From an uncultured Chloroflexia bacterium (GTDB lineage: Bacteria; Chloroflexota; Limnocylindria; Limnocylindrales; CSP1-4), in assembly GCA_963780375.1 (NCBI GenBank), contig CAWABV010000008.1, positions 1,002,052 to 1,066,051 on the forward strand: DNA of 64,000 bases. The letters run 5' to 3'. The notes under the pieces are model-generated. The model saw nothing but the letters and a program-made list of their open reading frames with translations. It was not told where the DNA came from and made no database searches. Numbering within the stretch: position 1 is the first letter of the stretch; the number at the start of each line of letters is the position of its first letter. The position numbers were made by a program, and so were the translations under genes. Below, piece after piece: positions 1-64,000 of this stretch.

Positions 1-63
1 CTCGCCCGCCAGCATCAGCCCGGTCGGACCGGCCCCGGCGATCACCACTTCGTGCTCGGTCAT
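1..63 (-). CDS. FAD-dependent oxidoreductase/monooxygenase, N-terminal 21 codons only (gene runs off the window)
   Basis: The reverse complement of 1-63 reads ATG ACC GAG CAC GAA GTG GTG ATC GCC GGG GCC GGT CCG ACC GGG CTG ATG = MTEHEVVIAGAGPTGLM. This is a Rossmann GxGxxG FAD-binding N-terminus. Confidence 0.45.
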   Translation of the reverse strand, partial: MTEHEVVIAGAGPTGLMLAGE

Positions 64-244
64 CCCCGCACCGTGTCGTCGTTGCCCATCGGCCGATCGT
101 GGTCGATGGCGGTGCGGTGGTCAATCGAGGACGACGCGGCATCGTCCCGTGGGTCTCGTCGGGTATCGTGGGGCGGCCCAGCCGTCGTTCTGGCCGGACC
201 CGCGCCAGTCCTGCGCACCACCCCCGCCCGTCCCGGGAAGAGCC

Positions 245-2083
245 ATGGACCACGAGCCCGTACTCATCTCGACCATCGCGATCGGCCTGACTGCCGCGTT
301 CATCGGCGGCTTCGTGGCTCGCCGCCTCGGGCTGCCGGCGATCGTGGGCTACATCGTCGCGGGCGTCGCGATCGGCCCCTTCACTCCGGGTCTTGTGGCC
401 GACCCCAGCATCGCGACCGAGCTGGCCGAGATCGGCGTGATCCTGCTGATGTTCGGCGTCGGCATCCACTTCTCGTTCCGGGACCTCCTCGCCGTCCGGC
501 GGATCGCGATCCCCGGCGCGATCATCCAGATCGCGGTCGCGACGATCCTGGGGACCTGGCTCGGTGTGGTCCTCGGCTACGGCGTCGGCGGCGGGCTCGT
601 CCTTGGCCTCGCGATCTCCGTGGCAAGCACCGTCGTGCTCCTGCGCGCCCTCGAGGATCGGAACGAGCTCGACACGCAGCAGGGACGTATCGCCGTCGGC
701 TGGCTGATCGTCGAGGACCTGTTCACCGTCGTCGTCCTCGTGCTCCTGCCCCTGATCGCTCCGATGCTGGGTGCCATCCCGAGCGCGGAACACGGCACCG
801 TATCGGGTTCGATCGGCGCTGGCGGCCTCGCCGAGGTCCTCTTCGCCATCGCGAAGGCCGCGGTCTTCGCCGTGCTGATGGTGGTCGCCGGGGCTCGGCT
901 CATCCCGTGGCTACTTCTCCAGGTCGCGCGGCAGGGCTCGCGCGAGCTCTTCACGCTCGCGGTCCTCGCGATCGCTCTCGGGATCGCCTATGCCGCATCG
1001 TCGGTATTCGGCGTGTCGTTCGCCCTCGGCGCGTTCCTCGCCGGACTGGTCGTGAGCGAATCGGACATGAGCCATCAGGCGGCAGCCGACGCGCTACCGC
1101 TCCGCGACGCCTTCGCCGTCCTGTTCTTCGTGTCGGTCGGGATGCTGCTCGACCCGTCATACCTGCTCGCCAACCCGCTACCGGTCCTGGCGATGGTCGG
1201 GTTGATCGTCCTCGCCCAGCCGCTGGCGGCGTTCCTCATCGTCGTCGTCTTCGGCTATCCGACGCGGATCGCCCTGACCGTCGCCTCCGCGCTCGGCCAG
1301 ATCGGCGAGTTTTCGTTCATCCTCGGCACGCTCGGCCTGGCGCTCGGCCTCCTACCGGACGAGGGTTTCCAGCTGGTCGTCGCCGGGGCGCTGTTGTCCA
1401 TCGCCGTCAACCCGGTGCTGTTCGCGCTCATCGAGCCCTTAGACCGGCGGCTTCGTGACCAGCCATGGCTGGTCCGCGTCAACCGTCGCCGCATCGGCGA
1501 GCTCGCCACGCTCGGCGCGGAACAGCGGGCAACGCTCGTGAACCACGCGGTGATCTGCGGCTATGGCCGGGTCGGCCGGCTCATCGGGCCGGCGCTCGAG
1601 CGGCGAGGGTTCAAGTACGCGGTCATCACGCAGCAGCGCGACGAGGTCGATCGCCTGCGATCCCAGGGCGTCATCGCCATCTACGGCGACGCGGCGCACA
1701 CCGAAGTCCTCGAGATGGCCGGAGTCGAAGCCGCCCGCCTCGTCATCGTCGCGACGTCAGAGCCGAACGAGACGCGCCTGATCGTCGAGCGCGTCCAGGC
1801 CCTCGATCCGGGCGTCGACGTCGTGGTCCGCACGCACAGCGACGGCGAGGCGGCCCATCTCCGATCGCTCGGCGGAAAGGTGCAAGCGGTGCACGGGGAG
1901 CGCGAGCTCGCTGTGCAGATGGCGCGCTACTCGCTGCGCCGGTTCGGTCTCAGCAGCGCCGAAGCCGAGGCGGTCGCCCAGGGTCTGCGAGGGCGGGCGG
2001 TGGTCGTGAGTGAGGCGAGGCAGGCACCGCTCGCAGGAGCCGTCGGACGGCTCCGGGGATGGATCAGCGGCCGACGAGGGTGA
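245..2083 (+). CDS. CPA2-family monovalent cation:proton antiporter (Kef/YbaL-like) with C-terminal RCK/TrkA-N domain
   Basis: ATG at 245 (MDHEPVLISTIAIGL...) lies in frame with the 149..2083 ORF. The protein has multiple TM helices and the C-terminal segment VICGYGRVGRLIGPALERRGFKYAVI...VIAIYGDAAHTEVLEMAGVEAARLVIVA, which is a TrkA-N NAD-binding fold. Confidence 0.8.
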   Translation: MDHEPVLISTIAIGLTAAFIGGFVARRLGLPAIVGYIVAGVAIGPFTPGLVADPSIATELAEIGVILLMFGVGIHFSFRDLLAVRRIAIPGAIIQIAVATILGTWLGVVLGYGVGGGLVLGLAISVASTVVLLRALEDRNELDTQQGRIAVGWLIVEDLFTVVVLVLLPLIAPMLGAIPSAEHGTVSGSIGAGGLAEVLFAIAKAAVFAVLMVVAGARLIPWLLLQVARQGSRELFTLAVLAIALGIAYAASSVFGVSFALGAFLAGLVVSESDMSHQAAADALPLRDAFAVLFFVSVGMLLDPSYLLANPLPVLAMVGLIVLAQPLAAFLIVVVFGYPTRIALTVASALGQIGEFSFILGTLGLALGLLPDEGFQLVVAGALLSIAVNPVLFALIEPLDRRLRDQPWLVRVNRRRIGELATLGAEQRATLVNHAVICGYGRVGRLIGPALERRGFKYAVITQQRDEVDRLRSQGVIAIYGDAAHTEVLEMAGVEAARLVIVATSEPNETRLIVERVQALDPGVDVVVRTHSDGEAAHLRSLGGKVQAVHGERELAVQMARYSLRRFGLSSAEAEAVAQGLRGRAVVVSEARQAPLAGAVGRLRGWISGRRG

Positions 2084-2506
2084 TCCGGTGATCCGCGCGT
2101 AGTTCGAGAACCACGCGTCGCGGTCGACGACCTTCCCCGCGCGGTCGCGAACGGTCCGCGTGACCGACACCTGGAACCCGGCGACCGGGTACTCGATCCG
2201 CTTCGCTGAGCCGGCGGGCAGGCTGGAGGTGTACTCCACCACATCCGACGGAGCGCGATAGTTCCGCTTGGGGCCGGTCGCGAAGGTCACCCTCCGCCCG
2301 TTCGGGACGCTGTAGACCTCGAACTTGACGTAGCCGCTCCCGCCGTTCCGCCAGCCCATCCCACGGATCAGCAGCGGGTAGTCGGTGTCGTTGGTGAAGG
2401 ACATCGTCTGCTTCGAGCCAGAGGCGCTGATGAAGACGGTCGCGTCCAGCCCGACCGGATAGCGGTTGGCCTGTACCGGCTCGGCGGTCAGCCGTCGCCG
2501 GGCCAT
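1757..2506 (-). pseudogene. N-terminally truncated VanW-domain / G5-like fragment (remnant); the 3' part of the ORF overlaps the convergent antiporter gene and is probably not real
   Basis: The ORF begins 6 nt after the jag stop. Its first ~60 aa (PVGLDATVFISASGSKQTMSFTNDTDYPLLIRG...YVKFEVYSV) match only the C-terminal end of VanW domains. A G5-like segment follows (SSLPAGSAKRIEYPVAGFQVSVTRTVRDRAGKVVDRDAWFSNYARITG). The conserved VanW core and the N-terminal TM/PG-binding part are absent. Confidence 0.35.
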
Positions 2507-2511
2507 CTAGC

Positions 2512-3504
2512 TTAGCCGCCTCGCGGTACGAGGACGACGCGACGGTTCGGCTCCTCGCCGATCGACTGCGTCGCGACGCCAGAGTGATCGCGCAACGTGA
2601 GGTGGATCCAGCGGCGCTCAAGCGCCGGCATCGGTTCGAGTTGGAGCATCTTGCCGGTCTCCATCACCCGCGCCGCAGCACGATCGGCGAGCTCACGCAG
2701 CTGCCGTTCGCGGCGGCCCCGGTAGTCCTCGACGTCGACGAGGACACGGGTCCACGAGCCCATCTCCTTGGAGAGCATCAGGTTCACGAGATGCTGCAGG
2801 GCGGACAGCCGCTCACCCTTTCGGCCGATGAGCGCGCCCAGCGAATCGCGGTCATCGCCCTGGGCGACGACGTTGAGCCGGCTCGTCTCGCCGGCGGCGA
2901 CTTCTACTGTCGCGTTGAAGCCGAGGTGACCCATCAGCGTCTCGAGGATGCGCTTCCCGGCGGCGAGTGCCTCGGGCGATGCCTCGGATGCCTCGAGGTC
3001 GGCGCGTTCGGCGGCAAGCGAGCCGCGTGCGGCGGCAACCTCGGCAGCCTCCGACGCCGAGACGTCGCTGCCGCCGCGCTGGGCGCCGCGCGAGCTTCGG
3101 TCGTCACGGCGCGGGGGACGGTCGTCCCGCGGCCGATCGTCGCGGCGCGGGCCGCGGTCGTCACGCCGGGGCGGCCGGCCGCTCCGGTCGTCCCGCCGCG
3201 GTCCGCGATCGCTGTACTCGCGCGGGCGGTCGTCGCGCTGGGGTCCGCGGTCGTCGTACTCGCGCGGGGGCGGCGGGGGCAGGGGCTGCGATGCGGCAGC
3301 GTCCCGCTTCGGCGCGGCGCCGCCGAGGGCGCTCCGTGGCGCCGCGACGATACGGGCCGGCTCGGCGCCCATACCCAGGACGCCCCGACTCCCGGGGGTC
3401 AGGATCTCGAAATCGAGGTCGTTGAGCTCGGCACCGAACTCGTCGCGCGCTTCCTTCAGCGCCTCCTCGACGGTCTTGCCCGAAAACTCCTTGTAGGCAC
3501 TCAT
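2512..3504 (-). CDS. jag: Jag/KhpB (SpoIIIJ-associated protein; Jag_N + KH + R3H) with an RDDR-rich low-complexity linker
   Basis: The complement ATG at 3504..3502 gives MSAYKEFSGKTVEEALKEARDEFG, a Jag N-domain. The C-terminal KH/R3H region reads RLNVVAQGDDRDSLGALIGRKGERLSALQHLVNLML...RWIHLTLRD. The gene sits in the conserved position after yidC. Confidence 0.85.
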   Translation of the reverse strand: MSAYKEFSGKTVEEALKEARDEFGAELNDLDFEILTPGSRGVLGMGAEPARIVAAPRSALGGAAPKRDAAASQPLPPPPPREYDDRGPQRDDRPREYSDRGPRRDDRSGRPPRRDDRGPRRDDRPRDDRPPRRDDRSSRGAQRGGSDVSASEAAEVAAARGSLAAERADLEASEASPEALAAGKRILETLMGHLGFNATVEVAAGETSRLNVVAQGDDRDSLGALIGRKGERLSALQHLVNLMLSKEMGSWTRVLVDVEDYRGRRERQLRELADRAAARVMETGKMLQLEPMPALERRWIHLTLRDHSGVATQSIGEEPNRRVVLVPRGG

Positions 3505-3506
3505 GG

Positions 3507-4709
3507 TCAGCGTCGTCTCCCTCGTCGGCCCTGGCGTCCGCGTTCCTTCCGGCGGATCGTCTTGTCGGCCGTGGTCTTCTTCTCGGCGTCGGTCAGGATG
3601 GCCGCTCGCTTGCTCGGATCTGGGGGCGGTGGCATGTCCACCGGGAAGCGCGGGGTGTGATCGACGGCGAACGCCGGCGTCCAGCCGAAGAGCGGGAACA
3701 TCGACCCCCACCCGACGATCAGGTACTGCTGCACGATCGAGAAGATCGTGGCCACGATCCAGTAGATGAACAGGCCGGCCGGCAGGAAGCCGCCGTAGAC
3801 GACCGAGATGATCGGCAGGAACAGCATCATCTGGCGCTGGACCCGCGTGTTCGGATCGTCGTTCGTGGGGTCGGCCGCGGGGAGCATCATCCGCGACTGC
3901 ACCAGCTGGAGCCCCGCCGACAGGATGGCCAGGATGCTGATCCCGAAGCCCGCGATCGAGGCGATCGTAGAGGGCTTGCTCACGTCGATCTCCAGCCCGA
4001 AGAACGGGATGACGGTATCGATGCACGGACCGAGGGCCGCGCTCGGCAGGCCCGTCGCAGGATCGAGGTTGGTGCACGTCAGCGGGACGACCTGGACGCC
4101 CGCGACCGTCAGCATCGCGCGCGGGTCGACGTTGGTCAGCCCGTGCTGGATGACGGAATACATGATGAACAGGAGGGGGAGCTGCAGGAGGAGCGGCAGG
4201 CAACCGGCCAGGACGTTGACGCCGCGCTCGCGCATCAGCTCCTGCTGTGCCGCACGGACCTTCATCGAGTCGCCCTTGAACCGCCGCTGGATCTCCTTGA
4301 GCTCCGGCTGGAGGAGCTGCATCCGGCGCTGCGACACGAGCTGCTTGCGGTACAGCGGGATCAGGACCCCGCGTACGACGAGGGTCAGGACGACGATGCC
4401 CCAGGCGATCGCACCCGGGAAGCCGAGGTTGTAGAGGAATTCGTAGACGCCGACCATGACGATGAACATCGCCTGGAAGATCGGCGTGAACAGCCAGGCG
4501 AGCAGGCTGACCGGGTCTGCGCCCGGCGTGGCCGGGGTCAGCGGTGGGGCTGGGGTCGGTGATGCGCCATTGGCCCCGGGGGCGCCCGGCACGCAGGCGA
4601 CGACCAGCGGGATGATCGCGAAGATCACGAGCCCTGGCAGCATCCGGCGCAGGGCGGGGGACAGGGTCACGGGCTGGGAGCCTTCGCTATCGGACCGGGT
4701 CATACCCAC
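3507..4709 (-). CDS. yidC: membrane protein insertase YidC/Oxa1 family
   Basis: Contains [68 protein letters not shown] and multiple TM segments. It lies directly downstream of yidD, and its 3' end abuts the jag start. Confidence 0.85.
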
Positions 4710-4893
4710 CCGGGTTCCAGGGGTGACATCGGGCGATCCTCTTGGCCCCCATCCAGCTTCCTTTGAACAGGCCGTACTTCTGGATCGCCTGCTCCGTGTA
4801 GTGCGAACAGGTCGGTTCGAAGCGGCACGACGCGGGAAGCCAGGCGAAGACGATCCGGTAGAGCTTGATGGCCCCGATCCCGATCTGCTTCAT
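4687..4893 (-). CDS. yidD: membrane protein insertion efficiency factor YidD
   Basis: [67 protein letters not shown] is the canonical YidD sequence. The gene overlaps the rnpA stop. Confidence 0.85.
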
Positions 4894-5222
4894 CGACCGA
4901 TCCCTCCGAGCACGCCGCCCCGGACGAGTATCCGCTGCAACGCTCCGACCAGTGCGTCATGGTCGGCCTTGACGATGCCAGGCCGGGCGATGATGAGGAC
5001 GTCCCAGCCGGGCTGGAACGAGGGCGCCATCACCCTTAGCGCCTCGCGGAGTCGGCGGCGGACTCGGTTCCGGACGACCGCACTTCCCAACTTGCGTCCG
5101 GTCGAGATGCCGAAGCGTGTCGTCGCGAGGTCGGTCCGCAGGAACCGGGCGGAGAACAGCGGGTGGGACCTGGTCGTTCCCTTCTCCTGGATCGCCGCGA
5201 AGTCCTGCGGTCGGGAGAGCAT
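4890..5222 (-). CDS. rnpA: ribonuclease P protein component
   Basis: The complement ATG at 5222 gives [63 protein letters not shown], 110 aa. Its stop overlaps the yidD start (ATGA). Confidence 0.8.
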
Positions 5223-5257
5223 CACGAGTCGCGGCGACGATGTGCCGCGATCGCTGG

Positions 5258-5395
5258 TCAGGCCGTCAGTCGCTTCCGACCCCGAGCTCGCCGCGCAGCC
5301 AGGATCCGGCGTCCCGCGGTCGTCTTCATGCGGGCGCGAAAGCCGTGCTCCTTGGCTCGATGGCGCTTCTTGGGTTGGTACGTCTGCTTGGTCAA
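5258..5395 (-). CDS. rpmH: 50S ribosomal protein L34
   Basis: TTG start at 5395. The protein reads (M)[44 protein letters not shown], 45 aa, a textbook L34. Confidence 0.85.
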
Positions 5396-5881
5396 GGCGG
5401 TCCTGCGATCCTCTCGGTCCGACCTCGGGGACGGACGCTCGTCTTCCCCTAGAGGCACGCAAACGCGCCGGTGCCCCGCGGGACACATGGCGCGTCGTCG
5501 TCCGGCGGATGATAGGTCGGCTCCGGAGTGGGTGTCAAACGTGCGACACGGCCGGTGACGCAGCCGAGACGGCAGCCGATGTGGTCCGCCCTGACCGGCG
5601 AGGGGGCCTTGTCGGGCGGTTCGCACGTATACCCCCAGGGAGTATGCGCGAATCGCCTTGCGACGCGATCTTGGCCGGTGCTATCCTCTGCGGGCCCTCG
5701 GCGCCGGAGACGTTGCGGGAAGACGCCAGCAGGCCTCGTGGAGGGGCGCAGGCAGCGGTGATCCGGCCTCGTCGGATGGACGTCATTCGGACGTTCCACC
5801 GCCCCCAGCGCCACGACCGGGACACTGGCCCGCCGCTCTGTTATCGACCCGTCAACCCCGAACGCAGGTCCTATCGAACGA

Positions 5882-7267
5882 ATGGACGCCAAGCAGGTCT
5901 GGCGAGCTGCCCTGGGTGAACTCCAGGTGTCCCTATCGCCCGCCAACTACGAGACGTGGCTGCGCGACACGCGTCTCGTCGACGTCGACGAGCAACGCTT
6001 CCGGATCGCCGTCCCGAACGGCTTCGCCAAGGACTGGCTCGAGACCCGCTACCGCTCGCTGATCAGCCAGACCCTTGCCCGCATCGTCGGCTACAGCGTC
6101 CAGGTCGAGTTCGTGGTCGGTCCGGCACCGGCGGAGCCGATCGTCGACGGTGGCGAGAGCCCACAGCCGGCGGCGTCGACGAACGGTCTCAACGGCCAGG
6201 AGGTCCGCGTCGAGGCGACCCGGATCGGCGGCGAGGGCGGCGCGACCAACCTGAACCCGCGCTACACGTTCGCGAACTTCATCGTCGGTTCGGCGAACCG
6301 CCTCGGGCACGCCGCGAGCCTATCGGTCGCCGAGCGCCCGGGCCATGCCTACAACCCGCTGTTCCTGTACGGCGGCGTGGGGCTGGGCAAGACGCACCTG
6401 ATGCACGCCATCGGCAACCAGGTCATCGCCAGGTTCCCGCGCAAGCGCGTGGTCTACGCGACCTCCGAGAAGTTCACGAACGAGTTCATCACCAGCATCC
6501 AGCAGGGCAAGATCGACGAGTTCCGGTCGCGCTACCGCCGGATCGACCTCCTCCTCATCGATGACATCCAGTTCATCGCCGACAAGGAGCGGACCCAGGA
6601 GGAGTTCTTCCACACGTTCAATGCGATCCATGAGGACGGCAAGCAGATCGTCCTCTCCAGCGACCGGCCGCCGAAGGCGATCCTGACCCTCGAGGAACGG
6701 CTTCGGTCGAGGTTCGAGTGGGGTCTGATCGCCGACCTGACGTCGCCGGATCTCGAGACGCGCATCGCGATCCTCCGCGCCAAAGCCGAGGAGGGCGCGG
6801 TCCCGATCACATCCGACGTGGTCGAGTTCATCGCGCGCAAGGTCGTCTCGAACGTCCGCGAGCTCGAGGGCGCGCTGAATCGCATCGTCGCCTTCGCGAG
6901 CATGGGCGCGACGCCGATCAGCATCGAGCTCGCCCAGGCCGTCCTCTCGAACGTCCTCTACAACCCGAAGAAGCGGCAGGTAACCCCGGAGCGGATCGCC
7001 AAGGCGGTGTCCGACTACTACAGCGTCCCGATGGAGGTGCTCCAGGGCCAGAAGCGCGACAAGGCGATCGTCATGCCACGCCAGATCGCGATGTTCCTGA
7101 TGCGCGAGGAGACCGACGTCTCCCTGCTCCGGATCGGTGCCGAGCTCGGCGGGCGCGACCATTCGACGGTCCTCCACGCCTGCGACAAGATCTCGCGCGA
7201 GGTCGCCAACAACGACGAGCTGCGGCGCGAGATCGCTGCCGTCCGCGAGCTGATCTACGCCGAGTAG
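5882..7267 (+). CDS. dnaA: chromosomal replication initiator DnaA
   Basis: The N-terminus MDAKQVWRAALGELQVSLSPANYETWL matches DnaA. The AAA+ Walker A reads GGVGLGKTHLMHAIGNQ. The C-terminal DnaA-box binding domain reads ...DHSTVLHACDKISRE.... Confidence 0.95.
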   Translation: MDAKQVWRAALGELQVSLSPANYETWLRDTRLVDVDEQRFRIAVPNGFAKDWLETRYRSLISQTLARIVGYSVQVEFVVGPAPAEPIVDGGESPQPAASTNGLNGQEVRVEATRIGGEGGATNLNPRYTFANFIVGSANRLGHAASLSVAERPGHAYNPLFLYGGVGLGKTHLMHAIGNQVIARFPRKRVVYATSEKFTNEFITSIQQGKIDEFRSRYRRIDLLLIDDIQFIADKERTQEEFFHTFNAIHEDGKQIVLSSDRPPKAILTLEERLRSRFEWGLIADLTSPDLETRIAILRAKAEEGAVPITSDVVEFIARKVVSNVRELEGALNRIVAFASMGATPISIELAQAVLSNVLYNPKKRQVTPERIAKAVSDYYSVPMEVLQGQKRDKAIVMPRQIAMFLMREETDVSLLRIGAELGGRDHSTVLHACDKISREVANNDELRREIAAVRELIYAE

Positions 7268-7637
7268 GCGGATCCTCGCGCGCACCCATCATCTCGGCGG
7301 GGGATATCTCGCTGAAATGCGCACCGGCGTCGTGGATATGCGGGTGCAATGTCTCCCTTGCTGACCGTCGAGTCGCGACCTGTCCCCAGGCCATCGACCA
7401 CCGGGTCCCCCACCTGGACCTCCTTGTCCACGACTGGACCCGGTACCGTCAACGGCCTCCTGCCGCACGCGGGAGCACGCCCGTCCACGCGGTCCACAGC
7501 GTTATTACGGTGATGACGGAGCTAGAAGAAAGAGAGAAGATACCCACCACGGATCCTCCGGCCGACTCCTCGGACAAGCGTCACCTCGGCCGTCGGAGCA
7601 ATCCTCGTCGGAACACATCGAGTCGGAGCGTGCGCAC
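7268..7637. promoter_or_regulatory. oriC: candidate oriC: DnaA-box cluster plus an AT-rich unwinding element in the dnaA-dnaN spacer
   Basis: Box-like 9-mers against the actinobacterial consensus TTGTCCACA / TGTGGACAA: GTGGATAT (7333-7340), TGTCCCCAG (7381-7389), TTGTCCACG (7424-7432, 8/9), CCGTCCACG (7481-7489), GTCCACA (7492-7498). The segment 7501-7545 (gttattacggtgatgacggagctagaagaaagagagaagatac) is about 42% GC against roughly 70% background. Confidence 0.55.
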
Positions 7638-8756
7638 GTGAAGCTCTCGGTCATGCAGGAGAACCTGGCGCGTGGCTTGTCCATCGTCAGCCGGGCCGTA
7701 TCGAGTCGCAGCACCCTGCCGGTGCTCGCGAACGTCCTGCTCAAGACCGAGGACGCCGGGCTCAAGCTCACCGCGACCAATCTCGAGATCGGGATCACCT
7801 ATTGGGTGCCCGGCAAGGTCGACGAGGATGGCGCGACGACGGTGCCGGCCCGTCTCCTGACCGACCTCGTCAACTCCCTGCCCGCCGGTGACAAGGTCGA
7901 GCTCGAAGTGACCGGTGGCGACACCCTCAACGTCAAGGCCGGCCGCTTCCAGACGCACATCAAGGGCATCAGCGACGAGGAGTTCCCGGCGATCCAGACC
8001 GCGGGCGACCGACCCACGACCCGCATCGCCCAGAACGTCCTTCGGCGCGCCCTCGCCGAGACCGCGTTCGCGGCCGCCAGTGACGAGGCCCGGCCCATCC
8101 TGACCGGCGTCCTGGCGCGGTTCGAAGGCGATCAGCTGACTTTGGCGGCCGCCGACAACTACCGGATCGCCGTGAAGACCGTGCCGATCCTCGATCCGGT
8201 GCCGGAGACCAGCGTCGTCATCCCGGCGCGTGCGCTCAACGAGCTCGCGCGCGTCCTCGCCGACATCGATGACCCGGTCGAGGTCGTCCTGGCCGGTGCG
8301 CGCAACCAGGTGCTCTTCCATCTCGACGGGATCGACCTCGTCAGCCGCCTGATCGACGGCCAGTTCCCGAACTACCAGCAGGTCATGCCCCAGGCGCACG
8401 CGACGCGGGCGGTGCTCGATCGCGAGGAGCTCCTCCGGGCCGTTCGCCCGGCAGCGCTGATCGCCCACGAGTCGGCCAACATCGTGAAGCTCCAGATCGG
8501 CGGCGACGGCGATCCCGGCGTGACGGTCAGCGCGAATGCCGAGGTCGGCGACCACGTCGGGCAGGTCGAGGCGGCGGTCGAGGGCGACGGCACGACCATC
8601 GCCTTCAATGCCCGCTACCTGGCCGACGTCCTGACGAACGTCTCGGCCGACCAGTTCGTGCTGGAGCTCAACGGGCCGCTGTCCCCGGGCGTGTTCAAGC
8701 CGGTCGGCGACGACCGCTACGTGCACGTCGTCATGCCGGTCCGGACGACGTCCTAG
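7638..8756 (+). CDS. dnaN: DNA polymerase III beta sliding clamp
   Basis: GTG start. The protein MKLSVMQENLARGLSIVSRAVSSRSTLPVLANVLLKTEDAGLKLTATNLEIGITYWV shows the three-domain beta-clamp pattern. Confidence 0.95.
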   Translation: MKLSVMQENLARGLSIVSRAVSSRSTLPVLANVLLKTEDAGLKLTATNLEIGITYWVPGKVDEDGATTVPARLLTDLVNSLPAGDKVELEVTGGDTLNVKAGRFQTHIKGISDEEFPAIQTAGDRPTTRIAQNVLRRALAETAFAAASDEARPILTGVLARFEGDQLTLAAADNYRIAVKTVPILDPVPETSVVIPARALNELARVLADIDDPVEVVLAGARNQVLFHLDGIDLVSRLIDGQFPNYQQVMPQAHATRAVLDREELLRAVRPAALIAHESANIVKLQIGGDGDPGVTVSANAEVGDHVGQVEAAVEGDGTTIAFNARYLADVLTNVSADQFVLELNGPLSPGVFKPVGDDRYVHVVMPVRTTS

Positions 8757-8757
8757 C

Positions 8758-9924
8758 ATCGCGTCGCTCGCTTCGCTCTCGGCCCTCGACCTGCGCGGAT
8801 ACGCGTCGGTCGACGCGACCTTCGAGCCCGGCGCCCACCTGATCTGGGGACCCAACGCGGCCGGCAAGACGAGTCTCCTCGAAGCCATCGCGTTGCTCGG
8901 CTGGGGCCGATCCCACCGCACGAGCTCCGACGGCGAGCTGATCCGCTGGGGACGGGATCTCGCCCGAGTCGAGGGTCGGGTGGGGAACGACGTGCTCGAG
9001 GTCGCGATCCAGCGCTCGGGCGCCGACGGATCCGGTGGGCGGAAGCGGATCCGTGTGAACGGCGTGGGCCGACGGGCCGGCGCTCTCGGGCGTTACCTGC
9101 GGGTCGTCCTCTTCGCGCCCGAGGAGATGCTGCTCGTCATCGGCTCGCCATCGCTCCGGCGTGCGGCGATCGACGCCCTCGCCGTGGCGCGGTTCCCGAC
9201 GTATGCCGACGACCTCGGGACATACGGGCGGACCCTCCAGCAGCGGAACAGCTTGCTTCGGGCGATCCGCGAGGAGCAGGCGACACGCGACCAATTGCAC
9301 TTCTGGGACGGAACGTTCCTCGATACCGGCGGTCGAGTCGTCGCGGCACGGCTGGAGCTGATCGACGAACTGGCGCGACCACTCGCCGCGGCCCACAGCG
9401 AGATCGCCCCGGATGAGGCCGCCGCAGGGGCACTCAACTTGCGCTACGTCACGAATGCGCCGCAGCTCCCTGGGGAGAGCCCTCGGGACGCGCTCGCCAG
9501 GCGCCTCGTCGATACCGCCGAGAAGGAGATCTGGAACGGGTCGACGGTCATCGGACCGCACCGCGACGACCTGGCGTTCGATCTCAACGGACGCGACCTG
9601 GCCGGGTTCGCCTCCCGCGGCCAACAGCGGACCGCGATCCTCGCATTCAAGCTGGCCGAGCTCGACCTGCTGACCGCGCTCGACGGCCACCCGCCACTCC
9701 TGCTCCTCGACGACGTGTTCAGCGAGCTCGACCCGGAACGACGGTCGCATCTCGTCCGGCGGATCGCGGATCTGCCGCAGGCGTTCGTGACGACGACCAC
9801 GCCCGACGACCTGGACCCGGGCCTCCTCGCCATCGCCCACGGCTGGGAGGTCCGGCCGGGCGAGGCGGGCGCGGACCTGCGGCCGGCCCAGGCTCGAGCG
9901 CACCGCTCGGCGAGCCCGGCCTGA
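8758..9924 (+). CDS. recF: DNA replication/repair protein RecF (start codon unresolved)
   Basis: The in-frame translation from 8758 is IASLASLSALDLRGYASVDATFEPGAHLIWGPNAAGKTSLLEAIALLGWGRS... (Walker A). The C-terminal signature reads LLLLDDVFSELDPERRSHLV. The track ORF (TTG 8893) would delete the P-loop, so the true start is upstream. Confidence 0.8.
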   Translation: MASLASLSALDLRGYASVDATFEPGAHLIWGPNAAGKTSLLEAIALLGWGRSHRTSSDGELIRWGRDLARVEGRVGNDVLEVAIQRSGADGSGGRKRIRVNGVGRRAGALGRYLRVVLFAPEEMLLVIGSPSLRRAAIDALAVARFPTYADDLGTYGRTLQQRNSLLRAIREEQATRDQLHFWDGTFLDTGGRVVAARLELIDELARPLAAAHSEIAPDEAAAGALNLRYVTNAPQLPGESPRDALARRLVDTAEKEIWNGSTVIGPHRDDLAFDLNGRDLAGFASRGQQRTAILAFKLAELDLLTALDGHPPLLLLDDVFSELDPERRSHLVRRIADLPQAFVTTTTPDDLDPGLLAIAHGWEVRPGEAGADLRPAQARAHRSASPA

Positions 9925-9935
9925 CCGTTGGCGGC

Positions 9936-10268
9936 ATGAATGCGCCACGCCGACGCCCCATGCGCCGCATCGGCGACCTCATCCCCGACGCGGCCCGGGC
10001 CCTCGGCCTTGAGGACGAGCTGCGCCTCGCGCGGGCGATGACGACGTTCGAGGCGATCGTCGCCGAGCGTGTCCCGGCCGCGGCCGGTGCGTGCCGCGTC
10101 GTCCGGATCGAGGGTTTCGCGATCGACGTCGAGGCGGACGCGCCCATCGTGGCCCAGGAGCTCCGACTGCGCTCCGGGGAACTGCTGGCGGCGTTCGCGG
10201 CTGCCCCAGGAGGCATCGGGATCCGGGACCTTCGTGTCCACGTTCGTCGCGGAGGACCCCGCGTATAA
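9936..10268 (+). CDS. dciA: DUF721/DciA-family protein (predicted replicative-helicase operator in the recF-downstream slot)
   Basis: A small basic protein immediately 3' of recF. MRRIGDLIPDAARALGLEDELRLARAMTTFEAIVAERV...CRVVRIEGFAIDVEADAPIVAQELRLRSGELL fits the DUF721 pattern and the conserved dnaA-dnaN-recF-DUF721 synteny. Confidence 0.6.
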   Translation: MNAPRRRPMRRIGDLIPDAARALGLEDELRLARAMTTFEAIVAERVPAAAGACRVVRIEGFAIDVEADAPIVAQELRLRSGELLAAFAAAPGGIGIRDLRVHVRRGGPRV

Positions 10269-10364
10269 TCCCTCGGACCTGCCTGCCATCTCGGGGCGAA
10301 CGTCACGCCGATCCGGCCAGGGATCGTCCCGTCGCCTGACCAAACCCTATCGAGAGAGGCCCGC

Positions 10365-12608
10365 ATGGCCGCCCGTCTCCAACTGAAGCTAGGGATCGTC
10401 GCCGAGCACGACCGTCTCGACGACTCGCCGGACACGCTGGTCGTCGTCGAACCCAGTGTCGGGTCCGTCGCGCGATCGAAGGGCAACCTGTATCTGCTGG
10501 TCACCTCGCGGACCAGCTCGCGCCACGCCCTGGAGGCGACGCGGCTCGCCGCCGAGACGATCCGGAACGAGTACTACTACGACGAATCGGCGGGTATCCG
10601 TGTCTGCCTGCAGAAGGCCATCGCGACGGCGAACAAGCGGCTCCTGCACCAGGCCGACCGGCTCGCGCTGAAGTCGCCGGAGGGCAACGGTCCGATCGGC
10701 GTGGGCGTCGGGGTCGTGCGTGGCAACGAGATGTACGTCGCCACGGTCGGTCCGGCGGAGGCCTACCTGATCCGCCAGGCACGCCTCTCCACGCTGCCGG
10801 ATCCCCACCGCGAGCGCGGGCTACCGTCGAACGGCCTCGAACCCGAGGTCTGGCGCGGCGAGGTGACCGTCGGCGACTCGCTCGTGCTGATCTCGCCGAA
10901 CATCGTCGCCCGGCTCGGTGCGGACGAGCTCAAGGACGCGATGGTCACGCTCCATCCGCAGTCGGCGATGGAGCACCTCCACCAGCGCTTCAGGGCCGCC
11001 GACGGCTCGGGTAGCGACGGAGCGATCGCGTTCGAGGCGACCGAGGTGGCACCCACCACCCGCGGCCGCTCCCTCGTCCCGGTCAAGCCGGCCGAGCCGC
11101 TCGCCGGTGCGCCCGATCGCTCGCCGATCCCCCTTGCCGATAACGTGCAGGCGGCCGGCGCCGCCGTCGCATCCGCTGCCGACAGCGCCCGGACGGTGGC
11201 CGGGACGGCCTTCGAGCGGACCGTCGCGCGTCTCCATGACCTGCTGCCGCGGCGGCGACCAGCCTATCGCCGGGTCACCCCGCTCGCCTCACGCCGCGAG
11301 ACCCAACGCCGCGCGGCGATCGCCGTCATCGCCCTGCTCGTCGTCGTGGGCAGTCTGGCGATGTCGGTCTGGGCGTTCGGTGGCCGGACGCCGCAGGGCG
11401 CCATCAGCTCGATCAACGCGGGCCAGGCTGCGCTCGACAAGGCGGAGGAGAACCTCGACCTCGTGTCCGGTCCAGGCATCGACCTCGTGAGCGACGATCG
11501 CGACGAGGCGCTCCGGCTGCTCACCGAAGCCTACGGCGAGCTCGACAAGGCGGAGGATGCCAGCGTCAGCTCGCGGGTCATCGATCCGGTCCGGACGAAG
11601 GTCGTCGCGCTCCTGGACCGCGCCTATGGCGTCGTGGACGTGGCCTCGACGCCGCTGTTCCGGTTCAAGCCCGCCCAAGGGGCGGCCGCGTTCGACCTCC
11701 GCACGCTCGTCCGGGGTTACGACGATGCCCCGTATGTGATCGACCGGGCGACCAGGGCGGTCTACCGCGTCGATCTGAAGCGCAAGCGGGCGACCAACAT
11801 CGCCCGAAACGGCAAGGCGATCGGCAGCACGCGGATGGCCACGCCGAGGCTCCTCGCCGTCGGTGGTCGCGATCTGTTGATCCTCGACAGTAAGAACGCG
11901 GTCTGGAAGTGGCGGGCCTCGAACGACGCCGGCAAGGGGACGACCAACCGCGTCCAGGTCAACGGCGCCAGCCAGTGGGGCAACGACATCCTGTCGATCG
12001 GCACGTATCTGCGCGACTCGAGCCGCGGGCTCTACAACCTGTACGTGGTCGACCCCTCGGAGCAGCAGATCCGGGCCTATCCGCCGTCGGCCGACGGGGG
12101 CGGCTTCCCGGCCAAGTCCTCCGCGTGGCTGGCCACGGCCCGCCCGTTGGAGCAGATGACCGGCATGTACATCGACGGCGACATCTACGTCACCGAGAAC
12201 GGCGTCCTCGACCGCTACACCTCGGGCAAGAGCGACGCCTGGGAACCGGGCTCGCCCGGCGACGAACTACTCCGACCGACGACCAGCGAGGTCATCGTCG
12301 CCGGGGCCGGCGCCCGCAACGAGGGTCACGTGTACACGTTCGACCGCTCGAACGACCGGCTCCTTGCGTACGACAAGCGCACAGGCGACTTCGTCGCGCA
12401 GTACCGACTCAAGGATGGCGAAGGCTGGGCGGATCTCCGGGCGATGTACATCATCCCGGGCGTCGAGGACCAGCCCGACCGGCTCATCTGGCTGTCCAAG
12501 GATGCCGTTAACCAGGCCGTGCTCCAGGCCGCTCCCGAGACCGCTGGCGCGTCCCCGTCGCCGTCCGGTGGCGCCAGCGGCTCGCCGTCGACCGCGCCCA
12601 GCCCCTGA
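10365..12608 (+). CDS. PstP-like bitopic membrane protein: cytoplasmic degenerate PP2C-like domain, one TM helix, extracytoplasmic beta-propeller-like repeat domain
   Basis: The N-terminal region aligns to PP2C motifs, but the metal-binding residues are replaced: LYLLVTSRTSS at the DGMGG position and GVGVGVVRGNEMYVATVGPAEAYLIR at the GTT...VANVGDSRAYLLR position. A TM helix AAIAVIALLVVVGSLAMSVWAF follows. The C-terminal repeats read AVYRVD.., LYNLYVVD.., MYIDGDIYVTENGVLDRY, HVYTFDRSNDRLLAYD. Confidence 0.5.
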   Translation: MAARLQLKLGIVAEHDRLDDSPDTLVVVEPSVGSVARSKGNLYLLVTSRTSSRHALEATRLAAETIRNEYYYDESAGIRVCLQKAIATANKRLLHQADRLALKSPEGNGPIGVGVGVVRGNEMYVATVGPAEAYLIRQARLSTLPDPHRERGLPSNGLEPEVWRGEVTVGDSLVLISPNIVARLGADELKDAMVTLHPQSAMEHLHQRFRAADGSGSDGAIAFEATEVAPTTRGRSLVPVKPAEPLAGAPDRSPIPLADNVQAAGAAVASAADSARTVAGTAFERTVARLHDLLPRRRPAYRRVTPLASRRETQRRAAIAVIALLVVVGSLAMSVWAFGGRTPQGAISSINAGQAALDKAEENLDLVSGPGIDLVSDDRDEALRLLTEAYGELDKAEDASVSSRVIDPVRTKVVALLDRAYGVVDVASTPLFRFKPAQGAAAFDLRTLVRGYDDAPYVIDRATRAVYRVDLKRKRATNIARNGKAIGSTRMATPRLLAVGGRDLLILDSKNAVWKWRASNDAGKGTTNRVQVNGASQWGNDILSIGTYLRDSSRGLYNLYVVDPSEQQIRAYPPSADGGGFPAKSSAWLATARPLEQMTGMYIDGDIYVTENGVLDRYTSGKSDAWEPGSPGDELLRPTTSEVIVAGAGARNEGHVYTFDRSNDRLLAYDKRTGDFVAQYRLKDGEGWADLRAMYIIPGVEDQPDRLIWLSKDAVNQAVLQAAPETAGASPSPSGGASGSPSTAPSP

Positions 12609-12623
12609 CCGGGGAGACTCCCC

Positions 12624-13346
12624 GTGATCCCGCTCCACGACGCGAACCCGACCCGGCGGACACCGGTCATCACCCTCGCGATCGTGGCCGCGTGCGCGCT
12701 CGTCTACGGCTACCAGCTGCTGCTGTTGTTGGCGAACGGCGGCGAGGCGGCGCTCGCCGCCTTCATCACGCGCTGGGGCGTCGTCCCCGCCGAGCTCGTC
12801 GCGGCGTTCCGGGCGGGCGCGGTGGCCTCGATGGAGTCGCTGACACTCATCACGAGCCAGTTCTTGCACGGGAGCCTGGTCCATATCGGCGGGAACATGC
12901 TGTTCCTGTGGATCTTCGGCAACAACATCGAGGACCGGTTCGGCCGCTTCCGATTCCTGGCGTTCTATCTCGTCGGCGGCATCGTGGCGGGCCTTACGCA
13001 GGTCGCCATCGACCCGACATCGACCATCCCCACGATCGGTGCGTCCGGTGCTATCGCGGCGGTGCTCGGCGCGTATCTGGTGCTGTTCCCCCGCGCTCGC
13101 GTCACGACGGCTGTCTTCCTGATCTTCTTCTACCAGCTCATCGAGGTCCCGGCCGTTATCGTGCTGGGGTTCTGGTTCGTGCTCCAGCTGTTCGACGGAC
13201 TCGGCTCGCTCGGCGCGATGGGCGCGGCGACGACCGGAGGGGTCGCATTCTTCGCCCACATCGGCGGATTCGTGTTCGGGGCGGCCGTCGCGCTGCTCTA
13301 CCGGCTCAGCACGAGCGGGGGTCGGCTCGGTCGCACCGTGGGATAA
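12624..13346 (+). CDS. rhomboid-family intramembrane serine protease
   Basis: Six TM segments. The catalytic Ser lies in GASGAIAAVLGAY and the His in FFAHIGGFVFG. The conserved HGSLVHIGGNMLFLWIFG is also present. Confidence 0.85.
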   Translation: MIPLHDANPTRRTPVITLAIVAACALVYGYQLLLLLANGGEAALAAFITRWGVVPAELVAAFRAGAVASMESLTLITSQFLHGSLVHIGGNMLFLWIFGNNIEDRFGRFRFLAFYLVGGIVAGLTQVAIDPTSTIPTIGASGAIAAVLGAYLVLFPRARVTTAVFLIFFYQLIEVPAVIVLGFWFVLQLFDGLGSLGAMGAATTGGVAFFAHIGGFVFGAAVALLYRLSTSGGRLGRTVG

Positions 13347-13354
13347 TCGGGCCG

Positions 13355-13909
13355 ATGGACGACGGCTTGATCGAGATGGTCGTGGAAAGCGTCCGCGTCC
13401 ACATGCTCTCGAGCCGCCATGTCGTGATCCTCAAGGAAACGGGTCGCGAGCGGTACCTCCCCATCTGGATCGGGCCGTGGGAGGCGAGCGCCATCGCGAT
13501 GCGCCTCCAGGGGCTGACGCCCGAACGCCCGCTCACCCACGACCTGTTCGCCAGCACGCTCGAAGCGGTCGATGCTCGCGTGGCGCGCGTGATCATCTCG
13601 GACCTCGCTGACGAGACCTTCCACGCGCGGCTGTTCGTGGAGCGGGATGGCCACGTCGGCGAGATCGACGCTCGACCGTCGGATGCGCTCGCGCTGGCCG
13701 TCCGGGTCGGAGCGCCGATCTTCGCCGTGCCGTCGGTGCTCGATCAGGCCGGACTCGGCGCCGACGGCGGGATGGGCGAGGAGGGCGAGGGCGAGGGCAG
13801 CACCCTCGAGATGACCGGCGAGCAGATCGTCGACCCGCGGCTCGACGTCTTCCGGGAGTTCGTGAACTCGCTCGACGTCGATCCCGACGCCGAGGACCGC
13901 CAGAGCTGA
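13355..13909 (+). CDS. bifunctional nuclease (BFN/DUF151) family protein
   Basis: ATG at 13355. The protein reads MVVESVRVHMLSSRHVVILKETGRERYLPIWIGPWEASAIAMRLQGLTPERPLTHDLFAS...ARPSDALALAVRVGAPIFA with an acidic C-terminal tail. Confidence 0.7.
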   Translation: MDDGLIEMVVESVRVHMLSSRHVVILKETGRERYLPIWIGPWEASAIAMRLQGLTPERPLTHDLFASTLEAVDARVARVIISDLADETFHARLFVERDGHVGEIDARPSDALALAVRVGAPIFAVPSVLDQAGLGADGGMGEEGEGEGSTLEMTGEQIVDPRLDVFREFVNSLDVDPDAEDRQS

Positions 13910-13910
13910 C

Positions 13911-13929
13911 GCGCGCCGATCCGGCGCGC
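13911..13929. terminator. perfect 8-bp GC hairpin (GCGCGCCG-atc-CGGCGCGC) between convergent genes; candidate bidirectional terminator
   Basis: The sequence gcgcgccgatccggcgcgc starts 2 nt after the TGA of the nuclease gene and ends 8 nt before the stop of the convergent GT2 gene. Confidence 0.4.
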
Positions 13930-13936
13930 CAAGCCG

Positions 13937-14728
13937 TCAGCCGCCGGCGTCGATGATCGGCCGGCCGCGGCGCATCGCCCGCGACCGATTCGCCCACATC
14001 GCGAGCCGCGTGCGCCAGAAGTCGCGAACGGCCCGAAAGACCACCTGGAGTTTCGCGCCAGTGGGCGACCCGGCTGTGCGTGGATAGTGGGGGACGCCCA
14101 CCTCGACCACCGACCGACCGTCGGCCCGTAGCCGGATCAGGAGCTCCGCGGAGAAGAAGGCTCCGTCGGACTCGACCCGGACGCCCGCCAGCGCCTCGCG
14201 CCGGAACAGCTTGGAGGCGCAGTCGACATCGGTGACCGTGAGACCGAAGAAGAGCCGGTTGGCCAGCCGGTACGCACGGGCATACAGCGTCCGAACGAGG
14301 GGATCGGCGCGCTTGATCCGATACCCGACCACGACGTCGGGCTGATCCGCGCCGGCCAGCCGCTCGGTCAGGCGGCCGAGATCCTCGACACGGAACTGGC
14401 GATCGCCGTCGGTGAACGCGACGAGCTCGTAGCGTGCCGCGCCGAAGCCCGACCGGAGGGCGGCGCCGTAGCCGAGGTTGGTCGGATGGTGGACCGCCCG
14501 GACGACGCCCGGATGTGTAGCCGTCAGCTGGTCGGCGAGGGCCCGTGTCCGATCGCGCGAGCCGTCATTGACGGCGATGATCTCGAACGTCTCGGCGATG
14601 ACCGGCAGGCTCTCGAGCGCCTCCTCGACGAGGCCCTCGATATTCGCCTCCTCGTTATGCGCCGGGAAGAAGAACGAGAGGCGCGCGACGCGTCCGGGTC
14701 CCGTCGGTGCCGCCACGGTGGCCGTCAC
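13937..14728 (-). CDS. GT2 polyprenol-phosphate glycosyltransferase (dolichol/polyprenol-phosphate mannose/glucose synthase-like)
   Basis: LSFFFPAHNEEANIEGLVEEA...IIAVNDGSRDRT...NLGYGAALRSGF...FTDGDRQF is the GT-A DXD/ED architecture typical of Ppm1/DPM1/GtrB. Confidence 0.85.
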   Translation of the reverse strand: MTATVAAPTGPGRVARLSFFFPAHNEEANIEGLVEEALESLPVIAETFEIIAVNDGSRDRTRALADQLTATHPGVVRAVHHPTNLGYGAALRSGFGAARYELVAFTDGDRQFRVEDLGRLTERLAGADQPDVVVGYRIKRADPLVRTLYARAYRLANRLFFGLTVTDVDCASKLFRREALAGVRVESDGAFFSAELLIRLRADGRSVVEVGVPHYPRTAGSPTGAKLQVVFRAVRDFWRTRLAMWANRSRAMRRGRPIIDAGG

Positions 14729-16227
14729 TCGCCGGCCTCACGACTACGGATGACGCGACCGAGCAGGCTCGTATCGAAGCCGTCGATCTGCTCGACGACG
14801 TAGCGCTCGGCGATGCCGCGGATCTCCGATGGCTCGATGCGGATCACATAGACCGGCCGGGTCGGCAGGAATCGGTCGATCACTTGGTAGACGTCTCCCA
14901 GGTCGAGGTCGAGGCGGGTACGGTCGTCGATGATAAAGAGGTCGCGCCGTCGACCCTCGATCACTTGCGCATACCAGAGTGGCGTCGAGTAGCTCCACCA
15001 GCTCACGATGACGGCATTCGGCTCCATACGCGCGAGCGTCTGGTCCAGCCAGCGGGGCGCGGAGAGATCGCCGCTCCGGTCGACGACCCGGTAGCGATCC
15101 CCGAGCTCGATCGTGGTCGGGACCAGGAGGACGATGGCGAGGACGACCACGACCACCGGTTGCATCCGGCGGCGGCCCTCGTCGTCGAAGCCCCTCCCGG
15201 CCAGCCGGGCGATCCCCTCCGCGAGGGTCGCGAGCCACGTCCATCCCATCAGGACGGGAACGACGTAATAGCGGTCGATCATGGCGTTGACGTAGGACGC
15301 CGCGAAGAAGCAGGTGAGCGCGACCGCCGAACCGGTCAGCAGCGCATACCGCGGCTGCCGGAGCACGGTGACCGCGAACGCGAAGGGCAGGAGGACGGCC
15401 AAAGGCCCGAACGCGTCGATCGTGCGGAGCGCGAGGTCACCAGCCTTGAACGCGAGGTCGTCGAACGGGCCGAGAAGGGCTCCGCGGAATTGCTCCGCGA
15501 GCGCGATGTACCAGAAGCCATCCCATGTGTCGGGACGGCCGTATATCAACGGCGCAGGGAATGGCCCGGCCCGGAGCGGCAGCTCGAGGTAGACGAGGGC
15601 AGTGGTGAGGACGGCGGCGACCAGACAGCCGACGACGAGGCGCGGCCGCCAGAGCATCTCGGGATCGACCACTGCGACATAGAGGAGGATCGGCGGCAGG
15701 AAGAGCAGGGTCAGCGAGTGGTTGCCGGCCGCGAGCCCGAATACGACCGCCGCCGCCATGAGGGTCCGGTCCCGTCGCCCTTCCTCCCAGGCCACCAGGA
15801 GTCGCAGCAGGACGGCGCTCAGTGCGAGGTGCAGGGCGTGCGCCTCCGCCTGGGTACCGACCTTCCAGACGATGCCCGTAAGCGCGAGGCCGAGCCCCGC
15901 CATGACCCCGAGAAGGGCCGATCTCGTCAGCGCCCGGACGAGGTCGACCGTGACCGCGGCGGCCGCCGCTACGCACAGGCCCGCGAACAGGTTCATGCGG
16001 AACGCCGGGTCGCCGAACGGGCTCAGGAGGATGTTCGCGACCCACGCGAGCAGGACGTAGGTCGGGAAGCCGGTCGGATGGGCTGTGCCGAGCACCGGCG
16101 CGACGACCTGCAGCTCGGCGGTATCCCAGTACCCGATGCCCGGCAACATGGCGAGCCGCTCGGCGATGAACGCCACGATGCCGACCGCCAACGGGGGCAG
16201 CCACCGCCCGGCCGCCCCGCTCACCAT
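14725..16227 (-). CDS. DUF2723-family polytopic membrane glycosyltransferase (GT-C fold, TMEM260-like)
   Basis: The complement ATG at 16227 sits 1 nt after the stop of the upstream GT-C gene. The signature reads GIGYWDTAELQVVAPVLGTAHPTGFPTYVLLAW, with many TM helices. Confidence 0.65.
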   Translation of the reverse strand: MVSGAAGRWLPPLAVGIVAFIAERLAMLPGIGYWDTAELQVVAPVLGTAHPTGFPTYVLLAWVANILLSPFGDPAFRMNLFAGLCVAAAAAVTVDLVRALTRSALLGVMAGLGLALTGIVWKVGTQAEAHALHLALSAVLLRLLVAWEEGRRDRTLMAAAVVFGLAAGNHSLTLLFLPPILLYVAVVDPEMLWRPRLVVGCLVAAVLTTALVYLELPLRAGPFPAPLIYGRPDTWDGFWYIALAEQFRGALLGPFDDLAFKAGDLALRTIDAFGPLAVLLPFAFAVTVLRQPRYALLTGSAVALTCFFAASYVNAMIDRYYVVPVLMGWTWLATLAEGIARLAGRGFDDEGRRRMQPVVVVVLAIVLLVPTTIELGDRYRVVDRSGDLSAPRWLDQTLARMEPNAVIVSWWSYSTPLWYAQVIEGRRRDLFIIDDRTRLDLDLGDVYQVIDRFLPTRPVYVIRIEPSEIRGIAERYVVEQIDGFDTSLLGRVIRSREAGE

Positions 16228-17624
16228 CCGAGGATGCGACCCCAGATGACGCCCCACGCGTTGACCATCACGGACAGGACGATGAGGCCCATCGCCAGCG
16301 GCATCGCCCAAGCCGCTCGTCGCGCTCGATCGACGAGCCAGGAGAAGCCTATGGCTACGAGGACCAGCGCGAACGGGAGGACATCGTTACTGAACCGATA
16401 GCCGAACTGGACCCAACCCTGGCTGAAGTGCATGAGGTTCGCCACGGAGACCAGCGCGATCGCGAGCAGGGCGGCGACGACGATGCGGCGCCTCCTGCGG
16501 TCGAACCAGGCCGGGATCGCGAGCAGGAGGGCCGGTGTCGTCAGCAGCACGCTCATGCCTGTGTCTCGAGGCAGCGCCAGCGGGCAGTCGGGGTCGAAGA
16601 GCCCGCGCGTCCCACCGGGCGCCGCGCACAGCGGCCGATCGATCGTGCCGAGCGTGTCCTGGAAGCGCTCCGGCATGAGCGTGGGCGTGGACAGCAGCAT
16701 GATCGCGAGGTTCTGGGGCAGGTACCTGGGGTCCTCCGCGGTCCAGTCCGGGTGGTAGCCGAGACGGGTGTACGCCCGGGACTCGAGCTGGTAGAGGTGG
16801 TCGTAGGCCGGGTGGAAGACGTGGCCGGTCGAGACGACGTTGTAGATCACCAGCGCCGCCACGGGGATCGCCGCGCCGAGCGCGACGGCGACGCCGCGCC
16901 GTCGCCAGTCCCGGCCCGGCGCAACGAGGACGAAGAACGGCAGGGCGAGGATCACGGTGAGCCGCGCCGTCGCCGCCACGCCGATGAGGAAGCCGTTCAT
17001 GACCGCGCTCGGGAGGGTCCGGCGCCCCGCTCCACCCGAGGCTCCATCGCCGCCCCGCGCCGCAGCGTCGCCCGGGGCTCCCTCACCGCCCAGCGCCAGG
17101 CCGACCGCCAGCATCGTCAGCCCGACCGCCACGATGTGCGCCTGGTACCAGGTCGTCGTGTTCTGCGCCGCGTACCAGAAGGCGGTCCCGAAGGCGAAGA
17201 CCACCGTCGTACCGGCACGGACGACGATCGAGACGCCGAGCCGGCCGATCATCCACCAGCACAGCGCGACGTCGACGGCCGCGAAGATCGTGAAGATCAA
17301 CTGGTCATCCGCCTGGAGACCGAAGGCGGCCACGAACGGGATCACCACGAGGGCCGGCAGCGGCGGGAAGGGGATCAGGCCGCGCTCGCTGCCGGCCACT
17401 CGTCCGATGGGCAGGACGTCCTGGAAGAGGTAGTTGCCGAATCGTTCTGCCGTGTTCAGTACTGGATAGCGGATGCCGGCCTGACCCTCGAGGAACGCGG
17501 CGGCCTGCCACACGAAGTGGTCGTAGTAGCGCGGGACGAAGGTGAGTCGAAAGACCGCGAACGCGGCTACCGCGAGCGCGATCCCCGCCAGCGGGACGAG
17601 GACCGACATCGCCCGCGACGTCAC
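16221..17624 (-). CDS. GT-C superfamily membrane glycosyltransferase (ArnT/PMT_2/GT87-like)
   Basis: Polytopic, 467 aa, with the first-loop acidic motif ...NYLFQDVLPIG... It forms a 4-nt-overlap chain with the downstream DUF2723 and GT2 genes. Confidence 0.6.
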   Translation of the reverse strand: MTSRAMSVLVPLAGIALAVAAFAVFRLTFVPRYYDHFVWQAAAFLEGQAGIRYPVLNTAERFGNYLFQDVLPIGRVAGSERGLIPFPPLPALVVIPFVAAFGLQADDQLIFTIFAAVDVALCWWMIGRLGVSIVVRAGTTVVFAFGTAFWYAAQNTTTWYQAHIVAVGLTMLAVGLALGGEGAPGDAAARGGDGASGGAGRRTLPSAVMNGFLIGVAATARLTVILALPFFVLVAPGRDWRRRGVAVALGAAIPVAALVIYNVVSTGHVFHPAYDHLYQLESRAYTRLGYHPDWTAEDPRYLPQNLAIMLLSTPTLMPERFQDTLGTIDRPLCAAPGGTRGLFDPDCPLALPRDTGMSVLLTTPALLLAIPAWFDRRRRRIVVAALLAIALVSVANLMHFSQGWVQFGYRFSNDVLPFALVLVAIGFSWLVDRARRAAWAMPLAMGLIVLSVMVNAWGVIWGRILGW

Positions 17625-17650
17625 TACTCGGGGCCGGGGGTCGTCTCGGG

Positions 17651-20600
17651 GTGCCTGTGCTACGCTCAGATCAACCTTCCACGCTCGTGCAGGAGCCGTT
17701 CTACCCGGTGACTGGCCCCGATCCCGGTGCGTACGAGCGAGGCACGGGAGCGCCGCCTCGGTCGACCGGGATCCAAGGAGCCGTCGGCGTCGTCCTGATC
17801 GCCCTCGCTCTCGGACTCGCCATCCGGCTCACCCTTTTATACCTGCTCCCCGGTTCGGGCTTCGGGCCCGACCTGGCGTCGTTCCGTTTCTGGGCGAACG
17901 ACCTGGCGACGAACGGCCTGCACGGTTTCTACGAGCGTGACTTCTTCCACGACTACACGCCCGGTTACCTGTATGTCCTGTGGCTGGTCGGCACGGTCGG
18001 CAAGGCCATCGGCGGCATCGGTGACCTGATCAAGATCCCGCCGATCATCGCCGACGTCGGCATCGCCTATCTCGCCTGGTCGATGCTCCGCGAGCTCGGC
18101 GTCCGCGACCGCTTGGCTGTGCTGACCGCGCTGGTCGTGATGCTGAACCCGATCTTCTGGTTCGACAACGTGATCTGGGGCCAGGTCGACTCGTTCGGCG
18201 TGCTGTTCCTGCTGCTCGGCCTGCGCTCGCTCTGGCGCGACCAGCCGGAACGCGCAGCGATCTTCGGCGTCATCGCCGCCGTGATCAAACCGCAGCTCGG
18301 TATCCTGCTGCCGGTGATCGCGGTGGTCACCATCCGCCGTGCATTGCGACCGTCGCCGAAGGACCCGGCGTCGATCTCGGCGGTCGACCCGATCCGGCGA
18401 CTCGAGGCACAGACCGGCCACCCGATCCGGATCGTCACCACCGTCCTCGCGGGCTACATCACCGCGCTCATCCTCTGCCTGCCGTTCGGATTGACGGTGC
18501 TGCAGGTCATCCCGAACCCGCCCTTCGTCGCCTCCGGCCTGCTCGAGCAGATCGCCCTCGCCGGCGGTGGTTACCCGTACCTGACCGTCAACGCCTACAA
18601 CACCTGGGCACTCGTCCCGAGTGATCTCGGGATCAGCCTCGCGGCGTCTAGCCAGTGGGTCTGTGACGCCTCGACCACGCCGGCCGACCTGTGCGGAACC
18701 GGGGTCGTCCAGTTCGGGGCGGTCCCGGCGGTCGTCGTCGGCGCCGTCCTGCTGGTCGTGGCCATCCTCACCGTCCTGTGGGCGATCTGGCGGAACCCGG
18801 ACCGCCTCACGATCACCGTCGGGCTGGCCATCATCGCTCTGGCCTTCTTCATGGCCCCGACCCGCGTCCACGAGCGCTACGGCTTCCCGTTCTTCGCTAT
18901 CGGGGCAATGCTCTTCGCGATCTCGCCGCGCTGGCGGGTCGCGTATGTGGTCCTCAGCATCGCGACGTTCGCGAACATGTATGTCGTCCCGACGACGATC
19001 TATCCCCCGACCGATCCGACCACCAACCCGTTACGCGACTGGTTCGCCATCGGCCCCGAGATCCGCTCGCAGGCCGGCGTCACGATCGTCGCGGTCATGC
19101 ACACCGGGGCCTCGATATGGGCATGGCTCCAGCTGCGCCGCTCGGCACGGGAACGGCTCGAGGAGGAGCTCTACACGGCCTCGCGCGAGTCGCTACCCGA
19201 TCGCGTGCCGGGCCGCGCCGTGGCACCCGGCGTCGCGCCAGGAGCCGTCGGCCTGTCGGTGGCCGCATCGACGGCACAGCCGACCACGCTGCCGACCTGG
19301 TCCGAGCCGGCGCGGTTCGAGGAGGTCGGCGTGACCGGCTGGATCTCGGACCGGTTGCGGGCCGCACCCTTCCGCGCGGATCGCAGTCGCTCACTGGCGA
19401 GCGAGGGCGGCGGTCGCTTCGACCGTCTCGACGCGTGGCTGCTCGTCGTGCTGATCCTGGCCACGCTGGGGATCCGACTGTTCCGCCTGGCGGAGCCATA
19501 CCAGATGCACTTCGACGAGGTCTACCACGCGCGGACCGCGACGGAGTTCCTCCAGGACTGGCGCTATGGCGAGTCGCATGTCATCTACGAGTGGACCCAT
19601 CCGCATCTCGCCAAGTACGCGATGGCGGCCGGACTCGTGCTGTGGGGCGGGGACCACGTCCAGGCGACGGCCGAGCTCGGCACGCCGGTCCGCGCTGTCG
19701 CGATCGAGCCACGCCGGGAGGACGGGACGGCACGGGCCGGCGAGCGGTTGCACATCGCCACGGGCGAAGAGATCCGGACCGAGGATCTCCGGACACGCCG
19801 CACGATCGCGGAGACGCCGGCACCGGGAGTCGGCGCGCTCACCGTCGACTCGACCCTGACCCGCCTCGTCCTGGGCGCGGACGACGGCACGATCTCGACC
19901 ATCGACCTCACGGGTATCGGCATCGACGGTACCGACAGCACCCCGGTCCGGTTGGCGACCGTCCCGCATCCGGTCGACCATCTCCTGGTCGCCGACGACG
20001 GCACGATCGTCGCCGCCTCCGACATCGACGTCACGACCATCGATGGCACCTCCGGCGACATCCTCGGCCACGCCGAGTTCGACGGCGTCGCCGACCTGGC
20101 CCCGGGCGGCTCGGGCCCGGTGCTGCAGGGCGACCCGAGCGCTATCGACGACCCGACCGCGGTCGCCGAGACACTCGCCTCGCTCATCGGCGGCGACCCG
20201 CTCGACTATGAGTCGAGGATCACGAGGGCGGAGCCCGGGGCGTCGGTCCTGTTCGGTAGCCCGGGGAGCGGTGAGACGCGGACGTCGGTCGACGACGCCA
20301 TCACCGACGGTCGGCTGCCTGGGATCGAGATCGTCGACCTGCCGCGGATCGCGGTGGCGACGTCCGAAGGCGTCTCCTTCATCGATCCGGCGAGCGCGGC
20401 CACGACGTCGTCGGTGCCGCTCGACGGTGGCGCGCACGGGTTGGCGTTCGTGACGGGGATCGACGACACCCAGTTGTACGTCTCGAGCGGATCCCGTGAG
20501 GACCCGACGTACCACGTGCTCAAAGTGAGCGGCGATAAGGCGGCCAACGGTCCGATCGACCAAGGGAGCCACCCGCTGCCCGGTCTCGGCTCGCAGGTCG

Positions 20601-23044
20601 CCTACGACGAGGCCACCATGCACATCCACATCCTGGGCCTCGCGCCGCCGGAAGAAACGGCGGGATCCGGTGACCGCTGGACCGTGTACGTGATCCAGCC
20701 GCGCGCCGACGACCCCGCCGTGTATGCCGACGCGGCCCTCCCGCCCGACTTCACGCCGGTCGACATGGCGATGGACGTCGAGCCGCAGTACCAGACCGAC
20801 GACCGTGAAGACCTGCTGGTGTTCGACGGCGATGGCACCGTCGCCTCCATCGATACCGGCTCGCACGCCTTCGCGTGGCGCTTGCCGGGCGTCCTGGCCG
20901 GCGTCCTGATGGCCGCCAGCCTGTACGTCCTGGCCCGGATCCTGTTCGCGCGACGGAGCGTGGCCGTCGCCGTCGCCGCGTTCGTGATCCTCGACGGGAT
21001 GTTCTTCGTCCAGTCGCGCATCGGGATGAACGATGTCTACGTCGGCCTGTTCATCGTCGCGGCGTACACGGTCGTCGCCGCCATCTGGACGGGCTGGTGG
21101 CGTGGCCGCTTCGCGTTCTGGATCGCGATGCCCATCATCGGCCTGCTCCTCGGGCTGGCCTTGGCCTCGAAGTGGGTCGCGGCCTACGCGATCGGCGCGC
21201 TCATCCTGTTGCTGCTCATCCGCAGCGCCCTCGGGCGCATCGTGGCGATCCTCGGACTCATCGCGATCACCGGCGCGCTCGGCTACCTCGCGATGGCCGG
21301 CCAGTCGTTCGGCAACCTGCCGTTCCTCGTGATCATGATCGGACTGACGATCCTGGCCGTGGTCGTCGCGGTCTTCCATCCGATCGCCTGGACCGACGAG
21401 GAGATGTGGCTGGCGTTGCTGGCCCCGGCTGCCGCAGGTGCCGCCCTGTTCTTCGGGACTCTGGCGCTCGGCGAGCTGAACACGGAGATCGTCATCGGGC
21501 CCCTGTCGGTGACGCCGTTGCTGGCGGCCATCGCCACCTCGCTCGGCTCGGTCGTCGTCTATGCCGCGTTCCGTGTCGGCGGGTCACTCGGCTACGGACC
21601 GCTCGCGCCGCCGATCCGACCGGGCGATCCGGAGTGGGTCCTCGACCCACCCGGCGATGCACCGACCGGCTGGCTGCGACCCGGCTGGGCGTTCGGCATC
21701 CCGATCGTGTGGGCGACGATCTGCGTGCTCGCCGTCCCAGTCGGCGTATATGTCGTGAGTTACCTGCCATGGGCGGCGATAGAGAACCATCAGTTGTGGC
21801 CGGGCTACCCGGCCGGCCACAGCGGACAGACGCTCGTCGAGCTCACCCGCCAGATGTACGACTACCACAACGGGCTGACCGCGCCGCATCCCGCGTCGTC
21901 GCCATGGTGGGCGTTCCCGTTCGATCTCAAGCCCGTGTGGTTCTACCAGGAAGGCTTCGCCGGATCGACCAGCGCCGCGATCTACGACTCCGGGAACCTG
22001 GTGATCTGGTGGCTCGGGATCGCCGCTCTGATCTTCGTCTCGATCATGGCCTACCGCCGGCGGTCGCCAGCGCTCGCGCTCATCGCGATCGGCTTCGCCG
22101 GTCAGTGGGTGCCGTGGGCGCGGATCGACCGGGCAGCCTTCCAGTATCACTACTACACGGCGCTGCCGTTCCTGATCCTCGCCCTGGCATACCTCGTGGC
22201 GGAGCTGTGGCACGGGGCGTCACGCCGGACCTGGATGTGGATCCGCATCGCCGCCGCAGCGGCCCTCATCGGACCGGCCGTGATGTGGCTGTTCTCGCGC
22301 CCGCTGTGCGTCCTGGTGGGCGTCACGATCGTCAATCCCGGATCGCAAGCCTGTCCGGCCGTCATCCCGGACTTCGTCCTCACGATCCGGACCCTGGCGC
22401 TGCTCACGCTCCTCGTCGGTGGCGGGATCCTCCTCTGGCTGTGGCTCGCGCGCATGCAGCAGCGGGAGGGCGGTCTGGGCGACGCGCGGTCGAGCCTGCC
22501 CCTGCTCGGGGTGGCGTTCGGCATCGGCGTAGCCTCCCTGCTCCCGGAAACGCCACTCCTGACGTGGCGCGGGATCCCGGTCGAGCCGGTCGCGCTGCTC
22601 GTCCTCCTGCCACTGCTCTATCTCGCCGGGCAGGTGGTGGCGGCCCGCGACGCTCGCCGGTTCGTGGTCGGCATCGGCGTGGCCGTGACGGCGTGGTTCG
22701 TGCTCTGGTACCCGAACCTCTCGGCCTTGCCGTTGCCGTCGACCGTGGTCAACGCCTACCAGGGCTTCCTGCCGACCTACCTGTATGCCTTCCAGTTCCC
22801 CGTGAACACCGCTGCACGGCCGGCGACACCGTTGCTCAGCCCGGTCCCGATCGCGCTGACCATCGCCCTCGGCCTGACCTGCCTCGTGGTCGCCTACTCG
22901 GCCTCGGTCTGGCGGCTGGCACTAGCCGAGTCTCGAGCGAATGCGGCCTCGGGCTCTGGCCCGTCCGGTCCGGGTGCTGCTGCCGGCTCCTCGGCGATGG
23001 ACGGTGGGGCAGAGGGCCTGGCCCGGACCGGTGGGGGCGCCTGA
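17651..23044 (+). CDS. giant (1797 aa) fused membrane glycosyltransferase: N-terminal DUF2029/GT87 (PimE-like) domain, then a PMT-family (GT39-like) domain carrying a ~400-aa beta-rich extracytoplasmic insertion
   Basis: N-terminal domain: FGPDLASFRFWANDLATNGLHGFYERDFFHDYTPGYLYVLW, which is PimE/GT87-like. Second domain: LGIRLFRLAEPYQMHFDEVYHARTATEFLQDWRYGESHVIYEWTHPHLAKY, the PMT DE-loop. A soluble repeat-rich insert (GTISTIDLTG..., VADDGTIVAASDIDVTTIDG...) lies between them. More than 25 predicted TM helices. Confidence 0.7.
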   Translation: MPVLRSDQPSTLVQEPFYPVTGPDPGAYERGTGAPPRSTGIQGAVGVVLIALALGLAIRLTLLYLLPGSGFGPDLASFRFWANDLATNGLHGFYERDFFHDYTPGYLYVLWLVGTVGKAIGGIGDLIKIPPIIADVGIAYLAWSMLRELGVRDRLAVLTALVVMLNPIFWFDNVIWGQVDSFGVLFLLLGLRSLWRDQPERAAIFGVIAAVIKPQLGILLPVIAVVTIRRALRPSPKDPASISAVDPIRRLEAQTGHPIRIVTTVLAGYITALILCLPFGLTVLQVIPNPPFVASGLLEQIALAGGGYPYLTVNAYNTWALVPSDLGISLAASSQWVCDASTTPADLCGTGVVQFGAVPAVVVGAVLLVVAILTVLWAIWRNPDRLTITVGLAIIALAFFMAPTRVHERYGFPFFAIGAMLFAISPRWRVAYVVLSIATFANMYVVPTTIYPPTDPTTNPLRDWFAIGPEIRSQAGVTIVAVMHTGASIWAWLQLRRSARERLEEELYTASRESLPDRVPGRAVAPGVAPGAVGLSVAASTAQPTTLPTWSEPARFEEVGVTGWISDRLRAAPFRADRSRSLASEGGGRFDRLDAWLLVVLILATLGIRLFRLAEPYQMHFDEVYHARTATEFLQDWRYGESHVIYEWTHPHLAKYAMAAGLVLWGGDHVQATAELGTPVRAVAIEPRREDGTARAGERLHIATGEEIRTEDLRTRRTIAETPAPGVGALTVDSTLTRLVLGADDGTISTIDLTGIGIDGTDSTPVRLATVPHPVDHLLVADDGTIVAASDIDVTTIDGTSGDILGHAEFDGVADLAPGGSGPVLQGDPSAIDDPTAVAETLASLIGGDPLDYESRITRAEPGASVLFGSPGSGETRTSVDDAITDGRLPGIEIVDLPRIAVATSEGVSFIDPASAATTSSVPLDGGAHGLAFVTGIDDTQLYVSSGSREDPTYHVLKVSGDKAANGPIDQGSHPLPGLGSQVAYDEATMHIHILGLAPPEETAGSGDRWTVYVIQPRADDPAVYADAALPPDFTPVDMAMDVEPQYQTDDREDLLVFDGDGTVASIDTGSHAFAWRLPGVLAGVLMAASLYVLARILFARRSVAVAVAAFVILDGMFFVQSRIGMNDVYVGLFIVAAYTVVAAIWTGWWRGRFAFWIAMPIIGLLLGLALASKWVAAYAIGALILLLLIRSALGRIVAILGLIAITGALGYLAMAGQSFGNLPFLVIMIGLTILAVVVAVFHPIAWTDEEMWLALLAPAAAGAALFFGTLALGELNTEIVIGPLSVTPLLAAIATSLGSVVVYAAFRVGGSLGYGPLAPPIRPGDPEWVLDPPGDAPTGWLRPGWAFGIPIVWATICVLAVPVGVYVVSYLPWAAIENHQLWPGYPAGHSGQTLVELTRQMYDYHNGLTAPHPASSPWWAFPFDLKPVWFYQEGFAGSTSAAIYDSGNLVIWWLGIAALIFVSIMAYRRRSPALALIAIGFAGQWVPWARIDRAAFQYHYYTALPFLILALAYLVAELWHGASRRTWMWIRIAAAAALIGPAVMWLFSRPLCVLVGVTIVNPGSQACPAVIPDFVLTIRTLALLTLLVGGGILLWLWLARMQQREGGLGDARSSLPLLGVAFGIGVASLLPETPLLTWRGIPVEPVALLVLLPLLYLAGQVVAARDARRFVVGIGVAVTAWFVLWYPNLSALPLPSTVVNAYQGFLPTYLYAFQFPVNTAARPATPLLSPVPIALTIALGLTCLVVAYSASVWRLALAESRANAASGSGPSGPGAAAGSSAMDGGAEGLARTGGGA

Positions 23045-24195
23045 GGGACCGCCGCCTGGAAGCCGTCGGGTAGCGAGCCTGATGCGGCCAGGCGCCGGAT
23101 CACGAAGCCGTAGTAGTCATCGACCTTGGCCGTGACCCGCGCCCACGAGAACTCCTCGGCACGGACGCGACCCGAGGCGCCCATCTGTTCGCGCAACGCG
23201 GGGTCGCGGAGCAACTGGTCGATGGCCGTCGCCAGCTCACGTGGCTGCCGGGGCGGGACGAGCAGCCCCTCGCGGCCACGCCGCAGGACGCCCTTGTAGC
23301 CGTGGATGTCCGAGGCCACGATCGGTGTGCCGGCAGCCATCGCCTCGAGCAGGACGATCCCGAAGGATTCGCCGCCAGTGGCGGGTGAGGCGTAGACGTC
23401 GGCCGTCTTATAGAGCTGGGCCTTCTCGTCGTCTGACACTCGACCGAGGAACTCGACGCCATTGAGCCCGCGGGTCGCCACGTAGCGGCGCGCCTCGCGC
23501 TCCTGCGGCCCGGATCCGACGATCAGCAGCCTCGATCGGCCGCCCGTGCGGCGCAGGATGCGGTGCGCCTTGAGCAGGTCGAGCAGCCCCTTGCGCGGCT
23601 CGTGACGGCCCACGAACAACACGTTGGGCGTGCCGTCCTGCCAGCGCGCGATCGGCACGGCCGTCGCGAACCGGGCGACGTCGACGCCGTTGGGGATGAC
23701 CTTGTAGTCGCCCGGGAAATAGCGGTCGATGAAATGACGCGCCGCGGCGCTGACGGCGATGCGGCCATGCAGCCGAGCCGCGTACCCGCCCAGCGCCCGG
23801 CTGCCGAACTCATAGGACGGCGAGAAACCGGCGTAGGCGTGGAACGTCGCGATGTTGACGCTCGACGACTCGCGCAGCAGGAAGAGCGAGAGGAACGGCA
23901 CGAACGGCTCGTGGAAATGCAGGACGTCGAACCGTTCGCGCTCGAGCATGTCGTCGATCTGGGTCAGATAGCGCGGCGAGAAGGTCAGCGTCCCGACCGA
24001 GGCGTTGATCGGGACCGAGAAGCCGACGCCGAGCCGGATGATGTCGCCCTCCGACGCCCGTTGGGGGCCGTGGCTCGCGGTCAGGATGCGGACGTCATGG
24101 CCGCGCTGGCGGAGCCCCTGGTACAGGAACTGGACGTGCTGGGCGACGCCACCGCTGGCGGGGTAGATGTACGGGCAGACGAGGCCGACCTTCAT
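22894..24195 (-). CDS. pimA: GT4 glycosyltransferase, PimA-like (phosphatidylinositol mannosyltransferase candidate)
   Basis: The complement ATG at 24195 gives MKVGLVCPYIYPASGGVAQHVQFLYQGLRQRGHDVRILT. The C-terminal GT-B signature reads ASPATGGESFGIVLLEAMAAGTPIVASDI. It is last in the PI-pathway operon, and its 3' end overlaps the giant GT gene by ~150 nt. Confidence 0.8.
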   Translation of the reverse strand: MKVGLVCPYIYPASGGVAQHVQFLYQGLRQRGHDVRILTASHGPQRASEGDIIRLGVGFSVPINASVGTLTFSPRYLTQIDDMLERERFDVLHFHEPFVPFLSLFLLRESSSVNIATFHAYAGFSPSYEFGSRALGGYAARLHGRIAVSAAARHFIDRYFPGDYKVIPNGVDVARFATAVPIARWQDGTPNVLFVGRHEPRKGLLDLLKAHRILRRTGGRSRLLIVGSGPQEREARRYVATRGLNGVEFLGRVSDDEKAQLYKTADVYASPATGGESFGIVLLEAMAAGTPIVASDIHGYKGVLRRGREGLLVPPRQPRELATAIDQLLRDPALREQMGASGRVRAEEFSWARVTAKVDDYYGFVIRRLAASGSLPDGFQAAVPQAPPPVRARPSAPPSIAEEPAAAPGPDGPEPEAAFARDSASASRQTEAE

Positions 24196-25010
24196 CGCTC
24201 CGCACGTGGTTCGTAATGCGGGGGTCGGGCGCGTCCACCGGGATAGCCGTGGTCGCGGCCCGTGCCGGATCGGCGGATCCGCCCGCTGATCTCGTCGCGG
24301 GCGTCGACCGCTCGTTTGCGGATCTGCTGGCCGAAGACGCCGAATTGGCCGACCGTGCCGTGGAACGAGCCGCCGTGATCGGTCGTCCGCGCCGCGATCG
24401 CCGCGCGCAGGTCGACGGCCACGCTGCCGGGAAAGCTCGTCCAGCCGGCGCCGACCGCCTCGAGTGCATGGGCATCGCTGTTGCCGATCCGGGCCAGCTG
24501 GTGCTCGTCGGCGAAGCGCACGACCCGATCGTGCCACGGCCGCCCGAGCGCCGTCGGGTTGAACGTCTCGATCGCGTCCGGCCGGACCGCTTCGTCGGGA
24601 TCGTCGAGCAGGCGCCGGAGCGCCCAGCCCTGGGCGCACAGCGGGTACGGCACGAGGGGATGGGCGGGGATCGCGATGCCGCCCGCGTCGTGGACATCGG
24701 CGATCGTGCGGCCCAGCGTGCGGAAGGGCTTGATGCGACGCTCGATGAAGAGCGCGAGCAGGTGCCCGCCGAGGGTGGTCACCTCCTCGCCGACGATGAC
24801 GTCGATCGGCAGGCCGCGGTCGCGCGCGATCGCCCGCCCGGCGACCGCTGCGTCGATGCGCTCGTGATCGGTGATGGCGATGAGGTCGAGCTGACCCATC
24901 GCGGCGACGTGCTCGATGATCGACACGACGTCGGCGATGCCGTCCGAGGCGACCGTGTGGATGTGGAGGTCGGCTCGCCCCGCGTGGGTGGCCTCGTCGG
25001 CCGCCGTCAT
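24192..25010 (-). CDS. PHP-domain metal-dependent phosphoesterase
   Basis: The complement ATG at 25010 (MTAADEATHAGRADLHIHTVASDGIADV...) shows the PHP His motifs HIHT, DHE, HP. It has ATGA overlaps with both neighbours. Confidence 0.7.
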   Translation of the reverse strand: MTAADEATHAGRADLHIHTVASDGIADVVSIIEHVAAMGQLDLIAITDHERIDAAVAGRAIARDRGLPIDVIVGEEVTTLGGHLLALFIERRIKPFRTLGRTIADVHDAGGIAIPAHPLVPYPLCAQGWALRRLLDDPDEAVRPDAIETFNPTALGRPWHDRVVRFADEHQLARIGNSDAHALEAVGAGWTSFPGSVAVDLRAAIAARTTDHGGSFHGTVGQFGVFGQQIRKRAVDARDEISGRIRRSGTGRDHGYPGGRARPPHYEPRAER

Positions 25011-25975
25011 GCGGCCGCCTCGGCCCGATCGTCGTCCGGCGCCACGCCGTCGGCCAGGTCCGGCCAGATCGGGAAGAAGACGGCCCACCATTGCTCGGGC
25101 GCGTCCGCGATGACGCGCTCGAAGATCCGCGCGATCGATGCGGTGGTCGCGGTCGCGCGTTCGCGACGAGATCCCTCGGCGGCGACGTCGACCCGGTCGA
25201 GGCGTCCGATGTAGCGCCCGGGCGTCGTCCGCCGGACCGCGGTCACGTACGCCGGGGCGCCGGTCTCGATGGCGAGCAGCGCCGGACCCAGCGGCAACCG
25301 GGCCGGCGCGCCGAACAGCTCGGTGAGCGTCCCGCCCCCGGTCAGGTCGCGATCGCCGACGAGGCCCACCGGCGTCCCGGCGCGCAGGGCCGCGGTCAGT
25401 TCCCGCCGCGCCTCGCGCAGCCCGACGATCCGGATACCGGCCGCGCCACGCGTCCGGACGAACCAGGCCTGGAGCTCTGGATCGTCGAGCGTCTCCATCG
25501 GCCCGACCGCCTCTCCGACCCGCGACGCGAGGAACAGCGCCGGCAGCTCGAGCGCCCCGAAGTGCAGCCCGACGAAGATCGCCGGTCGACCCGGTGTGAA
25601 CGCGTCGTCGACCGTCTCCGGCGTCTCGACGGCCATCCGCCTGGGGAGCTCCGCCCCGGCGATGGCCGGTGTCCGCGCCACCTCGACGTAGTAGCGGGCG
25701 GCATGCCGGTACGCCAGCCGCACCAGTCGCTCCAGGGCGCGTGGGTCATGCGCCGCCTTCCGGGCCAGCGGCGTACCGCGATCGTTCGCGTCCAGCCACG
25801 TCACGACCCGCGAGAGGTTGCGCCGCGCCTGTGCCGCCCGTTCCGGCGTCATCCGGTACCAGAGGTCGCCGGCGAGCTCCGCCAGCGCCACCAGCGGCGA
25901 CTCGGGGAGATGGCAGGCCAGCCACGAGGCGCCGCGGATGGCACGACCGCGAAGCCGGCGGCCGAGGCGTCGCAC
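25007..25975 (-). CDS. LpxL/HtrB-family lipid acyltransferase (PIM acyltransferase-like), paralog 2
   Basis: The GTG at 25975 overlaps the upstream stop. The PF03279-like region reads ...LSRVVTWLDANDRG...FVGLHFGALELPALFLASRVG...GLVGDRDLTGGG... Confidence 0.7.
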   Translation of the reverse strand: MRRLGRRLRGRAIRGASWLACHLPESPLVALAELAGDLWYRMTPERAAQARRNLSRVVTWLDANDRGTPLARKAAHDPRALERLVRLAYRHAARYYVEVARTPAIAGAELPRRMAVETPETVDDAFTPGRPAIFVGLHFGALELPALFLASRVGEAVGPMETLDDPELQAWFVRTRGAAGIRIVGLREARRELTAALRAGTPVGLVGDRDLTGGGTLTELFGAPARLPLGPALLAIETGAPAYVTAVRRTTPGRYIGRLDRVDVAAEGSRRERATATTASIARIFERVIADAPEQWWAVFFPIWPDLADGVAPDDDRAEAAA

Positions 25976-25977
25976 GA

Positions 25978-27033
25978 TCAGGCGAACTCCGGTGCCGGGC
26001 CAGGGTCTGCGACGCCATCCAGCATGAGGCCGGCTCGCCGCTCGAGGTCGGCCGCCTCGTCCGGCGTCGACGGCCAGATCGGCTTGAAGCTGTACCACTG
26101 GTCGGGCGCTGCCGCGACCGAGGACGCGAGGGCATCGGCGATGGCCTGGGTGGCGCGCTGGAGGTCCGCGGGGTCCGATGACGGCACCTCGATGGCCGTC
26201 GACCACGACACGTGGAACGAGTCGTCGGGCAGCCGGCGGATCGAGATCGGCAGGATCAGTGAACGGCTCTTCGCCGCGAGCGTCGCGGGTCCCGCGGGCA
26301 GCGCCGTCCATTCGCCGAAGAGGCGCACGGGGATCCCATCGGCGCGATAGCCCCAGTCGACGAGCAAGCCGAGGATCTCGCGGCGGCGAAGTACGCCGAA
26401 GATCTCGCGGAGGTTCCGCCACGCGATCAGCTTCACGCCCCAGCCCTCACGCTGGCGACGGAGGATCTCGTAGATCTCGGGGAAGGCGAAATCGTCGGCG
26501 ACCACGCTGATCGGCATGCCGTGATGGGCGATGGCCGCCGCGACCGCCTCGTTGCTCCCGAGGTGGCCGACCGTCAGGATCAGCCCGCCGCCTGGTGCCT
26601 CCTGCCAGATCCGGCGCACCTCCTCGACGTCCAGGTCCGGTGCCAGCTTCGCGACCTGCTCGGGCGGCATCGACGGCAGCCGCATCAACTCGACGAGATA
26701 TCGCCCGTAGCCCATGTAGGCGGCCATCGCCGCCTCGCGGACGCGAGGATGATCGCGCGGCAGCCCTAGGACGTGCCCGAAGTTCCGGTTCGACCAATGG
26801 CGCTTCGTCGGCCAGGCGAGATAGGACAGCTGCGAGAGCCGGCCGATGATCGCCGCGGCCGGCTTGGGCGGCACCGAGGACAGCAGCCACGCCGTGGCGC
26901 GATACCCGAGGACGGCGAGCCGTTCCACGACGCGCGGGCTGGCGCCGCCGCGTCGGTGGGGCGCCTCGAGTCGGCGATCGATGCCGGACGGCTTGGTCGC
27001 GGAGGCCGGCTGCGGACGGTCTCCCGAGGTCAT
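25978..27033 (-). CDS. LpxL/HtrB-family lipid acyltransferase (PatA-like), paralog 1
   Basis: [57 protein letters not shown]...[15 protein letters not shown]. The ATG overlaps the ino1 stop. Confidence 0.75.
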
Positions 27034-28283
27034 GAACCCGCGGTCGTCGGAACTCCCGTACGCGCGCCGGCGAGCTTGCGGAGCTTGCGCGCGGCGGGCT
27101 TCTCTGTGCCGACCAGCGTCTCCGAATCATCGCCGCGGATGAACGCCTCGACCCGCTCACGGCCGACGTCGTCCGGGATCTGGCGCGGCGGGCTCTTCAT
27201 GAAGTAGGCCGATGGGGCGACGAGCGTGCCCGACAGCCCGCGATCGAGCCCGAGCTTGAGGCAGCGGATCGCGTCGGTTATGACGCCCGCCGAATTCGGC
27301 GAATCCCAGACCTCGAGCTTCAGCTCGGCGTTGAGGGGCACGTCGCCGTACGTCGTGCCCTCCATCCGGATGTAGCACCACTTGCGGTCCTGGAGCCACG
27401 GCACGTGGTCGGACGGACCGACATGGACGTTGTCGGCATCGAGCTCGTAGTCGAGCATGCTCGTGACGGCGTTGGTCTTCGAGATCTTCTTCGACTCGAG
27501 GCGCTCGCGCTCGAGCATGTTCAGGAAATCGGTGTTGCCACCGAAGTTCAGCTGATACGTGCGATCGAGGCGAACGCCGCGGTCCATGAACAACCGCGTC
27601 AGGACGCGGTGGCTGATGGTGGCGCCGACCTGGCTCTTGATGTCGTCCCCGATGACCGGCAGGCCTTCTTCGGCGAAGCGCCGCTGCCAATACGGCTCGC
27701 GTCCGATGAACACGGGGATGGCGTTCACGAACGCGACGCCGGCGCGGAGCGCCTGCTCCGCGTACCACTTCGTGGCTTCCTCGCTGCCGACCGGGAGGTA
27801 CGACACCATGACGTCGACCTCACGCTCCTTCAGGATCCCGACGATGTCGGCAGTCTCCCCGGGCGCCTTCTCGATGATCTGGCTCAGGTACTTGCCGAGG
27901 CCGTCATGGACCATCCCGCGCTCGACCGTGACGCCGAGCTTGCCGGTGTGATGGAACACGAACGTATTGTTCGGCTTCGTGTAGATCGCCTCGCCGAGGT
28001 CCTTGCCGACCTTGTTCTTGTCGATGTCGAAGGCGGCGACGAACTCGATGTCGCGCACGTGGTAGCCGCCGAGGTTAACGTGCATCAGACCGGGCACGAA
28101 GTCGTCGTCGTTCGCGTTCTCGTAGTAGTGGCGACCCTGAACGAGGCTGCTCGCACAGTTGCCGACCCCGACGATGGCGACGCGGACCTTGCCATCGCCG
28201 CGCCGCCTGGCGCCAGCCCAGTCATTCGACGGTGTCGAACCGTTCGTGCCGTTCCCGTTCCCGTTCTTGCCGTTCGTGCTCAC
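27030..28283 (-). CDS. ino1: myo-inositol-1-phosphate synthase
   Basis: [18 protein letters not shown]...[29 protein letters not shown]...[22 protein letters not shown] are diagnostic MIPS motifs. Confidence 0.95.
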
Positions 28284-28930
28284 GTCTGCTCCTGTTCGAT
28301 CGGGGGGCCCGCGGCCTCCCGGATGGCTTGTGCGCGGACATGGAGGATGCGCTGGAGGGTGGTGATGGTCGCCCCGACGGCGATGATGATCAGGGCGTAC
28401 TCGATGGCCTTGATGTCAGGCGGATCGGTGAGGATCAGACCGATCGAGACGATGACGAGCCGGACCTCCCGGGGCATGAGGCCGACGGCGGCCATCCCTC
28501 GCCCAGGCGTGAAGCCGAGGCCCTCGGACTTCGCGCGCGTGTAACTCACCATGAATGCCGCGCCCATCGCCGCGGCCGCCAGGATCGGCACGCGCTGGTG
28601 GCCAGCGAGCACCGCTCCCGCCACGATCCCGAGATAGACGATGGCCTCGCCCCAGCGGTCGAAGACGGAGTCCAGGAACGCGCCGAGGCGGCTGGCCTTC
28701 CCGGTCGCCCGGGCGAGCGTGCCGTCGAACATGTCGAAGACGCCGCCGACGAACACGACGAGACCACCCAGGGTCCAGCGTTCCGTCGCGATCAGCAGCG
28801 CACCGCTGACCGTGATCGCGAACCCGATCAGCGTCAGGGCGTCAGGCGTCAGGCCGAGCCGTCCCATGCCGAGTGCGATCGGTTCGAAGATGCCCTTGAT
28901 ACGGTCGCGGGCCTGGTTCGAGAGCGTCAA
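28280..28930 (-). CDS. pgsA: CDP-alcohol phosphatidyltransferase (phosphatidylinositol-phosphate synthase PgsA1-like)
   Basis: A TTG at 28930 forms a TTGA overlap with the arsR stop, giving a 216-aa product. It carries the CDP-OH_P_transf motif [30 protein letters not shown] and 5-6 TM helices. Confidence 0.8.
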
Positions 28931-29307
28931 CTCGCGATCCCCAGGATCGCGCGCTCGCGAGCGGCGACTTCGCCGAATGCCTCGGGTCGGAGGGTGCAGA
29001 TCGTCTCGCGGCCGACGCGACGCGTCTCCACGAGTCCGGCGGTGCGAAGCCGTTTGAGGTGGTGGCTGACGAGCGGCTGCGAGAGGCCCACGTGCGCGAT
29101 CAGCTCCGCGACACTGGCCTCGCCCTCGGCGAGTCGCCGGACGATGCGCAGGCGGTTCACGTCGGCGAGGGCCTTGTGGAAGGCGCGCAGTTCGCGCAGG
29201 TCCTCCGGCTGGAGGACGATCGAGGCTAGCGTGGAACGGAAGCGGGCGGGGGTCGGCACGTTCGGGTGGGGTTCTCCGGGGGGAAGGGTCGTCGGCGTGG
29301 GACGCAT
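28927..29307 (-). CDS. ArsR/SmtB-family HTH transcriptional regulator
   Basis: ALADVNRLRIVRRLAEGEASVAELIAHVGLSQPLVSHHLKRLRTAGLVETRRVGRETIC is a winged-HTH ArsR signature. It is the first gene of the overlapping PI operon. Confidence 0.75.
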   Translation of the reverse strand: MRPTPTTLPPGEPHPNVPTPARFRSTLASIVLQPEDLRELRAFHKALADVNRLRIVRRLAEGEASVAELIAHVGLSQPLVSHHLKRLRTAGLVETRRVGRETICTLRPEAFGEVAARERAILGIAS

Positions 29308-29337
29308 CAACGACCGTTGATATCAACGGATGTTGAT
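29306..29337. promoter_or_regulatory. tandem inverted repeats ATCAACG-ac-CGTTGAT and ATCAAC-ggat-GTTGAT; candidate ArsR operator in the divergent arsR/MFS promoter region
   Basis: The sequence atcaacgaccgttgatatcaacggatgttgat overlaps the arsR start codon and lies ~80 nt upstream of the divergent MFS gene. Confidence 0.5.
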
Positions 29338-29419
29338 GCTAGGAGCGCCTCGTGATGGTGTCAAGGCGTCGCCCCCGCCTCAGGGGATCACGCCGCTCGC
29401 CCGACTAGACTCGTCGACG

Positions 29420-31063
29420 ATGGACCGCGGGACCCGCCTCGTGCTGCTCGCCGTGTTCGGCGCCGGAGTGTTCCTGGCCGGGCTCGAGCTGATGATCACG
29501 GCCGTCGCCCTGCCGTCGATCCTCGCGGACCTCGTCGCCCCCAACGGGACGTCCGCCTGGACCGAGCTGCGCAAGGCCAGCTGGATCATCAACGGCTACC
29601 TGCTGGTCTACATCCTGATGATGCCGCTCGCCGGGCGCTTGGCCGACCTGTGGGGTGCCCGTCGCCTCGCCATGATCGCGCTGTCGATCTTCACGGTCGG
29701 CTCGGTGCTGGCGGGGATGACCCAGGACCTCGACCAGCTGATCGCGGCCCGGCTCGCCCAGGCCGTCGGCGGCGGCGTCCTCGTCCCGGTCGGGACCGCC
29801 GCCGCGGCGCATCTGTACGAGGACCATGGCCGGCCGCGGGCTCTCGGCGTCATCGGCGCGCTGACGTTCCTCGGCATGGCCGCCGGCCCGTTCCTTGGCG
29901 CCGCGGTCCTCTCGGCGATCCACCCGGAGTCCCTGCTCGAAGGAAGCGGCCTCGCCGAGAGCGGGATCGGCGCGGTGCTGGCACCGGCGTGGCGCTGGAT
30001 CTTCTTCGTGAACGTGCCCATCGCGCTGGCGGCGCTCGCGCTCGCGTGGGCGGCCGCGCCGGGCTGGGAGACGCCGCGACATCCCGGTCGGGTCGACATC
30101 GTCGGCGCGGCGCTGTTCGGCGTCGCCCTCGCCGGGGGCCTCGTGGCGCTGACGCTGATCGGCGCGCGGGGCGATCCGGGTGCCGAGGTCCCGCCCGATC
30201 GCGTGTCGGTGATCCTGGCCGTGGTGGCGGTCGTGGCGACGCTGCTCGCTATCCTTCGCGCCGCTCGGGTCCACGACCCGTTCCTCGACGTGCGGCTCTT
30301 CCGCCATGTCGGGTTCAGCGCCGCGAGCCTCGTCTCCCTGCTCACCGGCTATGCGTTCGCGACCGCGATCATCGGTGGGGCGGTCTTCGTCGATCGGGTG
30401 CTCTACGGGGGGCCGGACGAGCAGCGGCTGGCGCTCGGGGCGCTGGCCGGCGCGACCGCCATCGGTGCACTGTTGTCCGGATTCGCGGTCCGGGTCGCGA
30501 GCTTCCGGGTCGTGACCCTCGTCGGTCTGGCCGCGTCGGTCATCGGCCTGTTCGCGATGTCGCGCTGGACGCCATCCACGTCGATCGATGAGGCCGCCGG
30601 GGCACTCGGCCTGTTCGGCTTTGGGTTCGGCCTGTCCGTCACGCCCCGCTCGACGGCCGCGGTCGAAGCCGCCGGCCAGGCGGCCTTCGGAGCGGCATCA
30701 TCGGTGGTCACCGTCGCCCGGATGCTCGGGATGGCCGTGGGCCTCGCCGTCCTGACGGCATACGGGTCGACGACCATCGACCGGCTCTCGGCACAGGTCT
30801 ATGCGACACCCGACGCCTACCTCGCGTACATCCCCGAGAACCTGCAGGACCGACCCCTCAAGGACCCCCTCGTCGTCGAGGCGCTCGAGTCGTGGGCGTC
30901 GCGCGAGGCCGCGTCGATCATGGTCGGCCTGTACCTCGTCGCCGCCCTCGTCACGCTGGCGGCAGTGCCACCCGCGCTGGTGCTCGGCGGGGCGGCGCGA
31001 CGGGGAGCCGCCGCGCGTATGCTCCCCAACGATGGCGCTCCAGACCCCGGCTTCATCCTCTGA
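29420..31063 (+). CDS. MFS transporter, DHA2 (EmrB/QacA-like, 14-TMS) drug:H+ antiporter family
   Basis: ATG at 29420. MDRGTRLVLLAVFGAGVFLAGLELMITAVALPSILADL...WIINGYLLVYILMMPLAGRLADLWGARR matches the DHA2 N-terminal consensus. It is divergent from arsR. Confidence 0.8.
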   Translation: MDRGTRLVLLAVFGAGVFLAGLELMITAVALPSILADLVAPNGTSAWTELRKASWIINGYLLVYILMMPLAGRLADLWGARRLAMIALSIFTVGSVLAGMTQDLDQLIAARLAQAVGGGVLVPVGTAAAAHLYEDHGRPRALGVIGALTFLGMAAGPFLGAAVLSAIHPESLLEGSGLAESGIGAVLAPAWRWIFFVNVPIALAALALAWAAAPGWETPRHPGRVDIVGAALFGVALAGGLVALTLIGARGDPGAEVPPDRVSVILAVVAVVATLLAILRAARVHDPFLDVRLFRHVGFSAASLVSLLTGYAFATAIIGGAVFVDRVLYGGPDEQRLALGALAGATAIGALLSGFAVRVASFRVVTLVGLAASVIGLFAMSRWTPSTSIDEAAGALGLFGFGFGLSVTPRSTAAVEAAGQAAFGAASSVVTVARMLGMAVGLAVLTAYGSTTIDRLSAQVYATPDAYLAYIPENLQDRPLKDPLVVEALESWASREAASIMVGLYLVAALVTLAAVPPALVLGGAARRGAAARMLPNDGAPDPGFIL

Positions 31064-31175
31064 TGCCTCGCCCGGGAAACCGGGCGGGCCGGGCGCAAGA
31101 CGCTCAGGTGAGCCGCTGACGCGCCGCCGGACGCCGACCTCGGCATCGGGTCCCGGACGCATCCGTGTCGCGGCG

Positions 31176-32123
31176 ATGACCGACGGCACCGCGCGCGAGC
31201 TCGAGGGCGACGCCGCCATCAAGGCACTCCCCGACCTGCTCGATCGGCCCGAATCGTCCGTCTGGGTCGATCTCGCGGCGCCCTCCGCCGATCAAGTCGA
31301 GGCCGTCGGCAAGGTCCTTGGCCTGCACCCGCTGATCGTCGAGGACGTGCTGGAGGGCAACCAGCGAGCCAAGATCGAGACGACCGACGGCGTGGTGCAC
31401 ATCGTGATGTTCGCCCTCGAACGCAGCGAGTCCGTGATCATCAACGAGGTCGACCTCGTGCTCGGGCTTGGCTACCTGCTGACGGTCCACGACGTCGGCT
31501 GGGAGCCGCGCGAGTCCCACCACCTGCACGACGGCGTCGGGGCGGTCCTCAGCCACGGGCCGGATCACCTGCTGTGGGCCATCAGCGACGACATCGTCGA
31601 CGGCTATTTCCCGTACGCCGACCGACTGGGGGACGCGATCGACGACGTCCAGGACGCTGTCATCCGGGACGCGAAGCCCGAGACCCTCGAGCGCCTCTTC
31701 GCGCTCAAGCGCGAGCTCATCGAGGTCCGTCGGGCTGCCAGCCCGACCCGCGAGGTCTTCAACCAGCTGACGAACCGAGATATGACCTTCGTGGATCCTG
31801 ACGAGATCGTCTACTTCCGCGACATCTACGACCACGTCATCCGGCTGACGGACGAGCTGGACAACTACCGCGAACTCGCCTCTTCGACGCTCGACGTCTA
31901 CCTGACCCAGGTCAACAACAACCTGTCGGTGATCATGAAGCGACTGACCGGCGTCACGGTGATCCTCGCCGGCATCGGGGCCATCGCCGGCATCTTCGGC
32001 ATGAGCGAGGCGGGCGCCGCGCTCTCAGGCGCCGAGCGGGGCGGCTTCTGGGCGATCACCGCGGTCACCATCGCCTTGGGAGTGGGTGCCGCGTTCGTCC
32101 TGCGCCGGATCGGCTGGATCTAG
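31176..32123 (+). CDS. CorA-family divalent cation transporter (signature reads GMS rather than GMN)
   Basis: A cytoplasmic funnel domain is followed by two C-terminal TM helices flanking ...IAGIFGMSEAGAALSG..., with basic residues after TM2. Confidence 0.65.
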   Translation: MTDGTARELEGDAAIKALPDLLDRPESSVWVDLAAPSADQVEAVGKVLGLHPLIVEDVLEGNQRAKIETTDGVVHIVMFALERSESVIINEVDLVLGLGYLLTVHDVGWEPRESHHLHDGVGAVLSHGPDHLLWAISDDIVDGYFPYADRLGDAIDDVQDAVIRDAKPETLERLFALKRELIEVRRAASPTREVFNQLTNRDMTFVDPDEIVYFRDIYDHVIRLTDELDNYRELASSTLDVYLTQVNNNLSVIMKRLTGVTVILAGIGAIAGIFGMSEAGAALSGAERGGFWAITAVTIALGVGAAFVLRRIGWI

Positions 32124-32150
32124 GGGCTGACGCGCCGGCTGCGTACTCGG

Positions 32151-32870
32151 CTAGCCGCAGTTCACCGGCCGGGCGGTCGGGTGCGCCGCGTCGTGGTCGG
32201 TCGCACGCGCATCGATCGGCTTGGCGATGACCTGCGTGTAGCCGAACCGGCGACCGGGACCCTGCGACGTCTGCAGCCAGAGCTGCTCGCTCTTCGCCTT
32301 GGCCGGATCGTTGAGGCCGGTCGTGTACGGCTGGTCGCGACGGACCTGCGTGATCTCGTACCTGTACAGCCAGTCGTCGCTGGTCCATACCTCCACGGTG
32401 AGGCCGCGCTGGTCGTAGCCCCTCGTCTCCAGGAGGGGCAGGAACATGCCCTTCCGGGCGTGCGCGTAGATGTACGTCGCCTGGCCGAACCCCGGCTGCG
32501 AGAGCTGGGGCAGGTACATCGCCACGTTGCAGAACGGGTAGCCGGTATTGCCCTTGACGACGGCGAGGTCGATGCCGAGATCACGGACGCGCACCCGCGT
32601 CACCACGCGGTCCTTCGGCGGCAGTGTCGGCGTGGCCTCGGCGGTCGCTGTCGGCTGCGGGGTGCCGATCGGTGGCAGGGTGATGAGCGGCGTCGGGGTG
32701 GCGACGATGGCCGCCGATGGGTCGGGAGTCGGCCCGGTCCCCGGGTCGCCGGAACCGGCCGGGACCGGGACGGTGTACGTCAGAAGGCCGGCCGACAGGA
32801 TCGTCACGCCGAACGCCGTCAGCAGGGCGGGGAGCACGCGCGTTCGAAGCTCTTCCGAGGGGCCGACCAT
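32151..32870 (-). CDS. sortase-fold protein (class E-like) with Ser at the catalytic-Cys position; alternative upstream TTG start at 33143
   Basis: The order is TM anchor, Pro/Thr-rich linker, then a sortase beta-barrel pattern. PGFGQATYIYAHAR aligns to the His-containing PGxGNTVLAGHR motif of Streptomyces class E sortases. LTVEVWTSDDWLYRYEI is also present. The C-terminal EQLWLQTSQGP aligns to LTLTTCHP, i.e. TLxTC becomes TLxTS. Confidence 0.5.
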   Translation of the reverse strand: MVGPSEELRTRVLPALLTAFGVTILSAGLLTYTVPVPAGSGDPGTGPTPDPSAAIVATPTPLITLPPIGTPQPTATAEATPTLPPKDRVVTRVRVRDLGIDLAVVKGNTGYPFCNVAMYLPQLSQPGFGQATYIYAHARKGMFLPLLETRGYDQRGLTVEVWTSDDWLYRYEITQVRRDQPYTTGLNDPAKAKSEQLWLQTSQGPGRRFGYTQVIAKPIDARATDHDAAHPTARPVNCG

Positions 32871-32941
32871 GGGACGCGCATCGTAGCGTGGGTCGGGCGG
32901 GACCGCCGTCGGACCTCCGTACTGGTACCCTCCGCGCCAGC

Positions 32942-33613
32942 ATGTGGCCACGACTGTCGATCGTCGCCGGTCTGCTGACCGGTATCGCGGCCGCGGCACT
33001 GGTCCTCGGGGGGATCCTCCTGCTGGCCCCGGTGCCCGGTGCTGCGCCGACGCCCGCGCCCCAGCCGTCGGGCTCCTTCGCGCCGCCCGCGTCGGCGTCC
33101 CCGTCAGCCTCTGCGCAGGCCTCGGCCTCTGCGTCGTCCTCAAGCAGTGGCGGGTCCGCCGGGCCAGGCGCCGTGTTCCACGTCGGCGAGCCGGCGCCCG
33201 CGCTCGTCGTGCCCCAGGTCGGCGGTGGCGAGATCGACCTCGCGAACCTCAAGGGCAGCCCCGTGTGGGTCAACTTCATGGGCACCTACTGCCCGCCGTG
33301 TGTCGATGAATTCCCGCTGATGAACGAGTTCGCAGCCCGCTATGGCGACGAGGGGCTGGTCATCATCGCCGTCGACGTCAAGGAGGACGAGGGCACGGTC
33401 GCAGCCTTCGCCGACGGGCTGAACGCGACCTTCCCACTCGGCCTTGATTCGGACGGCTCGGCGCAGGCCCGCTGGGACGCCGTCGCGTTGCCGGTCCACT
33501 TCTGGATCGACAAGGACGGCGTGATCCGTGACGGGGCACAGGGCGGGATCGGCCCCGACATCATGGCCCGCGGGCTGCGTTCGATCATGCCGGGCGTCGA
33601 CGCCGAGGCGTGA
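32942..33613 (+). CDS. TlpA/ResA-like thioredoxin-fold thiol:disulfide oxidoreductase, membrane-anchored
   Basis: ATG at 32942. An N-terminal TM anchor is followed by the active site WVNFMGTYCPPCVDEFP (CPPC). It is divergent from the sortase-like gene. Confidence 0.8.
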   Translation: MWPRLSIVAGLLTGIAAAALVLGGILLLAPVPGAAPTPAPQPSGSFAPPASASPSASAQASASASSSSSGGSAGPGAVFHVGEPAPALVVPQVGGGEIDLANLKGSPVWVNFMGTYCPPCVDEFPLMNEFAARYGDEGLVIIAVDVKEDEGTVAAFADGLNATFPLGLDSDGSAQARWDAVALPVHFWIDKDGVIRDGAQGGIGPDIMARGLRSIMPGVDAEA

Positions 33614-34554
33614 CGCGCGCCGGCCGGTCGGACCCGGCCGGGCCGGTCTCGACGTCCGCAGCCGCGGTGTCGACCGCGGCCGACGTCGACGCCGCGATCG
33701 CCTCCCTGGTCGAGTCACCGCCGCCGCTCCTCGTCGTGATCGACTTCGACGGCACGCTGGCCGTCGGCTCACGCGATCCCGCGGTCGCCCGTATCGAGCC
33801 GCTCGCCCAACGCGCCCTGCGACGGCTCGGCGGCATCTCGACGGCCCGCCCGGAGCGTCTCCGGCTCGCGGTCCTGACCGGCCGCATCGTCGCCGACGTC
33901 GCAGCGCGCGTGCGCGTCGGCGGGATCGAGTACCTCGGCGACCATGGGCTGCAACACGGCCTCCTCGCCCGAGGCGCGCGAGCCGGGCGGCTGGCCGTCA
34001 CGACCGATCCGGCATTCGACGTCCATCGTGATCCGGCAGAGACGCTGGCGACGGGCGTCGCCAGCGAACTCGGGTCACCGTCCTGGCTGTTCGTGGAGCG
34101 GAAGGGACCGTCCGTGGCGTTCCACGTGCGCCAGGCCGACGACGTGGCGGCCGCCCGCGCCGCGGTCGTCGAGGCCATCGGGGCCGTGGAGCGCCGGCTC
34201 GGGCTCGTCCACGGGCTGGCTCACTATCGCGGCCGCTCGGTCGTCGATCTCCGTCCTCGCGAGGCCGGCGGCAAGCGCGAGGCGGTCGAACGGCTCATCG
34301 CGCGCCACCGACCGGGTGGTATCGCGGTCCTCGGCGACGAGATGAGCGACATCGACGCGTTCGAGGCGGTGATCGCGGCGCGGAACGGGACCGCCCGGGT
34401 CGGCGTGACGATCGCGGTCCACGGCGTCAGCCGACCGGCACCGCAGGAGCTCCTCGCACTCGCCGATCTGCAGCTCGGCGGAGCGCACCACGTCGGCCGC
34501 TGGCTCGCGGCGCTAGCGCGCCGGCTCGATGACCGGCCCGCGGCCCTCCGCTAG
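33610..34554 (+). CDS. otsB: trehalose-6-phosphate phosphatase-like HAD-IIB hydrolase
   Basis: The HAD motif I reads LLVVIDFDGTLA. The lysine motif reads GGKREAVERL, followed by VLGDEMSDIDAFE. The GTG overlaps the tlpA stop. Confidence 0.65.
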   Translation: MTRAGRSDPAGPVSTSAAAVSTAADVDAAIASLVESPPPLLVVIDFDGTLAVGSRDPAVARIEPLAQRALRRLGGISTARPERLRLAVLTGRIVADVAARVRVGGIEYLGDHGLQHGLLARGARAGRLAVTTDPAFDVHRDPAETLATGVASELGSPSWLFVERKGPSVAFHVRQADDVAAARAAVVEAIGAVERRLGLVHGLAHYRGRSVVDLRPREAGGKREAVERLIARHRPGGIAVLGDEMSDIDAFEAVIAARNGTARVGVTIAVHGVSRPAPQELLALADLQLGGAHHVGRWLAALARRLDDRPAALR

Positions 34555-36047
34555 CTCGGGATGGCCGAGATCGCGGCCGCGGCGCCCTCGACGATGCGCA
34601 GCAGCGGCGTCGGGACGAGGCCGAACAGGATCGTAAGCGCCGTGGCGGCGGCGAGGCCGCCCCACAGCAGGGCGCCGTGGCTCAGCGGCGGCGCGTCGGT
34701 TTCCGGGTCGCGCATGTACATGTAGACGGCGACGCGCAGGTAGTAGAACGCGGCCGCCGCCGCGTTGAGCACGACGAGCACCGCAAGCACCGTCAGCCAG
34801 CCGCCGGCCTGGACCGCGGCGAGGATCACGTAGGCCTTCGCCCAGAACCCGGCGAGGGGCGGGATGCCGGTCAGCGAGAGCAGGAACAGCAGCATCAGCG
34901 CCCCAAGCAGGGGCTCGCGCCGGCCGAGGCCGCTGAACGTCGCCAGACCGGACGTGACGCCGGTGCGCTTCTGGAGCGCCGCGACGACGGCGAACGCGCC
35001 GAGGTTCATGAACGTGTAGGCCGCTCCGTAGAAGAGCAGACCCTGCAGCCCGAGCACCTGACCGCCCGCGTACGCGGCGAGGCCGACCAGCATGTAGCCC
35101 GTGTGAGCGATCGAGCTGTAGGCGAGCATCCGCTTGACGTTGTCCTGCGTCAATGCCACGAGGTTGCCGACCGTCATCGTCAGCGCCGCGAGCACCATGA
35201 TCACCGGCAGCCACCAGTCCGACAGCGGTCCGAGCGCCTCCACGAACAAGCGGAGGATCAGCGCGAAGGCGCCGACCTTCGGGCCGACAGAGAGGTAACC
35301 CGTGATCGGCGTCGGCGAGCCCTGGTACGCATCCGGGGTCCAGTAGTGGAACGGGACGGCGGCGATCTTGAACGCGACGCCCGTCGTCAGGAATGCGAGG
35401 CCGACCGCCAGCCCGGCCTGGAGCGGCGCCTGTCCGGCCACGATCTGGCCGAGGATCTGGGTGATGCCCGGCCGTGATGGGTCGTCGCTGTCGATGAGGG
35501 TCGTGCCGGTGAGCCCCCACACGAACGCCAGCCCGAACAGGAAGATGGCCGAGCTGAACGACCCGAGCAGGAAGTACTTGATCGCGCCCTCGGTCGAATA
35601 GGCATCGGTCTTGTGGTAACCGGCAAGCAGATAGCCCGGCAGCACCATCAGCTCGAGCCCCAGGAACAGCAGCAACAGGTCGGCCGAGCCGGCGATGAGC
35701 ATCGCGCCCGTCATCGCGAAGATGAGCACCACCGCGAACTCGGCGATGGGCAGCCCGCGTGGCAGCAGGTAGTCGGGAGCGAAGACGATCGTCATCGCCA
35801 CGATCGTGATGAACAGGACGTCGAGGAACGTGGTGAGCGCGTCGACCTTGTACGAGCCGTTGAACGCGGTCGCCGTCTCCGCCCCGACCTGGATCGTCAC
35901 GAAGGCCGTGATGGCCAGCCCGATCAGGGCGGTGCCGATGGCCGGCCCATCGCGACCCGGCCATGCGAGGTCGACGATGAGGACGGCCGCGGCCGTCAGG
36001 ACCGCCGCGATCAATGGCGCGATGACGACGAGGTTGGCGAAGTCCAC
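34551..36047 (-). CDS. nuoN: NADH-quinone oxidoreductase subunit N
   Basis: A GTG at 36047 overlaps the nuoM stop by 1 nt. The product is a 14-TM antiporter-like subunit (...LELMVLPGYLLAGYHKTDAYSTEGAIKYFLLGSFSSAIFLFG...). It is last in the nuo operon. Confidence 0.9.
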   Translation of the reverse strand: MDFANLVVIAPLIAAVLTAAAVLIVDLAWPGRDGPAIGTALIGLAITAFVTIQVGAETATAFNGSYKVDALTTFLDVLFITIVAMTIVFAPDYLLPRGLPIAEFAVVLIFAMTGAMLIAGSADLLLLFLGLELMVLPGYLLAGYHKTDAYSTEGAIKYFLLGSFSSAIFLFGLAFVWGLTGTTLIDSDDPSRPGITQILGQIVAGQAPLQAGLAVGLAFLTTGVAFKIAAVPFHYWTPDAYQGSPTPITGYLSVGPKVGAFALILRLFVEALGPLSDWWLPVIMVLAALTMTVGNLVALTQDNVKRMLAYSSIAHTGYMLVGLAAYAGGQVLGLQGLLFYGAAYTFMNLGAFAVVAALQKRTGVTSGLATFSGLGRREPLLGALMLLFLLSLTGIPPLAGFWAKAYVILAAVQAGGWLTVLAVLVVLNAAAAAFYYLRVAVYMYMRDPETDAPPLSHGALLWGGLAAATALTILFGLVPTPLLRIVEGAAAAISAIPS

Positions 36048-37702
36048 TACGCGCCTCCGCCCTCGACTGCCGCGACGGTGTCCTCCCGCCGGCTGGCAAG
36101 GGCCACCGACACGGTCCGCGCCACGATCAGGAGCACGATGAGCGCGAGGCCGATCAGGACGACCTCGATGCCGATCGGGATAGCCTGCCCGCCGTGGGCC
36201 GACTCGAGCACGTCATCGACCGAACCCTGGACGAGTGTCAGCAACAGCCCCGGCTGGACGCCGAACACGACGATGAGCGTGGCGAGCGGCACGAGCGTCA
36301 GGATCTCGATCGGGCTGATGTCCGTCAGGTGTCCGCCGAGTCTCTCCAGGAAGTCCGAGACCTCCCCGAACACGACGCGCTGGTACATCCACAGCAGGTA
36401 CGCGGCGGCCAGGATCATGGCGAAGGCCGCGACCGCCGCCGCGTACGGGTTCACGACGAACGTCCCGACGAGGCTCAGGAACTCGCCGACGAAGCCCGAC
36501 AGCCCCGGTAACCCGGCCGACGCGAAGACGAAGAAGCCGAAGATCGCCGCCCACACGGGCATACGTGCCGCCAGGCCACCCATCTTGGCGATGGTCCTGT
36601 CGTGGGTCCGTTCGTAGATGACGCCGACGAGCAGGAACAAGCCGCCCGTGATCAGGCCGTGGTTGATCATCTGGAGGATCGCGCCCTGGACGCCCTGTTC
36701 GGTGAAGACGAAGGTGCCCAGCGTGACGAAGCCCATGTGGCTCACCGACGAGTAGGCGACCAGGCGTTTGAGGTCCGGTTGGACGAGGGCGACGATCGCG
36801 CCGTAGATGATCGCGATGAGCGAGAGCACGATGATCGTCGGGGCGAACGTCACGGCCGCGTCGGGGAAGAGCGGCAGGGCGAACCGCAGGAAGCCGTACG
36901 CGCCGAGCTTGAGCAGGATGCCGGCGAGGATCACCGAACCGGCGGTCGGCGCGTCCGTGTGGGCGTCCGGCAGCCAGGTGTGGAAGGGGAACATCGGCAC
37001 CTTGATGGCGAACGCCAGGAAGAACGCCAGGAAGGCACCGACCTGGAGTGCCGGCGCGAAACCGGGGCCGGCCGCGAATTCGCGAAGGGTCACGAAGTCG
37101 AACGCGTTGGTCCAACTGCCGGTTGACGATTGGAACGCGAACGCGGTAGCGAGGATGGCCACCAGCATCAGCAGGGAGCCGACGAGGGTGTACAGGACGA
37201 ATTTGATCGTCGAGTAGATGCGGTTGGCGCCACCCCAGATCCCGATGATCAGGTACATGGGGACAAGGACGATCTCCCAGAAGATGTAGAAGAGGAAGAG
37301 GTCCAGCGCCAGGAACACGCCGATCATCCCGACCTCGAGGACGAGGAACGAGATCATGTATTCCTTGATGCGGGTCTGGATCGGGACCCACGACGCAAGG
37401 ATGCAGATCCACGTTAGGGTCGTGGTCAGGACGACCAACGCCGCCGACAGCCCGTCGACGCCGAGCTTGTACTGGATGCCGAACACCGGGATCCAGTCGT
37501 AGGCCTCGATGAACAGGAACTGGCTCCCCGCGCGGCCAGGCAGGTAGCCGATGAGCATCAGCAGCGAGACCACCCATGTCGCCAGCGCGAAGGCCAGCGC
37601 CACAGGTCTCGTCCAGCCTGTCGGGAGGACGGCCACGACCAGCGCGCCGAGCAGCGGCAGGAAAGTGACGATCGTAAGGATCGGCAGCTCGGTGAGGCTC
37701 AT
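36047..37702 (-). CDS. nuoM: NADH-quinone oxidoreductase subunit M
   Basis: The complement ATG at 37702 (MSLTELPILTIV...) is followed by ...FYIFWEIVLVPMYLIIGIWGG...HTWLPDAHTDAPTAGSVILAGILLKLG. Confidence 0.9.
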   Translation of the reverse strand: MSLTELPILTIVTFLPLLGALVVAVLPTGWTRPVALAFALATWVVSLLMLIGYLPGRAGSQFLFIEAYDWIPVFGIQYKLGVDGLSAALVVLTTTLTWICILASWVPIQTRIKEYMISFLVLEVGMIGVFLALDLFLFYIFWEIVLVPMYLIIGIWGGANRIYSTIKFVLYTLVGSLLMLVAILATAFAFQSSTGSWTNAFDFVTLREFAAGPGFAPALQVGAFLAFFLAFAIKVPMFPFHTWLPDAHTDAPTAGSVILAGILLKLGAYGFLRFALPLFPDAAVTFAPTIIVLSLIAIIYGAIVALVQPDLKRLVAYSSVSHMGFVTLGTFVFTEQGVQGAILQMINHGLITGGLFLLVGVIYERTHDRTIAKMGGLAARMPVWAAIFGFFVFASAGLPGLSGFVGEFLSLVGTFVVNPYAAAVAAFAMILAAAYLLWMYQRVVFGEVSDFLERLGGHLTDISPIEILTLVPLATLIVVFGVQPGLLLTLVQGSVDDVLESAHGGQAIPIGIEVVLIGLALIVLLIVARTVSVALASRREDTVAAVEGGGA

Positions 37703-39687
37703 CCGCGGTTCCCGATCAGCAACAGGTACGACCCCGCCATCACGATCAGCCCGAGCGCGATGCCCAGGGCGTAGTTCTGCACGCGGCCGGTCTGCACGCG
37801 GCGGATGCCCCGCCCGGCGCTCACCGTGGAGCTGCCGATGCCGTTGACCGTGCCGTCGACGACTTCCCGATCGAACCACCAGATCGCGTCGGCGATCCGC
37901 CCGCCGATGACGATGAACAGAAGGTGGTTGAGGTCGTCGAACCACCACTTGTTGAGCGATGCCCGGTACAGGAAGGTGAGGCCCGGTCGGGCGCTGATCT
38001 CGCGCACGGCCTCCGGCCGGGACGGCAGGTGGATGCTGCCGATGTCGGCCCCGAACAGTCGCCACGCGAGCGCGACGCCGATCGCCGCGACCGCCACGCT
38101 GGCACCGATGAGCGCCCCGTCGATGCCGAACAGCTGGTACTCGGCCTCGGCGTGGTGGAGCAGCTCGACCGACTCGGCGAAGACCGGCTCGAGCCAGCCG
38201 TGGATGACGCTGGCGCCGAACGGGAGTCCGAGCGCAAGCCCGAGGAGCGTCGATGGGATCGCGAGCAGGATGAGCGGGACGGTCATGACCGCCGGCGACT
38301 CGTGGATGCGGTCCCAGACCTCCTTCGGGCCCCGGAAGTCGCCCCAGAACGTGAGGCCCATCAGCCGGAACATGTAGAAGGCGGTCAACAGCGCCACGAA
38401 CAGCCCGATCGCCCAGATCCACGGGAACCCGAGCTTGAACGCCTCGCCCAGGATCTCGTCCTTCGAGAAGAAGCCGGCCAGTGGCGGGATGCCGGCGATC
38501 GCGAACGAGCCGACGAGCATCGTCACGTAGGTGATGGCGATCTTCTTCGACAGGCCACCCATCCGCCGCATGTCCTGCTCTTCGTGGACCGCGTGGATGA
38601 CCGAGCCCGACCCGAGGAACAGGAGACCCTTGAAGAAGCCGTGGGTCATCAGGTGGAAGATCGCCGCCGTGAAGGCACCGACGCCGAGCGCGGCGAACAT
38701 GTAGCCGAGCTGCGACAGGGTCGAGTAGGCGAGCACCCGCTTGATGTCGGTCTGGGTCATGGCGATCGACGCGGCCAGGATCGCCGTGAAGATGCCGATC
38801 GACGCGACGACCACCATCGCCGACGGGGCCGCTGCGAACAGCGGGTTCGCCCGAGCCACGAGGTACACGCCGGCATTGACCATCGTCGCAGCGTGGATGA
38901 GGGCGGAGACCGGGGTCGGGCCCTCCATCGCGTCGGGCAGCCAGACGTGGAGCGGGAACTGCGCGCTCTTGCCCATGGCACCGGCGAACACGAGCAGAGC
39001 CACGACCGGCACCGGGACCGGGAAGGCCGCCAGGGTCGGCGAAAGCATGATCTCGAGCGAGTGGCGGACGTCCAGGGTTCCGGTGTTCAGGAAGATGGCC
39101 ATGATCCCGAGCGCGAACCCGACATCGCCGACCCGGTTGACGATGAACGCTTTCTTCGCGGCCAGGGCCGCCGAGCGCTTGCGATACCAGAACCCGATCA
39201 GCAGATAGCTCGACAGGCCGACCAGCTCCCACGCCACGAAGACGACCAACCAGGAGTCGGCCAGGACCAGCAGCAGCATCGAGAACATGAAGAGGTTGAG
39301 GTAGGCGAAGAACCGCCAGTACCCGGGGTCGTGGCCCATGTAGCCCACCGAGTAGATGTGGACCAGCAGGCCGATCGTCGTGACCACGATCAGCAGGCAG
39401 GCCGTCAGCTCGTCGACGTACAGGCCGAGGTCGACGTGGAAGGCGCCGGCCGGGATCCACGTCCACGGCCCGACGATATAGCCGTGGCTCTCGGTGCCCT
39501 CGATCGGCGGGGCCGAGCCGGTCAGCACGCTGACGACCGCGACCATGGCGATCAGCCAGGCGATGAAGATGACGCCGACGGCGACCCAGTGCGCCTGGAA
39601 CCCCAGACGGCGCCCGACGAGCGCGGTGAACAGGAAGCCCCCCATCGGCAGGACGAGGAGCAGCGGCAGGAGGCCCTCGACCGTCAC
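37699..39687 (-). CDS. nuoL: NADH-quinone oxidoreductase subunit L
   Basis: GTG at 39687. The protein reads MTVEGLLPLLLVLPMGG...FVAWELVGLSSYLLIGFWYRK...HVWLPDAMEGPTPVSALIHAATMV, with the long C-terminal amphipathic helix region. Confidence 0.9.
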   Translation of the reverse strand: MTVEGLLPLLLVLPMGGFLFTALVGRRLGFQAHWVAVGVIFIAWLIAMVAVVSVLTGSAPPIEGTESHGYIVGPWTWIPAGAFHVDLGLYVDELTACLLIVVTTIGLLVHIYSVGYMGHDPGYWRFFAYLNLFMFSMLLLVLADSWLVVFVAWELVGLSSYLLIGFWYRKRSAALAAKKAFIVNRVGDVGFALGIMAIFLNTGTLDVRHSLEIMLSPTLAAFPVPVPVVALLVFAGAMGKSAQFPLHVWLPDAMEGPTPVSALIHAATMVNAGVYLVARANPLFAAAPSAMVVVASIGIFTAILAASIAMTQTDIKRVLAYSTLSQLGYMFAALGVGAFTAAIFHLMTHGFFKGLLFLGSGSVIHAVHEEQDMRRMGGLSKKIAITYVTMLVGSFAIAGIPPLAGFFSKDEILGEAFKLGFPWIWAIGLFVALLTAFYMFRLMGLTFWGDFRGPKEVWDRIHESPAVMTVPLILLAIPSTLLGLALGLPFGASVIHGWLEPVFAESVELLHHAEAEYQLFGIDGALIGASVAVAAIGVALAWRLFGADIGSIHLPSRPEAVREISARPGLTFLYRASLNKWWFDDLNHLLFIVIGGRIADAIWWFDREVVDGTVNGIGSSTVSAGRGIRRVQTGRVQNYALGIALGLIVMAGSYLLLIGNRG

Positions 39688-39715
39688 TGGGAACTACCTT
39701 GCGGCACGCCGCTGT

Positions 39716-40033
39716 TCATTGCCTCATGGCGTCGTACTCGTCGACCAGAGGCGTCTTCTTGTTGCGGTAGATCGCGATGACGATGGACAGCCCGACTGTG
39801 GCTTCGGCCGCGGCGACGGCCATGACCATCAGCGCGAACACCGCACCCTGTGCGGTCGCGTCGGCGCGCGGGCCGAACAGCCCGAAGGCGACGATCGACA
39901 GGTTGACCGCGTTGAGCATCAGCTCGATCGACATGAGCATGCTGATCGCGTGGCGGCGCGCCAGGAAGCCGAACGAGCCGATGGCGAAGAGGATCCCGGA
40001 CAGGATGAGGTAGGTGTCGAGGCTGTCGCTCAC
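39716..40033 (-). CDS. nuoK: NADH-quinone oxidoreductase subunit K
   Basis: The GTG at 40033 overlaps the nuoJ stop. The product is ~105 aa with 3 TM helices: ...[43 protein letters not shown].... Confidence 0.85.
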
Positions 40034-40623
40034 GACGGTCCGCCCGGTTCGCGCTTGGCCAGGAAGACGCCACCGATCACCGCCGCGAGCAGCAGGACGC
40101 TGACCACCTCGAACGGGAACACGAACTGCTGGAACAGGATCCGCGACATGAGCGTCGTGCTGAGCCGGGCGCCGCGCGCGACCTCTCCCCAGTTCGTGGC
40201 CGTCACGGCCAACGCGATGACGATGGCGACGACCACCGCGGCGATCGACGCCGGACCGGCCTGCGTCTGGAACACCAGCCGTGTCGGGGCGTCCTTGGTC
40301 TGGGTGAGCATGATCGCGAACAGGATCAGGACGCTGATCGCGCCGATGTAGACGATGACCTGCGCCGCCCCGAGCAGCGGCACGCCCATCAGGACGTAGA
40401 TCCCGGCGAGCGCCATGAAGCAGACGATCATCGCGAGGCCGCACCGGATGATGTCGCGCATCGTCACGACGAGCAGGCCGCTACCGATCATCAGCGCCCC
40501 GAGGATCCACAGCAGCACGTCGTCCCAGTCCTGGTGGAGCACGACCAGCATCAGGGCCGCGATCCCGAGCACCGCGCCCATGACCAGGAACGCGAAGATG
40601 ATCTGAGGGAGCTTGGCGAGCAC
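40030..40623 (-). CDS. nuoJ: NADH-quinone oxidoreductase subunit J
   Basis: The GTG at 40623 lies 3 nt after the NuoG-like stop. ...[61 protein letters not shown]... is an ND6-like sequence. Confidence 0.8.
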
Positions 40624-40625
40624 GG

Positions 40626-43274
40626 CTACTCGTGCTGGCCGGGACCGAGCGCGGCGACCGCGCCGTGTCCGTCGTGGCCGTGTCCGTCGTGCCCGTTGCC
40701 GTTGCCGCGGGCACCCGGCGCGATACCCGTCAGCGTCGGCGGGAGCACCGGGAGCAGCCGGGCCGGGTCGTAGACGCGCCCCTCGGCGCGCGCTCGCTCC
40801 ACCCAATCGCGCTCGCGCCGGATGTACGTGACCTCGGTCTCCCTGTCGATCGCGGCGAGCGCGATGAGGTCGATCGCCGGGTCGGTCCGGCCGGTGTGCG
40901 AGAGTTCGAAGTCGGCACCGTCGCGCAGGGCGTCATACGGGCACGCGTCGACGCAGATGCCGCACAGGATGCAGCGGCTCTCGTCGACCTCGTACTTCTC
41001 GAGGACCCGTGGCTTGGGCATCAGGGCGCCGGTCGGACAGGTCTCGGCGCACCGACCGCACGAAACGCACGGTGTGTCGTTCAGGCTCATGTCCAGCGGC
41101 GTCGTGACGAGCGTATCGAAGCCGATGCGCATGAAGTCGTAGCACGCGGCGCCGACGACCTCGGCGCAGACGTTGGCGCATCGGCCGCAGTCGATGCAGC
41201 GCGACGGCTCGCGAAGGATGAACGAGTGCGAGTCATCGCGGATGTAGTCGTGGTTGATGCCGGTGAAGCGGTTCTCGGTGATCGATCGGTAGCCTGCGCC
41301 CTGGTGGTTGTTCGGCTCGAGCGTGGCGAGCGTGGTGCCGTACTCGATGCCGAGCCGCCGGAGGTCGCAGAACCCGATCGCCTCGCACGTGCACTGCAGG
41401 CAGCGGGTCAATTCCGCCATCGCGTCTTCGCGCGAGTAGGGCAGCTCGTACTCGATGTAGCTGCGGTTGCGCTCCTCCGCAGATAACGGCTTGAGCCGGT
41501 AGCGCGGCTCCTTCACCTCACCGGTGAACGGCACGATCGACAGGAACTCGGGCTGTGGCTCCGCCAGGGTCTGTCGCGTCCGGATCGCGTCGAGGTCCAT
41601 GCCCTTGAGGTAGGCGTCCACCGCATAGGCCGCTCGCCGGCCCTCGGCGACGGCCTCGACCACGGTCGCCGCGCCGATGCGCACGTCACCCGTGCCGAAC
41701 ACGCCGGGTCGGCCGGTCGAGAAGGTGACCGCGTCGGCCTTGAGCCGACGGTTCTTGGTCGCCTCGACGCCCTCGTTGCCCGGCGCGCCTGCCCAGTCGA
41801 GCTCAGGGCCCTGGCCGATGGCCAGCAGGACCCGATCGCACGGGATCGTGAACTCGGTGCCGGGCGCCGGCTCGGGCCGGCGCCGCCCGGACGCATCCGC
41901 CTCGCCGAGCTGCATCCGGATGAACTCGACGCCGGTCACCTTGCCCTTAGCGTCGGTCATGATCTTCGTCGGGCCGGCCTGGAAGATGGCGGTCACGCCC
42001 TCCTCGATCGCCTCATGGACCTCATCCGCCGCCGGCATGTCCTTCATGTCGCGGCGGTAGACGAGCGTCACCTCGCTGGCGCCCTGGCGGATCGACGTGC
42101 GCGAGCAGTCCATCGAGGTGAACCCGCCGCCGATGACGACGACGCGCTTGCCCTCGTGGCCCGGATACGGCAGACCGAGCGTGGCCGTGCGCAGGTACTC
42201 GAGGCCGTCGATGACACCATCGGCGTCCTCGTTCGGGATGCCGAGCTTGTTGGTGTCGTAACAGCCGATCGCGACCACGACCGAGTCGAAGCCCTGGTTC
42301 GTCAGGTCGTCGAGTGAGAAGTCGCGCCCGAGCCCGGCGTTGGTGACCATCCGCGCGCCGAGCCGCATGACCGACTCGTATTCGGCCTCCAGGACCTCGA
42401 TCTTCGGCAGCCGGTACTGCGGGATCCCGTAGCGGAGCATCCCGCCCGGCGCCGGGTCGCGCTCGAAGACGGTGACGTCGTGGCCAGCGATCAGCAGGTA
42501 GTAGGCGGCGGCCATGCCGGCCGGGCCGGAACCGATGACCGCGGCGCGTCGACCCGAGGTCGCCTGCGGCTCGAAGGGGACGGGCGGATCCACGCCGTCG
42601 TCGAGCATCGACTTGAGGACCTGGTCGCCGGCGTACCGATGCGAGTCGCGGATGGCGATCGCCTCGTCGACCTCGTCGCGCCGGCAGTGCTCCTCGCACG
42701 GAGCGGGGCAGACGCGGCCGAGCACGGACGGGAACGGGATCGTGCGCTTGAAGATCCGCGTGCTCTCGCGCCAGTTCGCCTCGGCATTGGCCTTGAGGAA
42801 CCCCGGGATGTCGATGTGGCTCGGGCACTTGTTCTGGCAGGGCGGCAGGCAATACGCGTTGTGGTCCGAGAAGATCAGCTCGAGGTTGGTCCGCCGCAGC
42901 CGGCGCACCTCCTCGGTCTGCGTCTGGACCTTCATCCCGTCCTCGCACGAACGCGAGCACGAGATCGGCGGATGCTCCTCGCCCTCGACCTCGACGACGC
43001 ACATCCGGCAGGCGCCGAAGCCCGGCAGCTTCGGTTCGTAGCAGAGCGTCGGGATCTCGATCCCGTTGTCGCGGCAGACCTCGAGGATCGTTTGGCCCTC
43101 GAAGCCCTCGACGACGCGACCATCGACCTCGATGCGGATGCGCGGCGTCGACTGCGGTCGCTGCGGCGCCTGTGTCTCGAGGAGGCGCTCCGCGAGGGAG
43201 GCGCGCGTCCCGGCCGGCGCCGATGCTTCGACGTCGGCGGCGCGGCGGTCCGGGCGGGCGAGCGTGTCGGTCAT
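40626..43274 (-). CDS. chimeric NuoG-position iron-sulfur flavoprotein: NuoG-type 2Fe-2S domain + GltD/NfnB-like NAD(P)H:FAD oxidoreductase module + NuoG/HydA-type N5/N4 Fe-S region + extra 4Fe-4S ferredoxin motif; no molybdopterin-like domain
   Basis: N-terminus: IRIEVDGRVVEGFEGQTILEVCRDNGIEIPTLCYEPKLPGFGACRMCVVEV, a 2Fe-2S domain. GltD N-terminal cluster region: HNAYCLPPCQNKCPSHIDIPGF...GRVCPAPCEEHC. Dinucleotide folds: AVIGSGPAGMAAAYYL and KRVVVIGGGFTSMDCSRTS. Then RCIDCGRCANVCAEV...CVSCGRCAETCPTGAL and CILCGICVDACPYDAL. It is translationally overlapped with nuoF upstream and lies 3 nt from nuoJ downstream. Confidence 0.75.
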   Translation of the reverse strand: MTDTLARPDRRAADVEASAPAGTRASLAERLLETQAPQRPQSTPRIRIEVDGRVVEGFEGQTILEVCRDNGIEIPTLCYEPKLPGFGACRMCVVEVEGEEHPPISCSRSCEDGMKVQTQTEEVRRLRRTNLELIFSDHNAYCLPPCQNKCPSHIDIPGFLKANAEANWRESTRIFKRTIPFPSVLGRVCPAPCEEHCRRDEVDEAIAIRDSHRYAGDQVLKSMLDDGVDPPVPFEPQATSGRRAAVIGSGPAGMAAAYYLLIAGHDVTVFERDPAPGGMLRYGIPQYRLPKIEVLEAEYESVMRLGARMVTNAGLGRDFSLDDLTNQGFDSVVVAIGCYDTNKLGIPNEDADGVIDGLEYLRTATLGLPYPGHEGKRVVVIGGGFTSMDCSRTSIRQGASEVTLVYRRDMKDMPAADEVHEAIEEGVTAIFQAGPTKIMTDAKGKVTGVEFIRMQLGEADASGRRRPEPAPGTEFTIPCDRVLLAIGQGPELDWAGAPGNEGVEATKNRRLKADAVTFSTGRPGVFGTGDVRIGAATVVEAVAEGRRAAYAVDAYLKGMDLDAIRTRQTLAEPQPEFLSIVPFTGEVKEPRYRLKPLSAEERNRSYIEYELPYSREDAMAELTRCLQCTCEAIGFCDLRRLGIEYGTTLATLEPNNHQGAGYRSITENRFTGINHDYIRDDSHSFILREPSRCIDCGRCANVCAEVVGAACYDFMRIGFDTLVTTPLDMSLNDTPCVSCGRCAETCPTGALMPKPRVLEKYEVDESRCILCGICVDACPYDALRDGADFELSHTGRTDPAIDLIALAAIDRETEVTYIRRERDWVERARAEGRVYDPARLLPVLPPTLTGIAPGARGNGNGHDGHGHDGHGAVAALGPGQHE

Positions 43275-44563
43275 CGGGCCTCACTCGCGACCGGCGTGGG
43301 CCGGCGATCGGGGTCGAAGGCGGACCCGAAGTATCGCATCCCGCTGGTGAGCGGGAGGGTCGCGAGACGCTCGTGGTCGCACAGCGCGGACTCGACGATG
43401 TCGTGCGCGAGATCGGCCGCCAGCTGCCCATCGACCGGCCGGAGCAGACCCCCCTCGCGCCGGCCGACGAGCTCGGCCAGCCGTTTCGTCCCGATCCGGC
43501 ACGGGATCGATTTGCCGCACGCCTCGTTCGAGCAGAAGCGCGTCAGGACCCCGATGAGCTCGAGAAGGTCGGTCCGGTCGTCGACCAGCACCAGAGAGCC
43601 GGATCCCAAGTGGGCGCCGGCCTCGCGCAGGCCCTCGAAGTCGTACGGCGTGTCAAGGGCATCCGGCGGCAGCAGGCCACCCGACGGTCCCCCGATGAGC
43701 AGTGCCTGCAGCGTGCGGCCCTGGGGCAGCTTCCCGCCCAGCTTGACGACGTCGCGCAGGGGCGTGCCGAGCGGGACTTCTGCGACGCCGTCCTTCCCCG
43801 GCGTGCGGACCTGGACGAGGACCGTTCCGGGCGCACGGGTCGAGCCGATGGACCGGAACGCCTCTGGGCCCTCGCGCAGGATCCACGGGACGGCAGCGAG
43901 GGTCTGCACGTTGTTGACGACGGTCGGCTGGTCGTGGAGGCCCGTGACCGCGGGATGCGGCGGCCGCTGCTCGGGCTGGCCGCGCTTGCCCTCGAGGGCC
44001 TTGATGAGGACCGTCTCCTCGCCGAGCATGTAGGCGCCCTGGACCGGCCGGACCGTCAGCCACAGCTCGCGGCCGGAGCCGAGGACGTCGTCGCCGAGGA
44101 AGCCCGCATCGGTCGCATAGCCGATGGCCGTGGACAGTGCGGCGATGACCTCCGTGTCCTCGCCCCGGACGGCGATGAAGGCCTCGTGCGCACCGATGGC
44201 GCTCGCGGCGATGGCAGTCCCCTCGATGACCGCGAACGGATCGCGCAGCATCAGCGTGCGATCGGTATGCGACGCCGGGTCGGCGCCGTAGCCGTTGGCG
44301 ATGACGTATCGCTTGGTCGCGTCGGTCGTGGCGGCGGTCCGCCACTTGTCGCCGGTCGGGTAGCCGGCGCCGCCTCGCCCACGCAGTCCCGATGCCGTCA
44401 CGGCGGCGATCGTGCCGGCGCCGCCGAGGTCACGGAAGGCGCGTTGCAGCGCGTCGAAGCCGCCGGCGGCGACGGCCGCGTCGAGGTCGGTCGGATCCTT
44501 CGCATCGGCCCGTGCCAGGAGGATGCGCGGCCACGAGGCTGGCGTGCGCAGGATGGTCACCAC
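43271..44563 (-). CDS. nuoF: NADH-quinone oxidoreductase subunit F (51-kDa FMN/NADH subunit); N3 cluster motif spacing deviates from the usual CxxCxxC
   Basis: The GTG at 44563 overlaps the upstream stop. The FMN site reads GLRGRGGAGYPTGDKW, followed by the SLBB region. The cluster motif is FCSNEACGKSIPCRIG ... LCDH, against the canonical ESCGxCTPCREG ... C. Confidence 0.85.
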   Translation of the reverse strand: MVTILRTPASWPRILLARADAKDPTDLDAAVAAGGFDALQRAFRDLGGAGTIAAVTASGLRGRGGAGYPTGDKWRTAATTDATKRYVIANGYGADPASHTDRTLMLRDPFAVIEGTAIAASAIGAHEAFIAVRGEDTEVIAALSTAIGYATDAGFLGDDVLGSGRELWLTVRPVQGAYMLGEETVLIKALEGKRGQPEQRPPHPAVTGLHDQPTVVNNVQTLAAVPWILREGPEAFRSIGSTRAPGTVLVQVRTPGKDGVAEVPLGTPLRDVVKLGGKLPQGRTLQALLIGGPSGGLLPPDALDTPYDFEGLREAGAHLGSGSLVLVDDRTDLLELIGVLTRFCSNEACGKSIPCRIGTKRLAELVGRREGGLLRPVDGQLAADLAHDIVESALCDHERLATLPLTSGMRYFGSAFDPDRRPTPVASEAR

Positions 44564-44564
44564 C

Positions 44565-45242
44565 TCAGTTCGGGGCGGACGCGCCGGGGCGACCGCCTCC
44601 CTCGAGCGCGGCGCGGAGTGCCGCCACGTAGCTGGATTCGGCCGGGCGGTGGCGCTCGACGGCCGCGACCTGGTCGGTCGCCGTCGGCGGCTCGAAGCGC
44701 AGGTGCGCGTAGTAGCTCGCCGTCCCATAGATCATCGCGTACCAGGTGCCGGTCTTGTGGCTGATGCGCTTCAGGGCGGCGACGGGCAGGTAGCCGTACG
44801 CCTCCTGCGTCGCCTCGAGGATCGGCAGCAGCTGCGCGGGATCCATGTCGTAGTCGTCGAGGATGCGGTCGACCTCAGCCATGTCGAGCGGCTCGTATGG
44901 ACGGAACGCGGGATCCGGCACGGGTCGGCCGGACCGGCGCAGTGCCGATTCCTCACGCCGCTCGCCGTACGTCTCGGGTGCTCCCCAGTGGACGTGGTAG
45001 CGCCCGCGGGTGTCGATGCCGCCCATGTCGATGCACTCGATCGGGCAGGCCTGCGCGCACTGGAAGCACGTCTCGCACTTGAGCGTGCCCCACTCGTCGT
45101 AGAGCAGCTGGAGGCGGCCCCGGAACTTGTGCGGAACGTCCAGCCGCACCTCCGGGTACATGATCGTGGCCTTCGGCTCGAAGAAGCGCCGCAGGGTCAG
45201 CGCCATGCCCTTGGCGATGCCGAGACCGGGGACGAAGCTCAT
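44565..45242 (-). CDS. fusion of a truncated NuoI (single Cx2Cx2Cx3CP motif) with the N-terminal helical domain of NuoE; no NuoE 2Fe-2S thioredoxin-like domain
   Basis: N-terminal half: MSFVPGLGIAKGMALTLRRFFEPKATIMYPEVRLDVPHKFRGRLQL...KCETCFQCAQACPIECIDM, matching NuoI up to its first motif. C-terminal half: ILDDYDMDPAQLLPILEATQEAYGYLPVAALKRISHKTGTWYAMIYGTASYYAHLRF, matching the NuoE N-domain (compare T. thermophilus Nqo2 ...LLRRVQQEEGWI...GVASFYSYYQF). Neither the second CxxCxxCxxxCP nor the 4-Cys N1a motif appears in any of the three minus-strand frames. Confidence 0.7.
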   Translation of the reverse strand: MSFVPGLGIAKGMALTLRRFFEPKATIMYPEVRLDVPHKFRGRLQLLYDEWGTLKCETCFQCAQACPIECIDMGGIDTRGRYHVHWGAPETYGERREESALRRSGRPVPDPAFRPYEPLDMAEVDRILDDYDMDPAQLLPILEATQEAYGYLPVAALKRISHKTGTWYAMIYGTASYYAHLRFEPPTATDQVAAVERHRPAESSYVAALRAALEGGGRPGASAPN

Positions 45243-45245
45243 CGC

Positions 45246-46592
45246 CTAGCGACCCAGGACCACGATCGCGCCTGCCGTGACGAACAGGTTGAGCAGCGAT
45301 GCCGGGAGCAGCCACTTCCACGCGAAACCCATCAGCTGATCGACGCGCACCCTCGGCAGGGTGCCCCGCATCCAGACGAACGTGAACACGAGCGCGTACG
45401 TCTTGAGCATGAACCAGAGGATACCGGCCACCCACTCGAGCCCGATGTACGCCCACGCCACGCCGAGCGTGACGATGAACACGTTGGCGAGCACGAACCC
45501 GATGAGCAGCGCCTGCCACCACTTGATGCGGGAGCTCAGCAGCCAGAACGGCGCGGCGAACAGGAGCGTCAGTACGACCGGCGCGAGCGACAGGATGAAG
45601 AGGAGGCCGACGTTGAACGACGCCGGATCGAGGCTCAGCTGGACGTGCCACGCGTCGGGGATCGCGAACGGCGCGTTCCATCCGCCCAGGAACAGCGTCA
45701 CGAACAAGGCCGAGATGATGAACACGTTGACGTACTCGGCGAAGAAGAAGAACCCGAACCGCATGCCGGAGTACTCCGTCGCGAACCCCGCGACGATCTC
45801 GGAGTCGGCCTCGGTCAGGTCGAACGGCGTGCGATTGGCCTCTGCCGTCGCGGCGATGAAGAAGATCAGTGCACCGAGTGGCTGCTGGAAGATGTACCAG
45901 TCGGTGAACCAGCCCTGCTGGTTCTCGACGAGTGTGTTGAGGCTCATCGTGCCGGCCAGCAGCAACAGCCCGACGACCGACAGCGTCAGCGGGATCTCGT
46001 AGCTGACCACCTGCGCGGCGGCGCGCAGCCCGCCGAGCAGCGAGTACTTGTTGTAGCTCGACCAGCCGGCCATCAGCAGGCCCACGACTGATAGGCCGCC
46101 GACGGCGAAGAAGTACAGCAACGCAAGGTTGATGTCGACCCCGAACAACCCCGGCGCGAACGGGATCACGAGCAACGACATGACGCTCGCGAGGTAGACG
46201 ACCACCGGCGCCCACGTGAAGACCACGGAGTCGGCGCCGGTCGGGGTGAAGTCCTCCTTCATGAGGACCTTGAGCCCGTGGACCACGGAGAGCAGCGACC
46301 CGAACGGCCCGACCCGGTCCGGTCCGATCCGAAGATTCATCAGGGCGATGATCTTCATCTCCATGTAGATGATCAGGAACGCGGTCGGGATCGTCATCAC
46401 CAGGATCACCGTCGCGGCGACCACGAATCGGACGATCGGCAGGTTCGCCGCCAGCGTGTCGACTGCCAGCTGCCCGAACGACGTGATCAGGATGATGAGC
46501 GCCGCCGTCGCGACGACGAGCAACGGGACGACGATGAACAGGAATTTCCCGGGCAGGGTCAGCCGGTCCCAACCCCGCGAGATGACGGTCAC
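45246..46592 (-). CDS. nuoH: NADH-quinone oxidoreductase subunit H
   Basis: GTG at 46592. ...IIALMNLRIGPDRVGPFGSLLSVVHGLKVLMKEDF...AEYSGMRFGFFFFAEYVNVFIISALF... is an ND1-like sequence. Confidence 0.9.
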   Translation of the reverse strand: MTVISRGWDRLTLPGKFLFIVVPLLVVATAALIILITSFGQLAVDTLAANLPIVRFVVAATVILVMTIPTAFLIIYMEMKIIALMNLRIGPDRVGPFGSLLSVVHGLKVLMKEDFTPTGADSVVFTWAPVVVYLASVMSLLVIPFAPGLFGVDINLALLYFFAVGGLSVVGLLMAGWSSYNKYSLLGGLRAAAQVVSYEIPLTLSVVGLLLLAGTMSLNTLVENQQGWFTDWYIFQQPLGALIFFIAATAEANRTPFDLTEADSEIVAGFATEYSGMRFGFFFFAEYVNVFIISALFVTLFLGGWNAPFAIPDAWHVQLSLDPASFNVGLLFILSLAPVVLTLLFAAPFWLLSSRIKWWQALLIGFVLANVFIVTLGVAWAYIGLEWVAGILWFMLKTYALVFTFVWMRGTLPRVRVDQLMGFAWKWLLPASLLNLFVTAGAIVVLGR

Positions 46593-46725
46593 TTCGAACT
46601 ACCTTGCGTGGAGTCCGGCGAGCCGAGGCCAAGGCGACCGCGAGCACCCAAGCGAGCGTAGCTTGAGCTACGTGAGCGCCGGGGCGCAGCGGTCAACGCA
46701 GGGATCGGCCGTCGGGCGACACGCC

Positions 46726-47994
46726 TCACTTATCGACGCCGCCCATGATCGGGTCGAGTGACGCCATGATCGCCATCGTGTCTGCTACGAGGTGGCCCGG
46801 CATCATCAGTCCGACCGACTGGAGATGCAGGAACGACGGGTCGTGGATCCGCATCCGGAACGGCTGGTCCGTCCCGTCGCTGATGGCATACACGCCGTAT
46901 TGCCCGCGGGGGCCCTCGATGCCCGCGTAGGCCCGCCCGGGCCGCGGCCGAAGCAGCCGCGGCAGCTTGGCCATGACGGGACCGTCGGGCATCTGGTGGA
47001 GGCACTGGTCGATGATCCGCAGGCTCTGCTTGATCTCGTCCATCCGGAGCAGGTAGCGGGCGAGGCAGTCGCCCTCCTGGCGGGTCGGGATGTCGAAGTC
47101 GAGCTCGGGATAGATGCTGTAGGGGTGCGCCCGGCGCATGTCGAACGGCACGCCGGTCGCCCGCAGGTTCGGGCCGCTCATCGTCATCCGCAGCGCGGTC
47201 TTCGAATCGATCTTGCCGAGGCCGCGCATCCGGCGCACGAAGATCTCGTTCTCATTGAGCAGCGTGTTGCCGGCTTCGATCTGCTCGGTCGCGTGGCTCA
47301 TCCACGTGCCGAGTCGGCTCATGAACTCGTGGTTGAGGTCGCCGTTGACTCCGCCGATGCGGAAGTAGTTGAACAGCATCCGCTGGCCCGTCAGCGATGC
47401 GAGCATATCGACGATCTCGTCGCGTTCGATGAACGACCACAGGATCGGCGTCAGGCCCCCGAGATCGAGCGCCATCCAGCCGAGGAACAACGCATGGCTG
47501 GCGACCCGGTTGAGCTCCGCTGACAGCACGCGGATGTATTCCGCGCGCCTGGGCACTTCCACGTCGAGCAGCTTCTCGAAGGCCATCACGCCCGGCCATT
47601 CGCAGAACAGCGAGCTCACGTACTCGAGCGGGTCGAGGTAGCAGATCGCCTGGTGGTAGTCGGCGTTCTCGCACAGCTTCTCGACACCTCGATGGAGGTA
47701 GCCGAGCACCGGGTCGAGGTCGACGACCTTCTCGCCGTCGAGCTTGAGGACGACCCGGAGCACGCCGTGGGTCGACGGGTGCTGCGGGCCCATGTTCAGG
47801 AACATCTCGCCGTCCCGCAGCGTGTAGAACTCGGCCTCGCGCTCCGTCCGCGGCGGGTAGGGCGGGACCGGCTCGAAGACGCCGAGGTCACGGTCGAGCT
47901 TGATGCGCGGATCGTCGGGCTCGCCCGCGAAGGCATCGTCGCCGAGATTGGTCGTATGGGTCCAGGCGTCCGATCGGGGGGTCGTGGCGGTCAT
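46726..47994 (-). CDS. nuoD: NADH-quinone oxidoreductase subunit D (49-kDa)
   Basis: ...NMGPQHPSTHGVLRVVLKLDGEKVVDLDPVLGYLHRGVEKLCE...RIHDPSFLHLQSVGLMMPGHLVADTMAIMASLDPIMGGVDK. Confidence 0.9.
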   Translation of the reverse strand: MTATTPRSDAWTHTTNLGDDAFAGEPDDPRIKLDRDLGVFEPVPPYPPRTEREAEFYTLRDGEMFLNMGPQHPSTHGVLRVVLKLDGEKVVDLDPVLGYLHRGVEKLCENADYHQAICYLDPLEYVSSLFCEWPGVMAFEKLLDVEVPRRAEYIRVLSAELNRVASHALFLGWMALDLGGLTPILWSFIERDEIVDMLASLTGQRMLFNYFRIGGVNGDLNHEFMSRLGTWMSHATEQIEAGNTLLNENEIFVRRMRGLGKIDSKTALRMTMSGPNLRATGVPFDMRRAHPYSIYPELDFDIPTRQEGDCLARYLLRMDEIKQSLRIIDQCLHQMPDGPVMAKLPRLLRPRPGRAYAGIEGPRGQYGVYAISDGTDQPFRMRIHDPSFLHLQSVGLMMPGHLVADTMAIMASLDPIMGGVDK

Positions 47995-48003
47995 CGCGGA
48001 TCC

Positions 48004-48558
48004 TCAGGTGCCGGCGGTGATCCGGCGTGGCGAGCTCGTCTGCGGGAGCTCGCTCGGCACGTGCGTCCGCTCCATCGGTCGGACGCCGGCGCCGGGTGAC
48101 CGGGCGGCGTCGTCGGCGAGATAGAAATCCTTCCGGAGCGGAAAGCTCTGGTAATCGGGGGGCATGTAGATGCGCCGCAGGTCGCGGTTGCCCTCGAACG
48201 TGATCCCGAACATGTCGTAAGCCTCGCGTTCCATCCACTCGGCGCCCTTCCACATGAAGGTGACCGAAGGAACGCGTGGGTCGTCGCGCGACAACCCGTC
48301 GGCGATGATCCGCAGCCAGTCGGTGGTGGTGGGACTCCACAGGTGGTAGACGACCTGCATCACTTCGCCCGTGTCGACGCCGCACAGGTCGGCGAGGAAC
48401 TCGAACGCGAATCCCGGTTCGTCGTGGAGCGCGGTGATCACCGGCACCACGTCGCCCGCGGCGATGCGGATCTCGGTCTCGTCGTGGCGCTGACGGATCG
48501 GCCCGGTCAGCTGCTCCTCGAAGCGCCGCTCGAGGCGAGCCTTGAATGCACGGTCCAT
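48004..48558 (-). CDS. nuoC: NADH-quinone oxidoreductase subunit C (30-kDa), not fused to D
   Basis: ...[38 protein letters not shown]...[25 protein letters not shown]. Confidence 0.85.
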
Positions 48559-48559
48559 G

Positions 48560-49342
48560 TCAGACCTGTGCGGGGACGGTCGGCCCGATCGCCCGCTCCG
48601 GCCAGTGGCCGCGACGATCCTTGACGAGCTGTTGGAGCTTCATCATCCCGAAGATGAGCCCTTCGGGCCGCGGCGGGCAGCCAGGCACGTAGACGTCGAC
48701 TGGCATGACCCGGTCGATCCCCTCCACCGTCGAGTAGCTCCGCTTATACCGGCCACCGGAACAGGTGCAATCGCCCATCGCGACGCACCACTTCGGTTCA
48801 GGCATCTGCTCCCAGAGGCGGACGAGTGGTCCCGCCATCTTCGTCGTCAGCGTGCCGGCGACGATCAGCACGTCCGCCTGGCGCGGGCTGGCCCGGAACG
48901 GGAACATCCCCCAGCGATCCATGTCGTTCTTCGATGTCGCCGCCGACATCATCTCGATGGCGCAGCAGGCGAGGCCCGACAGGAGCGGCCATAAGCTGTT
49001 CATCCGGATGAGGTCCAGGACGTAGTCGGCCTTCGTCGGGATGACCTCAAGGGGACCGCTCCACCGCGCGTCGTCACGGCGGCCCGCCCCGCTCGCCTCG
49101 ATGTCGGCGAGGTGGGTGATGGTGGTCGGCTGGTCGCCGTCGTACGCTGCCGGGTCGATCGATCGCCAGAGCGTGTTGGGCACGACGATCGGCGACATCA
49201 CCTCGTCGCTCGGTCGCGTGGCAGGCAGCCCGGGCTGGGCCGGAACATCCGATGAGATCTGGGTCGCGTCCGACGATCCACCAAGGCCGTCGGGATCGAC
49301 GCGGTGATCGTTCACCGCCATGTGAGAGCTCCCTTCCGCCAC
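48560..49342 (-). CDS. nuoB: NADH-quinone oxidoreductase subunit B (PSST, N2 cluster) with an ~80-aa N-terminal extension
   Basis: [10 protein letters not shown]...[44 protein letters not shown]...[13 protein letters not shown] carries the canonical N2 ligands. Confidence 0.9.
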
Positions 49343-49677
49343 GCGTACGCGAGGCCGAGCAACAGGATCAGAACGAACAAGACCATGCTGATGAACAGCC
49401 CGGCCGGGTTCAGGGTGGGGTCCTTGAAGACGATCGCCCAGAGGTAGATGAAGATCACCTCGATGTCGAACGCCACGAACAGCAGCGCGTAGATGTAGAA
49501 GGACAGCCCGAAGCGGCCGTGGGTGTCGCCGTATGTGTCGATGCCTGACTCGTAGGGAAGGCCCTTGTGCACGTCACCCTTGTTGCGATGGGAGACGAGC
49601 CACGCCGCGGCGATCGTCAGGAACACGAACGAGACGCCGGCGAAGGCGAAGCCCACGACGTACCAGAGCTGTTCCAA
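49312..49677 (-). CDS. nuoA: NADH-quinone oxidoreductase subunit A
   Basis: Three TM helices: ...YESGIDTYGDTHGRFGLSFYIYALLFVAFDIEVIFIYLWAIVF... It is the first gene of the operon. Confidence 0.85.
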   Translation of the reverse strand: MEQLWYVVGFAFAGVSFVFLTIAAAWLVSHRNKGDVHKGLPYESGIDTYGDTHGRFGLSFYIYALLFVAFDIEVIFIYLWAIVFKDPTLNPAGLFISMVLFVLILLLGLAYAWRKGALTWR

Positions 49678-50099
49678 TCGAACTCCCTTCGGGACCGTTC
49701 AAGAGGCGGCGGGCACGGGCGTCTCCGTGGAGTCGCCACGCACGTTCATTCTATCAGCGGGCACCGTCCGGCCGGGGCAGCGGCCCGGGTGGGAAAGGGT
49801 CTCCGACCCGCGGTTCTGCGGGCCTGCGACGGGGGCAGAAAGGGCAGGGCCGGCTGGGGGTCGACCGGCCCTGGGGATCAGCAGGATGCCCACGGATCGA
49901 CAGAGGAGGAGGCGCCGATCCGGATCGGTCGCGCGTTACCGGCGGTGATGTCATCCGACACCGCTGGCACCGCTGCGGGGAGCGCGACGCGCCGAGCGCG
50001 CGTGCAGGTTCGCGTCGCGCTCCCCGTCGCGATGCGGTCGTGCGACGACCATGTGCAGCGTGACGGTCCGCCGTCCGCTGGGGCAATACGGCATTCGCC

Positions 50100-51293
50100 C
50101 TAGTCGGGAGGCGCGTCCCGCCGCGTCGGCAGCCGATAGTCGAGCAGGCGGAGGGTGCCGCCCTCCGGCCAGCCTCGCCCGAAGACCATGACCCGGAACC
50201 GGCCCATCGCCGCCGGATCGAGCAGTCGCATCAGGCTCGAGCGCAGGAGGGCGTACTCCTCGATGGTCGTCGCCGGGTCCGCCTGGACCTCGCGGAGGCG
50301 GTCCTCGATCCCGAGACCCATCAGCGCCTCGGCTTGCGTCGTGATCCCGACCGTCGTCAGACCGGCGGCCACCGCGGCGCGTTCGACGGCCGTCACATCG
50401 ACGTGCGCGGTCAGGTCCTGCCGACCGACGAACCGGTACGGATCGTCCGATACCTGGTGCCGAACGTAGGCTCGGAGCGTGCCGTCCCGGCGGCGGACCG
50501 GGTCGTACAGCTCACTCGCCGGCGCCCCATAGTCGATCAGGATGAGCAGGCCGCGCCGAAGCGCGGCGGCCGCCGTCGCGATCCAGTGGTCAACGGCCAG
50601 GGCGATCTCGGCCGTCTGGCCATCGATGAGCTGCACGCCCTCGACAGCGAGACGCTCCGCGAGAGCCGGCGTCGACGGCGCGATCTCGACCTCGGCGAAG
50701 TCCCCGTCCGGCCCGACGTCCACCGCGAGCTCTCGCAACACGCCGCCGCGTCGGCGGACGCGATGGACTGGCAGCGCGTCGAGGACCTCGTTCGCGATGA
50801 CGACGCCGTCGAACGGCTGACCCACGGCGAGCTCGAAGGACCGGTCGGCCAGGCCGGCCTCGGCCAGGCGCTCCTGGAGCGTCGCCAGCCGTCGCCCGTC
50901 GATTTCCACAGCGGCGTAGCGGATCGCCGGCGACAGGGCGCGGAGGAGCGGGACGGCGAGTGCCCCTTCGCCGGCGCCGTGCTCCTGGACGACGAACCCT
51001 TCGGGCCGTGCGAGGGCCGTCCAGGCGTCATCGACGGCCCCGGCCAGCATCTCGCCGAAGATCGGGTGCAGCTCGGGTGCGGTGACGAAGTCGCCGGCGC
51101 GACCCGGTCGAGCATCGGCGGATCGGTAGTAGCCGCCTTCGGGGTCATACAGGGCGAGGTCCATGAAGCGCGCGAAGGGCATCGGCCCCGCGGCGCGGAT
51201 CTCCTCACGGATGCGGGCCGCGAGTCCCGGATCCTCGCGGAGGTCCGACAGGTCCGTGGGGGCATCCCGGCGGATCCCGGGCTGGAGCGGCAT
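50100..51293 (-). CDS. MidA/DUF185-family class I SAM-dependent methyltransferase (homolog of the mitochondrial complex I assembly factor NDUFAF7)
   Basis: ...GYYRSADARPGRAGDFVTAPELHPIFGEMLAGAVDDAW...VVQEHGAGEGALA... matches the FxTxPE(L/I)sxxFGE MidA signature. It ends ~420 bp upstream of the nuoA start on the same strand. Confidence 0.65.
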   Translation of the reverse strand: MPLQPGIRRDAPTDLSDLREDPGLAARIREEIRAAGPMPFARFMDLALYDPEGGYYRSADARPGRAGDFVTAPELHPIFGEMLAGAVDDAWTALARPEGFVVQEHGAGEGALAVPLLRALSPAIRYAAVEIDGRRLATLQERLAEAGLADRSFELAVGQPFDGVVIANEVLDALPVHRVRRRGGVLRELAVDVGPDGDFAEVEIAPSTPALAERLAVEGVQLIDGQTAEIALAVDHWIATAAAALRRGLLILIDYGAPASELYDPVRRRDGTLRAYVRHQVSDDPYRFVGRQDLTAHVDVTAVERAAVAAGLTTVGITTQAEALMGLGIEDRLREVQADPATTIEEYALLRSSLMRLLDPAAMGRFRVMVFGRGWPEGGTLRLLDYRLPTRRDAPPD

Positions 51294-52126
51294 CAGTGCC
51301 CGATGCTAGCCCGCCGCCCGAGAGCGAGCGGCAGGCCCGGCCCGACCAAGGTGTGGCCACCGAGCAGGACGGGAACCCGGGCGGTGGCCGCCGATGCCGT
51401 CATGGCGCGGAGCCACGGATCCGTCACCCGATCGTCGAGCAGCAGGTCGGAGGCGAACCGGTCCTCCGCCCGTGGCCAGCCCGCCTCGTCCGCGCCGAGA
51501 CGGTGCGCCAGCAGGACGCGGGTATCCACGATCGCCGCGTCGCCGAGCCGGGCCAGGTGCTCACCGAGAGAGCCTGGCCCGTCGCGCTCCAGCAAAGCCG
51601 CGAGAACTGATGCCGCCGGCCGCTGGTCGGGGCGGCGCGTCCGGAGCCCGCGCTCCTCGATCAGGGCACGGGTCCGTGAGGCGGTGTGGGCCTCGAGCCA
51701 GGCCAGGTTCGCGGCCGAGACGCGACCGGTCACCACCAGCTCGGCGCTTGGATCGGCGACGACGACCCGGATGGCATCGATCGCGCCCTGGAACCGCGCG
51801 ACGTCGGCCTCGTCCAGGTGGCGCCTCCAGCGGCCACCGAGCAGTACGAGATCGACCGGTCCATCGATGTCGACACCGAGCCGACGACGACCCCGCCGGT
51901 CCTCGACCGGCACGCCGGCGACCTCCTCGAGCCAGCGCGGGAGGGCGTTGTCGGCGTCGAGGTCCGGCACGCCGGCGAGCACCGCACGGGCGCAGGCGAT
52001 CGCGATGACGTCCCCCGAATAGCGATTGTTCGTGAGGGCGCGAGGTCGCGGCGAGGCCGCCGCGGCGACCAGCTCGCGTCGATCCGCGGCCCTTGCCAGC
52101 GGGATGGCCCCCGAGCCCATGACCAC
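51293..52126 (-). CDS. hypothetical protein (277 aa), co-oriented with and overlapping the midA-like start
   Basis: An ORF with coding-like composition and a 1-nt overlap with the downstream gene. No confident motif assignment. Confidence 0.4.
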   Translation of the reverse strand: MVMGSGAIPLARAADRRELVAAAASPRPRALTNNRYSGDVIAIACARAVLAGVPDLDADNALPRWLEEVAGVPVEDRRGRRRLGVDIDGPVDLVLLGGRWRRHLDEADVARFQGAIDAIRVVVADPSAELVVTGRVSAANLAWLEAHTASRTRALIEERGLRTRRPDQRPAASVLAALLERDGPGSLGEHLARLGDAAIVDTRVLLAHRLGADEAGWPRAEDRFASDLLLDDRVTDPWLRAMTASAATARVPVLLGGHTLVGPGLPLALGRRASIGH

Positions 52127-52425
52127 AAGACCGCCGTCGCCGAGCCTCCTTCGCGAGGGTCCGCAGGCGCGCCCCGAACGAGATGCCGTCTCGCGAGCCG
52201 GCGACGACCCCAGCCCTCGCCGCCCCCGCGCCGAGGAACCCCCGGCGATGTCGTTCTGCGGCCTCGAGGCGCGCCGAGGCCGTCGCGCGCGTCAGCGGTC
52301 CGGCGTCCTCGCCCGGCTCGACGTGGAGGATCGCGACGTCGACGTCGATCACGGGTCGGCGATCCTTCGCAGAGGTCGGATCGTGCCCGGATCGAGCGTC
52401 ATCGCCGGATAGTAAGGTGGCCTCG

Positions 52426-53061
52426 ATGAGCGCCCGCCGACGCGTCCGCGCGTATATCGGTCTCGGCGCGAACCTCGGGGACGCCGCGGCGACGCTCGGC
52501 GACGCCGTGCGCGCGCTGGGGGCGCTCCCGGGTATCCGCGTACGGGGGGTTTCCAGGCTCTACGCCACCGCACCGTGGGGCGTCACCGACCAGCCGGAGT
52601 TCCACAACGCCGTGGCGGCACTCCAAGTGACCCGCCCGTCGGCCTCATCCGACGCCCAAGCGGATGCGCTCCAGCTCCTGGCCACCCTCAAGGGCATCGA
52701 GCGCGATGCTGGCAGGCAGGCGCGGTCGCGCTGGGGGCCGCGTGAGCTCGACCTCGACCTGTTGCTGTACGGCCGCCACCGCATCAACGTCGGGCGGCCA
52801 CCGGGTGCCCGGTCCGTAGATGCCGCCGTCGACCCGGGAAAGGCCGCGAAACGGCTCGAGGTCCCGCATCGCGATCTCGGGCAGCGGCTCTTCGTCCTCG
52901 CCCCGCTGGCGGACCTCGCTCCGAGGCTCGTGCCGCCGGGCTGGACCGAGACCGTGGCGACTCGCCGCGACGAGATCGCACGGCCCGAGCCACCCGGAAG
53001 CGTCCGCGTCGTCGGGGAGTGGGATCCTTCGTCGGGCCGCTGGCGGCCGACCGGCGACTGA
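52426..53061 (+). CDS. folK: 2-amino-4-hydroxy-6-hydroxymethyldihydropteridine pyrophosphokinase
   Basis: ATG at 52426. RAYIGLGANLGDAAATL...VSRLYATAPWGVTDQPEFHNAVAALQ...RWGPRELDLDLLLYG are HPPK motifs. Confidence 0.8.
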   Translation: MSARRRVRAYIGLGANLGDAAATLGDAVRALGALPGIRVRGVSRLYATAPWGVTDQPEFHNAVAALQVTRPSASSDAQADALQLLATLKGIERDAGRQARSRWGPRELDLDLLLYGRHRINVGRPPGARSVDAAVDPGKAAKRLEVPHRDLGQRLFVLAPLADLAPRLVPPGWTETVATRRDEIARPEPPGSVRVVGEWDPSSGRWRPTGD

Positions 53062-54333
53062 TCAGGCAGTCTGGCGCAGCGCGTCGACGGCCCGGACGAC
53101 GTCCTCGAAGGAGCAGTACATCGGCACGGGGGCGAGCCGGACCAGATCTGGCTCGCGGACGTCGGCGACCACGTCGAACGCCTCCAGCGCGACGAGTCGG
53201 CCGTGCGCGTCGGGCACCCGGATCGACAGCTGCGACCCGCGCTGGGCCGGATCGCGCGGCGTGATGATCGTGCCGTCGGGGACATGTGCGTCGATCAGCC
53301 GCTCGAGCTCGCCGGTCAGGTTGACCGACCGCGCGCGAAGGGCGGACATCCCGACCTCGTCGAACATCGCGAGCGACACCGCGATCGGTGCGAGCGAAAG
53401 GATCGGTGGCGTCGAGATCCGGAACCCATCAGCTCCCGGACCTGGCTCGAAGGTCTCCGCCATGCGGAATCGACTCGCAGGGTCGTTGCCCCACCAGCCC
53501 GCCAGGCGAGGCGTGTCGTCCCGGCGCGCATGGCGCTCGTGGATGAACAGCTGAGCGAGCGCACCCGGCCCGCTGTTCAGGTACTTGTACGTGCACCACG
53601 CCGCCGCATCGACCTCGTCGTCATGGAGCGCGAGCGGCAGGTTGCCGGCACCGTGCGCGAGATCCCAGATCGCGACAGCACCCGCAGCATGCACGGCGGC
53701 GGTGTGGCGCCGGATGTCGAAGGCCTGCCCGGTCGCATAGTTGACGCCTGCAAGGAGCGCCACGGCCAGGACGTCGCGCTCGCGGACGATCGCCCCGTCG
53801 AGATCGTCCGGCCGGACCGTGTCCTCGCCCGGGCGTGGCCGCACGACGACTAGGTCGGTATCGGGGTCGAGGCCGTGGTGGCGGAGATGGGACTCGACCA
53901 CGTAGCGGTCGGACGGGAACGTCGGCGCGTCGATGAGGATGCGGCTCCGAGGCCCCTGCGGGCGGAAGAAGGACGCGAGCAGCAGGTGGAGATCGATGCT
54001 CAGCGTGTTGGCCGTGGTCACCTCGGCGGGCAGCGCGCCGACGAGTCTGCCCGTCGCCGCGGCCAAGTCGCGCTCCACATCGATCCACGGTCGTCGGGTA
54101 TCGAACCAGCCGTCGACGCCGAGCCGCGCCCAGGCATCGAGCCGCTCCTCCACCGCTGCCCTTGCCGCCTTGGGCTGGGCACCGAGGCTCTGACCGGCGA
54201 GGTACGCCTTCGGTCGGCCGTCGCGACCGACAGGCAGGCGGAACCGGTCGCGAAGCGCGGCGGCTGGATCCGCCGCATCGCGCCGGATCGCCGCCTCGCG
54301 CTCGGCCTCGATGGTCGATCCCGCCGAGGTCAC
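53062..54333 (-). CDS. kynU: kynureninase
   Basis: The GTG at 54333 overlaps the upstream stop. A PLP fold with ...AVAIWDLAHGAGNLPLALHDDEVDAAAWCTYKYLNSGPGALAQLFIHERH.... Confidence 0.8.
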   Translation of the reverse strand: MTSAGSTIEAEREAAIRRDAADPAAALRDRFRLPVGRDGRPKAYLAGQSLGAQPKAARAAVEERLDAWARLGVDGWFDTRRPWIDVERDLAAATGRLVGALPAEVTTANTLSIDLHLLLASFFRPQGPRSRILIDAPTFPSDRYVVESHLRHHGLDPDTDLVVVRPRPGEDTVRPDDLDGAIVRERDVLAVALLAGVNYATGQAFDIRRHTAAVHAAGAVAIWDLAHGAGNLPLALHDDEVDAAAWCTYKYLNSGPGALAQLFIHERHARRDDTPRLAGWWGNDPASRFRMAETFEPGPGADGFRISTPPILSLAPIAVSLAMFDEVGMSALRARSVNLTGELERLIDAHVPDGTIITPRDPAQRGSQLSIRVPDAHGRLVALEAFDVVADVREPDLVRLAPVPMYCSFEDVVRAVDALRQTA

Positions 54334-55736
54334 TCGCCGGACGTCTCGCCCGAGCGTGTCAGGCGCGCGGCGACGTCCGGGATGCCGCCACGGACGACGA
54401 GGCGGACCGGGTGCCCGCGCGCCTCGAGCAGACCCGCGGCGATCGTCGCGCGCGAGCCGGACTTGCACGCCACGGTCACCGGGGCGCCGTCGGGTATGGA
54501 CAGGTCCGCGCCCGCGATGATCCCCGCGAGCGGCATCGCGGCGGCGTCCGCGACCCGGCCCTCATCACGCAATTCGTCGGGGTCCCGGACGTCGACGATG
54601 ACCGGTCGCTCATCCGACCGGAGCTCGTCGGCCAGCTCGGCCGACGTGACGGTCGTCATCCGCGCGACGCCTCGTCCGGACGCAGCCCAGCGGTCGACGC
54701 CGCCCTCGAGGACGCCGACCAGGCGGTCGAAGCCGACGCGGACCAGCTGGTCGACCGCCTCGTGGGCGGCGCCCGCATCGGCGTCCGGCAGCACCAGGAC
54801 GAGCGGCGTACCGATGGGGAGGATCCAGCCGACGTACGAGGCGAACGTGTCGCCCAGCTCGACCGTGAGTGAGCCCGGGATGTGGCCTTCGGCGATCGCC
54901 CCCCGGCGTCGACCGTCGACGACCCGGGCGCCATCGGCGATGGCGCTGGCGACGGCGTCAGCGTCGAGGGCGTCCAGCGACGGCCGGTCGCCGAGCACGA
55001 CGGGGCCGGCCCGGTTCATGGCCGCCATCTGGCGGTAGTAGGCGGGATAGGGCATGAAGCCGGCGATCAGCTGTTCACGGAATCGGTCGGCATCGCCGAT
55101 CGCGAACAGCGGGTTCATGCGCCGTTCGTGGCCGATCGTCGACACCGTGTCGCTGTGCATCGGCCCGGCCGCGCAGAAGCTGCCGGAGCCGTGTGTCGGC
55201 CACACCGCGACCTCGTCGGGCAGCGTGGCCATCGCACGCAGCGACGCGAACTGCTGGCGGGTGAGCCCGTCCGTCGCCTCGTCGCCGAGCAGGTCGGTGC
55301 GACCCACGCTGCCGACGAGCAGCGACCCACCGGTCAGGACCGCCGATGGCGTCCCACCGTCCGCTGCCGTCTGGTCGTGGACCTCCCAGGCCAGGTGCTC
55401 GGGCGTATGGCCGGGCGTCGCTCGCGCCCGCAGGAGAACGCCGGCGACCTCGACCTCGTCGCCGTCATCGACCCCGCGGTGTTCGAACGCGTAGCGTCCG
55501 CGGGCAGGGGCGACGACGCGCGCCCCATCCGAAGACACGAGCTCGAGGGCGCCCGACAGGTAGTCGTTGTGGACGTGCGTCTCGACGACAGAGCGGAGCA
55601 GCCAGCCGCGGCGTTCCAGGATCTCGCGGACGCGCCAGGCGTCGCGCGGCGGATCGACGACCAGGGCCTCGCCGTCCGACGCGATGACGTAGGTCGAATT
55701 GCCCAGGCCTAGCGTGCGCAGGATCTCGACGTCCAT
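54330..55736 (-). CDS. MBL-fold metallo-hydrolase fused to tandem rhodanese domains (persulfide dioxygenase/sulfurtransferase CstB-like architecture)
   Basis: The N-terminal portion carries ...VVETHVHNDYLSGALEL...TPGHTPEHLAW... (HxHxDH). The C-terminal rhodanese portion carries VIVDVRDPDELRDEGRV and the Cys loop VACKSGSRA. Confidence 0.7.
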   Translation of the reverse strand: MDVEILRTLGLGNSTYVIASDGEALVVDPPRDAWRVREILERRGWLLRSVVETHVHNDYLSGALELVSSDGARVVAPARGRYAFEHRGVDDGDEVEVAGVLLRARATPGHTPEHLAWEVHDQTAADGGTPSAVLTGGSLLVGSVGRTDLLGDEATDGLTRQQFASLRAMATLPDEVAVWPTHGSGSFCAAGPMHSDTVSTIGHERRMNPLFAIGDADRFREQLIAGFMPYPAYYRQMAAMNRAGPVVLGDRPSLDALDADAVASAIADGARVVDGRRRGAIAEGHIPGSLTVELGDTFASYVGWILPIGTPLVLVLPDADAGAAHEAVDQLVRVGFDRLVGVLEGGVDRWAASGRGVARMTTVTSAELADELRSDERPVIVDVRDPDELRDEGRVADAAAMPLAGIIAGADLSIPDGAPVTVACKSGSRATIAAGLLEARGHPVRLVVRGGIPDVAARLTRSGETSGE

Positions 55737-55860
55737 CGGCGCCCATCATCGGGTACCGGTCCAGCGTCCGCCCGACGTTCCGCCATACTTCCAAGTCCGC
55801 GAGCCAGTCCGCGAACCAGATGTGGTCGGCTGGATCTGTGGGGAGGAGACGCTCGAAGCG

Positions 55861-56856
55861 ATGACCAAGATCGGCTACGCCGCGATGATGGAGCAGTTCC
55901 ATCCCAACGACCTCGTCGACTGGTGTGCCCAGGCCGAGGAAGCTGGGTTCGAGGCGGGCTTCATGGTCTCGGAACACTTCCACCCGTGGACCCCGAAGCA
56001 GGGCCAGAGCGGGTTCGCCTGGGCGTTCATGGGTGCCCTCGGGCAGAAGACGTCGCTCCGATTCGGGACGGCCGTCACCTGCCCGGGCTTCCGCTACCAC
56101 CCCGCGGTCATCGCCCACGCCGCGGCGACGCTCGGCGCGATGTACCCAGGCCGCTTCTACCTCGGCCTGGGGGCCGGCGAGGCACTCAACGAGCACGTCG
56201 TCGCCCCGGTCTGGCCGGAGGTGCCTATCCGCAGCGCGATGATGTTCGAAGCCATCGAGGTCATCGACAAGCTGTTCTCGGGCGAGGTCGTCCGTCACGA
56301 TGGCAAATACTTCACGCTCGAGCGGGCGAAGCTGTACACCCGCCCACCCGACGACCAGAAGGTCCCCATCTACGTGGCGACGGCCGGCCCGGTGAACGCC
56401 AAGAAGACCGGCAAGTTCGCCGACGGGCTGATCACCGTCGGTGCGGCGGACGAGAAGATGGAGCGGATCTGGGGCAGGTACGAGGAGGGTCGGGCCGAGG
56501 CCGGCAAACCCGCGGGCGGCCCCAAGTTCCTCCAGATCCACATCTCGTGGGCCCGCACCGACGAGGAGGCCATGCAGAGCGCCCTCGATGAGTGGCCGAA
56601 CGGTGGCATGGCGTTCTTTCCCAAGCAGGACATCAAGAACCCCGAGGACTTCGATGGCATCGCGAAACTGGTCCGTCCCGAGGATTTCACGAACCGGGTG
56701 ATGATCAGCAGCGATCTCGAGGCCCACTGCCGGCACATCCAGCACTACGTGGACATGGGCTACGACGAGATCCATCTCCACAACGTCGGGCGCAACCAGA
56801 CCGAGTTCGTCGAGGTCTTCGGCAAGGAGGTCCTGCCCAACCTTCGCCTGACCTGA
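55861..56856 (+). CDS. LLM-class F420-dependent oxidoreductase (F420-dependent glucose-6-phosphate dehydrogenase family)
   Basis: ATG at 55861. MTKIGYAAMMEQFHPNDLVDWCAQAEEAGFEAGFMVSEHFHPW...RFYLGLGAGEALNEHV matches the FGD1-family consensus. Confidence 0.7.
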   Translation: MTKIGYAAMMEQFHPNDLVDWCAQAEEAGFEAGFMVSEHFHPWTPKQGQSGFAWAFMGALGQKTSLRFGTAVTCPGFRYHPAVIAHAAATLGAMYPGRFYLGLGAGEALNEHVVAPVWPEVPIRSAMMFEAIEVIDKLFSGEVVRHDGKYFTLERAKLYTRPPDDQKVPIYVATAGPVNAKKTGKFADGLITVGAADEKMERIWGRYEEGRAEAGKPAGGPKFLQIHISWARTDEEAMQSALDEWPNGGMAFFPKQDIKNPEDFDGIAKLVRPEDFTNRVMISSDLEAHCRHIQHYVDMGYDEIHLHNVGRNQTEFVEVFGKEVLPNLRLT

Positions 56857-57945
56857 TCAGCCGACGAGTGGCCTCCCGCCGGCAACGACGGTGGCGACGA
56901 GGAGGCCCAGCAGCCCGATGACGACCCACACCGAGGCGCCGAGCAGGAACGGCCGACCGCCGACGGCGGCAAGGGACCGCAGATCCGTCGCCATCCCGAC
57001 ACCCGCGAGCGCGATCAGGATGAAAACGGCGGCGAGGGTCGAGCAGAGGTCCGCCAGCGTCCCGCCCGTCGGGAGCGGCGCGTCAAGCAGGCCGATGGAG
57101 CGCAGCGCGGCCACGATCACGAAGCCCACGACGAACCAGGGCACGGCCCGACTGACCATCGCCAGCCGGGAGGGGCTCGTGGCCGGCGGGCCATCCCCTG
57201 CCGCCTCTCCGGCGACGCGCTCCGAGCGCGCGACGAGCCAGGTCGCCCCCAGCAGTACCGGGAGGATGGCGAGGTTCCGGGTCAGCTTGACGACCGTGGC
57301 CACGTCACCCGCCGCCGGCGAGAACGCATAGCCCGTCGCGACGACCTGCGCCGTGTCGTTGACGGCGAGCCCGGCCCACGTCCCGAAGACCGGATCCGAC
57401 AGCCCGAGGATTCGACCGAGCACGGGCAGTAGCAGCACGCCGATGAGCCCGAACACGGTGATGGTCGAGACCGCATACGCCGTATCGCGGTGCTTCGCGC
57501 CGATGATCGGCGAGAGGGCGAGGATGGCCGAATTGCCGCAGATCGCCATCCCGACCGTCACGAGGACCGAGAGTGGCGGCACGAGGCCCAGCCGTCGGGC
57601 CAGCCAGATCCCGAGCAGCAGCGCGATGACGACCACGACGACGATGCCGACGATGCTGGCCCCGCCTGTCGCCAGCAGCTGCCCGAGCGTCAGCCGCGCC
57701 CCGAGCAGGGTGATGCCCAGCCGGAGCGCGTACCTGGCGGCGACCGTCGCGCCGGGGACGAGTCGCGGTCGGAGGGCGACGGCCGCACCCACCGCCAACC
57801 CGAGGACGAGCGCCAGCGCCGTCTCGAGACCGAGTTGGAGCGCCGACCCGATGAGCCGCGCGACGATCGCGACGGCGACGCAGGCCAGGAGCCCGGGGAG
57901 TGCTTCGGCCGCGACGTCGACCCGCGAGGACCGAGCCGCGGTCAG
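56857..57945 (-). CDS. UPF0324/YeiH-family membrane protein (putative sulfate-exporter-type transporter); start codon uncertain
   Basis: Polytopic, with ...[39 protein letters not shown]... The ORF upstream of 57945 overlaps glpX in another frame, so the start was placed at the CTG/overlap position provisionally. Confidence 0.5.
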
Positions 57946-58925
57946 AGTCGGACCCGGGGCGGGCTGTCCCGATCGAACATGTGGACGGTGTCGACGAAGC
58001 GGACCTGCTTCGTCTGGTAGGCCATCACGAGCGAGTGGGTCCGCGCCCCACCGCCGAAGAAGCGCACGCCCTGGAGCAGGTCGCCGCTCGTCACGCCGGT
58101 GGCCGCGAACACCAGGTTGTCCCCGGGCGCGAGATCCTCCGTGCAGTACACGCGGTCCTCGTCGCCGTGGCCCATCCGCTCGCCGCGCTCCTTCTCCTCC
58201 GCGTTGCGGTAGCGGAAGCGGGCCTGGATCTCCCCGCCAAGACAGCGCAGCGCGCCGGCGGTGATGACGCCCTCGGGTGCGCCACCGATGCCCATCACGG
58301 CGTGCACGCCGGTGCCGGACACCGCACACGAGATGGCCGCTGAGAGGTCGCCATCGCTGATGAGCTTGATGCGGGCCCCAGCTTTACGGACCTCACCGAT
58401 GAGCGCTTCATGCCGCGGCCGGTCGAGGATGACGACCGTGATGTCCGACACCTTCCGGCCGAGCGCGTCGGCGATGCGTCCCAGGTTCTCGGTCGGGGTC
58501 AAGCGGATGTCGACCTTGCCCGCGGCGGGTGGCCCGACGCAGAGCTTCTCGAGATACGTGTCGGGGGCATGGGTCAGCCCGCCGGCCTCGCTAGCGCACA
58601 GGACGGTGATCGCACCAGCCTGGCCGAGCGCGACGAGGTTCGTGCCCTCGAGCGGGTCGACGGCGATGTCGATCGCCGGGACCTCCTTGCGCTCCTCGCC
58701 GGTCTTCCCAACGCGCTCGCCGATGTACAGCATCGGCGCCTCGTCGCGCTCGCCCTCGCCGATGACGATCCGGCCGGCGAACTCGATCTCGTCCATCGTC
58801 GACCGCATCGCGCTCGTGGCTGCCGCATCGGCCTCGTCGCGGGCACCGCGACCCATGAACCGGGCCGATTCGATCGCGGCTGCTTCGGTGACACGGACCA
58901 TCTCGAGGGCGAGTAGCTGTTCCAT
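57942..58925 (-). CDS. glpX: fructose-1,6-bisphosphatase class II
   Basis: [27 protein letters not shown]...[21 protein letters not shown]...[13 protein letters not shown]. Confidence 0.9.
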
Positions 58926-58937
58926 GGGCTCCGTCGA

Positions 58938-60506
58938 TCAGTGGCGGAAGTGGCGTCGTCCGGTGAAGACCATCGCCATGTGATGGCGATCCGCGACCTC
59001 GATAGCCATCTCGTCCCGGATCGAGCCGCCCGGCTGGATGATCGCCGTAACGCCGGCGGTGGCGGCCGCCTGGATGCCATCCGGGAACGGGAAGTAGGCA
59101 TCGGACGCCATCACCGCAGTCTTCGCGCGGTCGCCGGCCCGCCGCAGCGCGATCTCGACCGACACCTGGCGCGAGGCCTGGCCGGCGCCGATGCCGACCG
59201 TCGCCGCGTTCCGTGCCAGGACGATCGCGTTCGAGCGGACGTGCCGAACGGCCCGCCAGGCGAACAGCAGGTCGGTGAGCTCCTCGAGCGTCGGCCGCCG
59301 GCGCGTAACGACCTGGAGCTGGCCGCGATCGAGCCCGAGGTCGTCCAGGTCCTCGACCAGGAGCCCGCCGGCCACCCGCTTGAAGTCGAGGTTGGCGATG
59401 CCGTAGTCGCGCATCCCGTCCGTGGGATCGGGCGGGACGGCGAGCAGCTCCAGGCCGGCCTTCTGCTTGAGGATCCCGATGGCTGCCTGGCTGAACCCGG
59501 GCGCCACGACCGCCTCGTACGAGTTCGCGGCGATCTCCCGCGCCGTGGCGCCATCAAGCTCGCGGTTCACACCGACGATGCCGCCGAACGATGCGACGGG
59601 ATCGGTCTCGAGGGCGTGGCGATACGCCTCCACGAGCTCGTCGTGCGAGGCCAGGCCGACGGGATCGGTGTGCTTCACGATCGTCACGGTCGGGGCCGTG
59701 TAGTCGCGCGCGATCAAGTAGGCGGCATCGAGATCGAGCAGGTTGTTGAACGACGGCCGACCGCCCTGGAGCTGCGTCGCGTCGGCCAGGGTTGCGCTCC
59801 GATGCGTCGTCTCGCGATAGAAGGCCGCGTGCTGGTGCGGGTTCTCGCCGTAGCGCAGGTCGTCGACCTTCTCGAGGACGAGTGCGAGACGGTTGGGGTA
59901 GCGGTTCCCGGAGATCTGATTGAGATACGCCGCGATCTCGGCGTGATACGCGGCGACGGTGCTGAAGGCCTCCGCCGCGAGTTGCGCTCGCGTCTCCGCG
60001 CTGACCTGCCCCAGCTCGCGGAGCTCGCCGATGATCCGCTCGTAATGCGAGGGGTCCGACGCCGCGGCGACCCCGGCGGAGTTGCGAGCAGCCGCGCCCA
60101 GCAGAGCAGCTCCACCTACATCGATCATCTCGATCGCCTCGTCGATCCCGACGAGCTTCGCCCCGACCGACGGCGCGAACGGCTTCACGTTGACGACGAC
60201 GAGATCGATCGGCGCGAGCCCCTGCTCCTTGAGGTCGGACATCTGCTCGGGGACGTCGCGGCGGGCGAGGATGCCCGCATAGACGGCGTGATGGAATGTC
60301 TTGACCTGGCCACCCATCGTGGGACCGCCGTCGGTCAGCTCGTTGACGGAGGAGACCTCGACCCCTTCACCGGCCAGGTAATCGCGCGTCCCGTCGGTGG
60401 CGAACATCTCCACGCCGAGCGCATGGAGCTCCCGGGCGAGCGCCGCGATCCCCTCCCGGTCCGCGACTGACAGCAGGGCTCGCACCCGGGGCGTTCCTCC
60501 TCCCAC
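58938..60506 (-). CDS. purH: bifunctional AICAR formyltransferase / IMP cyclohydrolase
   Basis: The MGS-like N-terminus reads RALLSVADREGIAALARELHALGVEMFATDGT, with ...GGQVKTFHHAVYAGILARR. The C-terminal AICARFT region reads ...GSIRDEMAIEVADRHHMAMVFTG. Confidence 0.9.
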   Translation of the reverse strand: MGGGTPRVRALLSVADREGIAALARELHALGVEMFATDGTRDYLAGEGVEVSSVNELTDGGPTMGGQVKTFHHAVYAGILARRDVPEQMSDLKEQGLAPIDLVVVNVKPFAPSVGAKLVGIDEAIEMIDVGGAALLGAAARNSAGVAAASDPSHYERIIGELRELGQVSAETRAQLAAEAFSTVAAYHAEIAAYLNQISGNRYPNRLALVLEKVDDLRYGENPHQHAAFYRETTHRSATLADATQLQGGRPSFNNLLDLDAAYLIARDYTAPTVTIVKHTDPVGLASHDELVEAYRHALETDPVASFGGIVGVNRELDGATAREIAANSYEAVVAPGFSQAAIGILKQKAGLELLAVPPDPTDGMRDYGIANLDFKRVAGGLLVEDLDDLGLDRGQLQVVTRRRPTLEELTDLLFAWRAVRHVRSNAIVLARNAATVGIGAGQASRQVSVEIALRRAGDRAKTAVMASDAYFPFPDGIQAAATAGVTAIIQPGGSIRDEMAIEVADRHHMAMVFTGRRHFRH

Positions 60507-60601
60507 CGCGCGTCCGTCGGGGGCGGACCGCTGGGGCCGAGTATAGCGTCAGGCATGGCATACTCCGGCCACCGACCGACCATCCCTGCAGCGAGGCAGC
60601 C

Positions 60602-61042
60602 GTGACGCTCGCGCCCTGGGACTACCTGTTCCTGTCGTTCAGCAGCCACAACTTCCCGGACCTGTTCCACCCGACGTGGATCGCGTCGCTCGCGCTGCTG
60701 ATCGTGCTCATGGTCCTGTACCGCGTGCGCACCCGAGCGCTCCACCGCCATCAGCCGTATGTCGACCTGTGGGAATGGCTCTGGTGGACGGGTCTGATCA
60801 CCTTCAGCCTGTTGATCATCGAGGCGATCTTCATCTTCGACTTCATCCTCGTGCTGGCGACCGAGATCATCGGGTTGGGGACCCTCGTGTGGATCCGGTT
60901 CATGCGCTTCCCGCCGATCCTGCGCGCGCACGAGCAGCGCCTCGCTCGGCAGCGCTACTACACCAAGCAGAAGTTCGCTGATCCCGAGGCGACCATCCGC
61001 CGCCGCGGCGGGCCGCGCCGCCAGCGTCGACGGCGCCGCTAG
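60602..61042 (+). CDS. small hypothetical membrane protein (3-4 TM, Trp-rich, basic C-terminal tail)
   Basis: The ORF shows hydrophobic periodicity (IASLALLIVLMVLY, WWTGLITFSLLIIEAIFIFDFILVLATEIIGLGTLVWI) and ends RRQRRRRR. Confidence 0.4.
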   Translation: MTLAPWDYLFLSFSSHNFPDLFHPTWIASLALLIVLMVLYRVRTRALHRHQPYVDLWEWLWWTGLITFSLLIIEAIFIFDFILVLATEIIGLGTLVWIRFMRFPPILRAHEQRLARQRYYTKQKFADPEATIRRRGGPRRQRRRRR

Positions 61043-61048
61043 AGTCCG

Positions 61049-61522
61049 ATGCCGATCGAGGTCGTCCGGTTCGGCGTCGGCCATCGACGGCCCGATGGTC
61101 CGCCGGGCACGATCGGCGTGACCGGCCAGCCGATCCACAGCGATCGCCGTGGCGCGATCAGCGAGCTGGCCTTCGCCCGCGAAGCTGCGATCGAGCCGCA
61201 CGCCAACCCGAACACGTCCTGGTTCATCGTCATCGAGGGCGGCGGCTGGGTCGGCGTCGGCGACGAGCGGTCTCGGGTCGCGGCGGGCGAGGCGGTCCTG
61301 TGGCCGGCCCATGTCCCGCACGCCGCGTGGACCGAGCACTCCGAGATGCGCGCGTTCATCGTCGAGTTCATGGGCGCCGACGACGACGTCCTCGGCGGCA
61401 CAATCGAGGGTCGTGCGGTCGAGGCCGGCGCCCTGGGCGTACCAGTCGCCCGTGGCGAGGGCCACCTCGTCACGGAGGGATCCCAGGTACGTCACGACCC
61501 GGAGGCCGGCGAACCGGCCTGA
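61049..61522 (+). CDS. cupin-domain protein
   Basis: The cupin_2 beta-barrel motifs are present: ...HANPNTSWFIVIEGGGWVGVGDE..AGEAVLWPAHVPHAA.. A GGCCGG-cgaa-CCGGCC hairpin overlaps its stop. Confidence 0.55.
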   Translation: MPIEVVRFGVGHRRPDGPPGTIGVTGQPIHSDRRGAISELAFAREAAIEPHANPNTSWFIVIEGGGWVGVGDERSRVAAGEAVLWPAHVPHAAWTEHSEMRAFIVEFMGADDDVLGGTIEGRAVEAGALGVPVARGEGHLVTEGSQVRHDPEAGEPA

Positions 61523-61588
61523 CCGGGTCGTGACGAGGGGTCGGGACCTCCTCCTGTCCCGCCCACGGGGGATTTCGAAGTAGGGCCC

Positions 61589-63115
61589 TTACTCGTCCAT
61601 ACGGGCAAGTCGGTCGAGTAGATCCAGGAAGCCGTGGACCTCGTCAGTCGGCGGCAGGGACTCCGCATGGCGGTAGGCGACCTCGGCGATATCGGCGAGA
61701 TGCACCCGGTTAGCCCATGGACTACCGCGCAGGACCTCGGCCGTGGACGCGACGACCGCGTCGAACCGGAAGAAGGGGTCCGTCGCCCCGAACTGGCGAG
61801 CCAGGTCACTGGTCCGGACCTCGCGGTCGATCTGGTCGGCGCCGCCGTCGTCCGGATCGGTCCAGCGGAGCGAGACGGTCGCGATGCGACCCTGCCGCCC
61901 AACGTCGTCGTTCAGCTGGATCGCGTACATCGCGGTCACGCTGTGGCCGGCGCCGATCGCTCCCGCGTCGACGCTGTCGTCCGTGAAGTCGCGGTCGTCG
62001 ATGGCCCGGTTCTCGTAGCCCACCAGCCGGTAGGCGGCGACCGCTTCCGGGTCGAACTCGACCTGGGCGCGGGCGTCGAGCGCGACCGTCTGGAGGGTGC
62101 CCGTGAGGTCCTGCGTGAAGAGCCGCTCGGCCTCGTCGCGCGTGTTCACGTAGGCGTAGAAGCCGTCACCCTGGTCGGCTAGCTGCTCGAGCAGGACGTC
62201 GTTGTAGTTGCCCATCCCGACGCCGATCGACACCAGCTCGATGCCGGCAGCGGCATCGCGGCGGATCCCGGCGAGGATGCTCTCGGGCTCGGTGAGGCCG
62301 ACGTTCGCGACGCCGTCGGACGCGAGGACGACCCGATCGATACCGTTCTCCGTCAAGGCCGAGCGAGCGAGGTCGTAACCCAGCCTCAGCCCGTGCTCCA
62401 GGTTGGTCGATCCGCCCGGCTGGAGGCGGTCGATGACGTCGAGGATCGCGTAGCGATCGGTCGCGGGCGTCGGCTCGAGCAGCACCTGGCCGGCATCGCC
62501 GAACGTGACGATGGCGACCGTATCGCCACGGCCGAGGCCGTCGACCAGCCGGGCGAGCGCGTCCTTCACGAGCTCGAGCCGGTTCTCGCGCGCCATCGAC
62601 CCGGAGGTATCGATCACGAAGGTGAGGGAGGCGTCCTGGCGAGCGTGATCACGGACCTCGCGTGCCTGGAGGCCGATACGAAGGAGGATCTCGGCGGGAT
62701 CCGTGAACGGGGTCGGCCCGCCGTCGGCGACGATCGAGAAGGTGTCGTCCAGCGGCGGTCGATAGCCCTGGTCGAAGGCGTTTACCCATTCCTCTACGCG
62801 GACGCTCGACGGGTCGGGTCGGAAGCCGTCGTCGACGTACCGCTGCGCGATGCTGTACGAGGCGGTGTCGACGTCCAGGGCGAAGGTCGAGACGCGGTCC
62901 TCGACCGGGTCGACGTACGGGTTGACGCCCGGATCCTCGTAGGTGACGCGGTCATAAGGCGTCGGGGCCGGCCCTTCAGGGTAGACCGGTGGTGGCTGGT
63001 GATGAGCCGGTGGCTGGGGGGCCGGGCCGCCGTTGGCGGTCGATGATCCCGCGGACCCGGAACAGGCGCTCGTCAGCAGGGCGACAGCAGCCAGGGCGAG
63101 GAGTGGCGTACGCAT
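61589..63115 (-). CDS. von Willebrand factor A (vWA) domain lipoprotein (YfbK-like)
   Basis: ATG at 63115 with a lipobox LLALAAVALLTSACSG. The vWA MIDAS reads FVIDTSGSMARENRLELVKDALARLVDGL...LASDGVANVG, with C-terminal DUF3520-like beta-rich regions. Confidence 0.75.
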   Translation of the reverse strand: MRTPLLALAAVALLTSACSGSAGSSTANGGPAPQPPAHHQPPPVYPEGPAPTPYDRVTYEDPGVNPYVDPVEDRVSTFALDVDTASYSIAQRYVDDGFRPDPSSVRVEEWVNAFDQGYRPPLDDTFSIVADGGPTPFTDPAEILLRIGLQAREVRDHARQDASLTFVIDTSGSMARENRLELVKDALARLVDGLGRGDTVAIVTFGDAGQVLLEPTPATDRYAILDVIDRLQPGGSTNLEHGLRLGYDLARSALTENGIDRVVLASDGVANVGLTEPESILAGIRRDAAAGIELVSIGVGMGNYNDVLLEQLADQGDGFYAYVNTRDEAERLFTQDLTGTLQTVALDARAQVEFDPEAVAAYRLVGYENRAIDDRDFTDDSVDAGAIGAGHSVTAMYAIQLNDDVGRQGRIATVSLRWTDPDDGGADQIDREVRTSDLARQFGATDPFFRFDAVVASTAEVLRGSPWANRVHLADIAEVAYRHAESLPPTDEVHGFLDLLDRLARMDE

Positions 63116-63485
63116 CGCGCGACCTCCTCCGGGTGCCACTGGCGAGCAGGCACACCCGGGCACTTGGGCGACCCACCGAGGTGGCTCGCAGGTCCCGAGT
63201 GGTGCCACCAGTGCACTGTCGGGCCGACACCTCGACGGCGGCACGGCTCTGGCGGTTCCGTGTCGCGTGGCCGAAGCGTTCGTCCCGGGGTCAATGGCGG
63301 CTCACCCGCATGTGGAACATCACGATGTTCCGATCAGCGGCGGAACGAGTGGCCGATGGCCGTTTTGGAGCGGATCCTGACACCTCGGCCGCCGTTCGGA
63401 ACATCTCGCGTCCCGCAAAGCGGAAGAATCGAAGTTCAGCCGCCGCTTGGAACATGGGGATGTTCCAATCGCGGTCCGGGACCGG

Positions 63486-63998
63486 TTACGAGGTCGGTCG
63501 ACCCTCCGCGGGAGCGACCGCGATGACCGCGCCGAGCTGGCTCAGGATCCGCGCGGTCGCGCCCCAGACGGACAGGCCGTCGACCTCGTAGTGGCCGTAC
63601 CGCACGGACCAGCCGCTGATCCGCCGCTCGACGGTCGCGACCGGCGCGTCCGGCACGAACGTGGCGACCGGCGGTTCGATGATCCGGACCACCTCGGCCG
63701 GTGAGGCGACCATCTGCGGGCGACGCAGGGCGATGGCGACTATCGGCGTCACGGCAAAGTCGCTGACCGGGATCCACAGCGGGTCGAGGGCGCCGACGAC
63801 GCGAACGCCGGCGGCGTCGGGGTCGAGCCCGACCTCCTCGGTGGCTTCCCGCAGTGCGGTCGCGACGGCATCGGCGTCATCGGGCTCGGCCTTCCCGCCG
63901 GGGAAGCTGACCTCGCCGGAGTGATGCCGGTCGTCATGTGAGGGCCGCTCGATCAGGACGACACGAGCATCGCCCGCGTCATCCGGATACACGAGCAC
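63486..63998 (-). CDS. Nudix hydrolase (CoA-pyrophosphatase NudL-like); N-terminus probably continues beyond the window
   Basis: The Nudix box reads GGKAEPDDADAVATALREATEEVGL, preceded by LIERPSHDDRHHSGEVSFPGG. The ORF start is 2 nt from the window end. Confidence 0.6.
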   Translation of the reverse strand: MLVYPDDAGDARVVLIERPSHDDRHHSGEVSFPGGKAEPDDADAVATALREATEEVGLDPDAAGVRVVGALDPLWIPVSDFAVTPIVAIALRRPQMVASPAEVVRIIEPPVATFVPDAPVATVERRISGWSVRYGHYEVDGLSVWGATARILSQLGAVIAVAPAEGRPTS

Positions 63999-64000
63999 GA

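Follow-up and report, generated by a model that had tools for sequence, protein, structure and literature searches.

The 64-kb window analysed here, that is, the whole stretch of 64,000 nucleotides, belongs to a genome of the Limnocylindria (Chloroflexota). It carries dnaA, dnaN, recF and dciA consecutively on the + strand, as established by Pfam and TIGR matches. These are followed by a gene for a 747-aa protein, referred to as ORF X, and by a rhomboid protease gene, as the earlier note had described. The features are as follows:

5882..7267, + strand: dnaA (Pfam Bac_DnaA, E 9.2e-74; also DnaA_N and Bac_DnaA_C)
7638..8756, + strand: dnaN, beta clamp (Pfam DNA_pol3_beta domains 1-3)
~8758..9924, + strand: recF (TIGR00611, E 3.2e-66 over 8893-9924)
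9936..10268, + strand: dciA (DUF721; PF05258, E 8.5e-9)
10264..10364, + strand: conserved dciA-X intergenic leader (alignment of 79 species)
10264-10269, + strand: TATAAT in the leader, overlapping the dciA stop codon
10277-10288, + strand: ACCTGCCTGCCA in the leader (79-species alignment)
10352-10359, + strand: Shine-Dalgarno sequence GAGAGAGG (79-species alignment)
10365..12608, + strand: ORF X, whole, 747 aa, probable transmembrane PP2C-fold pseudophosphatase with propeller ectodomain
10365..11054, + strand: cytoplasmic PP2C-fold domain, aa ~1-230
11055..11294, + strand: disordered cytoplasmic linker, aa 231-310 (pLDDT <50)
11094-11144, + strand: conserved linear motif of the linker, EPLAGAPDRSPIPLADN (SPIPLAD-type), aa 244-260 (invariant columns)
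11295..11375, + strand: single transmembrane (TM) helix, aa 311-337, N-in/C-out (AF2 helix 311-337)
11376..11624, + strand: extracytoplasmic stalk of three helices, aa 338-420 (AF2, pLDDT 86-94)
11625..12530, + strand: six-bladed NHL-type beta-propeller, aa 421-722
12531..12608, + strand: Pro/Ser/Ala-rich C-terminal tail, aa 723-747, and stop codon (from sequence)
12624..13346, + strand: rhomboid intramembrane serine protease gene (PF01694, E 1.3e-34)
13352..13909, + strand: gene for a BFN (bifunctional nuclease) domain protein (PF02577, E 8.2e-40)

The recF frame is open from 2 nt past the dnaN stop codon and, because no ATG, GTG or TTG was read upstream of the Walker A motif, recF probably starts at ATC 8758. 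This ATC is kept in 16 related loci, and GTG/CTG is present two codons later in other clades. The rhomboid gene starts 15 nt downstream of ORF X, and the BFN gene starts 5 nt past the rhomboid gene. In some lineages, ORF X is translationally coupled to dnaN-recF-dciA. The dciA-X leader (96 nt) is a probable promoter/5'UTR. It gave no match in Rfam and a folding z-score of -0.5, and on these grounds a known or structured RNA was rejected. Further neighbours of ORF X in the window include glycosyltransferase/PMT genes. No paralogue of ORF X was found within the 64 kb, and a motif scan of the window returned no Ser/Thr kinase or FHA genes.

The earlier note took the actinobacterial origin region, with gyrB-gyrA after dciA, as its point of reference, and regarded the synteny as atypical and the gyrase genes as replaced by ORF X. 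This expectation is inapplicable because the genome is that of a member of the Limnocylindria. Chloroflexota / Candidatus Limnocylindria MAGs account for the closest homologues of ORF X, with identities of up to 92%, and for about 80 species genomes with the same synteny. The order dnaA-dnaN-recF-dciA-X-rhomboid-BFN is shared by about 80 related species genomes, and its dciA-X-rhomboid-BFN part is kept in 77-80 of 82 related loci, with the rhomboid adjoining ORF X in 77 and BFN present in 80. The absence of gyrB/gyrA signature motifs from the window does stand. The large ORFs of possible gyrase size are nuo/oxidoreductase/PMT genes, and two of the candidates considered were rejected: ORF 37699-39687 (662 aa) is a NuoL-type antiporter subunit, and ORF 40626-43274 (882 aa) is an Fe-S flavoprotein. 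This absence is in line with an insertion or rearrangement that moved gyrB/gyrA out of an ancestral dnaA-dnaN-recF-dciA-gyrB-gyrA cluster, but such an event is highly improbable. Gyrase motifs were found near none of the 82 related loci and nowhere in 1.03 Mb of related flanks, the composition does not break around ORF X, and the gene order is also held where the orthologues are only 24-29% identical (DnaA 60-73%); any recent event is already contradicted. The conserved order and the gyrase-free flanks thus show that dciA-X-rhomboid-BFN is a vertically inherited origin layout typical of the lineage, not a substitution of gyrB/gyrA. Within this layout, ORF X is a single-copy positional orthologue between dciA and rhomboid/BFN in essentially all related genomes sampled. 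Relatives occur in at least 598 species genomes, and the family has so far been found only in Chloroflexota MAGs, those named being mostly Limnocylindria.

ORF X is predicted to be a bitopic membrane protein with an N-in/C-out orientation. The single TM helix reported earlier lies at aa 311-337, and its N-terminal side is Arg-rich: nine Arg are present in the 21 residues preceding the helix, within the juxtamembrane stretch of the linker, and two basic residues follow it. In the AF2 model, the stalk consists of helices 343-367, 379-398 and 403-420. The N-terminal domain is modelled with moderate confidence (pLDDT 55-76, residues 1-38 <45; shallow alignment). The C-terminal tail is the least conserved part of the protein (dN/dS 0.64).

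Assignment of the cytoplasmic head to a fold depended on structure and on family-level comparison. Searches of Pfam, NCBIfam and PDB sequences with the single protein returned nothing significant: no Pfam family matched ORF X at E <= 0.01, and no Pfam or NCBIfam family reached its cut-off. Among sequence searches, PP2C was reached only by the family profile, which matched tPphA in the PDB at E 1.8e-5 over nearly the whole PP2C domain, and more weakly MspP (0.019) and PstP (2cm1, 0.04). Foldseek matched the model to tPphA at E 1.4e-8, and hhalign supported PP2C homology with a probability of 92.6% (E 4.7e-7). The head has the alpha/beta sandwich of PP2C, as the earlier note had proposed. Four independent methods concur, and chance similarity was rejected. 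The head is thus shown to have the PPM/PP2C fold and to be homologous to PP2C phosphatases.

The active site of this domain is degenerate. VTSRTSS (aa 46-52, nt 10500-10520) aligns to ADGMGGH of a solved PP2C, VGPAEAY (aa 128-134, nt 10746-10766) aligns to VGDSRIY, and ISPNI (aa 176-180, nt 10890-10904) stands in place of CSDGL. The first two replacements had been noticed previously, as TSRTSS (aa 47-52) for DGMGG and VGPAEAY for VGDSRAY. In tPphA, D34 of DGxGG (motif II) bridges metals M1 and M2, D119 of GDS is a ligand of the third metal, and D193 of xSDG (motif VIII) is a ligand of M1/M3. The corresponding residues in ORF X are T47, P130 and P178, with D34-G35 of motif II aligned to T47-S48. 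Misalignment had been named as a possible source of error; the same T, P and P equivalences were obtained from two independent alignments, HMMER and hhalign. Both alignments also leave a gap of about 25 residues where the flap should be. As read from these alignments, three of the Asp that hold the catalytic metals are lost and most of the flap is gone.

It could be argued that ORF X is nevertheless an active membrane Ser/Thr phosphatase of the PstP/Stp1 type whose site is divergent or whose motifs have been misaligned. The fold and homology are compatible with this, and the NCBI record for a 73%-identical cluster (P0103) carries the name Stp1/IreP family PP2C-type Ser/Thr phosphatase. In addition, D23 and D218 are well conserved and may match two of the acidic ligands of PP2C. 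D218 is Asp in 78 of 79 orthologues and, like D231 of the C-terminal DN motif of tPphA, precedes the last strand by two residues, although the ungapped HMMER alignment is shifted by two positions and places G216 opposite D231, so that this equivalence is ambiguous. The agreement of HMMER and hhalign on the lost Asp and the truncated flap argue against activity. T47, P130 and P178 are fixed in the 79 orthologues, but their columns vary in members of 24-55% identity (S/A/Q/E at T47 in distant members; P/D/Q/G/N/S/A/E/T/L at P130 and P/S/K/H/R/E/G/A at P178 in the family as a whole), and these positions therefore have no fixed alternative ligand. The match to NCBIfam Stp1 (NF033484; E 5.8e-4) scores 19.4 bits where the cut-off is 230, and that to Pfam PP2C (PF00481) scores 11.6 where it is 20.3. 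An active enzyme is therefore quite unlikely, and the Stp1/IreP label in public records, where relatives otherwise appear as "hypothetical protein", is misleading. Residual metal or phosphate binding by the head may occur via D23 and D218.

The loss of catalytic residues is not accompanied by relaxed constraint. The PP2C-like domain is the most constrained part of ORF X, with dN/dS of 0.10 compared with 0.42-0.44 for the stalk and propeller (dS of 0.7-1.0 is near saturation, so these values are comparative only), and 102 of its 230 columns do not vary among 79 species. Because of these two observations, the domain is judged, from its sequence conservation, to be still functional. A pseudogene or decaying gene was rejected, since conservation within the protein is highest in the degenerate domain. 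The invariant residues include R37, K39, G40, the YYYD(E/L)SAG loop, E122, R137, W163 and LHPQSA; EYYYDESAGI (aa 69-78) is an invariant specific to the family. The topology of PP2C predicts that R37/K39/G40, Y70-G77, E122 and R137 would group at the pole facing away from the former active site.

The YVxD-type repeats of the ectodomain, for which a beta-propeller had been suggested, do form one in the predicted structure, with six NHL-like blades. Foldseek matched it to Pizza6 at E 9e-9, and the family profile matched NHL chains at E about 1e-3. The Pfam NHL signature (PF01436) is absent, and aa 346-747 gave no Pfam match at E <= 10. Six-bladed propellers also occur in enzymes, and an SGL/lactonase, phytase-like or lyase-type ectodomain whose substrate would lie in the envelope or outside the cell, with the head only as its anchor or regulator, was considered. 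A faint PF08450 SGL match on a distant orthologue (P0298) points in this direction. However, no Pfam enzyme family was matched, and in structure the propeller comes closest to the PknD sensor and to NHL domains that are not enzymes. Its conservation falls on the structural Y-V-x-D / R positions that recur from blade to blade rather than on a unique metal site in the tunnel, and the ectodomain has a rate of evolution about four times that of the cytoplasmic head. An enzymatic ectodomain is accordingly improbable. The TM-stalk-propeller module is joined to an unrelated N-terminus in P0189/P0213, and in P0190 a zf-HC2 anti-sigma-like head (20.2 bits, just under the Pfam cut-off of 22.2) and PD40 repeats precede the propeller portion (family-profile residues 441-734). 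Its presence in P0190 suggests that the propeller portion is a portable sensor module.

The adjacent rhomboid offers another explanation, namely that ORF X is its substrate or regulatory partner and that intramembrane cleavage frees the head into the cytoplasm or sheds the propeller. The protease gene lies 15 nt past ORF X and is its neighbour at 77 of 82 loci, as well as at the locus of a distant orthologue (L085), and its product retains the catalytic motifs GASG and AHIGG; the single TM helix of ORF X has Gly/Ser/Ala near its outer end. The rhomboid is, however, dispensable: it is absent from at least four distinct loci (L040, L065, L076, L083/L084) in which ORF X and BFN are still adjacent. 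The orientation also argues against cleavage, as those characterised rhomboids of bacteria whose first helix is N-in cleave N-out substrates, and this rhomboid appears to have such a helix whereas ORF X is N-in. This relationship is rather unlikely.

The nearest known counterpart in topology is PstP (Rv0018c) of M. tuberculosis, of the Stp1/IreP type. As in PstP, the AF2 model begins with a PP2C-fold domain in the cytoplasm, which a linker and one TM helix connect to a C-terminal part outside the membrane, and both genes are origin-proximal. The description of ORF X as PstP-like holds to this extent, but not for the catalytic residues, the type of ectodomain or the kinase/FHA gene context. ORF X has lost three metal-binding Asp, has a truncated flap and falls far below the family cut-offs; its profile matches tPphA more clearly than PstP. 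The ectodomain of PstP is short and is not a propeller, whereas ORF X carries a stalk and six blades, and pknA, pknB, rodA, pbpA, fhaA and fhaB are not among its neighbours. PknD (Rv0931c) also exposes a six-bladed NHL-type propeller on a single-pass signalling protein; it has a Ser/Thr kinase where ORF X has a probably dead PP2C-fold domain, and ORF X adds a three-helix stalk before the propeller, in which Pfam NHL is not detected. The eukaryotic pseudophosphatase TAB1 likewise keeps the PPM fold with the catalytic metal ligands lost and is presumed to be a binding or adaptor module. ORF X differs in that it comes from a bacterium, is anchored in the membrane and carries a sensor domain on the outside, and the likeness is drawn without claiming a sequence relationship. 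Membrane anti-sigma factors with an extracytoplasmic propeller resemble the P0190 arrangement, but ORF X itself has no anti-sigma domain. A full-text literature search found no comparable bacterial transmembrane PP2C pseudophosphatase, and none of 16 Limnocylindria papers, judged by title and abstract, deals with the ORF X protein.

Taken purely from architecture, ORF X is probably a lineage-specific transmembrane pseudophosphatase that serves as a sensor or scaffold, with a dead PP2C head inside and a propeller outside. The head would have been retained for binding or scaffolding rather than for catalysis and would be connected to the TM helix by a disordered linker with its conserved SPIPLAD-type motif. 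Outside the membrane, the stalk would bear a six-bladed NHL-type propeller similar in kind to the one that serves the mycobacterial kinase PknD as a sensor. The most likely mechanism is that of a receptor-like transmembrane adaptor: the propeller would bind a ligand or partner in the envelope or outside the cell, and partners in the cytoplasm, plausibly kinases or proteins phosphorylated on Ser/Thr, would be recruited or sequestered by the dead head and the linker motif. A bolder proposal, to which only a low probability is given, is that ORF X founds a class of receptor-type PP2C pseudophosphatases in bacteria, with the propeller reading the state of the envelope and the head and SPIPLAD motif signalling to the replication/cell-cycle machinery. 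Such signalling would explain why the gene is locked to dnaN-recF-dciA at the origin across a class of Chloroflexota.

The Limnocylindria are abundant, uncultured Chloroflexota of soil and freshwater, and to our knowledge next to nothing is known of how they signal or of their cell cycle. ORF X stands out in this group as a single-copy, strongly constrained gene beside the replication-initiation genes (82 loci), yet without a family annotation. The locus also illustrates that origin-region gene order from Actinobacteria or Firmicutes is not to be transferred to other phyla. A bacterial transmembrane PP2C pseudoenzyme would be a rarely described kind of protein, and two of its conserved, non-catalytic features, the YYYDESAG loop and the SPIPLAD motif of the linker, provide handles for finding its partners.

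The features described in the earlier note are found where it placed them, within this row of genes at the origin region (the 747-codon ORF is called X):

5882-7267, + strand, dnaA
7638-8756, + strand, dnaN
about 8758-9924, + strand, recF
9936-10268, + strand, dciA (PF05258, E 8.5e-9)
10365-12608, + strand, X, 747 codons
12624-13346, + strand, rhomboid gene (PF01694, E 1.3e-34)
13352-13909, + strand, BFN-domain gene (PF02577, E 8.2e-40)

The G+C content of the window is 66-74%, and no compositional break occurs at X. GyrB and GyrA signature motifs are absent from every frame of the whole 64-kb window. Two gyrase-sized ORFs were rejected as gyrB/gyrA; they encode a NuoL-type subunit and an Fe-S flavoprotein.

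The earlier note expected dciA to be followed by gyrB-gyrA, as in Actinobacteria, and regarded the gyrase genes as replaced and the origin region as atypical. This framing is wrong. The lineage is Limnocylindria/Chloroflexota, and therefore the actinobacterial expectation does not apply. Related loci, 82 in number, were compared: X has dciA before it in 80 of them, a rhomboid gene after it in 77 and the BFN gene after it in 80. Misses of dnaA, dnaN, recF and dciA are contig ends. Gyrase motifs are absent from all 82 loci (1.03 Mb in total). Called-gene tables for two long contigs give the wider order as jag-yidC-yidD-rnpA, dnaA-dnaN-recF-dciA-X-rhomboid-BFN-glycosyltransferase/PMT genes. This slot is kept even in the most divergent members of the family. 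P0299 shares 29% identity with X (its DnaA 73% identical to that of the window), and P0298 shares 24% overall and 36% over the N-terminal domain (DnaA 60%). At locus L085, dciA and X overlap by 4 nt. From this synteny, X is a positional orthologue passed on by vertical inheritance, and the layout is normal for the lineage. Displacement of gyrB/gyrA from this slot is contradicted by so deeply conserved an arrangement.

More than 1,890 relatives of X were found in the database. The top 120 share 71-92% identity with X, have lengths of about 750 aa and, where a source is named, are from Candidatus Limnocylindrales or Chloroflexota MAGs. A survey that took one genome from each GTDB species detected a relative bearing the family motif YYYD[EL]SAG[IV] in at least 598 genomes; the best 80 all belong to the window's lineage, bar two evidently mis-binned contigs. 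These two (L009, DATNFQ010000025.1; L026, DASPHN010000027.1) are labelled Patescibacteria / Saccharimonadales and carry a full Limnocylindria origin cluster, with X identities of 86% and 70% and a G+C content of 69-71%; mis-binning is almost certain.

At the 5' end of recF (window 8754-8893), the reading frame is open from 2 nt past the end of dnaN; a Walker A motif, GPNAAGKT, is encoded in this frame, with no in-frame ATG, GTG or TTG upstream of 8893. The ATC at 8758 is kept in 16 related loci (L001, L003-L016, L027); in other clades a GTG or CTG lies two codons further downstream. The recF start seems to be non-canonical (ATC/CTG) and is probably coupled to dnaN termination. Gene callers shorten recF, to 283 aa in L001. 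The 96-nt dciA-X spacer (window 10264-10364), conserved across 79 species, contains an exact TATAAT that overlaps the stop codon of dciA, the block ACCTGCCnGCCA, at least 90% conserved, and a Shine-Dalgarno GAGAGG. It is likely an internal promoter with a 5'UTR; an Rfam search of it gave no match, and its folding energy is ordinary.

An AlphaFold2 model of X, built from 40 homologues (mean pLDDT 71.7), gives the following domain order:

aa ~40-240, alpha/beta domain, pLDDT 55-76
aa 241-310, disordered linker
aa 311-337, long helix
aa 343-420, three helices, pLDDT 86-94
aa 423-720, six four-stranded blades, pLDDT ~90
after the blades, disordered Pro/Ser/Ala-rich tail

Nine Arg are found in the 21 residues ahead of helix 311-337, and two basic residues after it. 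Since the Arg-rich side is N-terminal of the helix, the positive-inside rule places the N-terminal domain in the cytoplasm and the propeller outside. Domain order and Arg distribution thus uphold the PstP-like topology proposed earlier (cytoplasmic PP2C-like domain, one TM helix, extracytoplasmic domain). A gene spacing of 15 nt and adjacency in 77 of the 82 loci suggest that X might be a substrate of the neighbouring rhomboid protease. Two things weaken this reading. X is N-in, and the bacterial rhomboids that have been characterised cut substrates that are N-out; in addition, at least four distinct loci have lost the rhomboid gene but kept X. In L040, L065 and L076 it is genuinely lost and BFN directly follows X; it is also missing at the P0299 locus (L083/L084), where X and BFN stay adjoining. 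Because this adjacency is kept, the rhomboid is dispensable for X's role.

Downstream, window 13937-28283 holds an envelope-glycosylation cluster recalling actinobacterial PIM and protein-O-mannosylation genes (GT2, GT87-like, a 1797-aa PMT-family protein, GT4, two HtrB/PatA-like acyltransferases, myo-inositol-1-phosphate synthase). As a speculation, O-glycosylation could target the tail of X (aa 723-747), which is Pro/Ser-rich and extracellular.

Four methods agree that the N-terminal domain is a PP2C-fold homologue, as the earlier note had proposed. Foldseek against the PDB matched the solved PP2C phosphatase tPphA (5d2u/2j86; E 1.4e-8, probability 1.0, target TM-score 0.57-0.60) and also PppA (6jkv). 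A family profile of 20 members (26-81% identical), searched against PDB sequences, recovered tPphA (E 1.8e-5, profile positions 42-221 against residues 29-238), MspP (E 0.019) and PstP (E 0.04), and hhalign of this profile with tPphA residues 29-238 gave a probability of 92.6% (E 4.7e-7). Curated models reject X: Pfam gave no match, PF00481 reaching 11.6 bits where 20.3 are needed, and NF033484 gave 19.4 bits where 230 are needed.

HMMER and hhalign give identical equivalences for the active site. VTSRTSS (aa 46-52) lies opposite ADGMGGH (D34 to T47, G35 to S48), VGPAEAY opposite VGDSRIY (D119 to P130) and ISPNI opposite CSDGL (D193 to P178); the flap is short by ~25 residues. The reported degeneracy of TSRTSS and VGPAEAY therefore holds in both alignments. 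T47, P130 and P178 are fixed in 79 orthologues. In 24-55%-identical members, their columns contain unrelated residues at T47 (T/S/A/Q/E/H), P/D/Q/G/N/S/A/E/T/L at P130 and P/S/K/H/R/E/G/A at P178; no replacement ligand has been selected at these positions. Judged by strand register, D218 is probably the counterpart of D231, the last catalytic Asp, but HMMER shifts it by two residues. D23 may correspond to the motif-I Asp, in a region of low confidence that was aligned by hand. D218 and D23 are well conserved, neither invariant. An active, divergent phosphatase is disfavoured, as every aligned catalytic column is unconserved. The pattern is that of a pseudoenzyme and is ancestral to the whole family.

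Median Nei-Gojobori dN/dS estimates against 78 orthologues (dS 0.7-1.0, values comparative only) are 0.10 for the PP2C-like domain, 0.18 for the linker, 0.31 for the TM helix, 0.42 for the stalk, 0.44 for the propeller and 0.64 for the tail. The strongest selection within X thus acts on the dead domain, in which 102 of 230 columns are invariant. Y70, Y72, D73, A76, G77, E122, G129, R137, W163, P198 and A201 remain invariant down to 24% identity, those from Y70 to G77 forming the YYYD(E/L)SAG loop between the first two helices; R37, K39 and G40 are nearly so. From standard PP2C topology, most invariant residues would lie at strand turns, at the pole opposite the former catalytic cleft. The linear motif EPLAGAPDRSPIPLADN (aa 244-260, window 11094-11144), within the predicted disordered linker, hardly varies among 40 close homologues and can still be recognised in most members at ~30% identity. 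It is a candidate docking motif without known counterpart.

The YVxD-type repeats do form a beta-propeller, given the six four-stranded blades and the best Foldseek match, Pizza6, a designed propeller derived from the PknD sensor. An enzymatic ectodomain is possible but unsupported: enzymatic six-bladed propellers (Drp35, DFPase, lactonases, phytase, PAL) were matched at scores below Pizza6, and the conserved positions, Y-V-x-D and Arg repeated blade by blade, look structural. In P0189/P0213 from Chloroflexota, the TM-stalk-propeller module is joined to a different N-terminus, an unrelated cytoplasmic region of ~400 aa (hhalign E 4.5e-65, aa 303-720 only). P0190 shares just the propeller (family-profile positions 441-734), placed after PD40 repeats and a head of zf-HC2 anti-sigma-like type. 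These fusions fit a sensing module that is portable and extracytoplasmic. A propeller portion is also present within the Kelch and LysM protein P0229.

The protein-level observation of the earlier note is correct and well supported. X resembles PstP in topology only and lacks the defining catalytic features of PPM phosphatases; it should therefore not be classed among the PP2C phosphatases. The name 'Stp1/IreP family PP2C-type Ser/Thr phosphatase' is given in one NCBI record to the P0103 cluster (73% identity with X); this looks like over-annotation, because X falls far below the NF033484 cut-off and X and its relatives lack the catalytic aspartates. In structure the ectodomain belongs to the NHL/PknD-sensor type, but the Pfam NHL model does not detect it. 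A literature search found no account of such a protein. X is a new, lineage-wide, unannotated family that combines known kinds, a PP2C-fold pseudoenzyme and an NHL sensor. The fold, the homology, the lost catalytic ligands, the topology, the selection pattern and the fixed genomic position of X are established. As its most likely mechanism we infer a receptor-like transmembrane adaptor. No kinase motifs were found in the window. The propeller would bind an envelope or external ligand or partner, while the non-catalytic PP2C head and linker motif would engage partners in the cytoplasm; phosphoproteins or kinases are plausible ones, on the analogy of PP2C-fold pseudophosphatases such as TAB1.

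Follow-up and report, generated by a model that had tools for sequence, protein, structure and literature searches.

What glycosylation system, if any, is encoded by a cluster of glycosyltransferase genes in a 64,000-nucleotide stretch of genomic DNA (referred to as the window) from Candidatus Limnocylindria (Chloroflexota)? The initial annotation took the cluster for an "island" which, together with an adjacent PI/PIM-type operon, would serve a lipomannan-like and/or protein O-mannosylation pathway, an implicitly mycobacterial framing that does not fit the organism, a member of the Chloroflexota and not of the Actinobacteria. Judging from the families of the gene products, we lean towards a polyprenol-phosphate-sugar-dependent extracytoplasmic glycosylation system, most likely one for protein O-glycosylation.

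Organization and conservation of the gene cluster

The four open reading frames and their overlaps are as the initial annotation had placed them. On the minus strand, a gene encoding an orphan GT-C-fold membrane protein (16221..17624; 467 aa; ATG 17609 is a possible alternative start) is followed by one encoding a TMEM260-like (DUF2723) GT-C membrane glycosyltransferase (14725..16227; 500 aa) and a last one encoding a GT2 glycosyltransferase (13937..14728; 263 aa). The ATG of the TMEM260-like gene at 16227 overlaps the stop codon of the orphan GT-C gene (16223-16221) by 7 nt, and the GTG of the GT2 gene at 14728 overlaps the stop of the TMEM260-like gene by 4 nt (GTGA), suggesting one translationally coupled unit. 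This unit faces a giant gene of ~1,780–1,797 aa on the plus strand, which probably starts at GTG 17708 (residue V20 in the numbering of the initial annotation), because the consensus of its orthologues begins there; the divergent intergenic region (17625..17707) would then be about 85 nt instead of 26 nt. No match to a sigma-70-like promoter was found in 17625..17707, a negative result that is uninformative for this phylum. We read all four as real genes because of their strong third-position GC bias (GC3 0.84-0.89 and GC2 about 0.5, in a window of ~70% GC). The three GT-C glycosyltransferases originally counted are better described as four GT-C modules spread over three proteins.

The cluster is real, and comparison with related genomes shows it to be conserved in an uncultured group of Chloroflexota from soil and freshwater. 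The giant gene has relatives in 342 species genomes, >120 cluster representatives carry the full-length fusion, and the gene order is maintained down to 47% identity. The term "island" is misleading, as the composition is uniform and the locus belongs to a core block of conserved synteny beside dnaA, dnaN, and recF; across the class, synteny spans dnaN through the PIP synthase gene, beside the replication genes, and also holds from dnaN to an MFS transporter gene. The genes could thus be independent neighbors, clustered through vertical inheritance of this block, with the GT-C donors made elsewhere. Besides the dnaN-to-MFS synteny, this would agree with the local absence of the GT2 gene in 4 of the 69 assessable loci (an observation that also counts against protein O-glycosylation) and with small GT-C genes that come and go. 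However, overlapping stop and start codons couple the orphan GT-C, TMEM260-like, and GT2 genes, such systems canonically place a donor synthase beside the GT-Cs that use the donor, and in one locus (L064) the GT2 gene still directly adjoins the giant gene after loss of both small GT-C genes, so that we hold mere neighborhood to be very improbable. Since the two small GT-C genes are the most variably present in the region, we regard them as accessory, and the GT2 and the giant protein as the core.

The GT2 enzyme and its sugar

The GT2 matches Pfam Glycos_transf_2 at 89.5 bits (3e-25). Among solved structures, ArnC (8e-16), PfDPMS (1e-13), and GtrB (2e-12) are the best and the only full-length matches of its orthologue profile, aligning over nearly the whole catalytic domain, with ArnC the closest, while other GT2 enzymes align over the first ~100 aa only. 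Because only that class matches at full length, the protein is predicted to be a polyprenol-phosphate-sugar synthase, in agreement with the original proposal and with its best NCBIfam matches, PpgS (59 bits) and ArnC (53 bits), followed by PgfS and a Dol-P-hexose transferase. Asp55 and a DxDxQ motif (D107-G-D109-R-Q111) are invariant across 26 orthologues, and a TM scan of the protein found no TM helix or hydrophobic segment. The description "Ppm1/DPM1-like" (mannose) holds at the level of the class only: the GT2 scores far under every curated NCBIfam equivalog cut-off, which counts against the reading that we prefer, with ArnC (Ara4FN), PpgS (GalNAc), and DPMS equally close to it.

Such a GT2 might instead make polyprenol-phosphate-glucose, polyprenol-phosphate-GalNAc, or an aminoarabinose-type donor, with the GT-Cs decorating a cell-wall polysaccharide, an S-layer protein, or a lipid, on the model of the three-component systems of the Gtr, Arn, or PpgS/Rv3779 type. 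In its favor are the ranking of PpgS and ArnC above the Dol-P-hexose transferases, the position of ArnC as best solved relative, the ALG6/ALG8 matches of the giant protein, and the presence of ArnT and AftB among the top structural neighbors of the orphan GT-C (both described below). All of these scores, however, fall far short of the family cut-offs and cannot tell one sugar from another, whereas PMT_4TMC and TMEM260-like, both mannose-transferring families, clearly pass their thresholds; further, neither a GtrA-like flippase gene nor sugar-modifying genes (arnA/B/D equivalents) were found in the locus. We consider this alternative quite unlikely. The sugar is probably mannose from GDP-mannose, since the best-assigned donor users are PMT- and TMEM260-type enzymes.

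The GT-C membrane proteins

By its domain matches, the giant protein (17708..23044, plus strand) is a two-module GT-C fusion whose C-terminal module is a PMT (GT39-like) carrying the DE motif. The multi-TM module 1 (17708..19150; residues ~20-500) is weakly GT87/ALG6-ALG8-like, with GT87 at 26.2 bits (cut-off 25) and Alg6_Alg8 at an E-value of 0.003; these were matched in 16/25 and 13/25 of its orthologues respectively, weakly throughout. ALG6 and ALG8 are glucosyltransferases that use Dol-P-Glc, and their matches count against the preferred reading. Asp74 after TM1 is invariant, as is H100-D101-Y102, and JGI annotates some orthologues of the giant protein as "Gpi18-like mannosyltransferase". 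A charged linker (19151..19417; residues ~501-589) with a poorly conserved consensus (A1, A5), in which the TM scan found no TM segment, leads to module 2.

Module 2 opens with TM1 of the PMT and the beginning of its loop 1 (19418..19663), where the DE motif (D622-E623, nt 19514-19519) lies together with a T-H-P-H-L-A-K motif; M619-H-F-D-E-V-Y-H-A-R-T, H650, P651, and K655 are invariant in 15 orthologues. By motif inspection, D622-E623, H650, P651, and K655 correspond to D113, E114, H159, P161, and K164 in loop 1 of Streptomyces coelicolor Pmt (PMC8698208). Next comes a beta-propeller with seven blades (about 400 aa; 19664..20857; residues 672-1069), which includes a small helical sub-domain and lies inside the PMT extracytoplasmic loop 1; because the TM part of the predicted model has low confidence, its position relative to the active site is drawn from the order of the motifs. 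The PMT core from TM2 onward (20858..22330) passes the gathering cut-offs of PF02366 (PMT; 33.9 bits, cut-off 22.7, residues 1071-1190) and PF16192 (PMT_4TMC; 60.7 bits, cut-off 32.4, residues 1394-1553), consistent with the giant GT-C fusion initially suggested. Its invariant residues include R1077, R1123...D1128, and S1173-K1174-W1175, and it weakly matches the Pmt4 structures 9i5k and 9e61. Of the invariant residues in module 2, D622-E623, H650, K655, R1077, D1128, and K1174 have counterparts in S. coelicolor Pmt that were shown to be essential or are conserved. The score against the actinobacterial Pmt equivalog is 26.8 (cut-off 800), another observation that counts against the preferred reading. 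The conserved C-terminal extension with its low-complexity tail (22331..23044) matched no family; it has about 4-5 extra TM helices in the TM scan, invariant columns at 1687-1717, and a motif Y-P-N-x-S-A-L-P-L-P...Q-G-x-L-P-T-Y-L-Y-A-F-Q-F-P.

The product of 14725..16227, correctly assigned to DUF2723 from the start, matches Pfam TMEM260-like (formerly DUF2723) at 72 bits (cut-off 24.2; 7e-20). The structure of the human O-mannosyltransferase TMEM260 (PDB 9rql) was matched at 1.3e-16 across residues 25-435, and in both proteins a Rossmann-like extracytoplasmic domain, C-terminal here, comes after the GT-C core. The human donor-binding D52 and H67 align with D35 and H50, whose equivalents are invariant in the orthologues. 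In contrast to the human protein (about 707 aa), the 500-aa protein lacks the TPR acceptor-recognition domain, and an invariant Ser412 takes the place of D441, the proposed catalytic base; both differences count against the preferred reading. The orphan GT-C has a GT-C fold with ALG12, PMT, ArnT, STT3, and AftB as top structural neighbors, PimE being a weaker one than the first four, and only 1/26 of its orthologues matched GT87, at the gathering threshold. Overall, the original domain calls largely held (Glycos_transf_2, TMEM260-like, PMT, PMT_4TMC), with GT87 marginal.

Possible acceptors and comparison with known systems

Going by these families, the soluble or peripheral GT2 would move a sugar from a nucleotide-sugar onto polyprenyl phosphate at the cytoplasmic face, the charged lipid would be flipped across the membrane, and the GT-C modules would use the lipid-linked sugar outside. 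No flippase gene was found in the locus, GtrA-like ones included, which counts against the preferred reading. The PMT-type module, with its intact DE motif, would O-glycosylate Ser/Thr of exported proteins, and the propeller in its catalytic loop 1 may be an acceptor-binding platform, as the MIR domain is for eukaryotic PMTs and the TPR domain for TMEM260. Module 1, the orphan GT-C, and the TMEM260-like protein may either elongate the glycan from its first sugar or act on further acceptors in the envelope. To our knowledge, every characterised member of the PMT and TMEM260 families is a protein O-mannosyltransferase, and therefore the protein branch of the initial annotation is favored, while its lipomannan branch lacks support.

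That branch drew on the PI/PIM-type operon, which is indeed adjacent on the minus strand. According to Pfam, its genes encode a CDP-alcohol phosphatidyltransferase of the PIP-synthase type (28280-~28960), inositol-1-phosphate synthase (Ino1; 27030-28283), two LpxL/PatA-type acyltransferases (25978-27033 and 25007-~25987), a PHP-domain phosphoesterase (24192-25091), and lastly a GT4 glycosyltransferase (22894..24198; start ATG 24198), which shares 151 nt with the 3' end of the giant gene on the opposite strand. The GT4 (Glycos_transf_1 2e-40, Glyco_transf_4 3e-22) matches generic GT4 models only in NCBIfam and is "PimA" by context only. Both acyltransferases have the PIM acyltransferase PRK07920 as best NCBIfam match (133 and 124 bits, cut-off 209), and the phosphatidyltransferase scores 142 bits for archaetidylinositol-P synthase (cut-off 180) and 133 for PIP synthase (cut-off 170).

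In an integrated pathway, cytoplasmic synthesis of PI and acylated PIMs by this operon would be joined to that of polyprenol-phosphate-mannose by the GT2, and the GT-Cs would build a lipomannan-like lipoglycan outside, module 1 and the orphan GT-C being the likeliest to extend PIMs. The operon is complete, abuts the giant gene, and is kept in 50/50 loci with full flanks; GT87, which module 1 weakly matches, is the family of PimE and MptC; and Gpi18, named in the JGI label, acts on a PI-anchored glycolipid. However, since dnaN, recF, a 747-aa gene of unknown function, and a bifunctional nuclease gene show the same synteny (50/50), the adjacency on which the integrated pathway rests is no specific sign of a functional link, and the convergent operon and glycosylation locus are not one transcription unit. 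GT87, the sole link to the PIM/LM mannosyltransferases, is matched at the gathering threshold, PimE is not among the closer structural neighbors of the orphan GT-C, the solidly assigned PMT and TMEM260 modules belong to protein-directed families, and literature searches found no lipoglycan reported for this uncultured class. We thus regard a lipoglycan pathway as unlikely and retain protein O-glycosylation as the preferred reading.

The mycobacterial PI/PIM/LM pathway comprises a pgsA1-patA-pimA operon together with PimE and MptA/B/C of GT87/GT-C. The operon here likewise contains a PIP-synthase-type phosphatidyltransferase, PatA-like acyltransferases, and a GT4, and two of the GT-C modules give weak GT87 signals; but it adds ino1, the PHP phosphoesterase, and a second acyltransferase, its curated-model scores are all under cut-offs, the GT87 similarity is marginal, and the two loci are linked by synteny alone, shared with housekeeping genes. 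As in the three-component systems (GtrA/GtrB/Gtr-type GT-C, ArnC/ArnE-F/ArnT, and PpgS/Rv3789/Rv3779), a GtrB/ArnC-class GT2 adjoins GT-Cs and is translationally coupled to one; unlike them, the locus encodes four GT-C modules instead of one and no small flippase of the GtrA or ArnE/F type, and the GT2 lacks the TM hairpin present at the C-terminus of GtrB and ArnC.

In actinobacterial O-mannosylation, Ppm1 acts with Pmt (GT39), for example SCO1423/SCO3154 in S. coelicolor and Rv2051c/Rv1002c in Mycobacterium tuberculosis. Similarly, the locus described here pairs a GT2 lipid-sugar synthase, without TM helices like the Ppm1 catalytic domain, with a PMT-family GT-C in which the DE motif of loop 1 and the conserved H, K, R, and D are present. 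In this Chloroflexota class, however, the two genes are adjacent instead of scattered, and the PMT, far below the Pmt equivalog cut-off, forms the C-terminal part of a fusion with another GT-C module and has the beta-propeller in loop 1 and the additional C-terminal multi-TM extension. The component families are already known, and what is new is this variant of the architecture, with its unusually built giant fusion protein.

Gene Organization and Conservation of the Glycosylation Locus

The four genes described in the initial annotation were confirmed by ORF listing and a codon-position GC test (GC3 of 0.84-0.89 and GC2 of about 0.5). The minus strand carries a GT2 gene (13937-14728), a TMEM260-like/DUF2723 gene (14725-16227), and a gene encoding a third membrane protein (16221-17624, referred to here as the orphan GT-C), while a giant ORF of 1,797 codons occupies the plus strand (17651-23044). 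The gene overlaps claimed on the minus strand are also present: the DUF2723 start codon (ATG, 16227) lies 7 nt within the upstream gene, and the GT2 start codon (GTG, 14728) shares GTGA with the DUF2723 stop codon. Start/stop overlaps of this sort are the usual sign of translational coupling. In the giant protein, residue V20 is where the consensus of the orthologues starts, so the gene probably begins at GTG 17708, which gives a divergent spacer of about 85 nt. Promoter and terminator scans gave no informative signal. The locus is flanked by nuclease, rhomboid protease, and PI/PIM genes. Horizontal acquisition as a genomic island was rejected in view of the uniform GC content (about 70% along the entire window) and skew, and of the core syntenic block to which the locus belongs.

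The fusion encoded by the giant gene is full length in all 120 best database matches, the named ones being Chloroflexota or Candidatus Limnocylindrales MAGs. When each species was represented by a single genome, relatives of the giant gene were found in 342 genomes. Of the 80 loci retrieved, 78 are labelled Chloroflexota-type, mostly Limnocylindria, and the other two are L001 (labelled Patescibacteria group) and L045 (Verrucomicrobiia). Among the Limnocylindria homologues, the neighbourhood has a conserved gene order (rhomboid, nuclease, GT2, DUF2723, orphan GT-C, giant gene, GT4, PHP, two acyltransferases, and Ino1), which persists even where identity between the giant proteins falls to 47%.

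Local gene content was scored in 69 assessable loci. All three small genes are present in 39 of them, while the orphan GT-C is absent from 11, the DUF2723 gene is absent from six and only partially matched in four, the GT2 gene is absent locally from four, and another four have other partial matches. In the remaining locus (L064), the GT2 gene is directly beside the giant gene and neither small GT-C gene is present. The system thus has the GT2 and giant genes as its core, with the two small GT-C genes in an accessory position.

The GT2 and the Two Small GT-C Proteins

The GT2 (13937-14728) matches the Pfam family Glycos_transf_2 (PF00535) with 89.5 bits (3e-25), and its D55 and DxD metal-binding motif (D107-G-D109-R-Q111) are invariant in 26 orthologues. 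Against solved structures, the orthologue profile matches ArnC (8e-16, residues 12-218), P. furiosus DPMS (1e-13, residues 15-239), and GtrB (2e-12), with an alignment reaching beyond the nucleotide-binding half onto the acceptor (lipid-phosphate) side. Alignments with chondroitin, heparosan, and other GT2 enzymes stop at about residue 110-130, covering just the nucleotide-binding ~100 residues, and the best and only full-length relatives among solved structures are polyprenol-phosphate-sugar synthases. Because of this full-length match and the invariant DxD motif, the predicted assignment of the GT2 to the polyprenol-phosphate-sugar synthases (DPM1/Ppm1/GtrB/ArnC class) is well supported, as a class assignment that does not fix the sugar. 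Its top-ranking NCBIfam models (PpgS, ArnC, PgfS, and Dol-P-hexose transferase) all score far under their equivalog cut-offs, and none that would fix the sugar was exceeded (59 bits vs. a cut-off of 370 for PpgS, 53 vs. 529 for ArnC, and 45 vs. 375 for Dol-P-hexose transferase). No TM helix was found in the GT2.

The TMEM260-like protein (14725-16227) scores 72 bits against PF11028 (cut-off 24.2) and matches the sequence of the human TMEM260 cryo-EM structure at 1.3e-16, which solidly places the predicted product of this second gene in the TMEM260-like/DUF2723 family. In human TMEM260, D52 and H67 are donor-binding, D441 is the proposed catalytic base, and a TPR domain recognises the acceptor peptide (bioRxiv 10.64898/2026.03.17.711096). 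The Chloroflexota protein shares the equivalents of D52 and H67 (D35 and H50, both invariant). Unlike the human enzyme, it has an invariant Ser412 at the position aligned with the catalytic base in the Rossmann-like domain, an alignment that is locally weak and is anchored by the E-G-x-R-x-D...D stretch following it. It also lacks the C-terminal TPR acceptor-recognition domain, ending at residue 500, past the Rossmann-like region. Bacterial DUF2723/TMEM260 relatives have been mentioned only as “distant homologs in bacteria,” with no function assigned (PMC10214176).

In four related loci (L012, L027, L044, and L059), the DUF2723 gene upstream of the giant gene is represented by fragments only (e.g., residues 403-500), which suggests that this accessory GT-C is decaying in some lineages; in long-read MAGs, frameshift errors are another possible source of the fragments. 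Three loci seemed to carry in-frame DUF2723-GT2 fusions, of which only the one in L005 is left, since the other two are artefacts of ORF extension. At 7060-7180 (minus strand) of L005, the DUF2723 and GT2 frames are continuous without a stop between them, as in a would-be GT-C-GT2 fusion. This contig belongs to the “MFD” MAG series, taken here to be long-read (nanopore) assemblies; an indel error is equally likely there, and the case was left out of the evidence.

No reproducible family was found for the orphan GT-C (16221-17624). The Pfam family GT87 was matched by one of 26 orthologues, namely the window's own copy, at threshold, and searches against PDB sequences gave no match, profile search included. 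It does have an invariant Asp35 directly after TM1. A GT-C fold check likewise identified an invariant Asp in the other three modules, i.e., D35 in the DUF2723 protein, D74 in the giant N-terminal module, and D622 in the giant C-terminal module. Profile-profile comparisons (hhalign) were not significant for the orphan GT-C against the DUF2723 family (probability 0.4%) or the giant N-terminal module (0.2%), nor for the latter against DUF2723 (2.6%), so these GT-C modules are not recent paralogues.

The Giant Fusion Protein and its Inserted Propeller

The giant protein is a fusion of two modules. The N-terminal module is a multi-TM domain (residues ~20-500) in which D74 follows TM1. Sixteen of 25 orthologues weakly match GT87 in this module (best 6e-6) and 13 of 25 match Alg6_Alg8, likewise weakly; a profile search found no PDB sequence match. 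A charged linker leads to the PMT module, which starts at about residue 590 and scores above the cut-offs of both PF02366 (33.9 bits vs. 22.7) and PF16192 (PMT_4TMC, 60.7 bits vs. 32.4). Against the model for characterised bacterial Pmt (NCBIfam NF058602), the protein reaches 26.8 bits (cut-off 800) and aligns in the 4TMC region alone, so orthology was not found.

After TM1 of the PMT module come the DE motif (H-F-D622-E623-V-Y-H) and then T-H650-P-H-L-A-K655. D622, E623, H650, P651, K655, and R1077 are invariant among orthologues and map by motif to D113, E114, H159, P161, K164, and R182 of S. coelicolor Pmt, and R1123...D1128 and S-K1174-W are invariant further downstream. In S. coelicolor Pmt, these six residues, R182 included, are all in extracytoplasmic loop 1, with K164 and R182 separated by 18 residues (PMC8698208). 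In contrast, the equivalent K655 and R1077 of the giant protein are 422 residues apart. Between them lies a seven-bladed beta-propeller (residues 672-1069), the sole confident part of a 1,200-aa AlphaFold model of the PMT half (block pLDDT mostly 80-93); the TM part of the model is unreliable (pLDDT 30-60) and carries no docking or geometry claim. Since K655 and R1077, both loop-1 equivalents, bracket the propeller, it appears to be an insertion in the PMT catalytic loop, and the motif order would place it on the extracytoplasmic side of the membrane.

When searched alone against 1.84 billion cluster representatives, the propeller gave only 319 matches, and in the full-length ones it is at the same position in proteins of ~1,700-1,830 aa; the domain is therefore specific to the giant protein family. 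“Stand-alone” PMT-plus-propeller proteins also turned up in the representative search and might point to an unfused ancestor; for the one checked, P0364, this was rejected, as it is a split gene call whose locus has the same gene order with a 471-aa N-terminal ORF just upstream.

Beyond the PMT_4TMC region, the giant protein has an extra conserved multi-TM extension of ~240 aa (residues ~1561-1797; 22331-23041, plus strand), which contains the strongly conserved motif Y-P-N-x-S-A-L-P-L-P...Y-Q-G-x-L-P-T-Y-L-Y-A-F-Q-F-P and has no family match. The 3′ ends of the giant gene and the GT4 gene overlap convergently by 151 nt (22894-23044, both strands), a length that differs among genomes. Both tails encoded in the overlap are of low complexity (Ala/Gly/Pro/Ser-rich), and despite this, the final residues of the giant protein (G-L-A-R-T-G-G-G-A) are conserved among orthologues.

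Predicted Function, Neighbouring Genes, and Comparison with Known Systems

The best-supported mechanism is that the locus encodes a lipid-carrier-dependent extracytoplasmic glycosylation system, and this part of the initial interpretation is supported. The GT2, as the predicted synthase, would charge polyprenyl phosphate, and the GT-C modules would use the lipid-linked donor outside the membrane. The PMT module of the giant protein probably O-glycosylates exported proteins, with the propeller in a putative acceptor-binding role, and would transfer mannose to Ser/Thr. For the remaining modules, possible roles are glycan extension or action on other envelope acceptors. To our knowledge, all characterised members of the PMT/TMEM260 families mannosylate proteins, with a polyprenol-type phosphate as the sugar carrier. 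Because the clear-threshold matches at this locus (PMT/PMT_4TMC and TMEM260-like) belong to such families, the donor sugar is probably mannose and PMT-type O-glycosylation is the probable activity. A non-mannose donor is possible, given that ArnC and PpgS are as near to the GT2 as DPMS is and that the N-terminal module of the giant protein carries ALG6/8-like signals.

The initial annotation further joined the locus with the adjacent PI/PIM operon in a PIM/lipomannan-like pathway. The operon encodes a PIP-synthase-type CDP-alcohol phosphatidyltransferase (133 bits against the PIP synthase model, cut-off 170), inositol-1-phosphate synthase, two acyltransferases whose best curated match is PIM acyltransferase (133 and 124 bits, cut-off 209), a PHP phosphoesterase, and a GT4 with only generic matches among curated models. 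It is convergent with the glycosylation genes and not co-transcribed with them. The window adjoins the replication genes, with dnaA, dnaN, and a recF-like gene at 5762-9924, which accounts for the whole block being syntenic across the class. In each of the 50 loci whose flanks are complete, the positions of dnaN, recF, a 747-aa gene, and the nuclease gene are as conserved as those of the PIM genes, so adjacency to the PIM genes argues for a shared pathway no more than adjacency to dnaN does. A lipomannan-like function is possible, with marginal GT87 or Gpi18-like similarity and this non-specific adjacency in its favour; for the joint pathway, no support beyond these was found. If the lipomannan-like reading were true, PIM/LM-type envelope chemistry would reach beyond Actinobacteria.

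Several neighbouring genes deserve mention in their own right. Within the operon, the PHP-domain metallophosphoesterase gene (24192-25091, minus strand) shares 7 nt with the start of the GT4 gene and is conserved in all 50 related loci. A PIP phosphatase is required when bacteria make PI via PIP, the sole one identified to date being the PgpA-family BT_1525 of Bacteroides (PMC9246714), and the PHP protein is a non-orthologous candidate for this role. The 747-aa ORF (10365-12608, plus strand), also in place in 50 of 50 loci, has a faint PP2C-phosphatase-like NCBIfam match and no Pfam family. Beyond the operon are a sortase-domain gene (32151-33143, minus strand) and a trehalose-phosphatase-like gene (33610-34554, plus strand), followed by the nuo (complex I) operon (~34.5-49 kb). 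The sortase gene speaks for an envelope of monoderm type, whose wall-anchored proteins would be plausible clients of O-glycosylation.

A further-reaching proposal, which we consider unlikely, is that the ~1,800-aa polypeptide is an undescribed protein O-glycosylation machine of Limnocylindria with two GT-C modules, or else a builder of a PI-anchored lipomannan-like glycan. In the former case, an initiating PMT would have gained a lineage-specific propeller in its catalytic loop for substrate capture, and a second lipid-carrier-dependent GT-C module would extend the glycan; the latter would mean mycobacterial-type lipoglycans in Chloroflexota.

Work on protein O-mannosylation in bacteria has been confined almost entirely to Actinobacteria (PMC11727336), and our literature search found nothing relevant on PIM or O-mannosylation in Chloroflexota or Limnocylindria, nor any report of the gene clustering, the GT-C fusion, or a propeller-bearing PMT loop. 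The locus represents a compact class-wide set, comprising a donor synthase, a PMT, a TMEM260-like enzyme, and two more GT-C modules, in an uncultured lineage that is abundant in soil and freshwater. Every component comes from a known superfamily, with the Ppm1/Pmt-type and Gtr/Arn-type systems as template, and the locus is a well-founded annotation-level prediction rather than a new principle. Unlike the three-component Gtr/Arn systems, which have a dedicated small flippase gene, no such gene (GtrA or ArnE/F) accompanies the GT2 and GT-C genes, as the four genes fill 13937-23044 and leave no room, and neither a GtrA-type flippase gene nor additional glycosylation genes were found within the window. 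What is new in form is the gene clustering, the obligate fusion of two GT-C modules, and the propeller inside the PMT catalytic loop. Acceptor recognition relies on the MIR domain in eukaryotic PMTs and on TPR repeats in TMEM260 and TMTC enzymes. The loop-inserted propeller would thus be a third solution after MIR and TPR, and may serve as a natural experiment on the gain of acceptor-recognition domains by GT-C enzymes.

Follow-up and report, generated by a model that had tools for sequence, protein, structure and literature searches.

GT-C glycosyltransferases build cell envelopes and protein glycans, and the drug targets among them include EmbB, PimE and PMT. To our knowledge, the characterised members carry one catalytic module per polypeptide. 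The GT39 protein-O-mannosyltransferases (PMTs), such as yeast Pmt1, Pmt2 and Pmt4, M. tuberculosis Rv1002c and S. coelicolor Pmt, have a DE motif followed by HPxLAK in loop 1, Rx4D in loop 2 and an Arg and a Tyr in the C-terminal four-TM region; they use a polyprenyl-phosphate sugar donor, and their active site lies outside the membrane. All characterised GT39 enzymes that we know of act on Ser/Thr residues of proteins. TMTC1-4 and TMEM260 are PMT-related O-mannosyltransferases with TPR-type domains that are presumed to select acceptors. ALG6/ALG8 (GT57) and ALG3 (GT58) are lipid-linked-oligosaccharide glycosyltransferases of the ER, ALG6 being a glucosyltransferase, and PIG-U/GAB1 are non-catalytic partners in the GPI transamidase.

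Eukaryotic PMTs act as dimers (PMC7759382) and have a MIR β-trefoil in loop 5, which characterised bacterial PMTs lack (PMC12331936). The key residues of MtPMT are D74, D176, R441 and Y444, and the loop-2 motif reads Rx4-6D (PMC12331936). The active-site residues of PimE are D58, K195 and H322 (PMC12041525). In actinobacteria a PMT initiates O-mannose chains and a GT87 enzyme elongates them (PMC12757957), both using the same polyprenyl-P-Man donor (PMC12757957; PMC12331936).

One reading frame with two GT-C modules

In the window (the whole 64-kb stretch of DNA that was analysed), one gene encodes a single polytopic membrane protein in which two complete GT-C (lipid-phosphate-sugar-dependent) modules are joined by a disordered Arg-rich linker. 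This is a new architecture built from known kinds of enzyme, and it seems to be undescribed: the protein was not found in the literature on Limnocylindria glycosyltransferases, Chloroflexi PIMs and tandem or fused GT-C enzymes. The gene has the following parts:

17651–23044, plus strand: fused glycosyltransferase open reading frame, 1797 codons from the first GTG, uninterrupted
17771–19183, plus strand: N-terminal GT-C module, aa ~41–511, ~12 TM helices
19184–19423, plus strand: Arg-rich linker, aa ~512–591, first half poorly conserved, predicted disordered
19424–19654, plus strand: TM1 and first part of periplasmic loop 1 of the PMT-like module, aa 592–668, with the DE motif (D622-E623) and the HPHLAKY helix
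19655–20857, plus strand: predicted seven-bladed β-propeller in PMT loop 1, aa ~669–1069
20858–22330, plus strand: PMT core, TM2–TM11, aa ~1070–1560 (Pfam PMT at aa 1071–1190, PMT_4TMC at aa 1394–1553)
22331–22960, plus strand: C-terminal extension, aa ~1561–1770, ~5 TM helices (hydropathy, AF2)

The preliminary description had read this frame as one polypeptide with two GT-C modules, and the analysis supports this reading. The signature letters that it quoted are present as well, those of GT87 type (DLASFRFWANDLATNGLHGFYERDFFHDYTPGYLYVLW) at aa 74–111 and those of the PMT loop 1 (LFRLAEPYQMHFDEVYHARTA…EWTHPHLAKY) at aa 610–656. The true start is likely GTG 17708 (V20), which would give a protein of ~1778 aa; AGGAG lies just 5′ of it at 17690–17694, and the homologue consensus starts at the same point. 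Third-position GC is ~0.8–0.97 in frame over the full length, linker included, and the frame is thus a genuine coding sequence and not a chance product of high-GC DNA. Scans of the 64-kb window for tRNAs and Rfam families returned no matches.

The fusion is widespread. The search retrieved 1178 matching protein clusters; among the 120 of these that were listed, identity to the query is 58–98% and 118 are 1,725–1,862 aa long, i.e., nearly all are full length. A relative is encoded by 235 GTDB species genomes, almost all of Chloroflexota/Candidatus Limnocylindria, uncultured bacteria that are often recovered from soil and freshwater metagenomes. In the best 80 loci the gene runs unbroken from query residue ~2 to 1797 as far as the contig permits, and many of the contigs span hundreds of kb to Mb. 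A second subfamily of 1,500–1,650 aa shares this layout, and its propeller is homologous. The description of the fusion as exceptional holds relative to characterised enzymes but not within this bacterial class, where the architecture is the rule. When representatives were searched exhaustively with aa 1–1200, the best 150 matches comprised only members or fragments of the same family and no stand-alone relative of the N module. One candidate for a form without the N module, P0150, was rejected as a contig-edge fragment whose gene begins at base 3. In another protein, P0170, whose gene begins at a distance of 333 bases from the end of its contig, the ~150 residues before the PMT module are unlike the N module.

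Could the fusion be an artefact, either a chance long frame or a false join of two genes through a frameshift or a faulty assembly? The window has ~70% GC, long spurious frames are frequent in all its reading frames, and one relative has a break precisely in the linker, with the halves as separate overlapping genes. Against this stand an in-frame third-position GC of ~0.9 along the entire gene, Pfam domains in each half and the unbroken homologues in 235 species genomes, including those on long contigs, and we consider the artefact effectively refuted. The split itself may be a sequencing frameshift, because P0145, which is closely related to the split protein, is a fusion.

The PMT-like module and its predicted propeller

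Profile matches and motifs establish the C-terminal module (aa ~592–1560), at the level of sequence, as a protein-O-mannosyltransferase-type enzyme of family GT39, as the preliminary description had supposed. The full protein matches Pfam PMT (PF02366) with 33.9 bits (cut-off 22.7) and PMT_4TMC (PF16192) with 60.7 bits (cut-off 32.4; E 2e-16; aa 1394–1553), and in a phmmer search the PMT_4TMC region aligned to Pmt4 9e61 and to 9i5k. FDEVYH (aa 621–626) aligns with FDEVHF of yeast Pmt4, in a stretch that scores below significance (−0.5 bits), and HPHLAKY aligns with HPPFAKM of the same enzyme. The invariance of candidate residues in both modules was judged over 50 homologues at 57–90% identity. 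In the PMT-like module D622 and E623 are invariant in these 50, as are R1123-IGMN-D1128 (the Rx4D of EL2) and R1494/Y1499; R1494, Y1499 and H1500 fall in the PMT_4TMC region. R1123…D1128 and R1494…Y1499 fit the motif published for MtPMT (PMC12331936), to which they were matched by motif description. The fusion shares with GT39 PMTs the order of DE and HPxLAK in loop 1 and has candidate counterparts of the loop-2 motif and of the Arg and Tyr of the four-TM region; by analogy, a polyprenyl-phosphate sugar donor and an active site outside the membrane would be expected for it too.

It differs from GT39 PMTs in having a second GT-C module and ~5 extra C-terminal TM helices. We counted ~15 membrane segments after the insert (10 of the PMT core and ~5 more), so that the earlier figure of ~12 was not borne out. 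The extension (aa ~1561–1770) matched no Pfam family; its conservation is 0.6–0.7, and a nearly invariant Cys pair, C1553/C1568, spans its junction with the PMT core. On the NCBIfam equivalog for actinobacterial Pmt (NF058602), where the cut-off is 800 bits, the fusion protein reaches 26.8 bits and is therefore not an orthologue of the characterised bacterial PMTs.

The ~400-aa β-rich soluble insert with repeated DGTI/TIDG units that had been noted from the sequence is indeed there, all-β at aa ~669–1069, with the units at aa ~746, 783, 798 and 1061, and structure prediction agrees with the earlier guess of a β-propeller. The predicted structure is a closed fold of seven four-stranded blades, and the insert is confidently predicted to be a seven-bladed YncE/YVTN-like β-propeller. 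It does not follow the PMT loop, as had been written, but lies inside periplasmic loop 1 (EL1), between the HPxLAK helix and TM2. When the propeller was deleted, Pfam PMT matched continuously over profile positions 2–198 with 39.3 bits, positions 2–~80 corresponding to the TM1/loop-1 part, and PMT_2 rose above its cut-off as well. The insert has only 15% identity to YncE/YVTN-type propellers of bacteria and archaea and no Pfam match. These propellers are free periplasmic or surface proteins, whereas the insert is embedded in a loop of a membrane enzyme, and a small helical sub-insert (aa ~835–885), absent from the propeller of the second subfamily, also sets it apart from them. A comparison of the family profile with PDB sequences gave an unexpected match to 4ovd (E 4e-5) within the propeller.

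Soluble domains in such enzymes are placed differently elsewhere. Eukaryotic PMTs have the MIR domain in loop 5, whereas the fusion has the propeller in loop 1; no Pfam match to MIR was found in the protein, and a short loop connects its PMT and PMT_4TMC regions. A soluble domain is absent from characterised bacterial PMTs. TMTC1-4 and TMEM260, like the fusion, join a PMT-like GT-C core to a soluble repeat domain that faces the lumen or the periplasm. Their domain, however, consists of C-terminal TPRs and not of a β-propeller inside EL1, and a sequence relationship to the fusion is not detectable beyond a weak PMT_2 match.

The N-terminal module and the linker

The N-terminal module belongs to the GT-C superfamily (GT-C_A fold): it has a multi-TM core, a long first external loop with juxtamembrane helices and an acidic residue, and structural likeness to several solved GT-C enzymes. 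Structure prediction establishes that its modelled fold is of the ALG6/ALG3/GPI-MT-I/PimE type. The label PimE/GT87, which the preliminary description had given it, is weakly supported. Pfam GT87 (PF09594) matches with 26.1 bits against a cut-off of 25 over profile positions 32–122 of 237, and this match, missing when the whole protein is scanned, emerges solely from a scan restricted to aa 1–600; among the 120 listed homologues (of 1178 clusters), 2 have a precomputed PF09594 match. The fold is nearer to ALG6, ALG3 and GPI-MT-I. PimE is among the structural matches, but the best is ALG6, and ALG6, ALG3 and GPI-MT-I score higher than PIG-U. At the sequence level, the family profile found no match for the N module among PDB sequences, ALG6 included, and Pfam Alg6_Alg8 (PF03155) stayed below its cut-off (17 bits vs 25, aa 361–440 only).

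The invariant candidate active-site residues of the module are D74, H100-D101-Y102, K213-P-Q and T404-R-V-H407-E-R-Y. In the predicted structure D74 stands at the start of helix 72–88, the first juxtamembrane helix. An Asp in EL1 is likewise found in ALG6/ALG8 and ALG3, which also share a D-Y-(T/P)-P motif, seen as HDYTPGY in the fusion and as LDYPPVY in a distant relative; we take this motif to resemble the DYPP motif of ALG6/8. Sequence identity to these enzymes is only 10–12%, and the acceptor must differ from that of ALG6/ALG3, because this bacterium lacks the dolichol-PP-oligosaccharide pathway. D74 (at the start of JM1), K213 and H407 are, in kind and by position, putative counterparts of D58, K195 and H322 of PimE, whereas Y62 of PimE, a Tyr that hydrogen-bonds the catalytic Asp, is replaced by Phe (F78), and PimE is a stand-alone protein of ~430 aa. 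Actinobacterial GT87 enzymes extend PIMs as well as PMT-initiated O-mannose chains, and PIM-like genes lie near the fusion gene. The invariance of these residues and of those in the PMT-like module, in kind like PimE and MtPMT, suggests that both modules are catalytically competent.

Between the modules, pLDDT is below 50 over aa 523–550 and conservation is 0.29 for aa 501–550. We infer that the linker is cytoplasmic.

Gene neighbourhood and proposed function

The fusion gene is flanked by genes on the opposite strand:

13937–14728, minus strand: GT2 glycosyltransferase (Pfam Glycos_transf_2), syntenic in 64 of the 80 best loci
14725–16311, minus strand: TMEM260-like GT-C protein, 528 aa (Pfam TMEM260-like, E 7e-20), syntenic in 65 of the 80 best loci
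16221–17624, minus strand: separate GT87-like GT-C protein, 467 aa (Pfam GT87, 25.9 bits vs 25), syntenic in 64 of the 80 best loci
22894–29326, minus strand: convergent operon (Pfam and NCBIfam) with gene order kept in 50–74 of the 80 best loci

The operon comprises a GT4 glycosyltransferase, a PHP phosphoesterase, two PIM-acyltransferase-like genes, an inositol-3-phosphate synthase and a PIP-synthase-like CDP-alcohol phosphatidyltransferase. Farther out, a gene at 10365–12608, likewise syntenic, encodes a 747-aa membrane protein whose S/P-rich tail is a candidate ligand of the propeller. Judging from the best 80 loci, synteny is class-wide, and the conserved content consists of inositol-lipid genes, four GT-C modules and one GT2. 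The GT2 protein is a candidate polyprenyl-phosphate-sugar synthase that would make the lipid-linked donor. Its best NCBIfam matches are PpgS, ArnC, PgfS and Dol-P-hexose transferase, and it scores about equally against GalNAc, Ara4FN, Glc and hexose synthases, in every case below the cut-off.

What does the fused enzyme do? We hypothesize, with a probability of about one half, that the PMT module initiates protein O-glycosylation, the N module elongates the chain and the propeller docks the acceptor. Both active sites would face the outside of the cytoplasmic membrane and would use a polyprenyl-phosphate hexose produced by the adjacent GT2, most likely mannose by the precedent of the PMTs. The PMT module would add the first sugar to Ser/Thr of exported or membrane proteins, and the propeller, adjoining the catalytic DE motif, would serve as acceptor-docking domain, in parallel to the MIR β-trefoil or TPR domains of eukaryotic PMT/TMTC enzymes. 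The N module would then add the next sugar(s), as GT87 (PimE) enzymes do after PMT in actinobacteria, and the covalent fusion would hold the initiating and the elongating site together on the same donor supply. The two-step idea is plausible by this analogy, and a GT2 of the polyprenyl-P-sugar synthase type in the locus supports it. Counting against it, the functions of both modules are read from family membership, the GT87 match is borderline and the best fold match is a glucosyltransferase, and the adjoining PI/PIM-like lipid genes fit a glycolipid acceptor of the N module at least equally well. A more far-reaching version seems to us rather unlikely: the two GT-C enzymes would form an obligate covalent "hetero-dimer" in which protein O-glycosylation is started and extended at one site, and the propeller would be a new kind of acceptor-selection domain.

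If this far-reaching version is true, then, taken with the adjacent inositol-lipid genes, it would imply that the whole Chloroflexota class Limnocylindria builds an actinobacteria-like envelope of mannoproteins and PIM/lipomannan, and the fusion would be a Rosetta stone for the physical association of PMT with elongating enzymes of the ALG6/GT87 type. A natural fusion of initiator and elongator would also be independent evidence, from genomes, for the PMT → GT87-type elongation proposed in actinobacteria. With its soluble domain beside the DE motif, it would offer structural biology a compact system, which could reveal how PMT-type enzymes choose acceptors and hand over the product to the next transferase. 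We found no published description of the Limnocylindria envelope, for which the conserved locus makes a concrete and testable prediction.

The lipid genes raise the alternative that one or both modules extend a PI-anchored glycolipid (PIM/lipomannan-like) on the external face of the membrane and not proteins, with the N module acting as a PimE/MptB-type enzyme and the propeller holding the growing glycan or a partner protein. In essentially all relatives the fusion gene is flanked by the PIP-synthase-like, inositol-3-phosphate synthase and GT4 genes and by the two genes with PIM acyltransferases as best match, a set that follows the actinobacterial pgsA1–patA–pimA logic. The fusion gene forms one conserved block with three further glycosyltransferase genes, and the fold matches to the N module include PimE. 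We nonetheless judge this alternative doubtful: the C-terminal module has GT39-specific features (the PMT_4TMC match, DE and HPxLAK), whose characterised bearers all modify proteins, the neighbouring lipid genes all score under the NCBIfam equivalog cut-offs, and adjacency on opposite strands, convergent or divergent, is weaker evidence than an operon.

That the N module lost or never had transferase activity, and is a built-in dimer partner, a lipid-binding subunit (as PIG-U/GAB1 are) or a stand-in for the second protomer of an obligate PMT dimer, seems improbable. Precomputed Pfam PIG-U (PF06728) matches in a few homologues and the dimerisation of eukaryotic PMTs (PMC7759382) point in this direction, but D74 in EL1, HDY, K213 and the TRVHERY loop are invariant family-wide, as they should be if the GT-C site is active, and the true enzymes ALG6, ALG3 and GPI-MT-I outscore PIG-U as fold matches. 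We give similarly little credence to two independent enzymes with unrelated acceptors, whose fusion would secure joint expression and a common donor pool but neither channelling nor a fixed order of steps. The long, disordered and poorly conserved linker would suit such an arrangement, as would the relative with separate overlapping genes, which indicates that covalent linkage is not strictly required; yet the fused form is kept in 235 species and two divergent subfamilies, and the split may be a sequencing error.

The neighbouring GT-C genes are not the source of a recent duplication that gave rise to the fusion, since BLASTP found no meaningful similarity between the N module and the GT87-like protein or between the PMT module and the TMEM260-like protein. 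The GT87-like gene and the fusion gene are divergently transcribed, and the GT87-like protein is no close paralogue of the N module. The TMEM260-like gene lies two genes upstream of the fusion gene.

Two glycosyltransferase modules in one conserved gene

The ORF at 17651..23044 (+), 1797 codons long, joins two GT-C modules, each with an active site that looks intact, and carries a β-propeller in loop 1 of the PMT module; the fusion and its locus are conserved class-wide. Although the window has a GC content of ~70% and spurious long ORFs are plentiful in it, the fusion is a genuine gene; its in-frame third-position GC is ~0.8–0.97 in each 100-codon block, the linker included. All sequence motifs quoted in the preliminary description lie in the translation where it had placed them.

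The proposal that the fusion is a single polypeptide was borne out by full-length homologue clusters and contiguous loci. In a protein search, 1178 clusters proved to be related; among the 120 listed, 118 are 1,725–1,862 aa long and two are shorter partial sequences (identity 58–98%). In GTDB, scanned with one genome per species, 235 genomes encode a relative. In the best 80 loci, many of them on contigs from hundreds of kb up to Mb in length, the match spans query residues ~2–1797 on a single strand wherever the contig permits. The suggested check for orthologues with the same fusion yielded relatives throughout the class: nearly all are labeled Chloroflexota, Candidatus Limnocylindrales or Limnocylindria, and the other labels on a few soil MAGs presumably reflect mis-binning or mislabeling.

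The same class contains a second subfamily of 1,500–1,650 aa with the same layout (the P0184 family, e.g., P0282-P0400). The insert of this subfamily matches a local propeller HMM at its two ends but not in the middle; the subfamily has a homologous propeller without the helical sub-insert. The N-terminal (N) module has precomputed Pfam PIG-U (PF06728) or GT87 matches in a few members. In one distant relative (locus L082, 5903-12320; 228-kb JGI contig), the gene is split in the linker into ORFs of 702 aa and 1439 aa, which overlap by 11 nt (ATGgagacTGA) in otherwise identical synteny. The split may be a frameshift, because a close relative of this sequence, P0145, is fused (2092 aa). The N module of L082 carries LDYPPVY, presumably closer to the 'DYPP' motif of ALG6/8. 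Two further homologues examined seemed to lack the N module: P0150 is truncated at the edge of its contig, and P0170 lies 333 bases from a contig end.

Modules, linker and propeller

The polypeptide is divided as follows (numbering from the first GTG):

aa ~41–511: N-terminal GT-C module (AF2 model, Pfam, conserved residues)
aa ~512–591: linker, Arg-rich and disordered in the AF2 model
aa ~669–1069: propeller insert (AF2 model, Foldseek)
aa ~1561–1770 (window 22331-22960): C-terminal extension, ~5 TM helices after the PMT_4TMC region

The AF2 model of the N module (51-sequence alignment) has a mean pLDDT of 80 and a pTM of 0.79. Its Pfam GT87 match is borderline (26.1 bits versus 25, profile positions 32–122 of 237) and was seen only when the N-terminal 600 aa were scanned alone; Alg6_Alg8 matches below threshold. 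Invariant in 50 homologues are, among others, D74 at the start of the first juxtamembrane helix, H100-D101-Y102, K213-P-Q and T404-R-V-H407-E-R-Y410. PimE has its catalytic base, D58, at the tip of JM1 and binds the phosphate through K195/H322 (PMC12041525). Because its invariant acidic and basic residues form a pattern of the same kind, we call the N module a GT-C_A enzyme that looks active and belongs to an unclassified family, its predicted fold closest to ALG6; the Tyr that braces D58 in PimE is, however, replaced by Phe. Of the earlier PimE/GT87-like assignment, a GT-C enzyme with a borderline GT87 match stands, whereas membership in GT87 is not demonstrated. The predicted helices and the positive-inside rule, rather than a dedicated topology predictor, lead us to infer 12 TM helices in the N module with both ends cytoplasmic, compatible with the N-in orientation that TM1 of the PMT module needs. 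The first half of the linker is poorly conserved (0.29).

The PMT-like nature of the C-terminal half was upheld by Pfam matches to PMT (aa 1071–1190, only profile positions 80–198) and PMT_4TMC (aa 1394–1553) and by an invariant DE motif. Deleting aa 669–1069 in silico made the PMT match continuous (profile positions 2–198, rising to 39.3 bits) and brought PMT_2 past its cut-off; the NCBIfam Pmt equivalog scored 26.8 bits on the fusion, short of its cut-off of 800. A phmmer comparison with yeast Pmt4 sets FDEVYH against FDEVHF and HPHLAKY against HPPFAKM in a stretch below significance (−0.5 bits), and the deletion point maps to the short stretch of Pmt4 that separates TM2 from the second helix of loop 1. 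D622-E623, R1123-x4-D1128 and R1494/Y1499/H1500 are invariant in homologues and, likened by motif only, agree with the residues essential in M. tuberculosis PMT, namely D74, D176 (Rx4-6D) and R441/Y444 (PMC12331936). The C-terminal extension is conserved (0.6–0.7) without a family match; a Cys pair, C1553/C1568, is nearly invariant.

The insert is predicted to form ~30 β-strands with a helical sub-insert (pLDDT ~90). A Pfam scan of it gave no match, and every Foldseek match was a β-propeller (TMt up to 0.73). The preliminary description had placed a ~400-aa β-rich insert after the PMT loop; the insert is retained, as a β-propeller, but it interrupts PMT loop 1. The homology of the PMT elements on either side would place it in the periplasm, beside the catalytic DE motif. 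The fusion family profile also gave an unexpected match (E 4e-5) between propeller aa ~768-905 (window ~19950-20365) and residues 23–164 of PDB 4ovd, deposited as "peptidoglycan glycosyltransferase."

Characterized bacterial PMTs and PimE are single-module proteins of ~430–550 aa, against two modules in the fusion. MtPMT has no soluble domains (PMC12331936), eukaryotic PMTs have a MIR β-trefoil, in loop 5, rather than a propeller in loop 1, and TMTC and TMEM260 have TPR-type domains instead of a β-propeller. A literature search found no description of a GT-C–GT-C fusion, a PMT loop-1 propeller or the fusion protein, and public databases annotate the protein only in general terms ("phospholipid carrier-dependent glycosyltransferase," "Gpi18-like mannosyltransferase / PMT"). 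The fusion is best classed as a new architecture built from known enzyme kinds. The joining of pathway partners in multi-domain proteins is well known from evolution.

The locus and a proposed mechanism

The 80 loci share a conserved gene order:

10365-12608 (+): 747-aa membrane protein
rhomboid
BFN-domain gene
(−): GT2
(−): TMEM260-like GT-C
(−): GT87-like GT-C, 467 aa
(+): fusion
(−): GT4
(−): PHP phosphoesterase
(−): two acyltransferases
(−): inositol-3-phosphate synthase, 88–96% identity across the class
(−): CDP-alcohol phosphatidyltransferase, PIP-synthase-like
(+): MFS

The locus totals four GT-C modules; the GT87-like or TMEM260-like gene is absent in some relatives. Best matches are to PIM acyltransferase for the two acyltransferases (Pfam, NCBIfam), to PIP and archaetidylinositol-phosphate synthases for the phosphatidyltransferase, and to polyprenyl-phosphate-sugar synthases of several sugar specificities for GT2, all below equivalog cut-offs. 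Because of these Pfam and NCBIfam identities, the locus resembles an outer-face glycosylation system that is supplied with lipid-linked sugar and adjoins an inositol-phospholipid/PIM-like pathway. That the PHP protein is a PIP phosphatase is speculation.

Whereas the architecture is genuine, conserved and instructive as a structure, the mechanism is a proposal. The PMT module would initiate O-glycosylation of exported proteins, docked as acceptors by the propeller, and the N module would extend the glycan from the same donor. We infer this order by analogy with actinobacteria, in which PMT (GT39) starts the chain with one mannose and PimE or another GT87 enzyme adds the next one or two, with polyprenyl-P-mannose as donor throughout (PMC12757957; PMC12331936). 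PMT precedent suggests mannose as the sugar; the predicted ALG6 fold of the N module makes glucose possible, and the GT2 matches do not discriminate the donor sugar.

The modules, the N module especially, might instead act on PI-anchored glycolipids, a reading that the neighboring genes favor. The N module might also be a non-catalytic, PIG-U-like partner, against which its invariant acidic and basic residues argue, or the two enzymes might be functionally independent of each other, rather than initiating and extending one glycan.

Gene boundaries and neighboring features

The first ~20 codons of the ORF are probably untranslated and the gene runs from 17708 to 23044 (~1778 aa), because the homologue consensus begins at V20 and AGGAG (17690–17694) precedes GTG 17708. 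As listed, the divergent starts of the fusion (17651) and the GT87-like ORF (17624) leave only 26 nt between them (region 17625-17710); both true starts are probably internal, that of the GT87-like gene possibly ATG at ~17609. The GT2, TMEM260-like and GT87-like genes (13937-17624, −) stand head-to-head with the fusion. The conserved operon from GT4 to the PIP-synthase-like gene (22894-29326, −) is an actinobacteria-style phosphatidylinositol/PIM set in a Chloroflexota class.

The 747-aa protein has a weakly PP2C-like N-terminus, one TM segment and a large extracytoplasmic domain without a Pfam match. Its C-terminal tail is Ser/Pro/Thr-rich (…SPSPSGGASGSPSTAPSP) and, from this composition, is a possible O-glycosylation acceptor.

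The 3' ends of the fusion (+) and GT4 (−) genes overlap convergently by ~150 nt (22894-23044). Both encoded tails are of low complexity and Ala/Gly/Pro/Ser-rich, and the C-terminal …GLARTGGGA of the fusion is kept in homologues.
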